From positions 52,241-116,240 of IMG/VR virus record IMGVR_UViG_3300033146_001917: DNA of 64,000 bases; one strand, given 5' to 3'. How positions within the stretch are numbered: the stretch's first letter is position 1; the number at the start of each line of letters is the position of its first letter. Below the pieces are notes generated by a model, which ran no database searches, had not been told where the DNA came from, and was given only the letters and a program-made list of their open reading frames with translations. The translations under genes were made by a program, and so were the position numbers. The DNA comes from a virus. Shown piece after piece: positions 1-64,000 of this stretch.

Positions 1-172
1 GTAATCCATGCAATACATATTCTGCTAATTTTCTAGTAGCTTGGAACGCTTCTTTATCTGTTATATCTACGTTCTTGAATACTTTTGTATCTACTAATTC
101 TACTATTGTTCTCCAAGGAACTTTTTTATTTGTTTTTAATGTGTATGTATATGATCCTTTAATAATTGCCAT
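1..172 (-). CDS. hypothetical protein (5' part only, runs off the window)
   Basis: ATG at 172-170 preceded by AGGA; frame open to the window edge (MAIIKGSYTYTLKTNKKVPWRTIVELVD...). Confidence 0.55.
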   Translation of the reverse strand, partial: MAIIKGSYTYTLKTNKKVPWRTIVELVDTKVFKNVDITDKEAFQATRKLAEYVLHGL

Positions 173-269
173 GATAGTCTTCCTAACAATATGTATAGGA
201 GGAGAAAGCGACCGCCGTTTAAAATTAAAATAAGCTGGACACTTAGCAAAATTATTAATATCCGTAAGG

Positions 270-746
270 CTAACCTGCACTTATATCAACCTTAAGTTTG
301 ACAAAATGTATCTGTTTATCAGTAATTAATTTTTGAAGGGCGCGTTGATCTTTTGATAACCGTTTAGCATTACCAGTTTTAACATCTATAAAGTCAACAC
401 ATCCAGGCTCAGTGTCACTAGGGAATTTTATTCCTATAAAATCTACTATATTACCAAGAGGTATTATTCTATTATACTCCGCGTGTAATTTAGTATATCC
501 TACTAATTCTCCAAGTACTCCTTTATGAGTATTAACTGATCCTTGTATAGACTGAAGTACCTTAGTAGGCATTTTGTCAATAGCTTGTTCTAAAGGATGT
601 AAATCTACTGTAACATGTGGAGTAGGAATTATAGGCGCAGGAGGAAGGGTTAACTTCACCTTCCGTATTTCAATCACTGTAAGTATGGCTCCTCCAAGTA
701 CAATTAATACCCCAAGTCCTATTAATATTGTATTTATTGTATCCAT
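270..746 (-). CDS. membrane-anchored PD-(D/E)XK nuclease, Holliday-junction-resolvase-like (Endonuc_Holl type)
   Basis: N-terminal hydrophobic helix, then KGVLGE...LGNIVDFI...FIDVKTG..RLSKDQ, the pattern of that family. Confidence 0.65.
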   Translation of the reverse strand: MDTINTILIGLGVLIVLGGAILTVIEIRKVKLTLPPAPIIPTPHVTVDLHPLEQAIDKMPTKVLQSIQGSVNTHKGVLGELVGYTKLHAEYNRIIPLGNIVDFIGIKFPSDTEPGCVDFIDVKTGNAKRLSKDQRALQKLITDKQIHFVKLKVDISAG

Positions 747-749
747 TAG

Positions 750-941
750 TTATCCTTCGTGGTTTAGGTTATTCCATTTACTCCATGACAAATTAGGAGT
801 TCCTGACCATGATGGTAATTTAATTAAATTAGCAGAAGTTGCATTACAGTGTTTGCATCTATCAGTTATTTTATCTGATGTAATTAAATACTCTTCTATC
901 TTTCCACATTTTTTACATTCGTAATCAAAGATACGATACAT
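750..941 (-). CDS. FmdB-family zinc-ribbon protein
   Basis: MYRIFDYECKKCG...CKHC; start moved to ATG 941, which overlaps the upstream stop (TAATG). Confidence 0.7.
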   Translation of the reverse strand: MYRIFDYECKKCGKIEEYLITSDKITDRCKHCNATSANLIKLPSWSGTPNLSWSKWNNLNHEG

Positions 942-1459
942 TATTTTTGTTCTCCTAGTCCTTCTTCTATAACCCATGTAGGTACTGCACGTCTTGTATA
1001 TGTTAGTATATCCGTTTTTGCACCTAAATAATACATCCTATATGATTCTACAGCATTAGGAGAGATGTATAAAGAAGGAATTGTTAATGGTGGTGGTGTT
1101 AATTTTGTATCAGGAAAGGACCAATTCGCTGCATTACAAAACATAGTATCACGTCTAATAGCAAATCTCATATAACGTAATTTATACATATGCTGCTTAT
1201 GCCATCGATACGTATATTCATTTAATAACGCTTTGAAATGATTCTTTAACCACTGATAATTTAAAGGGGATAATATGCCCCACTGTGCCCAAGGCTGTTT
1301 TACCCAACGACGATGAACTAATGATTGGCTATTGGAATCAAGTAAGCTTTCTATTGTAGTTAATAATCTGTAAACCACTAGGATTTGAAAGATAATATGC
1401 TTATCTCCATGATACATAGCAGCTAGTTTTGGATCTTTAGCTAAATAAAAAGCATTCAT
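941..1459 (-). CDS. pyrimidine-dimer DNA glycosylase / endonuclease V-like protein
   Basis: MNAFYL..DPKLAAMYHGDKH N-terminus, NYQWL...LLNEYTYRW.K.H, AVESYRMYY..K. Confidence 0.75.
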   Translation of the reverse strand: MNAFYLAKDPKLAAMYHGDKHIIFQILVVYRLLTTIESLLDSNSQSLVHRRWVKQPWAQWGILSPLNYQWLKNHFKALLNEYTYRWHKQHMYKLRYMRFAIRRDTMFCNAANWSFPDTKLTPPPLTIPSLYISPNAVESYRMYYLGAKTDILTYTRRAVPTWVIEEGLGEQK

Positions 1460-1462
1460 GTA

Positions 1463-3898
1463 TTAGTCCATAAAGCGTGTCTTCTCGTTAATTTTACTAG
1501 ATGCTTCTTGCTCTTGACGACTAGCAATAAGATTCATATCTGCCTGAGCAAAATCAGAACTAGATGGGTAAAAATCAAAATAGATCTTATTTTTAAATGA
1601 TGTAATCTTATTTTTACCAATATTTAACTCAACAGTAGGCATTCTAATTAGTTCCTGTTGTAACATTGAGTCATGGAAATATTCTGCTTTGTCAGCGTTT
1701 TCATGTACATCATTGTACAAGTGCCCAATAAAATTAGTGTCATATTCAATCTGTCCAGTTTCAATAATATCTTCATTACCTGCATGATCACCACGTTTAA
1801 TCTTGCGATACTCAATAGTAGCTAATACAGTTATGTGATGTTTGGTAGCTAAGTCTTTCATTACTGTCGAGACTGTTTTAAATCTTACACGTTCGTCACC
1901 AGCAGCGGCTTGAAAATCACGTAGCTTATGGAAATTGTCTAAGATATATACAATATTTCTCTCTGGAAATCGTTCTCGATAATATTTGATAAGCCTATCA
2001 GCGAAAGCAATTGATTTGCCATCGTTAGCATCTTTAATTACAAGACGTCCATTTTGTATCAGGTCTCGAATAACACCGTAACCAGTATCACGTTTCTGAA
2101 CTGTATTGGAATTGTATTTTGCGTGATAGTTAGGATCCATAACTTCATTTAATGTAAGTTGTTTTGTTCCCTCAGCTACACATATAAATTTAGGAATTAA
2201 TTGCTGTGCCGTATCGTCAATTGAATGATAGATAACAAGAGCATTGTTTTCAACTCTATGTGCAATTTCGTAGGACAACTTACTCATAAATGCAGTCTTG
2301 CCAGCATTTGCTTTTCCACCAATGACCATGAATACATCTTTTTTCCAGTCACCTGCTAGTGCATCTTCTAGCGCTTTAAGATCTGGACCTAATACATACC
2401 CGGAGAATGTTCCATCTTTAGATTCTTCATAAGTACGTTGAGTATCTAAGACAGACAGAGTAGATTCTAGAGAAAAGCTATCTTCATCAAATTTACGAGC
2501 TAAGTTAAACAAAGCTGCTTCGGCATCTTGCATTGCAGTTTCCACTGCGTCTGGATGCCTTTCAATAGTCGTAATCATTTTATCAATAATATTACGTTTC
2601 TCACGAGATTTTTCTGCTTCACGTAAATTTTGAAGCCTGTTAACTTCATGCTGAATAGTTGATAAAGTTACGCTTGTTGATTGTGCTAGAGCTTTACACT
2701 GTCTTTCCTGCTCGATATACGATGTTTCATTTACAATAAGTGGAATCATTGCTGAGCATACATCGTTATCATCTGTTTCAGGATCGAAACGAGACAACCG
2801 CCATTCAAAAGCAGACTGCTTTTTTAGCCTGTTAAACTTAGCCATCCCATTTTCACGAATAAATTCATCTGGATCCTGTTCATCAGGAATAATCATTACC
2901 TTAACGTTCAAGTCCTTATGACCACTTAGTATTTTATCTAAAATATTAGCAGTACGAGACTGTCCAGGTTCATCACCATCAAAACATAAAATTAAATTAT
3001 AAATGTTATGTTGTTTTAGCAATTGTACCTGTTCAACAGTGAGTGCTGTACCTCCAATAGCTACAGTATTTTTGATACCATGCTGAGCTGCTGTAACTAC
3101 GTCTGAATATCCTTCGAAAATAAATACAGGTGTATTGCGACGCTTACGATATTTAAGTAATTGATCTAAACCAAACAGTCGAGTACTCTTATGGTAGATA
3201 TTACACTTAACTCCTGTATGTTTCTGATTAACGTATTTATGACCACGACCTTGAATGTAATTTAGATCACGAGCAGCAAAACCTACAGGACGACTAAATT
3301 CATCTCGTATTGTAAATATCATTCTGGCTTCGCCAAATATATCTTTCCTAGATAAATCTACGTCATCTAGAAATTTAGCTTGAAAGCCTATCGTTTTCAT
3401 TGCTTGTCGGAATTCTTTGTAATCTGCTACACATCCTATTCCGTATTGATCACAAGTCTCTAAGTTCCATCCACGCTTTTTAGCCGTATCCAGAAATAGA
3501 TTATCTTTTTTACTAGTGGTAACATAATTAGCTACAGCTGCATACGCTCTATAGGTATCCATCTGATAGATTTCTTCTTCAGTTAATGGAGTAGTCTCTA
3601 CTTCTATTTCATATTTATTAGCTAGATAGAGTAGGTTATCAGTTATGAATTCTATTCCTGTTAATGGTTTATTTTCAATGAGATGCGCCGCATGAAAAAT
3701 ATTTCCTGACACACCGCAGCCGAAACAATTAAATACCTTATTACCTTTCACTAACCCACAAGATGGATCGTGGTCATCATGCTGAGGAGAGATGCATTGA
3801 AATAAATTTTTACTTAAATCTATACCATGTTCTTCAAGATATTTAGGCAAAAATGCACTGATCCGATCACGGACCTCATCGTAGTTCTTGACTTTCAT
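1463..3898 (-). CDS. DNA primase-helicase fusion (CHC2 zinc finger + TOPRIM + DnaB-like helicase)
   Basis: C..PQH.DHDPS...CFGC zinc finger; PVGFAAR and KYVN; FEGYSDV, FDGDEPG and DPDE TOPRIM motifs; Walker A GKANAGKT; IEYDTN. Confidence 0.9.
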   Translation of the reverse strand: MKVKNYDEVRDRISAFLPKYLEEHGIDLSKNLFQCISPQHDDHDPSCGLVKGNKVFNCFGCGVSGNIFHAAHLIENKPLTGIEFITDNLLYLANKYEIEVETTPLTEEEIYQMDTYRAYAAVANYVTTSKKDNLFLDTAKKRGWNLETCDQYGIGCVADYKEFRQAMKTIGFQAKFLDDVDLSRKDIFGEARMIFTIRDEFSRPVGFAARDLNYIQGRGHKYVNQKHTGVKCNIYHKSTRLFGLDQLLKYRKRRNTPVFIFEGYSDVVTAAQHGIKNTVAIGGTALTVEQVQLLKQHNIYNLILCFDGDEPGQSRTANILDKILSGHKDLNVKVMIIPDEQDPDEFIRENGMAKFNRLKKQSAFEWRLSRFDPETDDNDVCSAMIPLIVNETSYIEQERQCKALAQSTSVTLSTIQHEVNRLQNLREAEKSREKRNIIDKMITTIERHPDAVETAMQDAEAALFNLARKFDEDSFSLESTLSVLDTQRTYEESKDGTFSGYVLGPDLKALEDALAGDWKKDVFMVIGGKANAGKTAFMSKLSYEIAHRVENNALVIYHSIDDTAQQLIPKFICVAEGTKQLTLNEVMDPNYHAKYNSNTVQKRDTGYGVIRDLIQNGRLVIKDANDGKSIAFADRLIKYYRERFPERNIVYILDNFHKLRDFQAAAGDERVRFKTVSTVMKDLATKHHITVLATIEYRKIKRGDHAGNEDIIETGQIEYDTNFIGHLYNDVHENADKAEYFHDSMLQQELIRMPTVELNIGKNKITSFKNKIYFDFYPSSSDFAQADMNLIASRQEQEASSKINEKTRFMD

Positions 3899-3907
3899 GT
3901 GGTTCCT

Positions 3908-4810
3908 TTAGGCTAAAAGATTAAGCCTGTTGAGTTCTTGACCCTGGTTACAAAATGGAAATGCAGCGCAGTAACTGCAGCGGCGAACCTTGGGTGGGCG
4001 TCGTTCGATACGACCATCAATCTTTTTATCTTGTTTATATTTAATTGCTTCTTCGTAACTTTTGCAAAGCTTGGCAGCTCGTGAACTAGTATTTCGATAA
4101 ATAGCAAACACTTCTTCACCCGCCCAAAGTTCTTTCTTCGTACATAGATCTAATTCGTTATCATCCTTTTGTAAATTATTTTCTAGTTTGCTTAGTCGTT
4201 CTTGAATATAAGCTTCAACTTCGTCAGAAGACATTAGTTCAATCTCGTAGCCAGCTAATATTTTTTTCTGCGGGTATTTGTTATCTTGCCTTGCTTTCAT
4301 TGATTGCCAATCAGTAAAAAAGAAATCAATATAACCAACAGTATTAACCTTGTAATCTGATCCTAGTAATAGCCACCTGTATATAGATAACTGTAATTTA
4401 TAATCAAGATCCTTACTCCCAAATACATAAGACCATACAGATGTTGTTTTAATATCACGTAGAGTTGCTACCTGATTATTATCTGTAACAAGGATGTCAA
4501 ATTTACCAGATACTGTATATTCAATATTTTCTATCTGAATTTTCCTATGTAATCTTAATTCCTTGGTAACATTTTCAGATTCAATTCGTTCAATCGAATC
4601 ATGAATAGCAGTGCCTATACGAGAAGCAATAAGATCTGATGCATCTTGTTGCAACGTATCTGCATGTCGCATAGTTAAAATATGCGACCTAGTAGGCTTC
4701 ATAATTGTCGTGGCACTAATTGTGTAAGGATTTGAATTATGATCATAGTCATCATGAACTAACCAATCAACTATATATTGTGGGAAATTCAATTTATTTG
4801 TATATTGCAT
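3908..4810 (-). CDS. PD-(D/E)XK exonuclease (RecB/Cas4-like)
   Basis: GTAIHD, SGKFD, DIKTT, QLSIY motifs and C-terminal CSYC....C; ATG 4810 has an AAGGA RBS (ORF track extends to 4846). Confidence 0.8.
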   Translation of the reverse strand: MQYTNKLNFPQYIVDWLVHDDYDHNSNPYTISATTIMKPTRSHILTMRHADTLQQDASDLIASRIGTAIHDSIERIESENVTKELRLHRKIQIENIEYTVSGKFDILVTDNNQVATLRDIKTTSVWSYVFGSKDLDYKLQLSIYRWLLLGSDYKVNTVGYIDFFFTDWQSMKARQDNKYPQKKILAGYEIELMSSDEVEAYIQERLSKLENNLQKDDNELDLCTKKELWAGEEVFAIYRNTSSRAAKLCKSYEEAIKYKQDKKIDGRIERRPPKVRRCSYCAAFPFCNQGQELNRLNLLA

Positions 4811-4883
4811 ATGTTCCTTTGTGAGTTTAAATGCTTTTGCATCCAATATTATAACTTAATTCCTCTATTCCTTCTACAGGAGA

Positions 4884-5327
4884 ATGATAATGGCCATAAT
4901 AACACGTTGTCCCGATCTGATACCAATAATCCAATTCGACGATGAGAAACGCGAATATGCTGTAGCTAGCTGGAATCAAGACGAAGCTGGCGAAGCTGAA
5001 ACTTACCTAGCGGTTTACGAATCTAAAATAATTGGAGTTATGCATGCAATGATGCATGAAGGTTGTTTATGGTCAGGAGGAACTGTAGTTAATAGATCGT
5101 ACCAACATCAAGGTATCGCTAAGGAATTATGGAGTACAGCTATAAACAACATCCGCCCTCAAAAAATTAATATAACTGTTACAAGCGACCGAGGATATAC
5201 TTTAGCACTATCACTAAAACATACATATCCTAGAATATCTTGGGACATTATCCAAAATGGGAATCGCTTACTACGTAATATGAAAAAAATAAAACTAAAT
5301 AATACCAATGGTACGTATGAAACATGA
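4884..5327 (+). CDS. GNAT-family acetyltransferase-like protein
   Basis: VVNRSYQHQGIAKEL acetyl-CoA-binding motif A; AGGAG RBS. Confidence 0.6.
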   Translation: MIMAIITRCPDLIPIIQFDDEKREYAVASWNQDEAGEAETYLAVYESKIIGVMHAMMHEGCLWSGGTVVNRSYQHQGIAKELWSTAINNIRPQKINITVTSDRGYTLALSLKHTYPRISWDIIQNGNRLLRNMKKIKLNNTNGTYET

Positions 5328-5739
5328 CTATTGTGATGGGTGTACGGTCCGATGTTTCGACAAACAAGAATGGTGTCTAAACGATAAATTTCATCCCAAA
5401 AATGGTCATGTTATTGAATGTGTTAATGGTGATAAATTCTGGTATTTGGATGATAAACTTCACCGTAAAAATGGACCTGCAATAGAGTTAAGAAATGGAC
5501 ATAAATACTGGTATAAAAATGGATTCTTAAATAGACTAGATGGTCCTGCAATAAAATATCTAAATGACACGCAAGAATGGTATCTGAACGGCAGACGTCA
5601 CCGTGAAGACGGACCGGCTGTTGAACGGGCTGATGGCAGCGAAGAATGGTGGATCGAAGGTCGTAAACTTACTAAATCAGAATTCTTTAACATTATAGGT
5701 AGGTACAAAGTACGTATAAATAGAATAATAGAATTATAA
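5308..5739 (+). CDS. phage repeat protein (LHR.DGPA.E..NG...WY.NG repeats)
   Basis: four to five ~24-aa repeats, e.g. LHRKNGPAIELRNGHKYWYKNG and RHREDGPAVERADGSEEWWIEG. Confidence 0.75.
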   Translation: MVRMKHDYCDGCTVRCFDKQEWCLNDKFHPKNGHVIECVNGDKFWYLDDKLHRKNGPAIELRNGHKYWYKNGFLNRLDGPAIKYLNDTQEWYLNGRRHREDGPAVERADGSEEWWIEGRKLTKSEFFNIIGRYKVRINRIIEL

Positions 5740-5751
5740 TACAAAAGTGAC

Positions 5752-6000
5752 TTGTTTGCAACTACTTGGATAACACATGGACGTTGCAGTACGATGATTG
5801 ATCATCTAACTAGAGATGGCAATACAGAAATAAGTATGCGTCGTACACAAGAATTTATTTCAATATGTATCAAAGATGTACTAGCGAATTGCGATTCTGA
5901 GTTTCTAAATTTATCTAAAAAGATACGTAAACAATATCAAGGTAGTATGACCAAATTGATATCAAAATGGTGGACAAATTATGTACGTAACAATAGTTAA
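5752..6000 (+). CDS. hypothetical protein
   Basis: fills the gap in a co-oriented cassette; start uncertain. Confidence 0.4.
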   Translation: MFATTWITHGRCSTMIDHLTRDGNTEISMRRTQEFISICIKDVLANCDSEFLNLSKKIRKQYQGSMTKLISKWWTNYVRNNS

Positions 6001-6014
6001 AATAGAGAAATATT

Positions 6015-6518
6015 GTGGGTGATGAGCGAAGAGGACAACTCTTTGCTCAATGGATAACACATAATTTCCCAAAGAGTAAAAACATACTAGACGTTGCAGG
6101 AGGAAGGGGTCAAGTAGCTCGTAAATTAGCTAATAAAAAATGTCACATACACATTGTAGACGCTAAGCCTCGCTTTGCGGGCAAATTACATCCTAGAATT
6201 AGTTACGAAGGAACTTGGTTCGATGGAGATGTATATAAATCTCAATCTTACAACTTAGTTATAGGCATGCATCCAGATGAGGCTACTGGTGAAATAATAA
6301 GATATGCAATTAAAACTAATATTCCATTTGCTATAGTACCATGCTGTATCAAGGGACGTGATGCTAAACATATTTCTAAATTTAATGATTGGATTAAGCA
6401 TCTTACAGATATGGCTAAACAAAAAGGATTTAAAATCGAAATACATAAATTGAAAATGCAAGGGAAAAATACGATTATAACAGGAAAACCAACACAACAA
6501 ACCAGAAAGAAAGATTAG
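6015..6518 (+). CDS. class I SAM-dependent methyltransferase
   Basis: ILDVAGGRG motif I; GMHPDEATGEI and PFAIVPCC. Confidence 0.75.
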   Translation: MGDERRGQLFAQWITHNFPKSKNILDVAGGRGQVARKLANKKCHIHIVDAKPRFAGKLHPRISYEGTWFDGDVYKSQSYNLVIGMHPDEATGEIIRYAIKTNIPFAIVPCCIKGRDAKHISKFNDWIKHLTDMAKQKGFKIEIHKLKMQGKNTIITGKPTQQTRKKD

Positions 6519-6521
6519 AAA

Positions 6522-7244
6522 ATGTATATACTGTTACTAGGATTATTGACAAGCACTCCAGCCGAAACAAAAATAGACATTCTTGCAGATGAAATTGCTT
6601 CTCAATGTAGAGCAATAAGCCATAAAGAATGCCTTGCAATTGTAAATAAAACAATCGACACACAATACGTATGTTCTGGACAATATAATGATACAACGCC
6701 AGCATGTATTCGATTTAGATATAATTTTAATTCCAGCTTGTGTTCGTTCGGAAGTTATGTAGGGTGCATGAACATGACTCCGTTGATATCTGACCCTGAA
6801 TATCAAATAAGTTTCTTTGCTGCAGCATGCAGGCTGGAATCAGATGATATCTGCTCTGTTGCTGCCTATAGATTATTGCAGATAAATCTCAAGAAACATT
6901 ACACAACTATCCAGGAGTTAGGTAAATTAGGATGTAATGCTAACGTAGGAACAAGCTGTGCTGTGCTAAGCGTAGCAATTATGAAGCTTCATCCTGATAG
7001 CGAGAAAGACATACACCAAGCCCTAATATATGCTAGAAAAGGATGCGATACTAATCCAGGAACATGCTTTCTAGCAGGTTACGTCGCATTGGCAGAGGCT
7101 AGTCTTCTTTACAAAATGCAGTGTGATTTGGGACAAGAACTTGCATGTATGATGCAAAGAAAAGCCAAGAGATTGGCTCAGTCTACAGAAAGTACTACTA
7201 TTAAAGCTATAACAGCTAATAATCCAGCAGGAATAACAAGATGA
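6522..7244 (+). CDS. secreted Cys-rich Sel1/Hcp-like repeat protein
   Basis: signal-peptide-like N-terminus; repeated A/GC....(S)C pairs (AACRLESDDIC, LGCNANVGTSC, KGCDTNPGTC, QCDLGQELAC). Confidence 0.6.
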   Translation: MYILLLGLLTSTPAETKIDILADEIASQCRAISHKECLAIVNKTIDTQYVCSGQYNDTTPACIRFRYNFNSSLCSFGSYVGCMNMTPLISDPEYQISFFAAACRLESDDICSVAAYRLLQINLKKHYTTIQELGKLGCNANVGTSCAVLSVAIMKLHPDSEKDIHQALIYARKGCDTNPGTCFLAGYVALAEASLLYKMQCDLGQELACMMQRKAKRLAQSTESTTIKAITANNPAGITR

Positions 7245-7567
7245 AAACTCTACTTACTTTCTTATTTTTAGTTAATCCCGCGCTTAATACTTACGATGTT
7301 AATAGCTGGGTATTAACTTGTGTATTGCAAGAAGTTGCTACTACATGCACAATGGTTGGTGATGCATACTATGATTCAGTGCTTGCAGAACAAAATAACT
7401 ACCTCGCAATAAAATTTTATACAGAGGGATGTGAACTTGGAGATCCAATAGCTTGTGATAAATTAGCTATTTTTTATACAGAGGGAATTATAGTTGTAGC
7501 AAATCCTGTACTAGCTGCTCAATATTCAAATAGAGCTATATGTCTTAGGCAACATACTTGTATCTAA
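7241..7567 (+). CDS. secreted Sel1-like repeat protein
   Basis: signal peptide; AIKFYTEGCELGDPIACDKLAIFYTEG...A.QY..RA; ATGA overlap with upstream gene. Confidence 0.7.
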   Translation: MKTLLTFLFLVNPALNTYDVNSWVLTCVLQEVATTCTMVGDAYYDSVLAEQNNYLAIKFYTEGCELGDPIACDKLAIFYTEGIIVVANPVLAAQYSNRAICLRQHTCI

Positions 7568-10500
7568 CTATTCTACTGCAGCAGTAATATCTAAATAATG
7601 TACCGTTAGTGATATAACTCCAGCTGTAGCTGGACCACCATTTGCTGTTACTACAATTTCTTGATTAGATAATGATGGATTTGGTAATACAGCAGTAGCA
7701 TTTGTGTTATCAAATGTTGTTCCTGCAGTCAGTGCAATTCCCGCCGCAAAAATATCTGTATCTCCTGATATACCAATATCAAGATCAGTGCATCCAGTAA
7801 ATTCTGTATTAACCCTACCTGTTACTCCAACCACAAATGCTCCATGAGGTATAATATTACTTGCTGTAGTCTTAGTTGAATCTCCAGAAAAAGTTAAGGT
7901 TTCGGATTTCATCTTAATAGCTACAGTTGCCTGTTTATCTGATTGTACAGTTACGTTATCTGTTGCAATAAATGATAAAGCTTCTTGATTACCTAATTGA
8001 AGAATCTTAGCATCACCAACGTATGGATCATAAACAATACGAGATCCTTCACTACCTACAATCGCAGAATAATTTTCTACTTCAGTCCAGTTAATAACAG
8101 TATTGTCATAAAATTCAACATCACCACTAGCACCTTTAAATGTAAGATGACTTAAGGAACGTGGAATCTTGATAGTGCTATGATCTTCTACGTGAATAGC
8201 ATATGGTGCCAACTGGTCTGATATTACTCTTTCAGTATAATATTTACCAAAATTCATAGTGCCTCTAGCAACTCGTAAATATGACGACCCATAATCCTGA
8301 AAAACTTCAGTACCAGCAAGATTTATATAAGTACCTCCTCTAGTAACAGTAGTTCCTATTATACCTATACTATGTGTGCTAGTTATTCCAGCTCCAATGA
8401 ATAATCTAATACTACGACCCCAACACTGAATACTACCTGCCTTTATATGCGTATATGGCCAATCTTTGGCATATAAAATAGATTCTTTTATAAATATTTT
8501 TTGCATATCTATTATGGCTAAATTAACTACACGAGAAGCATTAGTTAATTCCATATAACCATTAAGAAAAGAATTTATGGCACCTTTAGAATTTTTGCTT
8601 TCAATATTAATTGCATCGCATTTGAAACAATTGCCGCCTATCTGTTGATCATCATTCCAAACATTGTCATGTACAAGTAAGGTGGTGGCACGTTTAACAA
8701 TACGCACTACTGATGTATTGTCTAGTGTGGTAGTTGCTAATGTGGCCAATGTTATTGTAGAACCATCATTGTACCTAATTGGAAACCTAGATCCAGATCC
8801 AGTACCTGACATAACCAACAAATAGTATCCAGTATACGCATTAGTAATTAATCCAGGATTTGCAGTAAGTGTTATTACTGAATCAGGATATGCAACCCAA
8901 CTAGACACATTCATATCAGCTGTTCCAGTTATCTGTTCCCAAGAATCATCACCAGCTAATACGATAAAGTTAGGATATCCTCCATAGTATGGACTTAAAT
9001 TCTGGTCAAATACATGGTATCCTTCACTTAATAAATCATTAGATGATAATTGCCATTCTCCTACTGGAAACTGAAGAGTAATATCGTGATGTACAAACTC
9101 AGGAATAGCTCGTATTGCTGCGGCAACAGTTTTTATTGGACCCCATGCATTAGCTTGAGTCTGATTTGCAATAGTAATTGATTCAGATGGATCAGTTCCA
9201 TTGACTGAATCCATCTGAATAGTGAAACTCTCTTGTGTCGCAGATACTGCAAAACTATCTACATAATGTTTGGTAACTGCATGCGTATTCAACGTAGGTT
9301 CACTAGGAATGAGTAAATTTCGCCCTACTGCGCAATCTCCAGATTCCGTGACTTGGAATGCTAGAGTTTCAGAACCTGGATTACCTATATCTACTCGAAA
9401 CACTCCACCACCAGCACCACCAGCTTGATGAGATAATTGTGTATGATTAACTTGTTCAGCTGAACCATCCCAATAATGTCCCTTCAATAATAGAGGAGGA
9501 GAACCTTTAAGTGGAGCACTTGCAGTAGCTTCTTCCCCATTCATCCATGTTTGTCCATCAGCGTATACTGCCCATATTGGACGTTGATTTATGGTATGAT
9601 CCATAAGCTTAAACATAGGATAATTCTGAGCAAACTCAGACGCTCGTACAACAAACGCATTGGATAATGCATTGTTGGCATAAAATAGACCATAGTTAGT
9701 AGCCCATGCATTTGGACTAGTAGGGTCAACTCCATCGTCATGAACTAATGCCTGATAACAAACAGAATTAGATTGGTTTTTAACAGATTCTTGGAATCCT
9801 CCACTGCCTTGAAATGTAGCAATAAATCCATTTTCTTGCTTTGGAATACTGTTTGTTGGAGGGTCTTGCCAACCACCAAACATAGCTGATTCGTATCCAT
9901 AGCTAGATGTATTATTACCTAGATGAGCCACGTAATGAGCATCTCCAGCTCCACGATGCATAATTTTAGTAAATGATCCACCGACAATAGACTGTTCTGT
10001 TATTTCACCATAGAGCCAATATCTAAAGTCTGTTTCTCCCGGGCGATGATCTATTCGTGCATAAATAGATGCATTTTCGGTAGCAGTATCATAAGGTGGA
10101 ACATAGTGTCTCTGATAATAACTTACTGATGTAGGGTTAGGAGTTTCAGTATTGTTGGTTAAACCTGACACTATGTCTACTTGATTAGTTCCCACTACTA
10201 ATCCATCTTGAGTATGTAATTGGTTACAATATATATCCGTATAGTCACTGTCGTCTGCTAGTCTAATATTAAGAGAATTACCATTTTGATATATAGCAGG
10301 ATAGACAGAGGAATCCCCGCCAAAAAAAATAGGGCCTAACATGGCCCGAGTTCCGTCTTGACGAAAATATATGGTATGATCATCATCATTTAAACCTGAT
10401 AATCCACCATGGTCAAATAGTGTTATATCAACCATATCAGGGTCTAGTTTACCATTCGAGTTTAGTAAAACTGGATGCCCGGCACCTTCAGATCCAGATA

Positions 10501-10771
10501 CAGAATCCAAAAAAGAACTACGAATAAAATACCTATCATTTAATTCTACATGTGCAGAAGTGCTAACTTCATGTAATGATAAAGCAGCTTGTTCATCAAT
10601 GGCTTCTACTTGCTGAATACGAGTGGTAAGATCTATAAGCTCTTTCTGTAGAGAAACCAATAAGCTCTTGTACTCTTGACGAGTAGAGGCATGATTAAGT
10701 CCTCGTTGCACATTGTTGAGAACATATTCTATAGATCGTATTCGTTGTTCTTCAATTGGATTCCAAGACAT
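7568..10771 (-). CDS. tail fibre / virion appendage protein
   Basis: 1067 aa; N-terminal coiled coil, DHGGLSGLNDDDH..Y and PT...HAVTKHYVD fibre motifs, beta-rich C-terminus. Confidence 0.65.
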   Translation of the reverse strand: MSWNPIEEQRIRSIEYVLNNVQRGLNHASTRQEYKSLLVSLQKELIDLTTRIQQVEAIDEQAALSLHEVSTSAHVELNDRYFIRSSFLDSVSGSEGAGHPVLLNSNGKLDPDMVDITLFDHGGLSGLNDDDHTIYFRQDGTRAMLGPIFFGGDSSVYPAIYQNGNSLNIRLADDSDYTDIYCNQLHTQDGLVVGTNQVDIVSGLTNNTETPNPTSVSYYQRHYVPPYDTATENASIYARIDHRPGETDFRYWLYGEITEQSIVGGSFTKIMHRGAGDAHYVAHLGNNTSSYGYESAMFGGWQDPPTNSIPKQENGFIATFQGSGGFQESVKNQSNSVCYQALVHDDGVDPTSPNAWATNYGLFYANNALSNAFVVRASEFAQNYPMFKLMDHTINQRPIWAVYADGQTWMNGEEATASAPLKGSPPLLLKGHYWDGSAEQVNHTQLSHQAGGAGGGVFRVDIGNPGSETLAFQVTESGDCAVGRNLLIPSEPTLNTHAVTKHYVDSFAVSATQESFTIQMDSVNGTDPSESITIANQTQANAWGPIKTVAAAIRAIPEFVHHDITLQFPVGEWQLSSNDLLSEGYHVFDQNLSPYYGGYPNFIVLAGDDSWEQITGTADMNVSSWVAYPDSVITLTANPGLITNAYTGYYLLVMSGTGSGSRFPIRYNDGSTITLATLATTTLDNTSVVRIVKRATTLLVHDNVWNDDQQIGGNCFKCDAINIESKNSKGAINSFLNGYMELTNASRVVNLAIIDMQKIFIKESILYAKDWPYTHIKAGSIQCWGRSIRLFIGAGITSTHSIGIIGTTVTRGGTYINLAGTEVFQDYGSSYLRVARGTMNFGKYYTERVISDQLAPYAIHVEDHSTIKIPRSLSHLTFKGASGDVEFYDNTVINWTEVENYSAIVGSEGSRIVYDPYVGDAKILQLGNQEALSFIATDNVTVQSDKQATVAIKMKSETLTFSGDSTKTTASNIIPHGAFVVGVTGRVNTEFTGCTDLDIGISGDTDIFAAGIALTAGTTFDNTNATAVLPNPSLSNQEIVVTANGGPATAGVISLTVHYLDITAAVE

Positions 10772-11017
10772 TTAGTCCTCCATTACAGGTGGTTGAGCTG
10801 ACTTTCGAGTAGTAACAAATTTACTACTTACATTCATTCCACAATAAGTACCATATACACCCATAATCCCAGCGACAAAAGCAGCTAATACAGACGCAGA
10901 CGCTTCTCCGCCAAATGATTTACTAACTATCATTGCTATAGTAACAGCAGTGGTAAGTAAAAGTGCGAGAAGTCCCATAAAAAATTTACGACTAGTTTTC
11001 TTAGATTTATTAGACAT
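10772..11017 (-). CDS. holin-like two-TM membrane protein
   Basis: SRKF followed by two hydrophobic helices and a G.N motif; 81 aa. Confidence 0.55.
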   Translation of the reverse strand: MSNKSKKTSRKFFMGLLALLLTTAVTIAMIVSKSFGGEASASVLAAFVAGIMGVYGTYCGMNVSSKFVTTRKSAQPPVMED

Positions 11018-11424
11018 TATTTATTCCTCCAATTTGGTAATAATCTTTTTACATCATATCTAACTTCTTCAAGTGTTTTATTGATGTTATCAAGTGTTGT
11101 TTCAATTGTGCGTTGCTTCAATTGGATCTGACGAATTTCTTCATCAAGTCTTTCGTGCCTTGTTGTAGCTACGGTATTGTATTTTTCAAGACGTTGTTCG
11201 ATAACATCATTAGCTGCTTCCAGCGATGAAATCTTAGTAGTGACTATACCGTAAGAGATACCTACAGATAGAATTACTGCTACTAATGCCACAAGTGCTT
11301 GAACCCAAGAAAATATTTTATAATTTTTTTCAATAGGATTAGTGTTCTGTCTTTCAGTAAGTTCAGCAATCATTTCGTCTTGTTTTCTTAGTGTAGACAA
11401 TACTAGTTCTAATTCTTCTGACAT
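11017..11424 (-). CDS. single-TM coiled-coil membrane protein (holin/XhlA-like)
   Basis: one TM helix followed by a long heptad coiled coil; GGAG RBS. Confidence 0.45.
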   Translation of the reverse strand: MSEELELVLSTLRKQDEMIAELTERQNTNPIEKNYKIFSWVQALVALVAVILSVGISYGIVTTKISSLEAANDVIEQRLEKYNTVATTRHERLDEEIRQIQLKQRTIETTLDNINKTLEEVRYDVKRLLPNWRNK

Positions 11425-11483
11425 AGATAATCTCCAATTGGTGGATTATCTAATTTTATCATACCGAAGATGATGGACAAGAA

Positions 11484-13481
11484 CTAGAGATCGTTTTGTA
11501 CCATGGAAGACACTAAGTCATGAAATGAATACTGGGGGTACCAATTCAGTAAATTATGTGCTTTAGAAGCGTCACCAATTAGCACATTGACTTCTGCAGG
11601 ACGGAAGAATCTAGGATCAACTGTAACATACTTCTGGTAATCACCTAGTCCAGCAATACCAAAAGCTATTTCACAAAATTCACGTATAGAACGAGTTTCT
11701 CCAGTAGCTAGGATAAAATCTTGTGGTTCATGATGGTTTAACATTCTCCACATACCCTCTACATAATCTCCAGCAAAACCCCAGTCACGTTTAGCTTCAA
11801 GATTACCTAATGCGATAACGTCTTGTTCACCACGTTTAATCGCACCTATTCCAAGAGTTATCTTACGAGTAACAAAGCTAGATCCTCGACGTGGAGAATT
11901 GCCTATAACTAAAGTACCAATTCCAGCCATTACATCTCCAGTCTCTGTCTCTACGTCAAACACATGTTGATTCTGAGAATGTATGCTAATAATTTTAGTT
12001 ATTTGATTATTGATTTTCTTAAGATGTTGCCCCTTGTTGGGAAAATCAGGAGAATGCAAGTTTACTTGATAATATATAGTATTATTTTGAAGAAAACTAT
12101 TAATATTCCATAATTGATGTGTGACTGATTGAATTAAATACAAAATCCCTTGAGCTAAAATTGGAGAATTAGTTTTAAAAGATTTAAATTCATGTATGTA
12201 TTTATCTTTTTTTGACTCATCAGCTGCATAATAACCTCTAAGAAAAGATAACTTTATATCAGAAGCACTATTCAAAATCTGCTTTGGCACCTTCTTATGT
12301 TTAGTTTTTCGTTCGTAAAGTTGTTTCCTTAACCAACTACAATGATCTTTCCCTAACCCGGTTACTACAGATTGAGTAGTTGTTCCACCAAAGCCAGAAA
12401 TAAATTCTTTTTCTGGAATACTAATGTCGCAGAACAAATCAGAAATTAAGTTACTGAATTCATTTCTTAATTCTTGATCATTGTTAGTAAATTGAATATG
12501 ATTTTCTCCAATATAACCACCACCTGTAAGTAACCCCATTAGATATGCCATATCGGTTAGAATAGTTTTGGTTTCGTTAGACTTTGGCATAGTTCCAAAC
12601 ATAACCATAGAATCTTTTTTAAAATCTCTAGCTGGTTTTTTCTGTTGTTCTGAATTAATTAACTTATGGTTGGGTGTTGTAGTTACAACACCACAACGTG
12701 CATTTGTAACTTGTTTGTACTGATTTTCGGTAGATAATTTATTTATCTTCTTGCGACTAACAGTTATTAATTTTACAAATTTAAAACCATTCCAGATCTC
12801 TGTATTATCATTTCTATAATCTTTTTCTAGATATGAGCTATCATGACTAATATCACTTCTGTACGAAATTAATTCTGATACGTATTGAATATCAATATCG
12901 TTATTCTTTTTAGTGAAAATAGGTGTTTCTGCAAATAAACATTCATGATTAAAGAGGATACCATTACAAGCAAACATTTTATATGCTTCACGATAGTTAA
13001 CAGTAGCCCAATATCCATATAGTTTAGATACTCCATACGGACTACGAGGATGAAATGCTGTAATCTCTGTGGCTAATTCGCCATTAGTTAGATTACCAAA
13101 TAATTCACTAGTAGCTGCTTGATAAAATCTGGTATGATATCCAGAAATACGTATCGCTTCAAGGCAATTAAGTACACCTAGTCCAGTAACATTACTTGTA
13201 TAGATAGGTTGCTTAAATGAACTGCCAACATGACTCTGTGCAGCTAAGTTATAAAATTCATTTGGTTTAGCAGTTTGACATAGATGTACCAAGCTAGTTA
13301 GATCTTCTAGGTCACCTTCAATAATTTCAATATCGTTTTCAAGGTGTTTTACATTGCCTAAATCATTTGAAGATGTTCTACGTTTTAGTCCATATACTTT
13401 GTAGTCTTTTTTCAAAAGTAGTTCGGCTAGGTATGATCCATCTTGTCCAGTAATTCCCGTGATGACTGCCGTTTTATTCAT
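11484..13481 (-). CDS. gmd: GDP-mannose 4,6-dehydratase, interrupted by an intein
   Basis: ITGITGQDGSYLAE, YNLAAQSHV, PRSPYGVSK, GILFNHE|intein|SPRRG..FVTRKI, RDWGFAGDYV, FRPAEV. Confidence 0.95.
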   Translation of the reverse strand: MNKTAVITGITGQDGSYLAELLLKKDYKVYGLKRRTSSNDLGNVKHLENDIEIIEGDLEDLTSLVHLCQTAKPNEFYNLAAQSHVGSSFKQPIYTSNVTGLGVLNCLEAIRISGYHTRFYQAATSELFGNLTNGELATEITAFHPRSPYGVSKLYGYWATVNYREAYKMFACNGILFNHECLFAETPIFTKKNNDIDIQYVSELISYRSDISHDSSYLEKDYRNDNTEIWNGFKFVKLITVSRKKINKLSTENQYKQVTNARCGVVTTTPNHKLINSEQQKKPARDFKKDSMVMFGTMPKSNETKTILTDMAYLMGLLTGGGYIGENHIQFTNNDQELRNEFSNLISDLFCDISIPEKEFISGFGGTTTQSVVTGLGKDHCSWLRKQLYERKTKHKKVPKQILNSASDIKLSFLRGYYAADESKKDKYIHEFKSFKTNSPILAQGILYLIQSVTHQLWNINSFLQNNTIYYQVNLHSPDFPNKGQHLKKINNQITKIISIHSQNQHVFDVETETGDVMAGIGTLVIGNSPRRGSSFVTRKITLGIGAIKRGEQDVIALGNLEAKRDWGFAGDYVEGMWRMLNHHEPQDFILATGETRSIREFCEIAFGIAGLGDYQKYVTVDPRFFRPAEVNVLIGDASKAHNLLNWYPQYSFHDLVSSMVQNDL
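11898..12941 (-). mobile_element. intein (348 aa) with degenerate LAGLIDADG homing endonuclease
   Basis: starts CLFAET, block B TTPNH, block F VFDVET, ends VIGN before Ser; splits the conserved NHE-SPRRG motif of Gmd. Confidence 0.9.
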
Positions 13482-13486
13482 AAATA

Positions 13487-14545
13487 TTACCTTAGATTTT
13501 CTAAGAAATGTGTTATTTGTATAAATTCAGCATCAAAATCAATATGTTGCTTAAACTTATTATATGTATAATTAGAATACATATTGTAATTGTCTGCCAT
13601 TTTGCGCAATTCTTCAGCAATTTGATATGTATTTAGTTTATTAACATCAATAACAGTTTTGTAATTCTCGTACAAATCTGCCGACGTCATTCCGTTTTGG
13701 TATGAGCATCCAACTAATGCAGGAGTACCTGTAGCAAAAGCTTGATGTATATTGTACCCATAACCTTCATCTTCTTTTTTTACATGCCACAAAAAACCAT
13801 GAGTTGCAAAAGCCTTATGTAAATCTATGGCTGAATATGGATTATCTCTATTACCAGCACCATATATATGAACATCCCAATCATTAAGTTCTTTCTCTAA
13901 TGCTATTAATTGATTCACACTAGATGTAAAATGTTGTAAATTCATAATTGATTTAGGGTTGTTACAATAACGTGGTTTAAAAATATTTAGATCAAATTCT
14001 TGATGATAAAAACATCTATTATGATCTTTGAGGCTAGAAGTAGTAAGTTTAGCTGAAGTTAGTAAATTACTAATAGGTAAATTAGGCCAATTATTACCTG
14101 CTTGAAAAATAAATTTAGCATGAGGTTGATATTGCTTAATAAGCTTTTTGAATGGTTCGATATGACTAGGCATAGATGCAATAACAATATCAAATTTTAT
14201 ATTTTTAAAAGCTTCTAAAGTTATAGCGTTATGGTCTAACTTGTCGATGTGAGTAGTGTCTATGATTTTATAGATTCCAGTATCTACCTTATTAATGTCT
14301 TTATTTACATATGAATCTACACCATGTAAAACTTCAATTGGATTACCAAAAATATCTAGACAAGTTTCTACTGTAATATCAAGGAATTGTCTTGCAGTAT
14401 TAATATGTGGATACACATGCCAAAAACCTTCTTGGAACCATTCTAATCCAATCGGTCTATATAATGTCCACCCAAGACGTCTCTCAAACAAAATCTGTAA
14501 TGAGTGATACAAATCTTGATGATGAAGATCAGCAAATACTTTCAT
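13487..14545 (-). CDS. putative glycosyltransferase (GT-B)
   Basis: EGYGYNIHQAFATGTP resembles the GT-B nucleotide-binding motif; lies in a glycosyltransferase cluster. Confidence 0.6.
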   Translation of the reverse strand: MKVFADLHHQDLYHSLQILFERRLGWTLYRPIGLEWFQEGFWHVYPHINTARQFLDITVETCLDIFGNPIEVLHGVDSYVNKDINKVDTGIYKIIDTTHIDKLDHNAITLEAFKNIKFDIVIASMPSHIEPFKKLIKQYQPHAKFIFQAGNNWPNLPISNLLTSAKLTTSSLKDHNRCFYHQEFDLNIFKPRYCNNPKSIMNLQHFTSSVNQLIALEKELNDWDVHIYGAGNRDNPYSAIDLHKAFATHGFLWHVKKEDEGYGYNIHQAFATGTPALVGCSYQNGMTSADLYENYKTVIDVNKLNTYQIAEELRKMADNYNMYSNYTYNKFKQHIDFDAEFIQITHFLENLR

Positions 14546-14549
14546 GCAG

Positions 14550-15578
14550 TTATCCTATGTAATTATTCCATTGTTTTACTATAGCATCCTCTCCAAAATA
14601 TTTTATCGCACTATCTCTTCCAGCTTGACTGATTTGTTTAGCAAACGATTCATTCGATATCAACTCTGTAATATATTGCTGTAACTCAGTTTTATTATCA
14701 GATATGAAACCATTAGTTTCATTTTCTATCAAGTTAGGTATCTCGTATAAATTATGACCTGGAAAGTAACGTGCATTACCATGTTGTGGACCTATAGCTA
14801 CAATTGGAATACCAGTCATCCATGCTTCCATAAAATTTAATGTATAGCTAGCAGGATGAGTACCTGTATAAAAATATATTCTATTACGTCTTAATTCTTG
14901 TAATAATTTATCGTACGGAATTTTACCAGTTGTCCAGTCACCAATATTCTGGTTACCTGGTCCAAATAGATGTCTATTGAATGGACGAGTCACTTCCTCA
15001 AAAAAATAATAGTTGCATGCCCTGTGTCGGTTTTTCATATCTTGTACAAATGATATGACACGTTCTTGTTCTCCTGACCAATTTTTATATTGGTCAGGAT
15101 CTTTATAGAAACGTATGATTGTGTCATGACCTATATACCCAGGAATATTTTGTTCCATAGGTGAATATCGTATTATTTCAAGACCTTCATTTCTGCAATA
15201 TTGTAATGTTTGTTCTACCGAATTTACAGACTGTCCAATAGTACGCCAAATAACTCGTTTATGTTTAATTTTGTCCCAGTTCTGCACAATCCATTGTGGG
15301 GAATGCATAACTATAAAGACATCAAACCTATCAATAAAATCTGAAGTTAGAAAATTCTTTCCATCTTGACCAGGATGTTGCTTACCTATTTTACTAAATA
15401 AATCAACATCATCTTTGTCATAAATAAGATTTTTAATTCCTGGGCGCATATTATCAACACTAGAATTAGGATTAAAATATGCACCTGGTGAGAAAACATC
15501 ATATCCTAATTTTGACAATAGGGACACTTCGTCAAATTCTAAAATTGAGTGACAGGAATGGTAAAATATTTTAGTCAT
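14550..15578 (-). CDS. glycosyltransferase family 4-like
   Basis: LNFMEAWMTGIPIV...LIENETNGFI...QAGRDSA. Confidence 0.8.
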   Translation of the reverse strand: MTKIFYHSCHSILEFDEVSLLSKLGYDVFSPGAYFNPNSSVDNMRPGIKNLIYDKDDVDLFSKIGKQHPGQDGKNFLTSDFIDRFDVFIVMHSPQWIVQNWDKIKHKRVIWRTIGQSVNSVEQTLQYCRNEGLEIIRYSPMEQNIPGYIGHDTIIRFYKDPDQYKNWSGEQERVISFVQDMKNRHRACNYYFFEEVTRPFNRHLFGPGNQNIGDWTTGKIPYDKLLQELRRNRIYFYTGTHPASYTLNFMEAWMTGIPIVAIGPQHGNARYFPGHNLYEIPNLIENETNGFISDNKTELQQYITELISNESFAKQISQAGRDSAIKYFGEDAIVKQWNNYIG

Positions 15579-16285
15579 TATATAGTTTTAACCCAAAGTG
15601 TTTGCTGATAATCTAACAAACAAGTCCAACCATGTTGATACAAATATTGTTTAGCAAGTCTAGGTTTGCCTCCTCCTGGAAGGCGATTATCATCTATGAG
15701 AACTATACTTGTATCTGACAAGTTTGACTCTATTGCTTTAAATTCGTTTAAGCAATGTTCTTGACATGGAATAACTATATCTTTAAATTCAGATATTATT
15801 TCTGTATGCGATTTAGATTGCAGTATTTTTTCTGCTGCGTGAATGTCCTGTTGTCCATTATATTTACGTAGCATATCTCCATATGGATAGTCATAGCTAT
15901 CAAGGTACAGTAAATCTACTGTACCAGAATAGTTGCGTAAGAATGTTACAGAATCTAAACAATGAAAAGAAGCATTGATATCTGACATCCATTCTGAAAT
16001 ACATTCAGTTGCTGTATTTAAATGTTGTTGGTCATTATCAACTACAATCAATTCCCCGTCATTTTCGTATATATATTCAGCAAAAATGCTAGTAGACATT
16101 CCTGCACCTAAATCATCTTTTTGACGTTGACATCCAGTTTCAATAATTGTCGGATTATGATGCTTTTGAACTAAAAGATTAAGAGCAATATTAAATGTCC
16201 AATACCTACTGTTTCCTTTATTGTATTTATTGTAAAACCAATGGTTGTCGCAATCATTACCTGTATTGTATACTATTTTATTCAT
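15578..16285 (-). CDS. class I SAM-dependent methyltransferase (glycan-modifying type)
   Basis: IIETGC, LLYLDSYD, VLIDD motifs. Confidence 0.7.
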   Translation of the reverse strand: MNKIVYNTGNDCDNHWFYNKYNKGNSRYWTFNIALNLLVQKHHNPTIIETGCQRQKDDLGAGMSTSIFAEYIYENDGELIVVDNDQQHLNTATECISEWMSDINASFHCLDSVTFLRNYSGTVDLLYLDSYDYPYGDMLRKYNGQQDIHAAEKILQSKSHTEIISEFKDIVIPCQEHCLNEFKAIESNLSDTSIVLIDDNRLPGGGKPRLAKQYLYQHGWTCLLDYQQTLWVKTI

Positions 16286-17399
16286 TTAAATTACTCTGAA
16301 TTTTTTCGAGACGTTTCTTCATTTTATTTCCAATAATATCAAAGCTCAAATTATTTTTTATCCATTTGCTAGAAGCTACACCACATTCTTTTGCTTCTTG
16401 TTGGTTAGTAAATACATATCGCATTAACTTACGAGCATGCATTATATCTGGATCAGCCCATGTCATATCACCTGTATAGGTAGGCCATGGCATACCAGAT
16501 ACAGGAGTTAACATATAATCAACAGTAAAAGCTCCCGCCGCAGAAAGAAAATCAGAAGCTCCACCATAATTTGTAGCAATAACAGGATTCTCAAATTGCA
16601 TTGCTTCGATAAGGGGAATCCCAAAACCCTCGCAACGATTCAATGAGACCAAGCAGTCACCTTGATTATGCAATGCATCTATTTCTGATGCAGTTAACAG
16701 AGATGAGATTAAGAGAATTTTAGGAGGATCAGATAAAAATAACGAATTACGAATTGATTCTATTTGTTTTTTTATAAAATTAGCATCTTGTGAGCTACCT
16801 GGAGTAACACGAAATGTTTTTAATAAAAGTACTACATTATCTTTAGACGTAAATTCAGTTAGATATGCTTTTATTAATCCTACTGGATTTTTTCGTTCTA
16901 GCCATTGAAATATAGAATAGAAAATAAAATTATTAGATGTAATATTATCAATAATTTTTGCATCTAATTGCGTAGTATGTTCTTCTTTAAATGGATGTGG
17001 AAAACAAAAAATACCAGTTGAGACTCCAGACGCTTTAAAAGTTTTTTTATTATATGTAGATGGAACCCATATTTCGTCTAGTTGATTTAAGTTATTGACC
17101 CAATCTGACGGTAATTTATCTGTTTCCCATGTTGTGTAACCTATATTATATTTATTGGAATTAATTAATTTAGGCATATTAGCTGGAGTTGTATGAATTA
17201 TTTGTATCTTTGTATCATCAGTTCCAACTAGTTTTTTGCATAGTCGTCCTGTTTCTCCTAGATCTGTTTTGCTTCTTTCAAAACTAATTGGTTTGACAAC
17301 TACATCAACTCCAATAGTATCAAGCGCTGCAATATGATTACGTGCTGCCATAGCGTATCCAGAAGAATCAAAGCAAGAACTAACATAGGATACTTTCAT
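16278..17399 (-). CDS. glycosyltransferase family 4
   Basis: SGYA, TWET, WVPS, ERKN, EGFGIPLIEAM....PVIATNYGG. Confidence 0.9.
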   Translation of the reverse strand: MKVSYVSSCFDSSGYAMAARNHIAALDTIGVDVVVKPISFERSKTDLGETGRLCKKLVGTDDTKIQIIHTTPANMPKLINSNKYNIGYTTWETDKLPSDWVNNLNQLDEIWVPSTYNKKTFKASGVSTGIFCFPHPFKEEHTTQLDAKIIDNITSNNFIFYSIFQWLERKNPVGLIKAYLTEFTSKDNVVLLLKTFRVTPGSSQDANFIKKQIESIRNSLFLSDPPKILLISSLLTASEIDALHNQGDCLVSLNRCEGFGIPLIEAMQFENPVIATNYGGASDFLSAAGAFTVDYMLTPVSGMPWPTYTGDMTWADPDIMHARKLMRYVFTNQQEAKECGVASSKWIKNNLSFDIIGNKMKKRLEKIQSNLNE

Positions 17400-18643
17400 T
17401 ACACTTCCTCAACTATATCAGTTTGTTGATCTGCTAATTCACGAGCTTCTTCAAATAGGTCAACCCATTTATTAGCAACATCGTGCCATTGAATTGTTTC
17501 TGTCCATTTACGTGCAGCAGTAATCTTTTCAGAGTTCCATTTACTACCATCACTATAGACTTCCATCATTTTATCTACGATATCAGGAATTAGTCCTTTG
17601 GGACGAAAACCGGAGGCATCTATCCACAGGTTATCATTACATGGATACATATACCCTCTGTCTTTTCGTGAGCCAATATGTTCTGGCATACATGTATTAT
17701 TAGGTACAATAACTGGTGTACCTGCTGCCATAGCCTCTACAATAGTTAGGCCAAATCCCTCTCCAAGATGAGTAGTAAGGTACATATCTGCCATATTGTA
17801 GAGCTGGTTCATTACTAATTCTGGTACAGGACGAGCTGAAGAATATTTCATAGGGAAAATAATATCCTTATGCGGGTCCATGCCAAGATCAGTAATAGCT
17901 TTTATTAAGTTTCCACCCTGATCTTGAACTGCTGTGTGTAAATACATAATTGAGTTAGGAACTTGTTTTTTGAATTCTCGGAAGGCTAGCATAGAATATG
18001 GAATTTGTTTACGAGTATTATTGCGATTAATGTTTATAACTACGGTTGTGTCTGGAGCTACTCGTAATACACTCTTTTTTATTAATCCCTGAGTCTGTGG
18101 ATCTAATGGATGATACACTTCAGTATCTATTCCATGAGATACCTGTCTAAGTTTATGTTCTATAGAGGGAAGAGTCTTGAGAGTTTCTGCTCTACCATGA
18201 TCAGTATAGCAAACAGCCATATCCGCCGATTTAAGAAAATCACATGAATCAGCTTGGACATGACAATCTACTGGATAGTAATACAATAAGACTGGAATTT
18301 TTTTCCCATGTTCTTTCATCTGGGATTTAAGATTTTCATATTCAGCAGCTACTTGCTGTGTAACAAACAGATCATTACAAACCCAAATGAAATCATAGTC
18401 ACCTTCAGCAATAGTCTTTAAAAACATTTTCATACCATGGGGATCTCGTGGATCTAACAATCTTGCAGGTTGCTGTTGCCATGGGACTTTAGTCTTGTCG
18501 GCAAAATTACCATGAAAATTAATAGCAAGATGATGGATATCATGTTGTCCAGAATTGTGCAGAGCCGTAAGGACATGCTTGCTAACTATACCAAAACCAG
18601 TACCTGCTACAGCACTATCAGACCAACAAAGTGTCTTATACAT
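17399..18643 (-). CDS. glycosyltransferase family 4
   Basis: TGFG, HGID, NRNNTRK, GEGFGLTIVEAMAAGTPV. Confidence 0.9.
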   Translation of the reverse strand: MYKTLCWSDSAVAGTGFGIVSKHVLTALHNSGQHDIHHLAINFHGNFADKTKVPWQQQPARLLDPRDPHGMKMFLKTIAEGDYDFIWVCNDLFVTQQVAAEYENLKSQMKEHGKKIPVLLYYYPVDCHVQADSCDFLKSADMAVCYTDHGRAETLKTLPSIEHKLRQVSHGIDTEVYHPLDPQTQGLIKKSVLRVAPDTTVVININRNNTRKQIPYSMLAFREFKKQVPNSIMYLHTAVQDQGGNLIKAITDLGMDPHKDIIFPMKYSSARPVPELVMNQLYNMADMYLTTHLGEGFGLTIVEAMAAGTPVIVPNNTCMPEHIGSRKDRGYMYPCNDNLWIDASGFRPKGLIPDIVDKMMEVYSDGSKWNSEKITAARKWTETIQWHDVANKWVDLFEEARELADQQTDIVEEV

Positions 18644-18652
18644 AAAGACTCC

Positions 18653-19711
18653 TTAAATAATTTCTGTTTGTATACGTAAATGATCAGGAATATGTATAGG
18701 AAGAGAGGAAATATCATGTTCATAAGAAATATGTGACATACATGCTTCATATATCATATCTGATGTAATAGAGTTCCAACACGTGTAGTCTATTGGGCAA
18801 TCATGTTTAGACCAACATGGACAAGGACCATTTCTATCTCCAGCCCATATTGCTATAGCTTGAGGATAATGATTTATTCTTGCTGCTGGGTCAGTTGGAC
18901 CAAATATAGCTACAGTAGGAACAGAAAGAGCCGCCGCCAAATGAAGAAGTGAAGAATCCGGACATAGTACTAAATTACATAGAGGCATTAAAGCTCCTAT
19001 TTCTCTAATGTCAGGATCAGCAATTATAATGCTTCCAGGAACTTCACTCCAATCAACTCCAGGTTTCCAGATTAAACCATGAGTAATAATTAGACTTCCT
19101 ATATGATGTTCTTTCCATAATTTAGTTAATGCCTGTTTTAAAACATTTCCATCTAATGATCGTTTAGGATTACTAGCAAAAGGCTGAACCATTATAATTG
19201 GATAAGTTATTGTAGAAAGAAAACTATTAGCTAAATTTAGCTCATCCTGTGCAACAAAATATTGAGGTCTAAAATCTACCAAATCTAATCGTATATGCTC
19301 GGCGAACAAATCAATTCTACTTTTTGAAGGTGGATCTTTGTTTTCATGAGCAGCACAATTACAATCTAAATTAACTACTGCATTATAATTACTGGCATTA
19401 AATTTACTATAATCTATTATTCTATCTATATCTAAATTGTACTTTAGAACTTTAGGTAATGCTCCATCTAAATATTTCAGATTAGTAACATATGTTATGT
19501 CACATTTAAAAGTATTTTTTATTCCATGCAATATTGGAGTGGTTGTTAGTACATCTCCAATACCTGGGCCACGTTGAATAGCAATCTTGGGATTAGCTAA
19601 TTTCTTAGCTGCATGTATAGATAGATTAGACGATTTACGAAGTTGTTTTTGGAATACACGATCATGTATACTGACTACAACTCCATCATTAGTAAGTTTT
19701 ACTCGTGGCAT
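18653..19711 (-). CDS. glycosyltransferase family 9 (heptosyltransferase-like)
   Basis: GIGDVL..TP and DSSLLHLAAALSVPTVAIFGPTDP; start set at ATG 19711 (TAATG overlap). Confidence 0.85.
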   Translation of the reverse strand: MPRVKLTNDGVVVSIHDRVFQKQLRKSSNLSIHAAKKLANPKIAIQRGPGIGDVLTTTPILHGIKNTFKCDITYVTNLKYLDGALPKVLKYNLDIDRIIDYSKFNASNYNAVVNLDCNCAAHENKDPPSKSRIDLFAEHIRLDLVDFRPQYFVAQDELNLANSFLSTITYPIIMVQPFASNPKRSLDGNVLKQALTKLWKEHHIGSLIITHGLIWKPGVDWSEVPGSIIIADPDIREIGALMPLCNLVLCPDSSLLHLAAALSVPTVAIFGPTDPAARINHYPQAIAIWAGDRNGPCPCWSKHDCPIDYTCWNSITSDMIYEACMSHISYEHDISSLPIHIPDHLRIQTEII

Positions 19712-20709
19712 TAGAGACTTGCTGCCAACATACATCCCCGAGCTACGGCTCTGAGTGGATCTGCAGCATGTCTTATCTCACTAATAGCTATAGGAAAGTC
19801 ACCACGACCAAGACGTTGCGAGAAAGCCTCTATAAAACCTTGAGCACGTGATGTACCTCCAGCAATAATAATTGGAATTGAATCATTAAATTTAGGTAAA
19901 TCACTTGCATCTTTTAAACGAGCTGACAAATGGCTAACTGTATAATCAATTAATCTGAGATAATAGGATGACACTGCATCTAAAATTGGATTACCAGATT
20001 CTTTACCGATAATAAATACGCCATTTTCTTTCTCTACTTGTACAACTGTATCTTTTTGTGCAGTAGATTGAGCTGCCATACGATCTATCCAGTCTCCTGA
20101 TTTAGTTAAACTTACACGAAGTACAGGTTCACCAGATGACATAACACAAACGTTTACCATACCAGCTCCGAGACTAATAGCAATTCCGGTATAATCATCA
20201 TTTTCTAGCTCAGAGTAACATATAGCCTCAGCTTCATTAAGAGGTTGTGGATTCCATCCTAGCTCACTAAGATCACGACGTAACACATCTTCATGGAATC
20301 CTGTATTAAACTCTTCTGAATCCTGGTCAACAGGTTCGGCAGGAACAGAATAAATAAGAGTTTCACCTGGGGTTTCCGGTTTACCTACTAATTGAGAGAA
20401 AATAAATTTTAGGACGCGACGAGCTTCAGGTTCATTTGGGTTAATAACTCCACGACTAAGAGGACGAAGGGCAGTAGCGTTTCGTTCAATAGCTTTTTCA
20501 ATAGCATCTTGTCCAACTACAACATATGATCCATCGTTATCACGAAAATAAGATAAACCCTTGAGTCCTTTCTCCATCATTTTACCCGCTATAGGGGTGG
20601 CGGGTTTCATACGATAAAATGCGTCTCGAAATTCAGTGTATTTGACTCCGTCTTCATGCTCTTTAGCTGTAATTAGGAACGAAGTCCCTACATCTAATCC
20701 AATACCCAT
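19711..20709 (-). CDS. actin-family ATPase (MreB/ParM-like)
   Basis: phosphate-1 GLDVGT, connect-1 LNEAEA, phosphate-2 SLGAGMVN, adenosine IIAGGTS, connect-2 VARG. Confidence 0.85.
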   Translation of the reverse strand: MGIGLDVGTSFLITAKEHEDGVKYTEFRDAFYRMKPATPIAGKMMEKGLKGLSYFRDNDGSYVVVGQDAIEKAIERNATALRPLSRGVINPNEPEARRVLKFIFSQLVGKPETPGETLIYSVPAEPVDQDSEEFNTGFHEDVLRRDLSELGWNPQPLNEAEAICYSELENDDYTGIAISLGAGMVNVCVMSSGEPVLRVSLTKSGDWIDRMAAQSTAQKDTVVQVEKENGVFIIGKESGNPILDAVSSYYLRLIDYTVSHLSARLKDASDLPKFNDSIPIIIAGGTSRAQGFIEAFSQRLGRGDFPIAISEIRHAADPLRAVARGCMLAASL

Positions 20710-20718
20710 TGAGTACTC

Positions 20719-21096
20719 CTACTTTTTTTTAAGAATGCCTGCTAATTTAGCACGTGATGATTTAATATTTTTATCTTCTTTAATTTCTTCTTTACCTATA
20801 TCCTCTATATTCACATCTTCTATATCAAGAGATAATTTAGTAGGGATAATAGATTCATCCATTTGTATGTTAGAAGAAGATTGTATATTAGATTGTGAAG
20901 AAAGAGAAGATACCCGCCCAGAACAATTATTTATTTTATCTAGAAATTCGCTCGCTATTTTGCTAGCTACTGCTTCAGCAATAGTTTTAGCCATCTTTTC
21001 AATATCAAATCCTTGACTACTTAGAATGGTAACATCTGATTTTTTAGTTCTTGTTACCATGTAAATAGTTACTCCAAATATATTAAATGATAGCAC
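20719..21096 (-). CDS. hypothetical protein
   Basis: 125-aa ORF directly upstream of the actin-like gene; start may be ATG 21060. Confidence 0.6.
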   Translation of the reverse strand: MLSFNIFGVTIYMVTRTKKSDVTILSSQGFDIEKMAKTIAEAVASKIASEFLDKINNCSGRVSSLSSQSNIQSSSNIQMDESIIPTKLSLDIEDVNIEDIGKEEIKEDKNIKSSRAKLAGILKKK

Positions 21097-21123
21097 AATA
21101 TATATTACAAGATATGGAACAAA

Positions 21124-21513
21124 TTACAATGTTAAAAATATTTCATAATTTCCTGACGAGGAAACAATTTCAATACTCTCTACAGGAAATTCACCATTAT
21201 TATCAAATGTTTCTCCAGCTGAAAGGGCAATTTCAGTAGTCTGCGTATTGTGATATCGTGTTCCGGTAGTTAGATTTGGTTCTCCAGCTGAATACATTAG
21301 ATCATTTCCAATTCGCGGCTTAAACAGTGTACGATACACATTGAACTTAACAGTTAGACTAGTAGTGGCAGAAATAGATATATTACTAGCAGGTCCACCT
21401 AGTGATTCTGTGACTAAGATAACATCACCTGAACTAGCATCTGATTGATCAAAAGTCACTTGACGCATAGAAGGTGCGACACCTCGATCTATTTGTTTGA
21501 TAATATCAGTCAT
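21124..21513 (-). CDS. hypothetical (probable virion) protein
   Basis: beta-rich 129 aa; TAATG-coupled to the upstream fibre gene. Confidence 0.6.
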   Translation of the reverse strand: MTDIIKQIDRGVAPSMRQVTFDQSDASSGDVILVTESLGGPASNISISATTSLTVKFNVYRTLFKPRIGNDLMYSAGEPNLTTGTRYHNTQTTEIALSAGETFDNNGEFPVESIEIVSSSGNYEIFLTL

Positions 21514-23270
21514 TATTTATCCTCCAGCTTGGTTTCAAGCACTTTAATTCTATCATTTAATTTTTGAATTTCATTTACAAGTACAGGAATAAAATGAGAA
21601 TAGTTTATTCCTCGCATTTCGTATGTAGGATTAATTTTTGTATACTTAGTAGTACCATCACTTTGTAACTTTTCTGTCACATACTCTTCACTTGTTGGGA
21701 CATAATCTTTATCCACTTCTTTTCGAAGCACCTTGTAAGCTATAAATTCTGGTCGTATTGGAAACAGTTCTTCAGCAATAATACCCCAAGACTTTTTCTT
21801 AATTGGCGAATCCTTGTATTCAAAATTTACAGGACGCACAGTGTATAACCAACTAGTATCTTCCATATCAACTATATTTTGTTTTGTAATACGAATAGAA
21901 GATGGAATACCAATATCACCAGTTGATGGATCTATATTTAAATCGCCTGAATAAGCAGCACCAGATGGTGCCTCGCCATAACATATAGTTCCACCAACTG
22001 TTAGATCTCCATCACAGTCGATACTATCGCCAAATGTAGCTGATTCAGAACAGTAGATACCACCGTCAAATGTTGCTAATCCATCACAGTCGATACTATC
22101 CCAAAATATTGTTGATTCTGCCACTTCAAAACTAGCTTGTACAGCAACAACATTTTGGGATGGCGCTATAGCTAATATATCATCACCATAATAAAACGTA
22201 TCTGTATCATATTTTGCTATTGTATGTTCACCAGTACTATCATCCAAATCTATCCAGACACCTCCTGACCCAGATGCGTTCCTACTCCCTAATGTGATTA
22301 TATTATCTATTTGTAATCCGTTACTACTGATAGACATGCGTTCTGTTAATGTTCCACCCCAAGGAGTCTGAAAAACAATTTTCCCAGCTTCATTGTTGTT
22401 AGTAGTATCTGTAGCTATAGCACTAATACGTCCAAATTCACATTTAGTATTATCACTGTTATTTAAATACAACCCTACGTCTATTGTATCATCATTACCA
22501 TTACTCCCTGTTCTATATAAATCCAAGATAGTATATGCTCCAGCATCCGTATTAGTAGATGATATAGATGCTTTATCTTCATTGACTGTAAATATAGAAT
22601 TTGTATTATGTTTGATAGCTAGTGACGCTGAATCTATTGCGACAGTATATTCATCGATATGTAGAGATGTTGGACCAAGATATAAATCTTTCCATCGTTT
22701 GCTTGGTGATCCTAGGTCATAAGTATCATCTGTATGTGGGATAATGTTAGAGTCAACATCTTCAAAATCTACCGTTTCAGAATTTGCTGCAACAACATTT
22801 ACTTTAGTCATAACTTCAGCTAAAGCAGTTTCTACATTAGTTGAAGTATACAGTGTGGCATTATCGTCAATAGGTACTTGATCTGCATCTATTGAGATAT
22901 TGTTGAGATGATAATCTAAATTACTCTCTAGTGTAGCAATGTCAGAATAGACATCTCCAAATTGTTCAAAAATTGTATGTGGTCTACTTTTGATATTATC
23001 ATAATAGTCAGCATGACTAGATGATGTGGCATCATGCTTTGTGTAGATACTATTACCGTCTATCCCATCAGTGAATGCATCTATTCCAGTATCAGTAGGC
23101 AATGTGTTGGTAGCAGGAACTAAATTAATATTCCATTGCGAAATAAGAGCCTGAAGATCATGTGATACTTCTAACGTCATATCATTAATATCGTTAGATG
23201 ATGTAGGACCATTGTTCCGTTGGTTGCGTGCAACTAACTGCATTTGTATCGTACTTGGCTTATTACCCAT
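21513..23270 (-). CDS. tail fibre protein with C-terminal intramolecular chaperone (peptidase S74-like) domain
   Basis: YDLGSPSKRWKDLY; SS.R.TKQNI...RPVNFEYK...WGIIAEEL...INYSHFIPVLVNEIQKL plus terminal coiled coil. Confidence 0.8.
   Translation of the reverse strand: MGNKPSTIQMQLVARNQRNNGPTSSNDINDMTLEVSHDLQALISQWNINLVPATNTLPTDTGIDAFTDGIDGNSIYTKHDATSSSHADYYDNIKSRPHTIFEQFGDVYSDIATLESNLDYHLNNISIDADQVPIDDNATLYTSTNVETALAEVMTKVNVVAANSETVDFEDVDSNIIPHTDDTYDLGSPSKRWKDLYLGPTSLHIDEYTVAIDSASLAIKHNTNSIFTVNEDKASISSTNTDAGAYTILDLYRTGSNGNDDTIDVGLYLNNSDNTKCEFGRISAIATDTTNNNEAGKIVFQTPWGGTLTERMSISSNGLQIDNIITLGSRNASGSGGVWIDLDDSTGEHTIAKYDTDTFYYGDDILAIAPSQNVVAVQASFEVAESTIFWDSIDCDGLATFDGGIYCSESATFGDSIDCDGDLTVGGTICYGEAPSGAAYSGDLNIDPSTGDIGIPSSIRITKQNIVDMEDTSWLYTVRPVNFEYKDSPIKKKSWGIIAEELFPIRPEFIAYKVLRKEVDKDYVPTSEEYVTEKLQSDGTTKYTKINPTYEMRGINYSHFIPVLVNEIQKLNDRIKVLETKLEDK
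22009..22100. repeat. 20-nt direct repeat (CCATCACAGTCGATACTATC) 72 nt apart, coding DSIDCDG
   Basis: exact copies at 22009-22028 and 22081-22100. Confidence 0.85.
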
Positions 23271-23271
23271 A

Positions 23272-25482
23272 TTAGTCTCCTAACTTAACTCGATATGATT
23301 GAAGAACTGGTGTAACTGTTTGGTCTTTTGTTGTTAAATCAGCTCTAAAGCGAAAATATTTCTTAGCTTGATTTCTTAAATGGAACTTTATCATGAAACG
23401 TTCATTCTGAGAATCAGGATTAGCAAGATCGTCCTTAACTAAAAATACTGTAGTGGGTACATTGCCTCCTGTATGTGTACCAGGAGCATCTATGTCAAAA
23501 GCAAAATAAGAATATTGATTTCCTGCTACATTGTGGAAGAAATCAAATTTAGATATTTTTTGTAAAAATAATTCAGAAAAAAGATCTACCCCGGAATAAA
23601 TTTTTTCTTCTATATCTGAATAAGCATCTCCATAATCATACCCTTCTATAAGTAATTTGTGGTTAAATGGATACTTTGAATCTGCTTTTTTTAATTCATC
23701 TAATGATGATAATTGTGGTTCAACAGGAAACCAATTATCTTTATGTATCTTTACTTTGTGTACACCAAATGGGAAAAGTACATTATTCTTTTTCTTTTCG
23801 TCATCAACAAATAATACATTACTTCCAAAGTCAATAGTTACTCCATTAGGATTTTGGATATCAACAATAGTCGAATACCATGGATCTAAAAAATTCCATC
23901 CTCTCTGGATCCCTCGAACTTGATGGTCAGGGTTAGTCGCATCTAATCCTTTAACACCAATGTTGCGAAATACCTTTAATGTTTCAAAATTAATATCTAC
24001 ATCAGTAGCTAATTGATAATTCAATATTTTATCTTCTGGGTTAGCAAATGTGTAGCGTTGGCTACTGGCATTGGTAACAGTATCTTGAATTCCATTAATA
24101 GGATCAGTATGTAACAAATGAAATGTTTCTGCTGGGTTAACAAGTATAGTAGCAGTAGCATCATATGACAATCCAACTATTTCAGAATCAGAAATTTGAT
24201 CTTCGGTGTCTCCAAAAATAAATTCAGTAGTTTCTCCTACAGTAATCATAAAGGGATACAATTTTTCTATACGTTCCTGTGGATCAAGAGGGATCCATAC
24301 AGTGCTAGAGGTAACAGGAACATTTGGATCATTGCTCGTTGTTAAGTAATAACGAATAGATGTGTCTGTTTCTATAATCTCACACGCATTTAATAGTAAT
24401 TTTTGAAATGAAGTTACTTTATTGTCTTCATCAGTTACGAATAAAGGTATTGAATAAAATGATTGTGCTGTGTCTATAGGATAGCTATCACGCCAGAAAG
24501 AAATACTTTCAAATCCAAATTGATAATTATAACGAGTCTCATTAAATCCTGGATCAGGCCCATCTTTAGTTAATATAAATTTGATCCACTGAGTCTCAAT
24601 TTCTTTAAAAGTAAACAAAGCTTTTGAGCGAACCTGCTGTGATGGAGATTCAGTAGGGAGTTTTTTCCAATTTGTATTATCTGTAGAGTATAAAGGAGTT
24701 ATATTCATATTGCCAGACTGCATAGAATCATGCAGTATCATAATGATTTTAGAAATACTTATTGGATGATTTGGATCTAAACGTACTGTCAGTTCTGTTG
24801 TAACAGGTTTCATGGTGTTCATTTCAATAGTTGTCCACCATGTTGATGTGTCTTGACTAAATATCGTATCTAGATTGTTATTTGTAGTATCTATACGTGT
24901 TACGAAGTCTACTGTAGTACGTACCTTAAATGATAGATCATAAGTAATATCAAGATTTTCTAACATGACACGTTGCAATGACGAATCAGTTGAATGTAAT
25001 GTGATAGTACCTGTAGTTAGGTCAAAACCAATATCTGACAATGTTGAATCCACTAAAGACATATCGGTAAAATTATCTAAGACAAAATTGTAATACCCTG
25101 TAGAATCTTGAGTAATAAATAATAAATTTTCTACTCTATCTTCAATATCTATCAATCGTTTTTCTAATACTGACGTTTCAATGTTCCATCTTTCATATGA
25201 ATTGATAGCTACTTGTGTTAATCTTTTCATTTCAGTATACAAGACTTGCAATTCTAATCGTACCAAATTGAATGTATTATTAAATTTACTAGATGATGAA
25301 CTGTCTCGATGTGCTACGTGATGATCTTCAGCAACAAAACGAGGCTTACTAAGATCGTAAGTGTTATTGAGCGTTTGAATTTCAGTTTCTAGAGTAGATA
25401 CAGATATTGCTACACCTTCCTGAAGCTTAGTTTGTATATATTTATCCAATAACAAATGTTTGTATGTGTTCTCTATACTCAT
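23272..25482 (-). CDS. virion structural protein (baseplate/fibre-attachment family)
   Basis: 736 aa; shares an N-terminal helix motif with neighbouring genes. Confidence 0.6.
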   Translation of the reverse strand: MSIENTYKHLLLDKYIQTKLQEGVAISVSTLETEIQTLNNTYDLSKPRFVAEDHHVAHRDSSSSSKFNNTFNLVRLELQVLYTEMKRLTQVAINSYERWNIETSVLEKRLIDIEDRVENLLFITQDSTGYYNFVLDNFTDMSLVDSTLSDIGFDLTTGTITLHSTDSSLQRVMLENLDITYDLSFKVRTTVDFVTRIDTTNNNLDTIFSQDTSTWWTTIEMNTMKPVTTELTVRLDPNHPISISKIIMILHDSMQSGNMNITPLYSTDNTNWKKLPTESPSQQVRSKALFTFKEIETQWIKFILTKDGPDPGFNETRYNYQFGFESISFWRDSYPIDTAQSFYSIPLFVTDEDNKVTSFQKLLLNACEIIETDTSIRYYLTTSNDPNVPVTSSTVWIPLDPQERIEKLYPFMITVGETTEFIFGDTEDQISDSEIVGLSYDATATILVNPAETFHLLHTDPINGIQDTVTNASSQRYTFANPEDKILNYQLATDVDINFETLKVFRNIGVKGLDATNPDHQVRGIQRGWNFLDPWYSTIVDIQNPNGVTIDFGSNVLFVDDEKKKNNVLFPFGVHKVKIHKDNWFPVEPQLSSLDELKKADSKYPFNHKLLIEGYDYGDAYSDIEEKIYSGVDLFSELFLQKISKFDFFHNVAGNQYSYFAFDIDAPGTHTGGNVPTTVFLVKDDLANPDSQNERFMIKFHLRNQAKKYFRFRADLTTKDQTVTPVLQSYRVKLGD

Positions 25483-28400
25483 TAGAATAATGATCCTCGT
25501 GGTAAAATTTTCAACGCATAATCTTTGACTACTGGAGTAAAATAATTTCGTAATCCTGTTATATTTTCGCGTGATTTTTTAACATATTTATAGTTAACAA
25601 GATAGTAAGGCGACATTCCAACTAAACCAAGTCGTGGTAATTGTGAACTTCTTAATATTTCATTGTCGTTAATACGTACAATTCGGTTCACAATATCTAC
25701 CTGATATGAATTTGGATCTAATAATCTAGCAATGTTATATTCAATTCTATAATCGGAATACTGATACTGAGCAGTAATGTTCCAAGACGAATTTATTTTT
25801 CGTTGTGTATAGACCTTACCTAATGAATAGTTAATTGAGAATAAACCATAATCAGATTCGTTTACATTGTTATAATAATATGTGATAGTTCCTACATTTA
25901 TATTTAGATTATCTAAATATAACTCTATAGTATTATTGGCCCTATTAATTCGATATTCTTTATCTGAACTAGGCTCATAGCTAACTTCGCTAACAAATAG
26001 ATTATCGTTAGAAAATACAACAGGATATGTATTGTCTAGTAGAATACGTTCTTTCAATGTGAATGTCTGGAGCCCACCTAAATGATCTGTCAATGATTCT
26101 TTTGTATCAGCAGCATGCATACCAAATTCTGATTTTCCATCAATATAAAGTATTTCTTTTAAGAATGGATTTTCATCAGTAGCTATAGCAGTTCCTGCAT
26201 TAGTAACAGTAAAAATAACACTATCTCTAACTATATGTAGTGTAGGCAAATCAAATGCATTGCTATTGTTATCAACAACAATATTTGTAGCTGTAGCATC
26301 TATAGTTTTCCAAACAGAATCATTAATAGAGATACTATCATGTAGCGTATCACTGGTAGTCCAATCCCAGTCATTATCACTCAACTTAAAAATAGGTTGA
26401 TAAGTATAAGATACGGCTGTATCAATATCTGATGGTGTAGTATCACTAGAATATATGACTCCATTAGTCTTATCAATAGAGTATTGGCCAGATGCTAACT
26501 CTTCAGAACCGTTTATAAATTCGACTTTTGTTTTAGATGCAAAAAATGTAGATGATTCAATCCCTGAAATATCAATTAAATTATCGTATGTAAGACGAAT
26601 AATGGTTGCATGTTTAGAAATTAATTCAGTATGTTGGGTAATAATTCCATATTGTTTTATAGCAATATCATGCTTATTGTTGCTAGTAGCATGATTTAGC
26701 TTAGCTACATATCCATCATCAGTACGAACGGGATTAAGTTTTTCTATATCTAACCACATAGTGATAGTTTGTTTTGAAGTAGGTATTTTGCCATTTGTAC
26801 CATCTCCAAATTTTAATACACTATCTACATTATTGAATGTATACACTTCATCTGTGGTGGAATAATTAGATAATTCTTGTGTTGCATGAACCCATTCTTT
26901 GCCTCCTACAGCTATATGTAGCCATTCGGATGACGGAGCAGGAATAGTTATCCATTTATTGGAACGTAAAACTTTCTTATATGGGCGAGGATAATTTTTT
27001 ATAGGGAGACGATATGTATTACTCTCGGAATTTTTTGCATCATAACTAATAAAATATGGTGTATCCGGTTTGCCACAACTACCATATAATGGATCTATAA
27101 TAGATATGCTATTATCTACTGGTGCTTTCTCAAGAGAGAATTCATTAGGTGACGTGCCTGGAATAGAGTGAACTTCAATTCTATCTTCAATTATTTCTTT
27201 AAACGAAGAAGCTCCATCTAAAAAAGCATCATCCTTTCTATCTAATTGAATCTTAACACTAATGTCTTTAACAGTGCCTACAGTATTAATAGAATTTGGA
27301 TCACTATTATTAAAATTTAATACTTCTGGTAATCCTACTGTACCAGTAACTCCATCTAGTTGTTGAGGTTGTATTTCGTACCAATTAGTTTTATCAGTAG
27401 AAATAAAATATCTAATAGATACTAATTCGGATAGCTCAATTGGATTCTGATTGCTATACAAGGATACTTTACTAATTGCATTTGGTACGCTAAAAGCAGT
27501 AGATATTAATTCGCCATGTGCTTCATACTGTAATCCCTGAACTATTATATCTCGTATTCCTATAGCATATCTAAGCTTTTCTCCTGAAGGCGTATCTATT
27601 GCATATGGTTCATCTTGTCTAAATAACAAATGTATATATTTAACCTGTCTAGGTGTGAATGTATAGATTCCTTGACCGGCATATTTAGATGTAGCAGGAG
27701 CTAAAGTAAATGTATTATCTTCATCTATAGTTAAGAAACCATTGATAGGAATGTCATCTTTAATTGAAGTATATAGATCTCCATCTATAGATGTGTCTAT
27801 AGCATCTATATGTACTACTGTACGAGTTCCGAAATTGTTTGGATTAATAGTGATATTATTTATTATTGTAGGTTTATCTAATACCAATGTCATACCTAGC
27901 TGTAATGCTGTATCAGAATCTGTAATTTTATCTACAACATTTTCATACTCTACCCATGTATCTGGATTGTTATCCAAGATGGTTGTTGTGTCTCCGTTAA
28001 AAACAGATCCTAATTGTTGATTATTTCCTAATACTCCATTTGATATTGAATCTATAATTGGAATTTTAGTTATCTTAATAATTGCATCTGTATCTTTATT
28101 CACTGGCAGAGTTACTATACCCTCTGCTTGATTTATCGCACATTGATTAGTGTTGAGTGGTACAACATTGTCTATTCTGCTTAGATTATTGAAACTTTCT
28201 TGAAACAAAATTACATCTTTTACTGGATGTTGGGCGTACAACATGTAATCGCCCAGCTTAGAGGCTATTGACTTTAATCTAGCAGTTAGCCTATTAGACT
28301 CTGTTATAACATAGTTAAAATTCTCTACTGTAAGACTTTCTGTATTTTCTATTTCAGAAAAAATAATTGTTAGATCGTCTAACAGGTTATTCCAAAGTGT

Positions 28401-28634
28401 ATTATATATTGTAATGTCTGGTAATTGATCAGCAGATACATTAGAGATAGATGTTATTGGAGTATCTAATGTAGCATAGAATGTTTCAAGGATACGCACC
28501 GCCTCTAAAAAAAAACCTTCTTCAGTTTGAAATTCACTAGATTTAAGACTGCTTTGAAGCGTAACAGAAAGCTTATCTAATTTTTTTTTCAACAATATGC
28601 TTTTATCTTTAATAAAATTTTTGTTAGCAGGCAT
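25482..28634 (-). CDS. virion structural protein (baseplate wedge-like)
   Basis: 1050 aa; LKFGDGTNGKIP wedge-type motif; YSID..NG.IY repeats. Confidence 0.65.
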   Translation of the reverse strand: MPANKNFIKDKSILLKKKLDKLSVTLQSSLKSSEFQTEEGFFLEAVRILETFYATLDTPITSISNVSADQLPDITIYNTLWNNLLDDLTIIFSEIENTESLTVENFNYVITESNRLTARLKSIASKLGDYMLYAQHPVKDVILFQESFNNLSRIDNVVPLNTNQCAINQAEGIVTLPVNKDTDAIIKITKIPIIDSISNGVLGNNQQLGSVFNGDTTTILDNNPDTWVEYENVVDKITDSDTALQLGMTLVLDKPTIINNITINPNNFGTRTVVHIDAIDTSIDGDLYTSIKDDIPINGFLTIDEDNTFTLAPATSKYAGQGIYTFTPRQVKYIHLLFRQDEPYAIDTPSGEKLRYAIGIRDIIVQGLQYEAHGELISTAFSVPNAISKVSLYSNQNPIELSELVSIRYFISTDKTNWYEIQPQQLDGVTGTVGLPEVLNFNNSDPNSINTVGTVKDISVKIQLDRKDDAFLDGASSFKEIIEDRIEVHSIPGTSPNEFSLEKAPVDNSISIIDPLYGSCGKPDTPYFISYDAKNSESNTYRLPIKNYPRPYKKVLRSNKWITIPAPSSEWLHIAVGGKEWVHATQELSNYSTTDEVYTFNNVDSVLKFGDGTNGKIPTSKQTITMWLDIEKLNPVRTDDGYVAKLNHATSNNKHDIAIKQYGIITQHTELISKHATIIRLTYDNLIDISGIESSTFFASKTKVEFINGSEELASGQYSIDKTNGVIYSSDTTPSDIDTAVSYTYQPIFKLSDNDWDWTTSDTLHDSISINDSVWKTIDATATNIVVDNNSNAFDLPTLHIVRDSVIFTVTNAGTAIATDENPFLKEILYIDGKSEFGMHAADTKESLTDHLGGLQTFTLKERILLDNTYPVVFSNDNLFVSEVSYEPSSDKEYRINRANNTIELYLDNLNINVGTITYYYNNVNESDYGLFSINYSLGKVYTQRKINSSWNITAQYQYSDYRIEYNIARLLDPNSYQVDIVNRIVRINDNEILRSSQLPRLGLVGMSPYYLVNYKYVKKSRENITGLRNYFTPVVKDYALKILPRGSLF

Positions 28635-28635
28635 A

Positions 28636-30624
28636 CTAATCCTCGAATCTGGTTAAACTTTTTTCACTACCTAGCAAGGTGTAATTTTCAAGAACAGAGG
28701 TGTATAATGTAGCAGATGAGTTCTGTCTTTGTATCACTATTAAAAAATATTGTGACGAATCGTCTTGACTATCAATAGTAATTAACTGTCCTCGATTACA
28801 TCTGATTGATAAATCACCTATCATATCAACTACTTGTAGTCCAGTTTCAGATAAAAATTCCCCATATGGAGGATTGGGAACTGACATTGTGGTAGATGTT
28901 ACGGGCGTGTAAGAAGCAGTATAGATATCATTAGGTAACTGACCAACAATTTGAATATTCATGCTCATTGGAGATGAATTATTAGGTGTCCTGTTAGCAG
29001 CAGTATTTACATTAGTCTGTTTCCAACCTACAGTAGCTAGTGCATCGTTATCGATATTTGGCAATATAACGCCATTGCAATAAATGCATATATTGCTATC
29101 TGTCATTGTTGAATAGAAAATCAGTTTACCAATATCATTACTTGTTTTGTGTATATCACTTTTTTGGGTTAAAAGTAAACGTTCATGATGTATTCTACTT
29201 ACCCCAAGAGGAAGTATTGGGAATACATCTAGAGGTGTGTGTTTGTTCTTAGTACTTTTTTTGTAAACCCAATATTCTAAACTAGATAAATACACATTAG
29301 TATCTACAGAATCATAAGTTGTACTACTATACGAAAATTGATTAGTATTAAAATCAACAATAGGACGTTTTTCCGTTGTTCGTAAACCAAGTTGGCCATT
29401 GCCTTCTAATTGCAAAGGTTTAGATACGTAAATACCACGTGATCCATATTGAACTGTACCAATTCGTATATTATCAAATCCAATATTAAATTTATATCCA
29501 CTGATGAGACCAGGATTAAAAGGTGTTATTCCTGCAACAGTTTTTACATTTGCTGAAGATATAACTGGATCTAATATACTATTAGATCGTGCCTGGGTAG
29601 ATACTTCAGTAAGATTGTTGGTAGAGCTGCTATACATAGTGTCATAATTAATATTTCGAAATGTAAGTAGTATTTTGCGAGTTTGTGTTTGAGGTATCTG
29701 AACACTAACAAAAGACTTTATTGATTGTTCAACAATAGGTATTGCCACGTAGACATTAGATGTATTTAAATAATGAATTGCTTCTAGTATAATATCATGT
29801 TCTGAAATACTTTCTATTTCAATAGAATTAATATCTTTAGGAATACCAAGGTCAAATTCTAACTTAGATTTAATATAAGGAACAGCCGTAGATAAAATTA
29901 TAGACTGTTGCCAATAAGTTCCATCTTGATTATCTATAATTGACGCTATTGCATTATCGTTTGTTTCAATAATGTTATTACTTTGAGGACATGATTCATC
30001 AAATATTTGTTCTACATTAACTATAGAATAATTAGTTTTTTGTTTTACAGGTAGTGTTAAGCGTTCACCAACTAGATCTATATTGCTATTCTCAACAGGC
30101 AAGATCACTTCTTGTAATCGTGGATCTATAAAAAGACCAGTGGTGCTATTTTCTCTAACTGTGCTTTCTCCAGTTGCTTCTCGAAAAGTAGAAAATATAG
30201 CTTGTGAAAATCCATGTGTATTTTTGTTAAGTATTTCATATAATGATATTCTAGATTCTAATTCGCTAAGACTAGTGTAAATATTTTTTAAAATAATATC
30301 TCGAACTAATGCATGATGTGCTTGCTGGACATCGTTTATATTATTGGCTTCTTCAAAAGAAGCTATTAAATCATCTTGAACTCGATCTAACATAAAATTA
30401 AATTGAGCCGAATCAATAATGTCTCCCTGTTTAGGGATATATAATTTAAGTAATGGTTGCAATAAAGTGCCAGTCAACTCACGAATTAGATTATTTAATT
30501 CTTGCGAAAAAGTATCAATGCTACGTATTTCTCCTATATTTTTCTTCTTTTCAAGAAGCTTGATTATCTGAGTAGCTTGACGACCTTTAATAGAACCATT
30601 GAATTTTGTTAGATATTTAGTCAC
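28636..30624 (-). CDS. virion structural protein
   Basis: 662 aa; paralog-like to the two downstream genes; GTG start overlapping upstream TAG. Confidence 0.6.
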   Translation of the reverse strand: MTKYLTKFNGSIKGRQATQIIKLLEKKKNIGEIRSIDTFSQELNNLIRELTGTLLQPLLKLYIPKQGDIIDSAQFNFMLDRVQDDLIASFEEANNINDVQQAHHALVRDIILKNIYTSLSELESRISLYEILNKNTHGFSQAIFSTFREATGESTVRENSTTGLFIDPRLQEVILPVENSNIDLVGERLTLPVKQKTNYSIVNVEQIFDESCPQSNNIIETNDNAIASIIDNQDGTYWQQSIILSTAVPYIKSKLEFDLGIPKDINSIEIESISEHDIILEAIHYLNTSNVYVAIPIVEQSIKSFVSVQIPQTQTRKILLTFRNINYDTMYSSSTNNLTEVSTQARSNSILDPVISSANVKTVAGITPFNPGLISGYKFNIGFDNIRIGTVQYGSRGIYVSKPLQLEGNGQLGLRTTEKRPIVDFNTNQFSYSSTTYDSVDTNVYLSSLEYWVYKKSTKNKHTPLDVFPILPLGVSRIHHERLLLTQKSDIHKTSNDIGKLIFYSTMTDSNICIYCNGVILPNIDNDALATVGWKQTNVNTAANRTPNNSSPMSMNIQIVGQLPNDIYTASYTPVTSTTMSVPNPPYGEFLSETGLQVVDMIGDLSIRCNRGQLITIDSQDDSSQYFLIVIQRQNSSATLYTSVLENYTLLGSEKSLTRFED

Positions 30625-31109
30625 TAGATTTTCCTTTTTGAAAAGTACCAGTGAACTTTGTCTTGTTTGATATTATATTCTAAAACCAACCATTGTCCTA
30701 TTTCAGATTTGGAGATGTGAATTTTAAATGATTCTTTAAATGCATTCGTGTCCTGAGACAAAATTTTCAACATGGTACAAATATTAGATTGATATACTAT
30801 TATTATTTTATCTTTGGCCGTAATACGTCTTTCTATACGTCTAACAATACGTTCAGCATTAGATTCAGGTATGGTCACTTCAAAATCATCTGATTGCCAA
30901 TATTTTCCAAAACCTATAATTTGGATATTTTGTGCATTATGTGCAATTGATACACTTTGAATATTTTTGAGACAACCATGTGACCAACTAGCATGTTTTA
31001 ATGTAACACAGTCATCACAACCACATTCAGATGTTCCATCTCTGAATTGTTTAGTCCATCCGTTAGCTTGTCCATGTAAAACGTAATTTTTGTTCAAATT
31101 GTCTAACAC
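30624..31109 (-). CDS. hypothetical protein
   Basis: 161-aa ORF in the operon; start uncertain (47-nt overlap with upstream gene). Confidence 0.55.
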   Translation of the reverse strand: MLDNLNKNYVLHGQANGWTKQFRDGTSECGCDDCVTLKHASWSHGCLKNIQSVSIAHNAQNIQIIGFGKYWQSDDFEVTIPESNAERIVRRIERRITAKDKIIIVYQSNICTMLKILSQDTNAFKESFKIHISKSEIGQWLVLEYNIKQDKVHWYFSKRKI

Positions 31110-31593
31110 CTGTTGTCCCCGCAGTAACTGGCACTTGTATACGACATCTAAAGGTTGGCCACACAGTGCAGCTTGGTGGAATCACACCATTAGATATCAT
31201 CTTTGGTGTAGAGTTCATAGTTTTATTTAATTGTATCGGATGATCTTCATCGCCACGTATAGATCTAAATGTGTTTAATTTATTATTAACAGAAGGCCAA
31301 TCCGCCGATGGAAAATTATCTAATGCGTTCATATTGATTTGTAAACCACCGAAATCATCACTAGACGTAGCATCACCCCATGACAATACTTCAGCTAAAT
31401 CAGTTTGCGCAGTTGCGTCTCCAGAATAAGTTTCACGTTCACTTATGTAAAAAGCACAATTAGTTAAAGCATTGCTGCTATCGTGCTGAATTGATATAGT
31501 GCGAACATTGGATAATGTTCCATATGCCACATCACCGTGATTCAAATACGAAATTCCAACTGAGCTTTCTATCCAAGTGATTTGAATACTCAT
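31063..31593 (-). CDS. hypothetical virion protein
   Basis: 176 aa, beta-rich, coupled within the structural operon. Confidence 0.6.
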   Translation of the reverse strand: MSIQITWIESSVGISYLNHGDVAYGTLSNVRTISIQHDSSNALTNCAFYISERETYSGDATAQTDLAEVLSWGDATSSDDFGGLQINMNALDNFPSADWPSVNNKLNTFRSIRGDEDHPIQLNKTMNSTPKMISNGVIPPSCTVWPTFRCRIQVPVTAGTTGVRQFEQKLRFTWTS

Positions 31594-33551
31594 TATGGTA
31601 CCTCAGTTACATTAATACTATGAGCTAGAGAACTTGTATTTTGGATCCGTATCCCAGTTGTACTTATTTGAATTACTCGTACTAGATTTCCAAATGGACC
31701 TAATATTAAATCTTTTGAATTTCCTATTACTTGTTCTGGATGTGGATAGAAGATGCCTGCTTGTTCTTCTCCAGCTATCACAGTCACATAATATAATGTT
31801 CCACTATTTAGTCCAGTAAGACTATACTTATTACCTAATTCGGAGTGATTTAAAGGTGTTGTATTAGAAAGAGTCCAATACTTATTTGGATTTGTAGAGT
31901 AATATATATTGTATTTAATATTAGTAGCATATTCAATTTGATCTGCAGTTGTAAACTGCCATATATCACCTGGCACACTAGCACCTGGAGCTTTAACTGT
32001 TATTTTCCAATAATAAGTTGTGTTATTGTCTAATTTGGTTGGCCACGGAGAAGGATCGTATGTGTATTCAGTCTGTTCACCTTGGTACGTTCCTCCTGTT
32101 CCGTTAGAAACTTCTATTGCGTTTGTGCCAAAATATACATCATATGATTCGCCGTTAGGATCTGGGTCCCACGATAACTTAGTATTTGTATCAATATCGA
32201 TAGCATTGTTAATTGGACTAGGATTAGTTACCTTTTCCATATTAACTTTACATTTTAATCCAACTAGAATAGAAGCCCATGTCTCATTCCAGGTTTGTTG
32301 CATTTCGGTATGATATACATCAGCTTGTATAGCAGCATATTCCAATACATTTATTTGTTTATAAGGAGAGCAACCTCCTACACCGTATGTTATACAAGCA
32401 AAATCATTTGTAGGATTAAAGCTATAAAATGGATTATTACTATTACCATCTACATTACACACAAAGGCAACTAAAACTTCATTAGCCTGTATAGTTGGAG
32501 AGGTGTTTCCAGTAGAGATATTGACATTCGTACCTGTATTAGTTTTGGTTACATCTACAACTGCTAGTCCATTAGCAGTTAAATTATCATAAACTATAGC
32601 GGCACATGATATGTTAGTATTATTGCTTGTAGCTACAGAAATAGTGTTTCCCGCATTACGACCTACTGTACCTATCCAAGCTTCTGCTCTAATACCGCTT
32701 TCACCAGATCCAATTTCGGTATGTGTTATCTTTTCCCATGTTACACCAGTTTGGGAAACTCCTGTTATAGTTCTATTTTGGTCACAGTTTGTACCAAGAA
32801 TAATAGTTTGTTCATATTCAGGTGTTACATCTAAATTAAATGAAAAAGGTGATCCGCCGCAATGCCCAAAACTACTGTTGACACAAATACGTTTTACAGG
32901 ATTCGCACGGGCATTATTTGCTTTAAAGGTTACAAGTCCAACTGGTGATGGTCTATCTAGATAAACCTTACTGCGAGGCCAAAAAATTGGTGTTTTCCAA
33001 TTATCAAGATAAAGATTAGATCTACTAGTTCCGATTATTTGATCTACTAATTGTAAATTTTCATAAGTTTTGTTGTCGTGAATTGATGAATTATATGGAT
33101 GACCAATACCACATATTACTAGATCACCTGCTGCAGATGTTAGCTCAAAATTAGGATCAACTTTACCGTCTACCTGGTATGCGTTTGTACCATCATGAAA
33201 TCCAGATAAATCTAACGGATCAGATGAATACTGAATACCAGAGTATTCTGATATTATTACACTTGCTTCTTCTGCTGTACTGCTACGATAAACTTCAATT
33301 GAAGTCCCTGCATTGTCTGGTATGTTATAAGCATAAAAGATAGCTATAGCTATATTGTTATAATATCTATCACCAGCTCGTATCCATGTAACATTTGTTT
33401 GCCCATGTGGAGCGTCTAAATTGACACCACCTTGATAATACTGAACTACAGCAACAAGTAAGTTGTGTTCAGCTAATGGGCCTGTCCAATTGATGGTAAC
33501 AGTATCACCTGAAAACGAAGCATGCTGGGTATGTTCACGTATTATTGTCAT
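31593..33551 (-). CDS. virion protein with duplicated beta-sandwich and fibronectin-III-like domains
   Basis: two QT.VTW...Y..I....LD repeats; LSW....SYDVYFGT...YYWKI and LTGLNSGTLYYVTV FN3-like motifs; start at ATG 33551 (TAATG). Confidence 0.65.
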   Translation of the reverse strand: MTIIREHTQHASFSGDTVTINWTGPLAEHNLLVAVVQYYQGGVNLDAPHGQTNVTWIRAGDRYYNNIAIAIFYAYNIPDNAGTSIEVYRSSTAEEASVIISEYSGIQYSSDPLDLSGFHDGTNAYQVDGKVDPNFELTSAAGDLVICGIGHPYNSSIHDNKTYENLQLVDQIIGTSRSNLYLDNWKTPIFWPRSKVYLDRPSPVGLVTFKANNARANPVKRICVNSSFGHCGGSPFSFNLDVTPEYEQTIILGTNCDQNRTITGVSQTGVTWEKITHTEIGSGESGIRAEAWIGTVGRNAGNTISVATSNNTNISCAAIVYDNLTANGLAVVDVTKTNTGTNVNISTGNTSPTIQANEVLVAFVCNVDGNSNNPFYSFNPTNDFACITYGVGGCSPYKQINVLEYAAIQADVYHTEMQQTWNETWASILVGLKCKVNMEKVTNPSPINNAIDIDTNTKLSWDPDPNGESYDVYFGTNAIEVSNGTGGTYQGEQTEYTYDPSPWPTKLDNNTTYYWKITVKAPGASVPGDIWQFTTADQIEYATNIKYNIYYSTNPNKYWTLSNTTPLNHSELGNKYSLTGLNSGTLYYVTVIAGEEQAGIFYPHPEQVIGNSKDLILGPFGNLVRVIQISTTGIRIQNTSSLAHSINVTEVP

Positions 33552-35413
33552 TACACTATGCCGGTCCAATTAATAGTAATTGTACTTGAAGATTGTTCGA
33601 TATTGTCAATAGTAATATCAGTACTATATAATCGAATTAAAGCATATGTACCTAATGCGGTATGATTATTAACAATAGCCCTAATTTGCTCTGATGTAAA
33701 TGTCGTATCTTGTATAATATCTGCAGGAATTTCAACTAGATACGAAGCATTTCCTGGGTATGGGATACCATCCCATGTACTTATATCCCAGTACCAACCT
33801 ACATCTGGTTGCATCGCACGTGCAGACTTTATTTGGTTACTAATTATTCCACCACCACGAATACGAGAATCTATAGTGGTAAGATTAGGAATAGATCCAC
33901 TAGATGTTACTGTTACATCACCAAGTACTAAATAGTTACCAGTACCAGAAGTAGATAAGCTATCTGTAAATATTATAGCCGGAGTGCTAGTATCCCAGGA
34001 TGGTTGACTATCGTAATATAAAAAATTATCAGTATTATATTTCTGAGTAGAATTATTAAAGTTAGGTAGGTCAGATACTTCTACACGTCCAGCATCATTT
34101 ACTAGTAAATAAAATATTGTTTTATTTTTGTGTAGCATTTGGGTATCAGGATCAATAAAGATAACTAATCTATATTTAAGTATGTCAGGATTAATAATTG
34201 GATTTAATTCAATAGCTGTAAATTCGTAATTCACTTCCTCGAAATAATACTTGCTATTAATTTTCCATGTATCTAATAGTTCTAATCCATCAATACTTAC
34301 AAAGCCTGTTTTATTATCTATACTTCGTATTCCAATACGATCTCTATTGTTCCATATTATAAATGGTTTACCATTGGTAGCTATTACGCCATCTTGTGTA
34401 GGATCTGTAGTAAAGGCTATAATACCGTTATCGTCTGAGTCATTTATTTCTATAGAGAGAAAGAGATCCGCGTAGAAATTTTTTCTATCTAACTTGATAA
34501 GATTCGAAGATATCATTAGTGATACTTCTTCAGAGTATTTATATGGATACACAGGAGAAAATGATTGAGAAAGAAACTCCGCCAAATAATATTTATATAG
34601 AGTACTGTTTACATGTGTCAAAAATGACCCATTAGATATATTAACATGCCAACTATCTTCTACTTCGTTTGTAGCTGATGGTAGAATTGCGATACGTCTG
34701 TCGGCTGTAGCCTTGTAACTATATGTATTACTAATTGGTAATTCAATTAGATATACATTACTAGATTCAGAGATAAGGTATACTTTTCTTCCATCTGTTT
34801 TTATATGAAGTGTAGAGTCAAGATCTGAGAACTGGGCAACTTGGTATGTATTGATATTGTTTAATAAATCTATATAAGTGTTTACTTCATTTGATACATC
34901 TCGTACAACATATTTAATATAATAGACAGCCCAATCATCTTGGGAATATGAAGATATGAGATTGTTGTAAACAATCCCCTTTTCATAATCTATTTTTATA
35001 TCTGTAGGATTAATTTTAGTTTGATTTTTATCCAACACTTCGACTTGTACTAATCTAATTCCGGTAGATATATTTCCAGATGAATCTCTATCTAAATTTA
35101 ATATATGTTTAGAGAATAAAGGTAACGGTGGAATTGTTGCAGTTGAGTTACAATATATATCTGTTATAGCTAGATTAGATGTTTTACTAGTAAATGTTTT
35201 TGTATTAGATATAACAGTGTATTCATGTTGCACTACTCTATTAGCAGCTAAAGAAGAAGCGCGATCCGCCACAGAAATATTTTTTTCTGCGGAGAGTCCT
35301 TCGTTCCCTACATATAAAATATTAACATCTCCATTAGATATACTATTTTTATATCTAATGTTTTCTCTACGTTTAATTATGTTAATAAATGTATCTATAT
35401 TGTAGGTAACCAT
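33551..35413 (-). CDS. virion structural protein
   Basis: 620 aa; C-terminal IDSRIRGGG...YWDI..WDG.PYPG motif; starts MVTYNIDT. Confidence 0.65.
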   Translation of the reverse strand: MVTYNIDTFINIIKRRENIRYKNSISNGDVNILYVGNEGLSAEKNISVADRASSLAANRVVQHEYTVISNTKTFTSKTSNLAITDIYCNSTATIPPLPLFSKHILNLDRDSSGNISTGIRLVQVEVLDKNQTKINPTDIKIDYEKGIVYNNLISSYSQDDWAVYYIKYVVRDVSNEVNTYIDLLNNINTYQVAQFSDLDSTLHIKTDGRKVYLISESSNVYLIELPISNTYSYKATADRRIAILPSATNEVEDSWHVNISNGSFLTHVNSTLYKYYLAEFLSQSFSPVYPYKYSEEVSLMISSNLIKLDRKNFYADLFLSIEINDSDDNGIIAFTTDPTQDGVIATNGKPFIIWNNRDRIGIRSIDNKTGFVSIDGLELLDTWKINSKYYFEEVNYEFTAIELNPIINPDILKYRLVIFIDPDTQMLHKNKTIFYLLVNDAGRVEVSDLPNFNNSTQKYNTDNFLYYDSQPSWDTSTPAIIFTDSLSTSGTGNYLVLGDVTVTSSGSIPNLTTIDSRIRGGGIISNQIKSARAMQPDVGWYWDISTWDGIPYPGNASYLVEIPADIIQDTTFTSEQIRAIVNNHTALGTYALIRLYSTDITIDNIEQSSSTITINWTGIV

Positions 35414-38400
35414 TAGGAAATATCCACAACAAAGTTATATAGCTTGTAATCTATGCCACTATTTTGACTTTGTACAGTTACGTATAATTCTTGGTCAGAA
35501 GCTGTATTCACTCCAGCTGTAGCTGCTCCTTCGTTATGAACACCAACTAAATTATAAGTAGTACCATCTCTGGTAGTAGCTGTTCCTATTACATAAAAGG
35601 AAGGGCTCGCTCCAATAGCCCTGGTTGTAATAAAGAAATCTACAATTAAATCTCCTATATTAGCTGATGCACTAGAGTATGTATCTTGTGATAACAATAT
35701 TGATGTTCCACTTGTATTTCCGTAATGTATCCCAATAATAAAATTAGAAACAGAAGCAGTTGATTTGTGTACACCAGCACGTATTCGTATGACGCTACCT
35801 ACTTGCAGTGTGTTACCTTTAACAGTATATTTTTTATTAAAAGCGTCTGCTGCACTAGCCCCATCCCATCCATGTTCAGTGTCTGATGTTGCAATTTGTG
35901 TGTACACATTTTCAACTACTTTGTTCCAGTTAGTTCCATCAGCTACTGATAATCTTCCAGTGTCATCATTGACATATAGGGCACCTTTGTCTTCATTTGT
36001 AGGATCTGCGTTTTGTGGATCTAATAAAAGTGCTGCATATGCTGGACTACTTGGGTCTCCTTGTGCTTCTACTCCGTATTTTTGTGTAGAATATCCATAT
36101 ACACCATTACCACCATTAGTATTTGCTCCATATACTCCTGCATAACTACTACTAGTGCTAGTGCCTTTTACACCATGTCTAGCACCTGTACCAACCACTC
36201 CATAATCATTTGTAGATATACCCTCTACTCCAGGACTATCTGCTGATGTTCCATAAATTCCTGCATGTGCATTACTAGATGTAGTTCCACATATACCATA
36301 ATTAGAAGTAGCGTTACCGTAAACAGCGCAATTATCTCCTGAAGTGGCATATATACCGTAACCATCTTGTCCTGCTCCAGTACCGTCACCACCTATAGCA
36401 TAAATACCGTTACCACCGTCTACGTCAGAACTGCCACCTGATATACGAGTTCCACCTATAGCATAGATACCATTTCCTGCCGTATCGTCATCAGTATCTC
36501 CACCTGTAGAATACAATCCGATTCCACCTTCGTGTCCGTTAGAATCCCCACCTTCTGCTTTGATACCTGTACCTGCATTTGTACTAGTATCATCATGGCC
36601 TTTACCATAGATTCCATAGCTAGAAGTATGATTGGTTGTGCCATATATTCCAGAATTATGTGTAGCATATCCATACAAACCGTAACCATATCCAGACTGA
36701 CCGTATACCCCATTATTTAGTACAGATACACCATGTACTCCAATGCCATCTATTGCGCTTCCACCGCCTGGAGTTTGTCCACCTACAGCATATAATCCAG
36801 TACCACCATTGTAATCTCCAGCTGTACATTCTCCTCCAGATGCGCGAATACCTATTCCACCTATGTTGTTGCTAGAGTCTCCACCTGCAGATATTAAACC
36901 AATTCCACCTACTTGATTTGTTCCAGCCCCACCTTCTGCTTTGATACCTGTGCCTGCAGTAGATGCACTTGATCCCATTCCTTTTCCATATACGCCATAA
37001 TAAGATACAGAATGTGTAGCACCATAAACTCCAGAATTAGAAATAGCGAATCCATAAACTCCATTATTAGAATCCGAATATCCACGTACGCCATATCCAA
37101 GATTACTGTATCCGTAGATACCTGCACCATCACCATCTGCCTGTGCATATAAACCATGCCAATCTGTTCCAGATTTAGCTATTGCTCGTATGCCTGTACT
37201 GCTATCACAATATATTTGTGACCCATCTAGGTTACCAAAGTAAATAGACATACTATTATCAGGACAATTACCATCTAAAAAATTATGATTAAGAGAAGTA
37301 TCTTCATTAGCTAGAAGCAAATGTCCTAACATTGCATTATTATATGGATCTCTAGTTGTACCTGATGATTGTGCTCCTGCTCTACTTAGTAAAGAAGTGT
37401 GTATATCATTATCCCAATTGGATGTACGCCACGGTGGAAGATAGGACGGATCAGATAATTCAGGATTTGTATCAGTTAATTCATTGTGGCTAATAGTTGT
37501 CTCAAATAATGTATTCTTATGAGAGTGTTGATAAAAAGCATTAGAAAGAGACCATATACTACGTGTTAGTGATGTTCCTACTACTATTAAAGCTAGATCA
37601 GTGTTATAACTTGATTCAGATTCATCAGCAGTTGGAACAAATGTGTATGAGCTAGACTCTACTTTAAGGATCCATGAATCTGATGTCTTAGTAAATATTA
37701 CATTTTCTATAATTGTTTTATTAGCCTTATCCCATAGATATATTGTTCCTTTTGGTATTTCAGTTCCAGCAGAAATATTCTCTAATTCAATAGGTAATCT
37801 GTATCTGTAATGAGAGTGTTCAATTGCGTTTACAGTGTCATCTTGAAAGAATTTATACGGAGCACTTGATACGCTTGTCTTATTGGCATCGTATTCATCT
37901 CCAGTTGTTGGAGGATAATGAGAAGGCTGATCCCCCGCCGAAAAAGAAAGTTTAGCTCTGGGTGGAAGGTGAACAAAATAATCAGATCCTGTCTGACTAA
38001 TACGAACACCTGAGAATTTAGATTGACGTGAATCTGGAATTACGCCTGGCCTAATCTCGTCTTGAATAGGCCAGCTATCTGGATCGACCTCATAAGTCAG
38101 AGTATCAGCAGACGTAAGTGGTATAATTGTACGGAATCTTCCTGTAGTAAGATCAACCCAGTAATCACCTGCTCCTGATATGCTGTATTCATCAACATAT
38201 CGAGTTACAAATGCAGGTCCAGTATGCCCACTAGGAGGATCTACTAATTTAGAAAACAATAAATGACCATTAGTTTTACCAGCAAATTTAGTACCTAGAT
38301 ATTCTTTGTATTCAAATTCATTTGTTGGTTTCCAAAGAGCTGGATTAAGATACTTAGATTCACCAACCATACGAGCTATATTGGGAATTTGGAGAGGATA

Positions 38401-38574
38401 ATTAAGTAGACTTGTATCTCCACCTTGAGACCATACATCACCTACCGCTCTTTCTATGATATCAGAACCGTTTCGTGCCTGTTCTGAAATAGCATTTAAT
38501 TTTTGGGCGGTGGGTTGCTCACCATCTGCATATGTAATACGTAATGGATATGTTTTTCTAAGTTTATCAGTCAT
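35413..38574 (-). CDS. Gly-rich tail fibre / appendage protein
   Basis: 1053 aa with more than 30 G[VI]YG / G.G..A.GG repeats suggesting a beta-helix. Confidence 0.7.
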   Translation of the reverse strand: MTDKLRKTYPLRITYADGEQPTAQKLNAISEQARNGSDIIERAVGDVWSQGGDTSLLNYPLQIPNIARMVGESKYLNPALWKPTNEFEYKEYLGTKFAGKTNGHLLFSKLVDPPSGHTGPAFVTRYVDEYSISGAGDYWVDLTTGRFRTIIPLTSADTLTYEVDPDSWPIQDEIRPGVIPDSRQSKFSGVRISQTGSDYFVHLPPRAKLSFSAGDQPSHYPPTTGDEYDANKTSVSSAPYKFFQDDTVNAIEHSHYRYRLPIELENISAGTEIPKGTIYLWDKANKTIIENVIFTKTSDSWILKVESSSYTFVPTADESESSYNTDLALIVVGTSLTRSIWSLSNAFYQHSHKNTLFETTISHNELTDTNPELSDPSYLPPWRTSNWDNDIHTSLLSRAGAQSSGTTRDPYNNAMLGHLLLANEDTSLNHNFLDGNCPDNSMSIYFGNLDGSQIYCDSSTGIRAIAKSGTDWHGLYAQADGDGAGIYGYSNLGYGVRGYSDSNNGVYGFAISNSGVYGATHSVSYYGVYGKGMGSSASTAGTGIKAEGGAGTNQVGGIGLISAGGDSSNNIGGIGIRASGGECTAGDYNGGTGLYAVGGQTPGGGSAIDGIGVHGVSVLNNGVYGQSGYGYGLYGYATHNSGIYGTTNHTSSYGIYGKGHDDTSTNAGTGIKAEGGDSNGHEGGIGLYSTGGDTDDDTAGNGIYAIGGTRISGGSSDVDGGNGIYAIGGDGTGAGQDGYGIYATSGDNCAVYGNATSNYGICGTTSSNAHAGIYGTSADSPGVEGISTNDYGVVGTGARHGVKGTSTSSSYAGVYGANTNGGNGVYGYSTQKYGVEAQGDPSSPAYAALLLDPQNADPTNEDKGALYVNDDTGRLSVADGTNWNKVVENVYTQIATSDTEHGWDGASAADAFNKKYTVKGNTLQVGSVIRIRAGVHKSTASVSNFIIGIHYGNTSGTSILLSQDTYSSASANIGDLIVDFFITTRAIGASPSFYVIGTATTRDGTTYNLVGVHNEGAATAGVNTASDQELYVTVQSQNSGIDYKLYNFVVDIS
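36546..36951. repeat. internal duplication (25-nt exact core CCCCACCTTCTGCTTTGATACCTGT, 381 nt apart)
   Basis: copies at 36546-36570 and 36927-36951, both encoding TGIKAEGG. Confidence 0.8.
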
Positions 38575-38576
38575 TG

Positions 38577-40880
38577 TTATCCTCCAAAATAACCAGATGG
38601 GAGATTATCGTTCAAGTCAACAAAAGTTATTTGATCTAATATTGACGCTAGAGTAATGGTACTACTTTTCAATCTAAATCCTAGAGGTATTTCTCCAGGA
38701 ACTGCAGTTGGATCTACAGATACTGAGGTAGGCCCTAGTCCATCTTGTAGAAGACCAATTGTGTCTCCACGTCTAGTACGTTTATACCAGTCTTTATATA
38801 GTTCATCCCTATAGTGCTCATCTAGGTATAGTGAATAGTTGTCAGCGATCCCAGATGTGGCATTTATAGTAATATCACTAAGTGTAGATATATTTTGTGG
38901 AGCAAATAAGAGTCCAGACGGAATAGATGCTAACTCCTCCGCAAAAAAAGTTCCATTCATTGTATTTGGAACTAAAATACTTAATTGAATGGTATTAGAA
39001 TACAGTTTCTTTCCTGTACGTGAATTAGTAACATATGCCCTGATGCGAGTTTGTGAATCTCCAACAACTAGATATGATTTGGTAGTACCTGCACCTGGTG
39101 ATTCTAGTACAGTAGAATAAGTTAACTTTAATTTAGGGCTAGATACTGTTCCTATATCTAGCATACTGTTTGGATAAATAGGACCTAAATTATATGGTGA
39201 ACTTGCTTCCTGTGTTCCACTATGTGGATCTATTACTTCTGAACGAGTATTGGTGAAGACAATTGTTTTCTTACCTGTAGATATGTCACCAGAAGAATAT
39301 GTAGAAGGCACTCCTAGATCATTAATCAATCTATGGTTAGGTTCCCATGGTGGATTACCTGTATAACCAGAAATAGTTTGGTCAGTAATCCAATCTGAAT
39401 AATATGTAGTTAGTTCGGAATTAGGTATACCTAAAGTTATATCATTATTATGTACCTTATATAGATAGAGCCCACTAACAGATACAGGAAGCAATAGATT
39501 ATTTACAATCACTTCCGTATCCGTTCCTGATACAGTTATGTCTGTAGAATATGATTGTATCTCATCAACTGTTACTGGAGGAAGGTATATTGTAGTAGCT
39601 CTACCATTCGTATATGTAGTGCTAGTAGCTATACTACTTCTATTTAAATATCCTATTATAGGAGACAATAGTTCAAATGTAACTTGTTCACCTTCTAATG
39701 CTACACCTTCTTTATTTTTTACTTCGGCTGTTAGCTTTCCTGTATTATTCCCCATATATATTAAATAGGAGGAACTAGAGAGAGGAAGATCCGCCGATAA
39801 AGAAATACTAGCTGGTTCTTGAGGCGATGTAGATAATGTAACAAACCCTCTATTAATGATTGATTTAATTGGATTTAAATTAGCTGTTCTTGCCAAGACA
39901 TAATCTCGTGTATTTTGTGGTTCATAAAATACACCAATTCCTTTACGATAATAAATTGCTACATTATGACCAGGACCAGGAACAGCGTGTGTACTTGTTC
40001 GTTCTCCAAATTGAAGTAATCCCATATCCCTATCTACTTGAACTTCATATCCAGACACACTAAATGACGTATCTGGAGACAAGACATTCCAAGATTGTAA
40101 ACTGGTAGAATTAGAATAAGTGTATATTTCTACTTCAGACAAATCTAAAGGAGTATCAATAGGTGAAAACTGTGTATGAAAAAATTGCCAATCTGTGCCA
40201 TCTCCATACCCTACATGTTCTAAGCCAGATACTTCTGCTGAAGATGGGTTAGAAATTCCTATTGTTTCACTGTAATCTCCATCTAATTCAATATGACGTG
40301 ATGTAAGAATGAATTCTGCACTATCTGGTGTAGTTGAAAACTCCACTCGTTTGCGTGCATCAAATGACACTTTGTGTCTACCTATGCTTCGGTCATATTC
40401 ATATTGTCTAACTAAAACAGGAATACCCATCTTGGGTGTATAAGTTAGATCCAAGACTTGATGACCAGATACTAATCCAGAATGCGTTAAATACTCAGTT
40501 TGGTAATCATCACTAAATAAATAACGCTCCTCCTCGTGTATGTAAAAAAAGCCATGATTAATATTAGGAGCCCATATTGTAGGATCATCTAGATACATAG
40601 CATCAATACTATTTGTAAACAGATCTAAGTTATCTCCATATCCTGATCGAAAGTATGACGAGTCTAAACCTGATACGGATGCGTCCCAAAGAGTTGGAGC
40701 ATTACTAGAACCTTTAAATTCGTTGTCTCGCGTCCAGTGGCGTATATCCCATTGCCAACCTGCTATTTTTTTTCCTGTGGCGGGATGCTCTTCTGTTGCA
40801 TATTTAGATCTAGAACCTATTATTCTATAATCAGAACTATTAGTAATTAATAGAACAGTATCTATATTATAGGTGACCAT
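38577..40880 (-). CDS. virion structural protein with Ig-like (Big_1-like) domain
   Basis: LTAEVKNKEG.ALEGEQVTF...T.TNGRAT; G.GDG...Q.F and D...G...FG wedge-type motifs; starts MVTYNIDT. Confidence 0.65.
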   Translation of the reverse strand: MVTYNIDTVLLITNSSDYRIIGSRSKYATEEHPATGKKIAGWQWDIRHWTRDNEFKGSSNAPTLWDASVSGLDSSYFRSGYGDNLDLFTNSIDAMYLDDPTIWAPNINHGFFYIHEEERYLFSDDYQTEYLTHSGLVSGHQVLDLTYTPKMGIPVLVRQYEYDRSIGRHKVSFDARKRVEFSTTPDSAEFILTSRHIELDGDYSETIGISNPSSAEVSGLEHVGYGDGTDWQFFHTQFSPIDTPLDLSEVEIYTYSNSTSLQSWNVLSPDTSFSVSGYEVQVDRDMGLLQFGERTSTHAVPGPGHNVAIYYRKGIGVFYEPQNTRDYVLARTANLNPIKSIINRGFVTLSTSPQEPASISLSADLPLSSSSYLIYMGNNTGKLTAEVKNKEGVALEGEQVTFELLSPIIGYLNRSSIATSTTYTNGRATTIYLPPVTVDEIQSYSTDITVSGTDTEVIVNNLLLPVSVSGLYLYKVHNNDITLGIPNSELTTYYSDWITDQTISGYTGNPPWEPNHRLINDLGVPSTYSSGDISTGKKTIVFTNTRSEVIDPHSGTQEASSPYNLGPIYPNSMLDIGTVSSPKLKLTYSTVLESPGAGTTKSYLVVGDSQTRIRAYVTNSRTGKKLYSNTIQLSILVPNTMNGTFFAEELASIPSGLLFAPQNISTLSDITINATSGIADNYSLYLDEHYRDELYKDWYKRTRRGDTIGLLQDGLGPTSVSVDPTAVPGEIPLGFRLKSSTITLASILDQITFVDLNDNLPSGYFGG

Positions 40881-41738
40881 TTATATACCCCAATTACTAG
40901 GGAATACTGAAAGCAACTCATTGATTATAGATGCCCCTAAATCAGTAGGCCTGCCTAGTGTTTCAGAATCTATGACTTCAAACATTTTAGTGCGAAAGTC
41001 AGCAGACTGAAGATTATGAATAATAATAGGACTATTCCAAACATCAAAAGATGTACCTAGATAAGAGTAAGATATGTATGAATTTATACTTGGAATAGTT
41101 AATGTTGAGATAGTCCCAGTTGTGATGTCGATATAGTATTGATTTGAAGCAATAAGATTTGCAAGAGAAAATACTCGTTCAGTTAGATTATCAGATATAA
41201 GAGAAATAGTATCATCTATTAAGTTTTCGTTTTCTAGTTTAATTGTTGATCCTCGACCTTCAATATTTTCTGCGGGGACTCCTTCTACTGATGACTGATT
41301 GTAAATAGTCATTGATCTTTTACTCGTATCTATTCCACTTGCTACTACTGCTAAAAAATTACCATCAGCATTTATGGTAGAAATAAGTTCAGCAATGGTA
41401 AATGATCCACCATCCCTGTCGTATCTATCAATAGTAAGGATTTTAGTATTAGGAAAATCAGAATATAAAATACATTTGGTTTCTGAGAAAATAATTACTG
41501 GAGCCGTCATTACAGATACTGGAGAAATAGTAATTACCTTAGATAAGGTTAATCCTAGTTCACGAGTAATTCCATTAATCAATCCCCTGTAAGTAGAGTT
41601 AGCCCGATCAATATACGTATTTAATAATCGTTTTTTGTAATCCTTGTTTCGTTCATTAGGTAATCGAGGAAGACCAATTAGTAATCCTTGCTTATCAAAT
41701 TCATTATATACTTGATGAGGCTCTAAATCGTAAGTCAT
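40881..41738 (-). CDS. baseplate wedge protein (tail protein I-like N-terminus)
   Basis: FDKQGLLIGLPRLPNERNKDYKKRL....ANST..GL. Confidence 0.6.
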   Translation of the reverse strand: MTYDLEPHQVYNEFDKQGLLIGLPRLPNERNKDYKKRLLNTYIDRANSTYRGLINGITRELGLTLSKVITISPVSVMTAPVIIFSETKCILYSDFPNTKILTIDRYDRDGGSFTIAELISTINADGNFLAVVASGIDTSKRSMTIYNQSSVEGVPAENIEGRGSTIKLENENLIDDTISLISDNLTERVFSLANLIASNQYYIDITTGTISTLTIPSINSYISYSYLGTSFDVWNSPIIIHNLQSADFRTKMFEVIDSETLGRPTDLGASIINELLSVFPSNWGI

Positions 41739-43333
41739 TATGGAATTACCTCAACTTGGTCATATGGTTCTTTGAAATAGATAATCTTTTGTTGGTAATC
41801 AATAAGCATAACGTCCGAATGAAAATTTATATGATAATACTCAGTATCAGTTTTAACCCATAACTGCTGATCTGAATCAAAGTCAATTCCAGTTATTAAT
41901 CCAGAAACTGAATCACTGATATCTAAAGATACTTCTGGTGTCTTATAGTTAACAGATACAATCACACGATCAGTATGGATAACATGATCTGTAAATTCTA
42001 CTTCAAGTACCAGGAGGTATTCACCACGTTCATTGGCTGGAAGTATAACTAAATTAGCTATTGTTCTTTCCAATTTCTTACTTGTTACCCAAAGATCATC
42101 TGTGAATGAAACAGATGTGCCATTCAGAAGCCCATACTTAGCTCCTGACGGCTTTTGGTACCATAACCTATATCGAAGTATCTCTTGGGTAGGTTTAGCG
42201 TACCAGGGGATGAATTCTATGTCTTCACCAAGAAGAACATATCTAGGTTCTATATCAATGAGAACATGTGAACCATCTGTACGTTCACGTAAATATTCTA
42301 CACCTTTTATCATTGATTGATCTGTAGAGTAGCAGTGTAATAAACCAGATGTAGTCGCCATCCAGGCTCTATTGGTAAATGGCTGAAGTGCCATATCAAC
42401 TGCAGTGATTGGATTTTCTGAATTATCTAACAGTTCCCAGGACTCAACTATTTCTTTTTCTATATGGCCATGAAGTAATTGTTTCCAATCATCTGTTACG
42501 TAATTGATACGTTCTAGAATTGATCCAGATACTGTATTACTTAGTGACCAATACTCGTCTATTTTAGTTCTTGCAGGAGAATATCTAAAATTTTGTAAGG
42601 AAAGATAGTCCGCCGAATTAAAATTTGCTGATGTCATTACAATATTAACAGACTCTTCAATGTCACTGTAGACAATTTTGTCAACAAATTCCCATTCTTT
42701 AATTGTACGTTGTTTCATGTCCCAGGGGAAAACAAGAGTTTCAGATTCATATAGACCTTGTCGAGTTTTACCGTGTAATACAATGCGACCTCTATCCAAA
42801 CTATCATCATTAATATGGTAATACTGGATACCACTTTGAGCTTCTATCCAAAGATGTCCACCACCTAGATGATGTGACCAAGTTCCAGTGAGTGATAAAC
42901 CAGAGGTTGTTGAAAATGTTAATAGATTATGATCCACCCCAGATACTATAGTTTCCAATGATGTACGATTAGGGCATGTGTCATACCACATGTATTCTAA
43001 ATTATTATCTTCTGCTATAGCAATTGGGTACCATGTACTATCTACTAATCCAGATACTGTTGGAGTTATATAAGTAGTTCTAGATATATCACCAGTACTT
43101 ACAGAAAAATTAAAATCTAGAGAAAGCTTTGCTTTATGTAGTAAATCAATTTCATCTAAATTTGTTGTAGATAAATATTGATTTTTTATCATTTTATCTA
43201 AAAAAGTATCTAGATGATCAAATTTATTAGCAAAAACATTTAATAGCATATATCCATTAGATTGTTCGTGACGTACTCGCGACCAAGTAGGATAAATATT
43301 AATTAGTTCTTGAGTTGATATATTGCGTTTCAT
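41738..43333 (-). CDS. virion/baseplate structural protein
   Basis: 531 aa directly downstream of the J-like gene. Confidence 0.55.
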   Translation of the reverse strand: MKRNISTQELINIYPTWSRVRHEQSNGYMLLNVFANKFDHLDTFLDKMIKNQYLSTTNLDEIDLLHKAKLSLDFNFSVSTGDISRTTYITPTVSGLVDSTWYPIAIAEDNNLEYMWYDTCPNRTSLETIVSGVDHNLLTFSTTSGLSLTGTWSHHLGGGHLWIEAQSGIQYYHINDDSLDRGRIVLHGKTRQGLYESETLVFPWDMKQRTIKEWEFVDKIVYSDIEESVNIVMTSANFNSADYLSLQNFRYSPARTKIDEYWSLSNTVSGSILERINYVTDDWKQLLHGHIEKEIVESWELLDNSENPITAVDMALQPFTNRAWMATTSGLLHCYSTDQSMIKGVEYLRERTDGSHVLIDIEPRYVLLGEDIEFIPWYAKPTQEILRYRLWYQKPSGAKYGLLNGTSVSFTDDLWVTSKKLERTIANLVILPANERGEYLLVLEVEFTDHVIHTDRVIVSVNYKTPEVSLDISDSVSGLITGIDFDSDQQLWVKTDTEYYHINFHSDVMLIDYQQKIIYFKEPYDQVEVIP

Positions 43334-43335
43334 AA

Positions 43336-44544
43336 TTATGTAAAACTAATAGGATTGTTGACAGTAGTTTCTACTAAAACTTTTTCATCTATTTCGGCTG
43401 TGTAATCTCCAACTAAATTACTAGATATTCTATTTGTTTGTGTAGACGAAGGTTTGTATATCATTAGTGTGTCGAGAGGTTTATTAGCCGTACCAATATT
43501 TTTAATTTTTGAAGATGCAGACATTACCTGTTCTACAACTTCATTGACTATAAAATCAGAATTAATATCAAGATTATTTATATAATCTGTCACTTGCCGA
43601 ATAGCCACGATTATAATTCTGTTTTTTTCGTCATCAGAAATTGCTTCATGAAAAGTTAACTTACCAGCTAGTACAATTCCAACTTCAATAGGACCTCGCA
43701 CATACGGTACTATACCCAATGCTGTAACTTTATCGACTTCTTGATATACAGATCCTAGTAGTGAATCTGGAACACTTGGGGTAGTAGATTTTATAAGCAA
43801 ATCATATGTACCGACACCACGAAAAAATGGAATAATCTGCACATCAGCCACTCCAGGAACAACAAGAGCAGCTAATCGAATAGCGGTTATATTGGCACGT
43901 TCAGCTGCAATAGTCTGATTGGCTATTCGAAATCTATAGTTGGTATCTGATTCAGCGGATTGTCCGGTAAAAATTTCAGATAAATTAGTTACCTTTAGGG
44001 TCTTGTTTAGGCTATCTGTATAATTAGTAAATGAATGATAGACCAATTGGCCAGTGCCAAGATTGGCCGAACTTCCTAACTGGACAGCTTCGGTAGAAAC
44101 AAATGTTTCATATTCACCAGCAGCTAGAATAACTGTATTAATTAAACGATATTTAATACCAGACTGATTATCACCTGTAGATATTATCGTACCTTGAGGT
44201 AAATTTATATTTGCACTTGAATTTATATCACCAAATGTACCAGTACTCACATAGAATTTAATAACTTTAGATATGCTAGTAGTAGTGGCTTTGATTTCTC
44301 CTAATCGACTAACTCCTAACATAGCTCCTATGTAATCTAAATAACGACCAGACGCACTTTCTAAAAAAGCTTGGATGATATTATTATCAAATTGTTTCCA
44401 GATACGTCCTAATTTTTTACTAGTCGCTTGTGCTAAAGCACGAGTTTTAGATCCAGGAGATGTGCGAGTAATGTTTGTAGAATTAATGAGATCATACAAA
44501 ATATCTCCAAAAATTTTACTTTCTTGTTCGGCAAAGATAGGCAT
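43336..44544 (-). CDS. baseplate J-like wedge protein
   Basis: ASGRYLDYIG..LGVSR, LPQGT, G...ESD..YR.RI, VPGVADV. Confidence 0.85.
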   Translation of the reverse strand: MPIFAEQESKIFGDILYDLINSTNITRTSPGSKTRALAQATSKKLGRIWKQFDNNIIQAFLESASGRYLDYIGAMLGVSRLGEIKATTTSISKVIKFYVSTGTFGDINSSANINLPQGTIISTGDNQSGIKYRLINTVILAAGEYETFVSTEAVQLGSSANLGTGQLVYHSFTNYTDSLNKTLKVTNLSEIFTGQSAESDTNYRFRIANQTIAAERANITAIRLAALVVPGVADVQIIPFFRGVGTYDLLIKSTTPSVPDSLLGSVYQEVDKVTALGIVPYVRGPIEVGIVLAGKLTFHEAISDDEKNRIIIVAIRQVTDYINNLDINSDFIVNEVVEQVMSASSKIKNIGTANKPLDTLMIYKPSSTQTNRISSNLVGDYTAEIDEKVLVETTVNNPISFT

Positions 44545-44553
44545 AACTAACTC

Positions 44554-45021
44554 CTATAAATCTACACGAGGAAGCGTTTTTTCAATAACCATAACGCTCT
44601 GCTCACGAGTATCAAATACAAGATTAACTGTTATAGGATCACTAGTTGTTAAATGATTATAAGGAGTAATTTGAGTTCTAACTTGTATCATAATCATTAT
44701 TTTATATATTCCTACAGGAAAAACTTTGACATACAAATCACCCGGTCTAACAATACCTGCATCAATAATTTGATGCGATACTCTATCTTGAATCTTCTGT
44801 CCATTTTCACGAGTATTAGCTTCTCCAACAAAATCATCTAGAGTAGCACCTAAAAATGGATCTAATTCCCAGTCGGATAATGAAGACTGACATATGGTCC
44901 TAATTTCATTTTCTAATGATCGTAGATAATTATCACTTGTATCTCCGATATCACCATCACTACCCCGTAGATAATCCCCATCCCAGGTCCAATCTAAATC
45001 AATACTGTCATAGTTTCCCAT
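44554..45021 (-). CDS. baseplate gp25-like / sheath initiator protein
   Basis: GD.......L...I.......W...P..GA.L.DFVG pattern; immediately upstream of J. Confidence 0.65.
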   Translation of the reverse strand: MGNYDSIDLDWTWDGDYLRGSDGDIGDTSDNYLRSLENEIRTICQSSLSDWELDPFLGATLDDFVGEANTRENGQKIQDRVSHQIIDAGIVRPGDLYVKVFPVGIYKIMIMIQVRTQITPYNHLTTSDPITVNLVFDTREQSVMVIEKTLPRVDL

Positions 45022-45030
45022 TATTAGTCT

Positions 45031-45372
45031 CTAACCAAGAGCTGTAAGTAATGTAGCTACTACTTTAATCACTGTGTCACTTATTTTAAATGATGGCTTT
45101 GGTATTAATTGGGATGCTGGAGTAACAATAGTTGTAGGAATCATTTGTGATATACCTGCTCGTTGCGCTAGCAATCCATCTTGCTTAATATTATCAGAAG
45201 TTGTATTAAAAGAAACACTACCGCCGCCAGAAATATAAATTCCATCTTGATCTACCATAATAGAATTTTGCTTATTACCAACTAATCCAATAGTTTCAGG
45301 TGTGACTATAATAGCTGCTTTAGCATCTTTTCTGGCACGCCAAATTTGATAATCTTTTTTTGCGGTGTTCAT
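45031..45372 (-). CDS. hypothetical baseplate/spike-region protein
   Basis: position between hub and gp25-like gene; beta-strand repeats. Confidence 0.45.
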   Translation of the reverse strand: MNTAKKDYQIWRARKDAKAAIIVTPETIGLVGNKQNSIMVDQDGIYISGGGSVSFNTTSDNIKQDGLLAQRAGISQMIPTTIVTPASQLIPKPSFKISDTVIKVVATLLTALG

Positions 45373-45377
45373 TATTT

Positions 45378-45791
45378 TTATCCAAGTATTTTATACGGGT
45401 TAGTGTCTACATCATTGTCACGTGCTTCTTTTTGTATCTCTATAAAATGTGTACTAAGTATCTCTACGTACAATACATGTCTAGCACGATTAACTCCGGT
45501 CCAAAATATTCTACAAAACATTCCCTTTTGTAATTGTCCCCATCTTCGTTGTATTTCAAGTTCGTCTTGCAATACTGGAAGATAAGCACCATTAGCTATT
45601 AGGTTTTCTTCGTTCACAATATCTTGAACACGCACTTGACGTATATCTTCTTTAATATCGACAATATAACCATGTGCAATATTTATTGTATTTTGAGATG
45701 GCTGTACAGCTAAACGATGCGTATCAGAAATAATTTGTTCAGCATGGCTACGTGTTCCGGCTGATTGTCCTTTTAAAAATTGTCCTGTCAT
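45378..45791 (-). CDS. hypothetical baseplate protein (possible spike OB-fold)
   Basis: position after the hub; G.IVDI.....VRV pattern. Confidence 0.45.
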   Translation of the reverse strand: MTGQFLKGQSAGTRSHAEQIISDTHRLAVQPSQNTINIAHGYIVDIKEDIRQVRVQDIVNEENLIANGAYLPVLQDELEIQRRWGQLQKGMFCRIFWTGVNRARHVLYVEILSTHFIEIQKEARDNDVDTNPYKILG

Positions 45792-45796
45792 TTGTG

Positions 45797-48700
45797 TTAC
45801 CTATTCTTTAATAAATCATTACCATCTAATTGTAAAAAATTACCAGTAGGATTGAACCAATTATTGGGATGAATCATATTACTCAAATGATCAGCATACA
45901 ATTCGTAATCTTCATCAAGATTATGGAACCAAGTTCCAACACCCTGGATAAAGCTACCTTTGTTATGTTTGATAGGAAGTCCACCTAGCATAGCTTCGGT
46001 GTGCATAACCAAAGGACTATATCTAAATGCTTGGCCTAATTGAGTAACAGTCATTACTTTTTTAAAAATAAATTCTGCTGTAGGATGATCTAAGCCTGTA
46101 TAAAGACTTAGGGCAATACCATAAGCACTATAATCATCAAATCCCTTTGCTAAGGTATTCATTATTGATGTTGCAGTTGCTGTACGCTCATCTGATTTAT
46201 CAGAACTAGTTAATAAATTTATTGGATGAAGAAGATTTTTTACAGCAACACTACTGACCAACCCCATTGCGTCTTCTGTTGACATAGTAACTGTTTCATT
46301 AGTATGAATAACCATGTCAGGAGTAATAGATGTTATGAATCCATCTTGTTGATTAAATTTGTGTACAACTTGTTCTACTTCGATTTGTCCATACATTTCA
46401 TTATATTCATCATAGATATAACATATATCATATGGTTTGATCGAAGGATTACCCATGACAATGATTTCACCACGATATCCTTCTTTTAAGCTACTCTTTA
46501 ATAATGCAGCACTGTAATGTCGTGCCATATTTGCACCAATACAATTAGGGTATTGAGCAAACATTTCTTTTTTCTCATTATCTGGAATACCTGTTTCACA
46601 AGACAAAGTAAGTGTTTCTACATCATCAAATTCTAAAGTACCAGTTTTTGTATTAGTATCTGCACTATTATCTTCGTATTGCAGCGTGATAGTATTGAAT
46701 GTATTCCGATTAGAAGACACAATAGAATTATTAATTATATGATGACTACTAGTAAGAATGTGATATGACCTAAATGGTCGTATAATGCCAGACGTAAGAG
46801 CAGCTTTCTTTATGAAACGATCTACCCAAACGTCTTTAACAAAATGCTCTACATCTGGATTCTGATTATCAAATTCATTTTTAATACTATTTATTATAGT
46901 AGAGCTTATATTTACTTCCTTAAGGTTATTTAAAAGTTCTTGCGTGGTTGTATTACGTGATTCTTGCCATTTATCTAAAGCAGTTTGTAATTTCATAAAC
47001 TGTGTTTGTTCATCAATACTACCATCTCTAGCTCGGTACAGCTGATCTGGTAACCCGAAATACATTGTCATTCTAGGACCAAAATCTCCTTCATATGGTA
47101 CAGTAGACATTATGTATCCAGGGTGACGTAATGTCATTTCTTGAGCAACATCCCATATAGTAGTATTGTACATAACATAATCAGGATTATCATCTGGGAA
47201 CCATAGACCTGGATATGGAATCAAGTGTGTCCAATCCCAAAAATTAATAGACGAATAAGGTGCGAAAATATTATCGTCTTGAGGTTGTTTATTAATAGTC
47301 CATCTATCTTGTATTATACTTCGAATGATATCAGATCTTTCTACTTTTTTTGCTTTTGTATCTTTAGGCTCGAAATGTCCAAAATGTACTACTTCGGATG
47401 ATGATAATAAATCTTCAAGTATATTCCCAGTCCATCCGTCACCACGACCTATAATATGACCTCCATAGCTTCTTGGATCGTGCATTACATTTTGAACTAA
47501 TTCTATAGCGAAACTTTGACATGTAATTTGAATCACATCATTAGTACCAGAAAATTGCACATCTGTGATGACACCATTAAATGGTACATCTAGATTATCG
47601 GGATTATTGTCATATCCTAAGCGTAACTGAATCTGAGTTCCAGGTTGTAACATTAGTGATGTTATCTTATTTTCGTTAACAGTATTTGTTCCAGTATTGT
47701 CATACCCATTTTCAAGTTGTTTCTCAATTTTTTCGAATTTTCTATTACTTAATATACCGGATACATTGGTTAATTGAATAACACATAAATCAGCAGGAAT
47801 TTTCCTGCTTCGAATCATCTGCACATTGGTCACATGTGAATACGAAAAGAAATCATCAAATCCAAATACGCTTCGTTCTCCTAGATCGGATTCAATAAAA
47901 TATAATTTATAAGTAGGATAGGCTCGAAGTATAGAGTTGCCCTGAGTAATCAATTCATTTTCTAATTGATTTACACTTTGTTGAATTAATGAGGGGTTAC
48001 TATAATCTTGTTTCGTATTGGAAGTAATAGAATTTTGTTGTGGGTAACATGTACGTAATACATCTTTAGGATTAATTGCTTTATTATTACGTAGTACTTC
48101 AAAGTGCAAATGAGCCCCTTGGCTACGTCCAGTATTTCCGACACTACCAATTTGTTGCTGAAGATTAATTTGTAAATAAGAATCCCTGTCTGTGGTTATT
48201 TGTTTCCAACCAGGTTTTTTCCAAAACACAGTAGATATATTATTAATAATTTCATCCCATTGCATGTGCAGGTACCGAGTAGAATACTCACGATCATATT
48301 TTATTACGATATGTACACCGGTTCCGCCATTTTTAGAATTTTTAGTTCGATTAGTTGCACTATAAGATACTGTTACTACAGTGCCTGTAGTTGCTGACAA
48401 AATGGGTTGTCCTTCTGTCTCTTTGGTATCGTATGCAAAAGCAATGTCAATACCTTTGTGAGGACGAGACGCTACTGATTTGGGTGGTTTATCTGGGTGG
48501 TCAGCATTCCATTTAGCATTTACTGGATCAGATCTATTTAGTGAAAATTCACTAGTCACTACTCTTCCATGACTATCAAGAGGCCAACAGCATATAAATG
48601 AATTAAATCCTTGCCCTTGTTCTTCAAGGTCTCCACTTGTTTGTAATGCGGTAAATGGATCAAAATAATGAGTTGGTATATAGCCAAGTGTTTCTGGGGG

Positions 48701-51619
48701 CTCTAATGAGTACGACTTCCAGTAAGTTTGTGACTGGTTATATATATCAGTGGTTGGAGTATTGTGTTTAATCTCAATTGGATTATTTGTTTCAGCACTA
48801 GCTATAATAGATGATGTTATTGAACCGCCATCTATTGCTTCTGGGTATAGAAAATAAGATCCATCTATTTTGTCATTAATTGTTTTGTATGCTTTTTTAA
48901 GGCCTTCGTTGTCACCATCCATTATTTTTTGACGTTTAGCTACTATCTTACGTACTTTCTTTTCAGAACCTAATCCAGTAAATCGAGCTTCTTGTACACG
49001 TTTTGCTTTATCAGCTCCTAATACATGTTTAATATATATATTTTGTAACCAATCTTTTTCCGCTGCATGACGTTGCTCTGTAGTGGATTTAAGTATAGCT
49101 TGTGTAGACATTTTAAGAGAATGTGGAGAAATCAAGCTCTCTTGAGATCCAGTAGTTGTAGGATATAGATAAAAATCTGGATTAAGAGCACTCGCCGGAG
49201 AAATATTACGAATGCCTAAATTCTCGGCATCTGCAAGATCATTTAAAGCGTTAGCTACATCAGTGTAACGTGTATCAGACTGTAAAATATTGTATAACTC
49301 GTTTAAAGGAAAATCAGGATAGGCATTAGATGTTGATTTCAAACCTTGTTTTCTGATCAAGTTACGAACAGGATCAAATATATCTAAAGCTAACAACGGT
49401 GATGCAGACAAATTATCTAAAAAATCATTTATAAATTTGTTCCAATCACTTAACTGACTACGTATTAAATCATATCTAATATAATTATAATCTTGTCCTA
49501 TATTTGATAAATATTCACGATACTGATTGTCTTGTACAGAAGTAGTTGAGTTACTAATAGCATCATACGTTAAAATTGTATCTGCTATGTCACTCAATAC
49601 ACTAAACTGATCTTTTCCTACACTGTATGTACGGTATTCCCCCTCTTCCAAATAATATGATGTATCTGGTTCAGTATTGTATTCTGTATTTGTTAATATG
49701 TGTTGTACGTATCCATTTTGGGATATAATTTTCCACACATCTTCTTGTATACGTGTAATACCAGTTACATCATTTTCGGTAAGAGTTAAAAAAGCTATTA
49801 ATTTACGTTCAAATACTGAAAAATGCATTCCTTTTTCGGTACCTGAATTACGTACAATAGCAGCTTTACCATATCCTGATTGCAAATCTTTAATTAAATT
49901 GCCTACTATTTTACGTAAATTGGTAGATAATTCATCTACTAATTTACCTAATGCTTCGTTACGATCATCGTATTTATTACACTTATAGTATGATCTAAGC
50001 CAATATGATTCTGGTAAATTTCGACTTGTATTGTAATCATCTTTGTTATTATGCTGTACTGTCGCTATAAGGTTAAAACCACTTGATACATTAACTAATG
50101 GATTAAATTTCAGTTCATTAGATAAAATATTAAATAATTCTTGTCTAATATCTGTATTGGTAGTAAAAGATACTCCAGATTCAAGTGATTCTTTCGTTGA
50201 TCTAGTAATAGGATTATCTATTAGGGTTAATTTAATAGATGTGGTACCAGGCTGACCCTTAACCGTATTAATAGACATATTTTCAAATATAAATTCATTC
50301 AAACCACAAGCATTGACTAATGTATTAGTTATTCTAAGATTCTTTTGTCCAGATGGTATCCATCTGTAATTATGAGCTTGCGAATCTTGTAGAGCATATA
50401 ACTTAGTAAGTTCTTTAACCGCTGTATCTTCCGTTGTCATTAAGGATAATGTAAATACAGCATCTACACTTCCAATATGTTGATAGGTAGGATATTGATG
50501 ACCAATAAGAGGAACCCGCGCCAAAATATTATTAAAAGCAAGAGACAACCCGATTGGGATCAATCCAATTTGTTCGAAATTAAGGACGATGTCTTTTTTC
50601 TTGAGTACTTGATCTTTACCTGTACTTGGTTGTGCATCTATATCTATTTTTTTTGAATCAATTGTTGATTTTTTAATCTGAAATACAGTAGCTTTATCGT
50701 CCGATGTAAGTACTACAGGAGTCCATCCACCATTCTCGCTAACTGCATCTTTCATATTTGCAACTCTACATTCTCGATCTAGAATCATATCCTCAAGTAC
50801 ACTACGTATTTGAGAATCGTCTAAACGAGATCCCATGCTGGTTGTATCACCTAAATTTGCTAATTGTATATTTATGCCGCTATCGTTTAATTTATTTTGA
50901 ATAGCTTCACGTAAGTCAGAATCAATATTAGTAAACTCGGATGGACTAGAATAATCAAGTGGTATTGATGGATCCATATTATTTACTATGGCTTTTAATT
51001 TATAGGCTTGATCATTAAGTTTTGTATATTCAGCTTTGTCCACAAATACAAACTGAGTAGTAGCTAGTTTAATTGCATTGTCCAAAGATACAGTACGTCG
51101 ATATAAAGGACGTCCTTCGTATTTACGAGCTTGTTCGCTGGTATAGAGTAATTTCCAGGCACGTGAATCGACTGGATTTGGAACTGACTTATTCGAAAAT
51201 ATATCTTCACGAAATCTAAAGTTAGGAGAATAAGGAAGATAATTAAACCATACAAATGTTAAAGCTACTTGTAACCTATTTGTATTTCCACTAACAGTCA
51301 TTATCTCCATTTGCTGTAGTGCGAGCACCATTGAACTTGTAGCGTCATTTAATATACTTTTTCTAATAAATTCATTTTCTACCCATACAAATGGAGTCAC
51401 GCGAATCTGACTAACAAAATCTGTTAATTTAGGGAGATCATTTTCTACAAGATTTAATATCATAGAAATTTGAATTTCGGCAAATCCAGAACGTAATTTC
51501 TGCGATGATCTAGTTCGTAATGTTTGCCAAAAATTATTATATGATTTTCTTTGAATACTGATTTGGTCTGGTGGAACAATAAATTCTATATCGTTTAATT
51601 GGCAGCGTCCTAATTTCAT
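45797..51619 (-). CDS. baseplate hub / central tail protein with M23 peptidase domain
   Basis: HKGID...TRYLH...IGSVGNTGRSQGAHLHFEV (about 48070-48590); LRLGY...FNGVIT hub motif; GNPSIKPYD C-terminus. Confidence 0.8.
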   Translation of the reverse strand: MKLGRCQLNDIEFIVPPDQISIQRKSYNNFWQTLRTRSSQKLRSGFAEIQISMILNLVENDLPKLTDFVSQIRVTPFVWVENEFIRKSILNDATSSMVLALQQMEIMTVSGNTNRLQVALTFVWFNYLPYSPNFRFREDIFSNKSVPNPVDSRAWKLLYTSEQARKYEGRPLYRRTVSLDNAIKLATTQFVFVDKAEYTKLNDQAYKLKAIVNNMDPSIPLDYSSPSEFTNIDSDLREAIQNKLNDSGINIQLANLGDTTSMGSRLDDSQIRSVLEDMILDRECRVANMKDAVSENGGWTPVVLTSDDKATVFQIKKSTIDSKKIDIDAQPSTGKDQVLKKKDIVLNFEQIGLIPIGLSLAFNNILARVPLIGHQYPTYQHIGSVDAVFTLSLMTTEDTAVKELTKLYALQDSQAHNYRWIPSGQKNLRITNTLVNACGLNEFIFENMSINTVKGQPGTTSIKLTLIDNPITRSTKESLESGVSFTTNTDIRQELFNILSNELKFNPLVNVSSGFNLIATVQHNNKDDYNTSRNLPESYWLRSYYKCNKYDDRNEALGKLVDELSTNLRKIVGNLIKDLQSGYGKAAIVRNSGTEKGMHFSVFERKLIAFLTLTENDVTGITRIQEDVWKIISQNGYVQHILTNTEYNTEPDTSYYLEEGEYRTYSVGKDQFSVLSDIADTILTYDAISNSTTSVQDNQYREYLSNIGQDYNYIRYDLIRSQLSDWNKFINDFLDNLSASPLLALDIFDPVRNLIRKQGLKSTSNAYPDFPLNELYNILQSDTRYTDVANALNDLADAENLGIRNISPASALNPDFYLYPTTTGSQESLISPHSLKMSTQAILKSTTEQRHAAEKDWLQNIYIKHVLGADKAKRVQEARFTGLGSEKKVRKIVAKRQKIMDGDNEGLKKAYKTINDKIDGSYFLYPEAIDGGSITSSIIASAETNNPIEIKHNTPTTDIYNQSQTYWKSYSLEPPETLGYIPTHYFDPFTALQTSGDLEEQGQGFNSFICCWPLDSHGRVVTSEFSLNRSDPVNAKWNADHPDKPPKSVASRPHKGIDIAFAYDTKETEGQPILSATTGTVVTVSYSATNRTKNSKNGGTGVHIVIKYDREYSTRYLHMQWDEIINNISTVFWKKPGWKQITTDRDSYLQINLQQQIGSVGNTGRSQGAHLHFEVLRNNKAINPKDVLRTCYPQQNSITSNTKQDYSNPSLIQQSVNQLENELITQGNSILRAYPTYKLYFIESDLGERSVFGFDDFFSYSHVTNVQMIRSRKIPADLCVIQLTNVSGILSNRKFEKIEKQLENGYDNTGTNTVNENKITSLMLQPGTQIQLRLGYDNNPDNLDVPFNGVITDVQFSGTNDVIQITCQSFAIELVQNVMHDPRSYGGHIIGRGDGWTGNILEDLLSSSEVVHFGHFEPKDTKAKKVERSDIIRSIIQDRWTINKQPQDDNIFAPYSSINFWDWTHLIPYPGLWFPDDNPDYVMYNTTIWDVAQEMTLRHPGYIMSTVPYEGDFGPRMTMYFGLPDQLYRARDGSIDEQTQFMKLQTALDKWQESRNTTTQELLNNLKEVNISSTIINSIKNEFDNQNPDVEHFVKDVWVDRFIKKAALTSGIIRPFRSYHILTSSHHIINNSIVSSNRNTFNTITLQYEDNSADTNTKTGTLEFDDVETLTLSCETGIPDNEKKEMFAQYPNCIGANMARHYSAALLKSSLKEGYRGEIIVMGNPSIKPYDICYIYDEYNEMYGQIEVEQVVHKFNQQDGFITSITPDMVIHTNETVTMSTEDAMGLVSSVAVKNLLHPINLLTSSDKSDERTATATSIMNTLAKGFDDYSAYGIALSLYTGLDHPTAEFIFKKVMTVTQLGQAFRYSPLVMHTEAMLGGLPIKHNKGSFIQGVGTWFHNLDEDYELYADHLSNMIHPNNWFNPTGNFLQLDGNDLLKNR

Positions 51620-51621
51620 GA

Positions 51622-54600
51622 TTAGTTAAATAAGTTATTACCAGCAAGAAGTGTATCTATACTAGAATAACTGCTCCTATTATTTAGATTAACAGTTGTA
51701 GATCCATGTGTCATACGTTGCATCAAGGTAGTTAATTGATCTGTATTAATATTAGTATCACCATAACTTTGAATTGTCATGTTACGCCCCATGCTGGATA
51801 ACCGTGTAGAATTCTGATGCATCATTTGTGGTACGGTAGGACTACCTGATGGATGTGGTGACATTATATCAGAAGGACGCAAATTTGATGCTGCTTTGCC
51901 TCTACTCACATTCATATCCATAGATTGATTTAATATAGATTTAGATCCAAGTGATTTAGGTATGGAATGCACTGATGGAGCATTATGCTTAAAATTATTT
52001 TGTTGATGTTGCTCAGGTTGTGGCTTGAATGATTTTTGAGCAGGCCGACGTGATGAGGGTGATTCGTCAGTATCTAGCTTCCTGCGAGGACGTGAACTAG
52101 GTGTGATTGTATCGTTAGTTGATCCAAGAGCCATCATTAGTGCAGTTGACCCAATGACTCCAGCTCCTAATAACACTTTGTGCTTAGATATATGCTTACC
52201 TAGCGCAGTAAGTATATTACTTTCAGCAAGATGACTTGCACTTTTCTCGGCATACTTGCCAGCATTAGCTAGATTTTCTTTAGCTAATTGTCCTGCAGAA
52301 TGTTCTGCTCCACTAACAGCTTTTGTATAACTATTTGCTGTATCGTCTATTAAATTTCCTCCATGTTGTGAAAGAACATCTAGGTAACGAGACATATTGC
52401 CTATTTTAAATGGAGCACCTCTTCCAGCTAACTGATTTGATATGCTTATTGAACCTTCACTAATCCTAGTTCTCATTGATGACATAATATTTTCAGCTGT
52501 TTGCTTTAAATCAATACCAGGAAGATGTTCACCAATTTGCACTCCAAAACCACTTTCAACTTCAGCTATATTTTCTATATCTAATCCCTTAGTAATAGCT
52601 TGCTCTAACATAGAACCATGATTAACATTAAGCATCTCGTTAACCAGTTCATGTAATCTATGCCCATCATTTGTTTTACTTGATCTCATAATGTTAGATA
52701 AAATAGACATATGTGCTTCTAATTTATCTGCACTACTATGTTTAGAAGATATTGGACTTTGCTCTAGGTAAGTAATCAATAATTGCGCATTTGAAAGAGA
52801 CTGCCCAGATAAATTTTCTAAGACCGCTTCGCGTGCTTGTGACATAACTGTAGAAATTTGTGGTGTCCATTTTTGAACTATACCTAATTTCTTAATGTCT
52901 TTAGCCATCTTTAAATCAGCCATTACGTTCTCTAATTGAGAACCAGCTCTTTGTGGCTTAACTAATTGTTGTCTGAGTTGATTACGCGCCTGTTCAATTG
53001 AGTAAGTACTTTCTCTTAATCCTGTTCCTAATTTAGGAGCAATAGTTTTATGCATCTTTTGTTCTAAATCAGGATTCACTAATACTATTGCATTTGTATC
53101 AGCATCAAAGTCGCCAGCATTATTAATAATATTACTAATCATAAAGTCTTTAGCATCAAATCCCTTAAACTTAACTTGTTGCATTTTGGCGGGAATCATA
53201 GCTACTGGTTCAGTAATATTTTTAGACGAACGTATATTAATTATCTGACTAGAAAATGCATTAATACCTGGATGTCTAATATTTATAGCAGCTATAGTCT
53301 CTGTTCCTGATAACAGTCTACTTCTCATTGCTTTAAATTTTGTAGCATCTTTTACAAAAGGTTCTAACTCGTTAAGCATTTGTTTGGCTTGATTATGTGG
53401 AATTATAAATGTTTGGGATAAGTCATTTAAAGCTCGTGTAGCTTTTGGAGATGAACCTACTGCTGGTACCGAAGTAAGGAAACGACTACCTAACATTTTG
53501 CCACGATACATTCCGCCCATACCCTTACCAAGTGGGGTGGAATGAGCTTGAAGTACAGGCATTAGTATTTCATCAATATGACTAGCAGCCGACTTGTCAC
53601 TGTAGTGTTGAATAGATCGAGTTACATCATGAAATGATCTGTTTATTCCATTTCGAATAGTATTCCCCTCAAAAGTATTTATATCTTGAAGAGGTATCAT
53701 AGTTTTTTGGCTAGGTACATAAATATGTTTTGCTACTTGTTCTTTTCCAATCTTTTCTGTATGTTGTATCCAACCACCTTCAGGACCAATACTTTGTAAC
53801 CAGTTATTAAAATCACGTTTAGAATAATCACGTGATTTTATATTCCAAACCTGTGCATCTTTGCCTGGAGTAAATCGGCCCTCTATTGAAGCTAAGGTTT
53901 TAGTTAGCTCTTGATGAACAGCTTTTTTGCTAGGTTCAGTAACATCAACACGATGTTCTAGTTCTCTGCGAATTTCTTCTCCTAAATCTTCAAAACCGGC
54001 TCCATGCAAATGCTCTGACAATCTAGGTTCCCAGGAACCCATTTTCCCAGCACCTGTATATTCCTTGGGATTACCATAATGTAATTGCACATTACCTGAT
54101 GCTATACCCTCCGACGCTGCATCAAACTCTTGATTAGTAAGTGCAACATCATCAGCTAATTGAAAAAATTTATCATCACCTAACACCAATGGTATTGCAC
54201 CAAATGTTTCTCCAAATTCATGCTTACTTAGCTGAAGTTCGTTACGAGAATAATTTATTAAATCCTTGATTAATGCAGTATGGTCAGTAATACCATTAGT
54301 AGTAGCACGTTGCTCAAACTTACGCGCAACACCATGAATATCTGACACCAATTCATGCATTGCAGTAGTTCTGCCATTAGCTATATTAGTTGCATTAACG
54401 TCAAAATTACTCTGTCGATGTTTGGCAATATTGCGCATATTCGTAAGCATTTGCTGTGTGTGTAGGCTTTTGTTTTTCCTTAGTTCATCCATACTTACGA
54501 TCACTTGACTTCTCGCACCGAGAAATGGACTTTTATCAATATCTAAATCGTTTATATGCTTGGTTAAAGTTTTATTGCTATCGCGTCGTATCACAGCTTT

Positions 54601-56400
54601 TACACTACCAAAGAATTTTTCCCATCTTGTCATCTCACGTTTTTCTTGTGCGAATATTGTAGCAATATTACCGGCACCCTCTTTAACATGGGTAGTTGAA
54701 TATAAATACTTTTTATTTTTTTCAACAGATACTGCTTTGCCAGTATCTGAATATCCTAGCAATGTACCGACTTGTAGTTTACTCCCTCTTTTATCACGTA
54801 TCATTTGCATAGCATCAGCATTTACACGTGTAAGATTCAATTCTACAATACGTTGTTGTGCTAATAAGTCTGCTGCTTGGTTTTTCATTACTCCACCACC
54901 TTCTGTTAAACCTAAATCTTGAATGATTTGAGGATGTGTAACAGGATCTATATATAGAGTAGGTAATGATGGAGCTATATTTTTTGTTCTAACACCTGTT
55001 ATGTCTTTTATATATTTAGGTGAGTATTCTGCTTTATCTAATTCGTTATTAATAATGAATCTATTACTTGGTGTAGCTACTGGTTCCCAATTTCTTATAA
55101 TTTGATCTGGACGTCTACTAATATCTACCTCATTAGGTGTCATACTCCACTGCCTAATATCTAGTCCACTATCCATGTATATACCATTAGCAATTGCCGA
55201 AGGACTAGTACCTCCTTTAAGTCTACCAGTCTCAATAAGAGAAACGGCTTCGCTAGATGTGATAGGCCTGTATTTAGTTACATAGCCTCCTTCCTTAGAT
55301 ATCCAGTCCTGCTCTTCTGTAAGTACTTGTACTTCATGTGATTTTAATTTTTGGAAAGCACGACCACCCGCGTCAGGAAAAACATCTGGAATATTAGGTA
55401 CTGATTCTAATTCTTCGAAGACATGAGATTGCAAATCCTTAACTGCACGTTGAAGTTGTACATCATTCATTGTGCCATTATTTACTTGAGGAACAATTCT
55501 GTTCGTAAATTCATGAAGCAAGTATTCTTCGCGATTCCAACTTTGTGTAATAGCTTTAGTTTTTGGATCGTATATTTTTACTCCAGGCGCTATATAACGT
55601 GTCTTAAGAGTTGTACCACGTAACATAGTTCCATCTTTTGTAATAGGTAATTCTAATGATATATCTTTCTCAGGAAATTGAAGTGAATAAGAGCTACGAT
55701 CAACAAACACTGAGTTTGTTGTTTCAAAAATATGAGCTGATCCTAAACTCTTATCGATCTTATCAAGATATGGTTGTAAATGAGCTGGAAGTTTGTCACG
55801 AGGTATTATGCTAGCTGTAGTGTTGTTGATTGGTGTAGATAGTTCAATAGCTCCAATATTGGCAGGTTTAGCCAAATCATCAAATTGCGCCCAATGAGAT
55901 CGAGCGGCATTTATATTATGCTTAAAAGTTCCAAATATACTATTTGATACACGCGTATTTCCATGTGCTCCTTGTATTGCAATAGTTCTCTGTAAACCTT
56001 CAAATGATTTAACAGCATTCAATTCAGCTAAAAACTGATCTTTAGTAAATTGATCTAACCGAGATTCTGATTCTATTGCTAATTGCCATGCTTGTTTGGC
56101 AATATCTGTATGACGTCCAATAGGAGTACGCTGTAATGTACTAGATGACAAATCTCTAATATATTGAAGATTCATTTCTAGTTTAGATATATCTGGAGAT
56201 ATAGGTGAACTAAAAGTACTGGTAGCAACAGTGTTAAGATTTAATTTACTGGAAGCTACAGCACTAGCAGCAGATGAGACTTGAGAATCAACATCTTGAA
56301 AAGCTTGCCATGCAACAAATGCACTAGTACTAATTATAGGAGTAGCGGTAATTGCAGTACTTACAAATCCTAGACCACTAGAATTTTGATTGTCTGTCAT
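51622..56400 (-). CDS. putative single-chain two-barrel (DPBB) virion RNA polymerase
   Basis: beta'-like RGKMLGSR (aa ~966), NIRHP (R1042), AGDFDAD (D1097-D1101); beta-like TEGGGVM, EKFFGSVKAV (K595/K601), QVIVSMD. Confidence 0.65.
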   Translation of the reverse strand: MTDNQNSSGLGFVSTAITATPIISTSAFVAWQAFQDVDSQVSSAASAVASSKLNLNTVATSTFSSPISPDISKLEMNLQYIRDLSSSTLQRTPIGRHTDIAKQAWQLAIESESRLDQFTKDQFLAELNAVKSFEGLQRTIAIQGAHGNTRVSNSIFGTFKHNINAARSHWAQFDDLAKPANIGAIELSTPINNTTASIIPRDKLPAHLQPYLDKIDKSLGSAHIFETTNSVFVDRSSYSLQFPEKDISLELPITKDGTMLRGTTLKTRYIAPGVKIYDPKTKAITQSWNREEYLLHEFTNRIVPQVNNGTMNDVQLQRAVKDLQSHVFEELESVPNIPDVFPDAGGRAFQKLKSHEVQVLTEEQDWISKEGGYVTKYRPITSSEAVSLIETGRLKGGTSPSAIANGIYMDSGLDIRQWSMTPNEVDISRRPDQIIRNWEPVATPSNRFIINNELDKAEYSPKYIKDITGVRTKNIAPSLPTLYIDPVTHPQIIQDLGLTEGGGVMKNQAADLLAQQRIVELNLTRVNADAMQMIRDKRGSKLQVGTLLGYSDTGKAVSVEKNKKYLYSTTHVKEGAGNIATIFAQEKREMTRWEKFFGSVKAVIRRDSNKTLTKHINDLDIDKSPFLGARSQVIVSMDELRKNKSLHTQQMLTNMRNIAKHRQSNFDVNATNIANGRTTAMHELVSDIHGVARKFEQRATTNGITDHTALIKDLINYSRNELQLSKHEFGETFGAIPLVLGDDKFFQLADDVALTNQEFDAASEGIASGNVQLHYGNPKEYTGAGKMGSWEPRLSEHLHGAGFEDLGEEIRRELEHRVDVTEPSKKAVHQELTKTLASIEGRFTPGKDAQVWNIKSRDYSKRDFNNWLQSIGPEGGWIQHTEKIGKEQVAKHIYVPSQKTMIPLQDINTFEGNTIRNGINRSFHDVTRSIQHYSDKSAASHIDEILMPVLQAHSTPLGKGMGGMYRGKMLGSRFLTSVPAVGSSPKATRALNDLSQTFIIPHNQAKQMLNELEPFVKDATKFKAMRSRLLSGTETIAAINIRHPGINAFSSQIINIRSSKNITEPVAMIPAKMQQVKFKGFDAKDFMISNIINNAGDFDADTNAIVLVNPDLEQKMHKTIAPKLGTGLRESTYSIEQARNQLRQQLVKPQRAGSQLENVMADLKMAKDIKKLGIVQKWTPQISTVMSQAREAVLENLSGQSLSNAQLLITYLEQSPISSKHSSADKLEAHMSILSNIMRSSKTNDGHRLHELVNEMLNVNHGSMLEQAITKGLDIENIAEVESGFGVQIGEHLPGIDLKQTAENIMSSMRTRISEGSISISNQLAGRGAPFKIGNMSRYLDVLSQHGGNLIDDTANSYTKAVSGAEHSAGQLAKENLANAGKYAEKSASHLAESNILTALGKHISKHKVLLGAGVIGSTALMMALGSTNDTITPSSRPRRKLDTDESPSSRRPAQKSFKPQPEQHQQNNFKHNAPSVHSIPKSLGSKSILNQSMDMNVSRGKAASNLRPSDIMSPHPSGSPTVPQMMHQNSTRLSSMGRNMTIQSYGDTNINTDQLTTLMQRMTHGSTTVNLNNRSSYSSIDTLLAGNNLFN

Positions 56401-59400
56401 TAGAACAAATCTCCTAAGTTAGGCATTGACGTATCATGATGATTAATAGTTATAGATGTTTCGTCATCACCAAATATGGAGTGTGAAAATATAGTACCAT
56501 CAATATTGTTCGCCAATAGTAATTCATTAACTTTATCACGCATAACTCTATTTGATAGATTTGGAGCTTCTAGTAATTCTTGTATTGCTTCATCATTGAT
56601 GTAAGGTTTATTCATTAATTTTTGAGCACGAGATTCCCACAAACCATAGTCATGTATATCTTCGCCAAGCGTTTGAACTAATTTTAATTTTACATCATCT
56701 AAGTCTACCGAAGGATGAAACCCTACCCAGTCGGGTCCAGGAAGATTAGGTAGATGAGGTAATAACTTAACGCGACGATACCAATCAGCATAGTTCTCAC
56801 CTGCTTTCTTTGACCCATTATATTCATCTAGTAAGTCATCAGTCACAGGTAATCCCTCTGCCCACTTTTCAGATGATATATTTTTTAAATAATTGTCAGC
56901 AGCTTGTATTTGACTCTTACTGAGAGTATTTGTTTTCTGTGCTCGAACTATTTCATCAGCAAAGTTAAGCTTCCATCTAGCTAGATATATCGCTTGCTCA
57001 TTTTTGGGAATCATTTCAAGTATCCGATGTCGTTCCTGTTCTGTTTCTGCACTACTAAAAACTTCTAAATAGTCTCGTTCTTCTACAGGAAGAGCATTAG
57101 CAATAGAAGAAAAATGAGAAGTAAAAGGATTAATACCAAACAGAGTTTGATCTTTTCGCTTCTCGAATATTTTTGTTGCATATTTATCGTTTTCGGAACG
57201 AGCCATACTGGCTAGACGTGTATTCTTAACATATTTAAGGATGTCAAAATACTCATTTATTTTGCGTTTAGATTCAATATGGCTAGGGACTCCCTCGTAT
57301 CCAAATGATTTAGCAGCTAAGTAAGAGGATGGTCTTAAAAAATCCTTAATAGGATTTTGCCAGAAAGCATTGTGTGTTCCATATAATTGGGTACGTTCAT
57401 AATCTTCCTCAGCTGTTCGTTGATGTACTAGTTTAGCTCCTGGAGATACAGGGGTCATTTGATCGAATGTAGTTTCAGCATTATGTGATAATGCTTCCCA
57501 GTATCCTCCGAATATTTTTGAGAACATACCATGTTCTTCTTGTTGATTAGCTTTAGCTTTGTTTATCTCTGCTAGTAATCCTGAACTATCTTCTCCGGTA
57601 TAGTATGTATTGGAAGAAAAGTCTCCCGCCGCAGATAAATATTTGTATTTATTAAATTCCTTTTTCTTTTTGCGTTGTTCTATATGTGCTAATGACTCTT
57701 GATATAACTCTTCATTATGATCAGTCCAGTCTGGTTTTTTTCTAGCAGCCCTTATCTTATATAGTGACTCCTTGTATTTTTTACTAAAAGGAGCCACGTC
57801 TGAAAGAATTTTGAATTGGTGAATTAAAGGATATGCTTCAGGAGATAGACCTTCTAACTCTGAAAATCTAGCAGTATATCCATCACCAGGTAACCGTAAT
57901 TCACCTTCTGGTATGAGAGAATAAGGATCCCCGTGCCGAAAATCTACAGAACGTGAGCCTGGACCTGGGAGCCAATTTGGCATTGTGTTACGGATAGGAT
58001 TATATAGGGGTACCTGATGCTGTCTATGAGGATATAAGCGACGTGTTACCTCACTAGTGCCAAGCATACCACCTAGCTCTCGATCCCAATAGTCTCGTTC
58101 TGCTCCAAACATGCGACGTGCAGATTCAAGTTGAGTTGTCTGGTCAAATAAATCTGGAGTTCCTGTTAATGCTTGTTTTGTAGAAGTGGCTATAAATCCT
58201 GGCAAACCTGATAATTCGGTAAGTCTATATACTTGATCACTAATGGTGCTTTTTATACTGTAAGGAGATACAGGAGCAGGTCCTGCAGTTTCACCTATTT
58301 CTGTAGCAATACGTTCTCCGTATTTACTTGGTTCTGCAATAGGTCCATCTTTCCCCATCCATTCAGATTCGTGCATAAGTTTTGGAGGTTTAATTAGCCT
58401 ACCTAAAGTATTAGATAAGATAGGACCTAATAATGGTACATCAGCGAATGGAAGAGATGATATAGGATATGGTCGGTCCCTATAATGTTTTTCTTCTAAC
58501 TCGTAGGTAAATTCTTGTCTATAGAGTTTACCTAATGGAGTTATCTCATCTTCATTATTACCCCAAATAGATTTCTCTTTAGATCTATTTCTAAGACGAG
58601 CATACCAGTGTGGTCTATAATAAGATACTTTATCTCCTTCATATGCAGAATTATGTACGAGAAAAGCCCCCGCCTGAAAAAAATGTTTTTCATGATCTAC
58701 TTCGAAATCATATACTAGTCCCGAGTAATTACTTTCTTCTATTTTGATAATTTCACTATAGACAGAATCATCAATAATAATACTACCAACAGTATCAAGA
58801 GAAAAATCTAATTTAGCTGGAATACAAACATAGTCTCCTAATACTATTTCTTCGGCGGGAATCTCTTCTATTTTTCCATGCCTAAGTACAGGTACTATAT
58901 GATTACCAGTTAATCCTGTTGGTAACTCTGGATCATAAGCTGTATAAAATTTCTTTATCTTACCTGTAAATTGTCTAACAAAAATATGTTTAACTACTGC
59001 GGCTTCATGATTGATACCTACCAACCAATCTCCGATTTCAATATCTCTAGCTTCTTTAGTAGTGTTGTTATATAACGCACAAGAAGTATCAGAGATAAGA
59101 CATTTACCAAATTCCCACCATCTTCCTTTTCTGACTTCTACTTCTTGCTTACCAGAGTAAATATCCTCTAACTCATCTCGTGTATATTCTGGAAGAAGAG
59201 CACCAGGTATAAATGGAGTAACTAACGCTGCACCAGCAATACTGCCAGCAAAAGCAGCAAGTTTAACAGGACCCATACGACCAAATATTTTAAATGTTAA
59301 TTCTGGTGTCTTATCTGAAATTGGCTTAGCTATTTTTCTCCAAATATTTCCCATGAATGTTTGTTTAGAATAGAGTCCAGAACCGTGAGTTAAATATTTA

Positions 59401-60752
59401 CCTACATTACTTAATAAAGTATCTTCACCATATTGAGCTAGTTTCTTTTCTGCTATCATTCTAGCTTCAGCAGAAGTTCTTCCACTATTTATCTGTTCTT
59501 GAATCATCATTCTTGATTTAGTTAGATATGCTAGACCTCCAGCACCAATGGCACCCATTATTGGAAAAGCAGATAATTTTATGAGCGAGGTACTGCCGGG
59601 TGCTATATCTTCTTGGGTATCTCTATAGGTATGCCCTCCAACAGCTTCAGACATAGACGAAAGAGCTAAATTGCCCTTAGCCCACATAGTTGCTGCAGCT
59701 ACTGTAGTGCCTTCCTCTAACATAGTACCATTAAAGATAGTAGATTGTCGGACTCCCCAGTCTAACATCTTGTATCCCATATATGCAGCAGGCAATACGA
59801 AACCAAATTTCTTGGTCATATTGAATAACATTCTACCGCCAGTAGAATCTTTTACACCAAGATGTCTGAGATACTTAGTAATACTTTCAGGAAGGAATCC
59901 CCCAGGATCTTTTAGTAAGCGATTAAATCTACCTACAAATTCTGTATTCCATGCTTGCCCCCAGCGAGTAGTTATTTCAGCACGAGATTGTCCACCTACA
60001 ATCTGAATTGGTAATCCATCTATCATTGGATTAGCCACATTTTTCATTTTGGTGTGCATTGCGTATGGATGTTCAAGAGTAAAGAAACGCTCTGGAGATG
60101 GAGTCTCTGATCCAACAACTCTTGACCATGCAGCCCCTATCCAAGAACTAGCATACATTCCTGCTTCAGTTTCTGTTTCAGGAGATGAAAGAACACTGCG
60201 AATAGCTCCAGCATATTGTAGAGCTACTTTGTCACCATGTCCCCAAAATAGTTTACCGTCACGAAGTGTTACTCCATGTTCAACAAGAGAGACTTCAGTT
60301 TTAACTGAATCGCCTATTAATTTAGATAAATACTCGCGATAGCCATGATTGCTACCAAGTAATTCACCAGATATATGATGAGATCCAGATACAACTGTAG
60401 ATTCAAATTGAGAAAAGAAATTAGCTGCCTGAAATGTACTTAAAATACGTCCAGGAGAATATTCTTCAACACTGTGTAACCCTTGTAAGTAGAAATCACC
60501 AAGACGTTTAGGTTTTCCATCAACTGTTACAGGGATAAATCCACTAATTAAAGCAGTGGCAGCAGCAGCCCCTGCCAAGAATATAGATGTTCCAGACCTA
60601 TCATCATCATAAAAATTTTTAGGAGGGTCGGTTCGCCAAGATGTAGGCTGTTCGGATGGATCAGATATAGATGGTCCATAGTATTCGCTACCATGACCAG
60701 AACTATACTTAGTAACACCAGTATCAAAACTATGTATTTGCGGATATTGCAC
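56400..60752 (-). CDS. tape-measure-like / ejected virion protein with mini-intein
   Basis: 1450 aa directly downstream of the chaperones; Ala/Gly-rich hydrophobic stretches; RKGRWWEFG|intein|..YEG; NPIRNTMP.WLPG..GDPY..IPEGE.RLPG; GTG start. Confidence 0.6.
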   Translation of the reverse strand: MQYPQIHSFDTGVTKYSSGHGSEYYGPSISDPSEQPTSWRTDPPKNFYDDDRSGTSIFLAGAAAATALISGFIPVTVDGKPKRLGDFYLQGLHSVEEYSPGRILSTFQAANFFSQFESTVVSGSHHISGELLGSNHGYREYLSKLIGDSVKTEVSLVEHGVTLRDGKLFWGHGDKVALQYAGAIRSVLSSPETETEAGMYASSWIGAAWSRVVGSETPSPERFFTLEHPYAMHTKMKNVANPMIDGLPIQIVGGQSRAEITTRWGQAWNTEFVGRFNRLLKDPGGFLPESITKYLRHLGVKDSTGGRMLFNMTKKFGFVLPAAYMGYKMLDWGVRQSTIFNGTMLEEGTTVAAATMWAKGNLALSSMSEAVGGHTYRDTQEDIAPGSTSLIKLSAFPIMGAIGAGGLAYLTKSRMMIQEQINSGRTSAEARMIAEKKLAQYGEDTLLSNVGKYLTHGSGLYSKQTFMGNIWRKIAKPISDKTPELTFKIFGRMGPVKLAAFAGSIAGAALVTPFIPGALLPEYTRDELEDIYSGKQEVEVRKGRWWEFGKCLISDTSCALYNNTTKEARDIEIGDWLVGINHEAAVVKHIFVRQFTGKIKKFYTAYDPELPTGLTGNHIVPVLRHGKIEEIPAEEIVLGDYVCIPAKLDFSLDTVGSIIIDDSVYSEIIKIEESNYSGLVYDFEVDHEKHFFQAGAFLVHNSAYEGDKVSYYRPHWYARLRNRSKEKSIWGNNEDEITPLGKLYRQEFTYELEEKHYRDRPYPISSLPFADVPLLGPILSNTLGRLIKPPKLMHESEWMGKDGPIAEPSKYGERIATEIGETAGPAPVSPYSIKSTISDQVYRLTELSGLPGFIATSTKQALTGTPDLFDQTTQLESARRMFGAERDYWDRELGGMLGTSEVTRRLYPHRQHQVPLYNPIRNTMPNWLPGPGSRSVDFRHGDPYSLIPEGELRLPGDGYTARFSELEGLSPEAYPLIHQFKILSDVAPFSKKYKESLYKIRAARKKPDWTDHNEELYQESLAHIEQRKKKKEFNKYKYLSAAGDFSSNTYYTGEDSSGLLAEINKAKANQQEEHGMFSKIFGGYWEALSHNAETTFDQMTPVSPGAKLVHQRTAEEDYERTQLYGTHNAFWQNPIKDFLRPSSYLAAKSFGYEGVPSHIESKRKINEYFDILKYVKNTRLASMARSENDKYATKIFEKRKDQTLFGINPFTSHFSSIANALPVEERDYLEVFSSAETEQERHRILEMIPKNEQAIYLARWKLNFADEIVRAQKTNTLSKSQIQAADNYLKNISSEKWAEGLPVTDDLLDEYNGSKKAGENYADWYRRVKLLPHLPNLPGPDWVGFHPSVDLDDVKLKLVQTLGEDIHDYGLWESRAQKLMNKPYINDEAIQELLEAPNLSNRVMRDKVNELLLANNIDGTIFSHSIFGDDETSITINHHDTSMPNLGDLF
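58650..59102 (-). mobile_element. mini-intein (151 aa, Hint only)
   Basis: CLISDT start, LTGNH block B, VYDFEV block F, FLVHN end followed by Ser. Confidence 0.9.
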
Positions 60753-60754
60753 AG

Positions 60755-61708
60755 CTACCTCTTGCGTCGTTTAGCAGCTCGTGCTTTCTCCCGTATTAAA
60801 AGAGCTTCTTTCATCTCCTGCTTACGTTTTTCTTGCAATGCTGCTTGATATTGTTTAAATTTCTTTTCGTTTTCTTTTGCACGTTCTTCAGCTATTGCAG
60901 TACGTTCTTCAACTGATGCAATAGTAACTTCTTTGCCTTCTTGCATTTGCTCTACATAGCCATTATAGAATGAAACAGTATCATTTACCATTGCATCAAA
61001 TTGTTGTTCAGGTGGAGTATCTATCTTATCCCATGCACTACCAGAAAATGTTTGTCCTTTCATATCTTCTTTTTTTATAATCGTCTTAGTAGTATTAGGT
61101 TTCTGAACTGGTTTGGTTGGTTTAGGTACAGTTTTTTCTTTCCATTTTTGTGGAGCATCTTCCATATTAATATGTGGAGGTTTTTTAGTTTCTGGTACTG
61201 TAGGTATATCTTCAGGAGAAGTGATAGATAATGGTTCAGTTAAGGCACCAATACGCAGCAAATGTCTTTCAGCTTGAGCAGCTCGTAACATAAAGATGGA
61301 ATAGTCCATCTGGTATAAATCATCTGGTTTATAAGCAGGAAAGGCCTGACAAATAATAGATACCATTTCATTAATAACAGAAGAAGCCTCTATACGTTTT
61401 ACATTTAAATCATAGTTAAAATGATTTAAAGACTGAGGACCAGACTGAGAAAAAATAAGAGTAGCAACTGTTGTTACCACACCTGCTTTTAATGTGTTAC
61501 GTCTACTAACAAGAATTTGATCTGTTACACATTTATCAAATATCTCATCCTCTAGAAAAGCTGGCGGATAGACATCAGTTTCTATAAGTCGTTCATATTT
61601 TAAATATTCATCGAGAGAGAGGAGACGATACGCAACTTGCATTCCATCAGAAAGCGTAGCTACGTATGCGTCTCCATGCTGCCCCCGGAGAAGGAGCAAT
61701 GATTTCAT
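60755..61708 (-). CDS. tail assembly chaperone-like protein (long paralog)
   Basis: N-terminal YRLL..DEY....EDEIFDKCV....LKAGVVTTV...I...SG, similar to the upstream gene. Confidence 0.6.
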   Translation of the reverse strand: MKSLLLLRGQHGDAYVATLSDGMQVAYRLLSLDEYLKYERLIETDVYPPAFLEDEIFDKCVTDQILVSRRNTLKAGVVTTVATLIFSQSGPQSLNHFNYDLNVKRIEASSVINEMVSIICQAFPAYKPDDLYQMDYSIFMLRAAQAERHLLRIGALTEPLSITSPEDIPTVPETKKPPHINMEDAPQKWKEKTVPKPTKPVQKPNTTKTIIKKEDMKGQTFSGSAWDKIDTPPEQQFDAMVNDTVSFYNGYVEQMQEGKEVTIASVEERTAIAEERAKENEKKFKQYQAALQEKRKQEMKEALLIREKARAAKRRKR

Positions 61709-62124
61709 TATAATTTAATTACAAGTTGGGCCGCAATGCGAGGATCCATAAAATTAGAATTCTGCATTATTTGTTCATGCAAGGTAGTTAGACTACCAGC
61801 TTTATGTTTTAGACTATTAGTGCCTACTGGAGAACTCCATAGAACACATTTTTCAACCACTGTTCCTTCAACATTAAGTTGAGAAACTGGAACTTGTGAA
61901 TTAGTAATCTCTGTTTGCATTTCAACAAACTCTGTTCGATGAACAGGACGCCACACAAATAGTTCTGTTTCAGAAAAAGCAGAACAAAAAATTTCTCCAT
62001 GTACTTCTTTCCATGCTTCAATCTTTTCAGCAGAAGGAGACTCAGGAAATGCAGCAAGTGTATCTGCTAGAGTGCTAGCGATATTTTTTTCTTCTGCGGG
62101 GGCCTCTTTCATTTCTTCTGACAT
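61708..62124 (-). CDS. tail assembly chaperone
   Basis: IEAWKEVHGEIF...FVWRP..R.EF...EKCVLW...AG..TTL.EQIM..SNF; lies between tube and tape-measure genes. Confidence 0.7.
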   Translation of the reverse strand: MSEEMKEAPAEEKNIASTLADTLAAFPESPSAEKIEAWKEVHGEIFCSAFSETELFVWRPVHRTEFVEMQTEITNSQVPVSQLNVEGTVVEKCVLWSSPVGTNSLKHKAGSLTTLHEQIMQNSNFMDPRIAAQLVIKL

Positions 62125-62132
62125 ATTAACTC

Positions 62133-62927
62133 CTAAATAATATTCTTAGCTATAAATGTATAACTTTCTTGAATAGGTTGTCCATTGATAGTTATTTGTT
62201 TACCACTGCTAAGTATATACACATCTTCTAACTTGTGTACAGTATGATGTAGTCTATCATCCCCTACAAAATCTCCAAAGACAATAAAGATATCAAATGG
62301 ATTTAATATTGAACTATCTGCACGTCTAGCATCATTAGGCCCAAAGGATAACTCACCTATAGCTGTAGTTTTACTATCTTCCGCTTTTCCCCATACTACA
62401 TTTTCAAATGCTTCAAATACATTTTCTGCACTTTTGATATCGCCTGATTGTCTAGCATGACTAGAGTATCCAGATAGTGATAATGCTGCCTCTTGTGCGA
62501 ATTGTCCCATTAGATTGGTTGGTGACACTTCACCATTCATAACTTGTTCAATTGTATGTCTGTTTATTACTTCTTGTGTAGTAACTGAAATATTAGTTTT
62601 ATTAAACCAGCCGTCTTTAGTAGAATTAAATGGATTATTAGAATTAGTAGTTCCATGGTTCATTAAACTTTTGTATTTGTTTAATACTAACCAAAGGTAA
62701 CCCGCCTCTTTAAAATTAATAGAGAAGTTACCTTGCACAAGCACATTGCCTTCTGATACTGCATCAAATAGAGTAGAGGCATATCCATAGAGAGGAGTAC
62801 GAGATTGAGTTACTTGGAAACTAATACTAGTTACTTCATCTACTAGAACGTCACCAATATAAATAGCAACCTGCGCGCCAGAAAAATAATCTGTATCGTA
62901 AATTCCAGCACGAGTAAAGTCATTCAT
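62133..62927 (-). CDS. tail-tube-like protein
   Basis: YFSGAQV...ISFQV....PLYGYAS..FDAV..G..LVQG.F.INF...PFDI...IQESYTFIAK. Confidence 0.7.
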   Translation of the reverse strand: MNDFTRAGIYDTDYFSGAQVAIYIGDVLVDEVTSISFQVTQSRTPLYGYASTLFDAVSEGNVLVQGNFSINFKEAGYLWLVLNKYKSLMNHGTTNSNNPFNSTKDGWFNKTNISVTTQEVINRHTIEQVMNGEVSPTNLMGQFAQEAALSLSGYSSHARQSGDIKSAENVFEAFENVVWGKAEDSKTTAIGELSFGPNDARRADSSILNPFDIFIVFGDFVGDDRLHHTVHKLEDVYILSSGKQITINGQPIQESYTFIAKNII

Positions 62928-62929
62928 AA

Positions 62930-63774
62930 TTAGCGCCCCATAAGACCACGGCGAATACCTAATTGTTTAAGATATTTATTATAACTTGACTGATTCACAG
63001 TATACAAATCACTACCTGTTGTATCTGTTCTATAGTCATTGCTATCACTATTTAACTTTCTAATACCAACTTTAGTCATAACATCTATGTCACGTGCAGT
63101 AAAGTTAACTACAGCTTCAGTCATTAGGTCTTCAATAGAGAATGTCTGACTATCATTAAGAAATTCTACTCCATAGATTCCCATACGTGAAATACTTCCA
63201 TACTCGTTTGCAAATGCAATAGTGAGATCTAGAGGAGGAAGTTGGTCAGGAATAAGAGTAGAGAGATTAGTATCTAGGGCACTCTCCTTGAATAGATTGT
63301 GGTCTGCCACCCCTCGAATTAGTTGAGCAAGTGCATGCTCATTGAAAAGAGTAAAAATCATAGATCCAGCTATGGTTCTTGGTCCACGTGTGTATCCTTT
63401 CACATAGCTTTTTCCAAGAGCACGTACTCCAAATTTCTCACGATGTGTCTGTACAGATAAAGTCTGGAGATTACCGAGAACAATAGAATTTATTTTTGTG
63501 GAAGATTGATCATTTCTGTTATTATCTCTATATACATTTACCACAACCTTAATATCTGCCCCAGAATAACTACTACCTAGCCAATTAATTTCATTTTCTT
63601 GAGCAGATTGGGTTTTAGTTTCTCCTGCAACTTAGGAATAGAACACAAATTATTTCCGAATATATCAAAAGCTGCATTCCGTATCTGACCAGATGCCTGT
63701 GTATTACACAAGCCCCTATGCCAATCCGGCCTAAACTTTAATTCCCAAATGCCATCTAGATTTAAATTACCCAT
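62930..63774 (-). CDS. tail-tube-like protein, apparently frameshifted near its 5' end
   Basis: main frame is open from 63631 (…WLGSSYSGADIKVVV…RGPRTIAGSMIF…PDQLPPLD…ANEYG) with no standard start codon before the YSGAD motif; RBS + ATG at 63774 is in the neighbouring frame. Confidence 0.6.
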
Positions 63775-63796
63775 AACAAAGATCTCCAATATTTGT

Positions 63797-63824
63797 GAGT
63801 TAGAAAGTCGAAACCCCCTAACTC
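63797..63824 (-). other. RNA hairpin, 12-bp stem with three G-U pairs and a UUCG loop
   Basis: minus strand GAGTTAGGGGGT-TTCG-ACTTTCTAACTC in the intergenic gap; no U-tract follows. Confidence 0.7.
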
Positions 63825-63854
63825 TAATTTATTTACACATATTAATCAGTATTA

Positions 63855-64000
63855 CTACTCACTTCTAACCTTATGTGCCTCTGCACTACCAGTAACAGGA
63901 CGCCAAGCAATTAAGCTACGAGCAACATAAGTATGTTGCATTTCAGATACAATATCATCAATAGATACACCATATCCTTCGTTTAATAGCTCAACTCCAT
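63855..64000 (-). CDS. tail tube protein (3' end only)
   Basis: ...GVELLNEGYGVSIDDIVSEMQHTYVARSL...* aligns with GVEFLNDSQTFSIEDLMTEAVVNFTARDI of the next gene; TAG TAA stop. Confidence 0.7.
   Translation of the reverse strand, partial: GVELLNEGYGVSIDDIVSEMQHTYVARSLIAWRPVTGSAEAHKVRSE

What the first reader, a model, noticed from the sequence alone, without database searches (positions are those of the whole stretch)
51622..56400. Putative single-polypeptide two-barrel virion RNA polymerase between tape measure and baseplate hub
Seen: the 1592-aa ORF carries, in the cellular order, matches to both catalytic barrels of multisubunit RNA polymerase. Beta-like: TEGGGVM (~aa 500), EKFFGSVKAV (K595, K601; cf. 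GDK..GRHGNKG), QVIVSMD. Beta'-like: RGKMLGSRF (aa ~966; cf. GKRVDYSGR), FIIPHNQA, INIRHP (R1042; cf. NRAPTL), AGDFDADTNAI (nt 53112-53098; cf. NADFDGD). Established: single-chain two-barrel RNAPs occur in phages (SPbeta YonO, virion-packaged gp66 of crAss-like phi14:2, and the tape-measure-fused RNAP of Thermus phage P23-45). Inference: a highly divergent RNAP with a DFDAD variant, translationally coupled (TAATG at 56400) to the tape-measure-like gene of a contractile-tail phage, packaged and ejected with the tape measure to transcribe early genes.
Basis: partly seen in the sequence, partly recalled or inferred. Interest (0 to 1): 0.9.

Follow-up and report, generated by a model that had tools for sequence, protein, structure and literature searches.

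The report
Hidden RNA polymerase in phage tail module
A 1592-residue unannotated gene among the tail genes of a large uncultured contractile-tailed phage is predicted to fold as a one-chain copy of the cell-type RNA polymerase with its catalytic residues strictly conserved, so the phage probably carries its own transcription enzyme into the host, although packaging and activity are not shown.

Summary
The protein matches nothing in Pfam, PHROGs, PDB sequences or 50,697 phage records. It does belong to a metagenomic family of at least 175 clusters, most about 1450-1550 aa. In 78 full-length members that are only 18-33% identical to it, 11 columns are invariant. Three of these are the aspartates D1097, D1099 and D1101. 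K595, K601, R1042 and P1044 are invariant or nearly so.

AlphaFold2 models (pLDDT 83 and 86) support the RNA polymerase reading:
- Residues 250-840 superpose on the second-largest RNA polymerase subunit (beta/Rpb2), Z 12-14.
- Residues 840-1350 superpose on the largest subunit (beta'/Rpb1), Z up to 11.3.
- The whole core superposes on single-chain QDE-1, RDR2, P23-45 gp96 and phi14:2 gp66.

The gene has a fixed neighbourhood: 14 of 16 related viral loci show the same three giant genes in a row. It sits where Bacillus phage 0305phi8-36 has its virion "tape measure" gp146, shares that protein's C-terminal motif, and has one C-terminal membrane helix. The two-barrel polymerase fold is well supported. 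Virion delivery and early transcription are inferred only. This scan has flagged similar genes in other genomes.

The parts
51622..56400 (-). Whole ORF, 1592 aa (P0001): single-chain two-barrel RNA-polymerase-like protein.
   Evidence: Searches confirm the ORF. The family has 175 representatives at E<=1e-3.
55654..56400 (-). N-terminal region, aa 1-249. It was not modelled, has a hydrophobic start, and is conserved only in patches (consensus AW..A....DP).
   Evidence: consensus. No Pfam hit.
53881..55653 (-). beta/Rpb2-like half, aa 250-840, containing the lysine-bearing barrel.
   Evidence: Model ma9f5793b1759 has pLDDT 83.3. Model residues 1-590 align to E. coli beta 127..1312 with 420-477 residues at Z 12-13.3, and to the AR9 and phiKZ non-virion RNAP chain C at Z 13.2-13.9.
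54598..54618 (-). K595...K601 (KFFGSVK): the two conserved basic residues of the beta-like barrel.
   Evidence: K595 76/78 and K601 74/78 plus 4 R. In the larger set, 124/129 and 122/129. They lie in predicted strands E344-349 and E353-358 of the model.
54022..54030 (-). E791-P792-R793, an invariant motif near the end of the beta-like half.
   Evidence: E791 78/78, P792 76/78 and R793 78/78.
52351..53880 (-). beta'/Rpb1-like half, aa 841-1350. It holds the aspartate-bearing double-psi beta-barrel followed by long helices.
   Evidence: Model m081d1b294876 has pLDDT 85.7. Foldseek top hits are AR9 7s01_d (E 7e-5), vaccinia Rpo147 and beta' chains. In the wide search, 7ob9_A scores Z 11.3 over 349 aligned residues, 2pmz_A Z 10.9, and gp96 8h2m_A Z 8.9.
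53482..53505 (-). R966-G-K-M-L-G-S-R973 (family consensus RGKxxGSRF).
   Evidence: R966 67/78, G971 76/78, S972 74/78 and R973 50/78.
53269..53277 (-). R1042-H-P1044.
   Evidence: R1042 77/78, H1043 66/78 (D in 11) and P1044 78/78.
53098..53112 (-). D1097-F-D1099-A-D1101: the candidate metal-binding triad.
   Evidence: All three aspartates are 78/78. Position 1100 is A in 49 and G in 22 of 78. The loop lies between predicted strands of the barrel. DNA read.
52738..52764 (-). E1213-Q-S-P-I-S-S-K1220-H1221 at the end of a long helix pair. It may belong to the bridge-helix or trigger-loop region; that assignment was not tested.
   Evidence: E1213 78/78, K1220 78/78 and H1221 71/78. The helices are H912-947 and H950-972 of the model.
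52117..52179 (-). Single predicted membrane helix, aa 1408-1428.
   Evidence: Kyte-Doolittle scan. The family consensus here is KPLxxGFAxxLALAAxLSxP.
51643..51789 (-). C-terminal motif, aa about 1538-1586, shared with the C-terminus of 0305phi8-36 gp146 (annotated 'hypothetical tape measure', a virion protein by mass spectrometry).
   Evidence: hhalign probability 64%, E 6e-5. hmmsearch 24 bits. The genome search 28.3 bits, E 4.5e-8. gp146 annotation.
56398..56402 (-). TAATG stop/start overlap with the upstream gene.
56400..60752 (-). Upstream partner gene (P0002, 1450 aa). It has three hydrophobic segments in its first 520 aa and a mini-intein at about aa 546-701. It is a homologue of 0305phi8-36 gp145 (virion protein) and ME3_35.
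45797..51619 (-). Downstream gene (P0003, 1940 aa): baseplate hub with an M23 peptidase domain.
   Evidence: Peptidase_M23 54.7 bits. PHROG endolysin and baseplate hub hits. Homology to the 0305phi8-36 gp147 and ME3_37 hubs.

Best explanation
P0001 is a very diverged, single-chain member of the two-barrel (double-psi beta-barrel) RNA polymerase superfamily. Residues about 250-840 correspond to the beta/Rpb2 subunit and supply two lysines (K595, K601). Residues about 840-1350 correspond to beta'/Rpb1 and supply the Mg-binding triad D1097-x-D1099-x-D1101, preceded by R966..G971-S972 and R1042-H-P1044. That part is shown by structure prediction and conservation.

The following steps are inferred. 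The enzyme is made late with the tail proteins and built into the virion in the slot that related phages use for the tape measure. Its C-terminal motif anchors it near the baseplate hub. It is expelled through the contracted tail together with the upstream membrane-active giant protein P0002. Its single C-terminal membrane helix holds it at the entry pore. There it transcribes the first genes of the incoming DNA independently of the host polymerase, as shown experimentally for P23-45 gp96 and for crAss-like gp66.
For: Family and conservation:
- The family has 175 representatives at E<=1e-3, 94 of them at E<=1e-30.
- 11 columns are invariant in 78 sequences that are 18-33% identical to the query. 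They include D1097, D1099, D1101 and P1044. K595, K601, R1042, G971 and S972 are at 90% or more. The same holds in 150 sequences.

Fold:
- The AF2 models are confident: pLDDT 83.3 with pTM 0.85, and pLDDT 85.7 with pTM 0.82.
- Foldseek of the whole core against PDB listed 49 rows. 46 are RNA polymerase chains with probability 0.98-1.00 and 3 are RND pumps with probability 0.14-0.21.
- VIA re-alignment gave all 50 listed rows as second-largest RNAP subunits, Z 12.1-13.9, over model residues 1-590.
- For the C-terminal half alone, every listed Foldseek row is a chain of an RNA polymerase entry. In the unfiltered search of 48,161 chains, the 12 best hits are largest RNAP subunits or P23-45 gp96 (Z 11.3-8.4). 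Isolated DPBB domains follow (CDC48-N, a designed DPBB) at Z about 8 over model residues 127-300.
- For the whole core in the unfiltered search, all 17 best hits are two-barrel polymerases. Single-chain ones span both halves: QDE-1 Z 11.7 over 444 aligned residues, RDR2 Z 11.4 over 464, P74 gp62 Z 9.0 over 412, gp96 Z 7.5 over 312, and phi14:2 gp66 Z 6.8 over 493.

Context:
- 14 of 16 related IMG/VR loci carry the same trio of a P0002-like gene, a P0001-like gene of 1416-1548 aa, and a hub. One locus is cut by its contig end and one has no intact ORF in my ORF call.
- The module is homologous to the contractile tails of 0305phi8-36 and ME3. Tube paralogue, chaperone, gp145 and hub are found in this genome; sheath and tube are found in the complete relative G001.
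- The slot equals gp146 of 0305phi8-36, a virion protein by mass spectrometry. Its C-terminal approximately 70 aa match the family's C-terminus.
- There is one membrane helix at aa 1408-1428 and a TAATG coupling to the upstream gene.
- In the complete 188,653-bp relative G001, this is the only RNA-polymerase-like gene detected. There were no hits for PF00562, PF00623, PF05183 or PF04542, and there is only one copy of the family.
Against: - There is no sequence-level link to any known polymerase. Pfam, PHROGs, PDB sequences (single protein and profile), PF05183 and PF00623 at E<=10 all gave nothing.
- The argument rests on predicted, not solved, structure. I had no coordinates, so I could not verify that the aspartates and lysines face each other, nor make a residue-by-residue match to the beta and beta' catalytic residues.
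- The middle residue of the loop is A in 49/78 and G in only 22/78.
- No evidence bears directly on packaging, on activity, or on whether the template is DNA or RNA.
- A folded core of about 1100 residues is hard to fit inside a tail tube.
- The positional equivalent in 0305phi8-36 (gp146) has no DxDxD, and that phage keeps a YonO-like polymerase elsewhere (PMC7824862). The slot therefore does not by itself imply a polymerase.
- The contig is only 61% complete.
Confidence: 0.6

Rival explanations
1. It is an active two-barrel polymerase but not a DNA-dependent transcriptase of early genes. It could instead be an RNA-dependent RNA polymerase, a primase-like enzyme that primes replication of the injected genome, or a DNA polymerase in the manner of archaeal PolD.
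For: The best single-chain structural matches that span both halves are the RNA-dependent polymerases QDE-1 (Z 11.7) and RDR2 (Z 11.4). A weak protein-language-model lead points to a viral cluster carrying PF05183 RdRP (score 0.78, below the tool's reliable range). The fold alone does not fix the template or the product.
Against: All characterised phage members of the superfamily (YonO, gp66, gp96/gp64, and the AR9 and phiKZ enzymes) transcribe DNA (PMC5467207 abstract; PMC10770324 sections read). The phage has its own DnaE-type replicase. PolD did not appear among the 50 listed rows of either wide search, but that does not exclude it.
Confidence: 0.12
2. It is a real polymerase but is not packaged. 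It would be a non-virion enzyme that happens to be encoded inside the tail operon and transcribes middle or late genes.
For: No proteomic data exist for this phage. The family's sequence diverges faster than its neighbours: 22-27% identity against 41-58% for P0002-like and 38-57% for wedge proteins in the same loci.
Against: The position between two virion or ejection proteins is strictly conserved in 14 of 16 loci. The C-terminal motif is shared with a mass-spectrometry-verified virion protein in the same slot. There is a membrane helix. The gene is translationally coupled to a structural gene. An enzyme made late with tail proteins cannot serve the infection that makes it unless it is packaged for the next one.
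Confidence: 0.1
3. It is an exapted structural protein. On this view a polymerase-derived scaffold now acts only as a tape measure, tail-lumen plug or pore component, and the acidic loop is kept for metal-dependent folding rather than catalysis.
For: It sits in the slot annotated as tape measure in 0305phi8-36. Family length is narrowly constrained at mostly 1416-1592 aa. The termini resemble those of tape measure proteins.
Against: The columns kept invariant over sequences of 18-33% identity are the triad of aspartates, the two lysines and R1042/P1044, which are the residues needed for nucleotidyl transfer. Structural proteins rarely keep such a pattern. The predicted core is globular (pTM 0.85), not the extended helical rod of a tape measure.
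Confidence: 0.1
4. It is a chance resemblance: the motifs are coincidental and the protein has no relation to RNA polymerases.
For: A DxDxD occurs twice in this protein and only one copy is conserved. No sequence search links it to polymerases.
Against: Two independent models and four structure searches, two of them free of Foldseek pre-filtering, place RNA polymerase subunits at the top for each half, in the right order.
Confidence: 0.02

Closest known systems
Thermus phage P23-45 gp96 (also P74-26, G20c, TSP4): virion two-barrel RNA polymerase fused to the tape measure protein (PMC10770324, sections 6, 11, 12, 13 read; PDB 8h2m/8h2n)
   Same: Both are single-chain two-barrel polymerases with a DxDxD loop, encoded in the tape-measure position of the tail module. 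Both have membrane segments C-terminal to the polymerase and no detectable sequence similarity to cellular enzymes. The structural match is Z 8.9 over 213 aligned residues for the C-half and Z 7.2-7.5 over 312-358 residues for the whole core.
   Different: gp96 is 5,002 aa, with the polymerase as the N-terminal fifth of a true tape measure that also carries a metallopeptidase, in a non-contractile-tailed phage. P0001 is 1592 aa with only about 240 residues after the core. The M23 peptidase is in the next gene, and the tail module is of the contractile 0305phi8-36/ME3 type. P0001 matches cellular beta and beta' (Z 11-14) better than it matches gp96. Its N-terminal part aligns to beta from residue 127 on. 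Whether it has a clamp was not determined.
crAss-like phage phi14:2 gp66 virion RNA polymerase (PDB 6VR4; bioRxiv 10.1101/2020.03.07.982082, abstract and term hits seen)
   Same: Both are large single-chain two-barrel enzymes encoded among virion genes, with a DFDxD-type loop. 493 residues align across both halves at Z 6.8.
   Different: gp66 is about 2,180 aa and comes from podovirus-like phages. There is no sequence similarity, and its Z is lower than for QDE-1, RDR2 or the cellular subunits.
YonO / QDE-1 / RDR clade (Pfam PF05183), including the YonO-like enzyme of Bacillus phage 0305phi8-36 (PMC7824862 passage)
   Same: Both barrels lie in one chain. QDE-1 (Z 11.7, 444 aligned) and RDR2 (Z 11.4, 464 aligned) span the whole core.
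   Different: PF05183 gives no hit at E<=10 on this genome or on relatives G001 and G002, although it scores 69 bits on 0305phi8-36. YonO-type genes are not in the tail module.
Multisubunit RNA polymerase beta and beta' (cellular, poxvirus, and the split AR9 and phiKZ jumbo-phage enzymes)
   Same: These are the best structural matches for each half: AR9 and phiKZ chain C at Z 13.2-13.9, E. coli beta at Z 12-13.3 over 420-477 residues, and Rpa1 at Z 11.3. The order is the same, beta-like then beta'-like.
   Different: P0001 is a single polypeptide of about 1100 core residues, against about 2,700 for beta plus beta'. PF00562 and PF00623 give no hit. No other subunits or sigma factors were detected.
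Bacillus phage 0305phi8-36 gp146, 'hypothetical tape measure protein' (EF583821.1)
   Same: It occupies the same slot between the gp145 homologue and the baseplate hub. It shares the C-terminal approximately 70-aa motif. gp146 is a virion protein by mass spectrometry according to the record's annotation.
   Different: gp146 is 2537 aa, has no DxDxD, and shows no similarity to the polymerase core.

Membership tests
Two-barrel (DPBB) RNA polymerase superfamily | Two double-psi beta-barrel modules in one active-site core, ordered beta-like then beta'-like. | tested here: met
   Predicted structure only. The N-half aligns to beta/Rpb2 at Z 12-14. The C-half aligns to beta'/Rpb1 at Z up to 11.3, and model residues 127-300 align to isolated DPBB domains at Z about 8. 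The whole core aligns to single-chain members.
Two-barrel (DPBB) RNA polymerase superfamily | DxDxD triad of aspartates in the beta'-like barrel (as defined in the PMC7824862 passage). | tested here: met
   D1097, D1099 and D1101 are 78/78 and 139-140 of 141. They sit in a loop between strands of the barrel.
Two-barrel (DPBB) RNA polymerase superfamily | Two basic residues supplied by the second (beta-like) barrel. | tested here: inconclusive
   K595 (76/78) and K601 (74/78 plus 4 R) are conserved and lie in predicted strands of the region that aligns to beta. I had no residue-level superposition to show that they are the equivalents of the catalytic lysines.
Two-barrel (DPBB) RNA polymerase superfamily | Bridge helix and trigger-loop region after the aspartate barrel. 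| tested here: inconclusive
   Long helices at model residues 912-947 and 950-972 are followed by the invariant E1213 and K1220. Alignments to Rpa1 and Rpb1 run to the end of the model. The elements were not assigned individually.
Two-barrel (DPBB) RNA polymerase superfamily | Template-dependent NTP polymerisation. | not testable with these tools
   Needs biochemistry.
Tape-measure-fused virion RNAP (P23-45 gp96 type) | The polymerase is the N-terminal part of a long tape measure polypeptide that also carries membrane and metallopeptidase domains. | tested here: not met
   Only about 240 residues follow the core, and they contain one membrane helix. The M23 peptidase is in the next gene, P0003. 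P0001 is not a fusion to a long helical ruler.
Tape-measure-fused virion RNAP (P23-45 gp96 type) | Encoded in the tape-measure slot of the tail module. | tested here: met
   Synteny with 0305phi8-36 (gp145, gp146 'tape measure', gp147 hub) and with ME3.
Tape-measure-fused virion RNAP (P23-45 gp96 type) | Present in virions and active early in infection. | not testable with these tools
   Only indirect evidence exists: the slot equivalent gp146 is a virion protein by mass spectrometry.
YonO/QDE-1 family (Pfam PF05183 RdRP) | Match to the PF05183 profile. | tested here: not met
   No match at E<=10 in the own genome or in G001, G002 and ME3. The positive case, 0305phi8-36, scores 69.1 bits.
Multisubunit RNAP beta/beta' (Pfam PF00562, PF00623) | Match to the Rpb2_6 and Rpb1_2 profiles. 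| tested here: not met
   No match at E<=10, while the controls ring in 14 of 14 genomes.
Tape measure protein | Extended, mostly helical ruler encoded after the tail chaperones. | tested here: not met
   The modelled 1151 residues form a compact mixed alpha/beta core with pTM 0.85. Only the position and the C-terminal motif resemble a tape measure.

The most novel reading that the evidence does not exclude
A widespread clade of large contractile-tailed phages (relatives of 0305phi8-36 and ME3) has replaced or supplemented the tape measure with a self-contained one-chain RNA polymerase carrying tape-measure-like ends. The enzyme would travel through the tail tube, anchor at the inner membrane by its single C-terminal helix next to the pore-forming P0002, and transcribe the entering DNA as it emerges, possibly helping to pull the genome in. 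In the complete 188.6-kb relative it is the only polymerase-like gene detected. That would make it the phage's sole own transcription enzyme and a lineage of two-barrel polymerases not covered by any current profile.
Probability: 0.35. Interest if true: 0.85.

Novelty: new variant of a known kind. Interest (0 to 1): 0.7.

Why it matters
Injected virion RNA polymerases of the two-barrel type have been shown experimentally only for crAss-like podoviruses and for Thermus siphoviruses of the P23-45 group. This gene would extend the principle to large contractile-tailed phages. It defines a family of at least 175 sequence clusters that current annotation calls hypothetical or "minor tail protein". 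It also has a cultured, testable relative in Acinetobacter phage ME3 (ME3_36; Foldseek E 1e-6 and 4e-6).

If the family is active, many large environmental phages would start infection independently of the host polymerase. It would also add a compact enzyme of about 1100 residues, resembling both beta/beta' and QDE-1, to the debate on how two-barrel polymerases evolved.

Tried and rejected
Searches that found nothing for P0001:
- Pfam gave only two sub-threshold hits, at 16.5 and 13.9 bits against cut-offs of 27.
- PHROGs gave 0 families.
- tblastn against 50,697 phage records gave no match at E<=1e-5.
- phmmer against PDB sequences gave 0 hits at E<=10.
- The family profile against PDB sequences gave 4 hits at E 0.065-0.72. 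All were designed helical repeats or Mce proteins matching the N-terminal region; none was a polymerase.
- PF05183 and PF00623 on the own genome gave nothing at E<=10.
- The word-indexed protein search found only one homologue. The first viral-contig scan with the single protein found none. The scan with the alignment found 16.
- The genome-contig scan with the alignment matched 25 pattern stretches, none of them a relative, so no prophage or host clue emerged.
- The protein atlas gave only low scores (0.82 or less). One RdRP-annotated viral cluster appeared at 0.78, a lead only.

Search for a second polymerase:
- In this contig (61% complete) and in the complete relative G001 I used the family HMM, BLAST with the ME3 798-aa and 358-aa ORFs, and a DxD[GA]D scan. 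Nothing was found apart from a DCDGD in a 585-aa ORF (window 21513-23270) lying among the tail-fibre genes.
- PF00940 (T7-type) found nothing, but its control rang nowhere, so that search is uninformative.

The link to ME3_36 is weak at sequence level (hhalign probability 13.7%; hmmsearch 7 bits). It rests on Foldseek against BFVD and on the shared slot, size and motif order.

Literature:
- I made six searches. None returned a paper describing this family or an RNA polymerase in the tail slot of a contractile-tailed phage. Only PMC10770324 joins "tape measure" with this polymerase fold.
Supplementary Data 3 and 4 of PMC10770324 (alignments of 23 two-barrel families and a survey of viral genomes) and the supplements of PMC7824862 may already list this family. 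I could not check.
- Recalled from memory, not from any call: the E. coli motif strings (NADFDGD, GKRVDYSGR, NRAPTL, GDK..GNKG) and their residue numbers.

Fold search absences: PolD was not among the listed rows, and phi14:2 gp66 was not among the rows. Neither family is excluded by that.

Full report
**What is in the sequence**

The ORF 51622-56400 on the minus strand is open for 1592 codons from an ATG. It overlaps the stop of the upstream 1450-aa gene in a TAATG, with an AGGAG shortly upstream. It ends 2 nt before the ATG of the downstream 1940-aa gene.

The window is the right-hand 64 kb of a 116,240-bp viral contig judged 61% complete. The left part of that contig encodes a DnaE-type DNA polymerase with an intein, a class II ribonucleotide reductase, RtcB, a CCA-adding enzyme and a ligase.

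**No sequence-level match to anything known**

- Pfam gives only two sub-threshold hits for P0001, and PHROGs give none.
- tblastn against 50,697 phage records finds nothing.
- PDB sequences give nothing, either with the protein or with a family profile.
- The Pfam models for RdRP/YonO (PF05183), Rpb1 (PF00623) and Rpb2 (PF00562) find nothing at E<=10, while their controls ring.

**A large, diverged family with a catalytic signature**

An exhaustive HMMER search with residues 250-1400 found 175 cluster representatives at E<=1e-3. 94 of them are at E<=1e-30, and most are 1430-1560 aa long. Of ten representatives looked up, one carries a source name ("hypothetical protein"); the other nine have none.

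In an alignment of 78 full-length members that are only 18-33% identical to P0001, 11 columns are invariant: G549, F733, E791, R793, P896, P1044, D1097, D1099, D1101, E1213 and K1220. Further counts:

| Residue | Conservation in 78 members |
|---|---|
| K595 | 76/78 |
| K601 | 74/78 (plus 4 R) |
| R1042 | 77/78 |
| G971 | 76/78 |
| S972 | 74/78 |

In a 150-row alignment with fragments, the three aspartates are kept in 139-140 of the 141 rows that cover them. The one exception is a 475-aa fragment.

A second DxDxD in P0001 (residues 618-622) is not conserved, so the motif by itself would have meant little.

**Predicted fold**

AlphaFold2 with a 53-row alignment gave a confident model of residues 250-1400 (pLDDT 83.3, pTM 0.85). 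A second model covers residues 840-1350 (pLDDT 85.7, pTM 0.82).

- *Whole core, Foldseek against PDB.* Of 49 listed rows, 46 are RNA polymerase chains at probability 0.98-1.00. Three are RND efflux pumps at probability 0.14-0.21, which I take as spurious.
- *Whole core, re-alignment.* All 50 listed rows are second-largest subunits (beta, Rpb2, vaccinia Rpo132, AR9 and phiKZ chain C) at Z 12.1-13.9. They cover model residues 1-590, for example E. coli beta 127..1312 with 420-477 aligned residues.
- *C-terminal half alone, Foldseek.* Only chains of RNA polymerase entries are listed. The top hits are AR9 7s01_d at E 7e-5, vaccinia Rpo147 and beta'.
- *C-terminal half alone, unfiltered search of 48,161 chains.* The 12 best hits are largest subunits (7ob9_A Z 11.3 over 349 aligned residues; 2pmz_A Z 10.9) or P23-45 gp96 (Z 8.9 over 213). 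Isolated double-psi beta-barrels follow at Z about 8 over model residues 127-300, that is P0001 966-1139, the segment that carries R966 through D1101.
- *Whole core, unfiltered search.* All 17 best hits are two-barrel polymerases. Single-chain enzymes align across both halves: QDE-1 Z 11.7 over 444 residues, RDR2 Z 11.4 over 464, P74 gp62 Z 9.0 over 412, gp96 Z 7.5 over 312, and phi14:2 gp66 Z 6.8 over 493. The relative placement of the two halves is therefore also polymerase-like.

These are predictions. I had no coordinates and could not check the geometry of the active site.

**Genomic context**

A scan of viral contigs with the family alignment gave 16 loci.

- In 14 of them my ORF call shows the same run: two to four small genes, a P0002-like giant gene (1266-2123 aa), a P0001-like gene (1416-1548 aa), a hub-like giant gene (1914-2081 aa), three small genes, and a gp6-like baseplate wedge.
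- One locus (L009) ends after the P0001-like gene. One (L012) has no intact P0001-like ORF. Two (L008, L015) give identical numbers.
- P0001-like proteins are the most diverged of the block, at 22-27% identity. The P0002-like genes are at 41-58% and the wedge at 38-57%.

P0002 has relatives in cultured phages: ME3_35 of Acinetobacter phage vB_AbaM_ME3, and gp145 of Bacillus phage 0305phi8-36, a virion protein by mass spectrometry. tblastn with the tail proteins of these two phages gave two results:
- In this contig it finds the tube paralogue, gp142, the chaperone, gp145 and the hub.
- In the complete relative G001 (188,653 bp, terminal repeats) it also finds the sheath and tube.

The tail is therefore of the contractile 0305phi8-36/ME3 type. 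The sheath gene of this phage lies beyond the contig end.

**The slot**

In 0305phi8-36 the gene between gp145 and the hub is gp146, annotated "hypothetical tape measure protein". It is 2537 aa and a virion protein by mass spectrometry. It has no DxDxD. Its last approximately 70 residues do match the C-terminus of the P0001 family (hhalign probability 64%; 24 bits; 28.3 bits). That phage keeps a YonO-like polymerase elsewhere (69 bits to PF05183; also stated in PMC7824862, passage seen).

In ME3 the slot holds ME3_36. It is 1603 aa, with KFFSVGSK at 632 and GGDHDQD at 1217. Its two BFVD half-models match my model at E 1e-6 and 4e-6. Sequence-level similarity is marginal.

P0001 has one predicted membrane helix (aa 1408-1428), followed by a low-complexity stretch and the shared C-terminal motif. 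P0002 has three hydrophobic segments in its first 520 residues.

**Transcription strategy**

In the complete relative G001, the family gene is the only polymerase-like gene I could detect. There was no hit for PF00562, PF00623, PF05183 or sigma-70 region 2, there is one copy of the family, and there is no other DxD[GA]D in a long frame. The T7-type profile search was uninformative because its control did not ring.

**Interpretation**

*Shown, by prediction and conservation:* P0001 has the architecture and the conserved residues of a single-chain two-barrel RNA polymerase.

*Inferred:* it is built into the virion in the tape-measure slot, leaves through the contracted tail with P0002, is held at the membrane by its C-terminal helix, and transcribes the first genes of the incoming genome. 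That behaviour was demonstrated for P23-45 gp96 (PMC10770324, sections 6, 11-13 read) and for crAss-like gp66 (preprint abstract seen).

The ORF is not shown to lie "between tape measure and hub"; by synteny it occupies the tape-measure slot itself. The nature of P0002 is open.

**Comparison with known families and novelty**

P0001 is not a member of PF05183, PF00562 or PF00623 by profile. It is not a gp96-type fusion either, because there is no long ruler and the peptidase is in the next gene. I file it as a new variant of a known kind: a separate family of virion-module two-barrel polymerases in large contractile-tailed phages.

Six literature searches found no description of it. Closed supplements of PMC10770324 and PMC7824862 might list it.

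The scan's own notes hold 91 findings in at least 76 genomes that use the same words (two-barrel RNA polymerase, tape measure, virion, DxDxD). Several follow-ups describe 1423-1661-residue genes in the same kind of slot. This kind of gene has therefore been flagged before on other DNA. A sequence look-up found no look-alike of this protein among those notes, and I did not test them.

Noticed in passing
Acinetobacter phage vB_AbaM_ME3 record KU935715.1, 222114-226849 (loci L038/L039): A 798-aa ORF ends in ...VRNPS. It has the same length as BFVD entry A0A172Q0S6, which matches my polymerase model at E 1.5e-8; that the two are the same protein is inferred from length only. It is followed by a 243-aa Cys-rich ORF and then a 358-aa ORF with DVDGD at residue 59. 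This looks like a second two-barrel polymerase split inside the aspartate barrel by an inserted gene, so ME3 may have a virion/non-virion pair like P23-45.
   Followed up: partly
window 58650-59115 (P0002 aa about 546-701): A mini-intein sits inside the giant upstream tail/ejection protein (Intein_splicing 35.7 bits against a cut-off of 35.8; it starts with C and ends HN|S). A second intein, with a LAGLIDADG domain, sits in the DnaE polymerase outside the window (genome 36961-41694).
   Followed up: partly
window 41738-43333 (-), 531 aa: A baseplate-region protein has a C-terminal GIDFDSD that is also kept in the homologue of relative G001 (GIDFDSDNF). It is a conserved DxDxD in a structural protein, probably a metal site and not a polymerase.
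   Followed up: no
loci L005-L020 versus window 51622-60752: Within the conserved tail block, the polymerase-like gene evolves much faster (22-27% identity) than the upstream P0002-like gene (41-58%) and the wedge (38-57%). The length of the P0002-like gene varies from 1266 to 2123 aa between loci.
   Followed up: no
locus L012 (IMG/VR contig, 13,232 bases held): The P0002-like gene is split into 133 and 1131 aa. No intact P0001-like ORF is called, although tblastn matches residues 397-1434. The cause could be frameshifts, sequencing errors or another genetic code.
   Followed up: no
genome G000 1-47,800 (outside the window): The plus-strand block holds replication and RNA-repair genes: DnaE with an intein, class II RNR, an AAA ATPase, an ATP-dependent DNA ligase, RtcB and a CCA-adding enzyme with an HD domain.
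   Followed up: no
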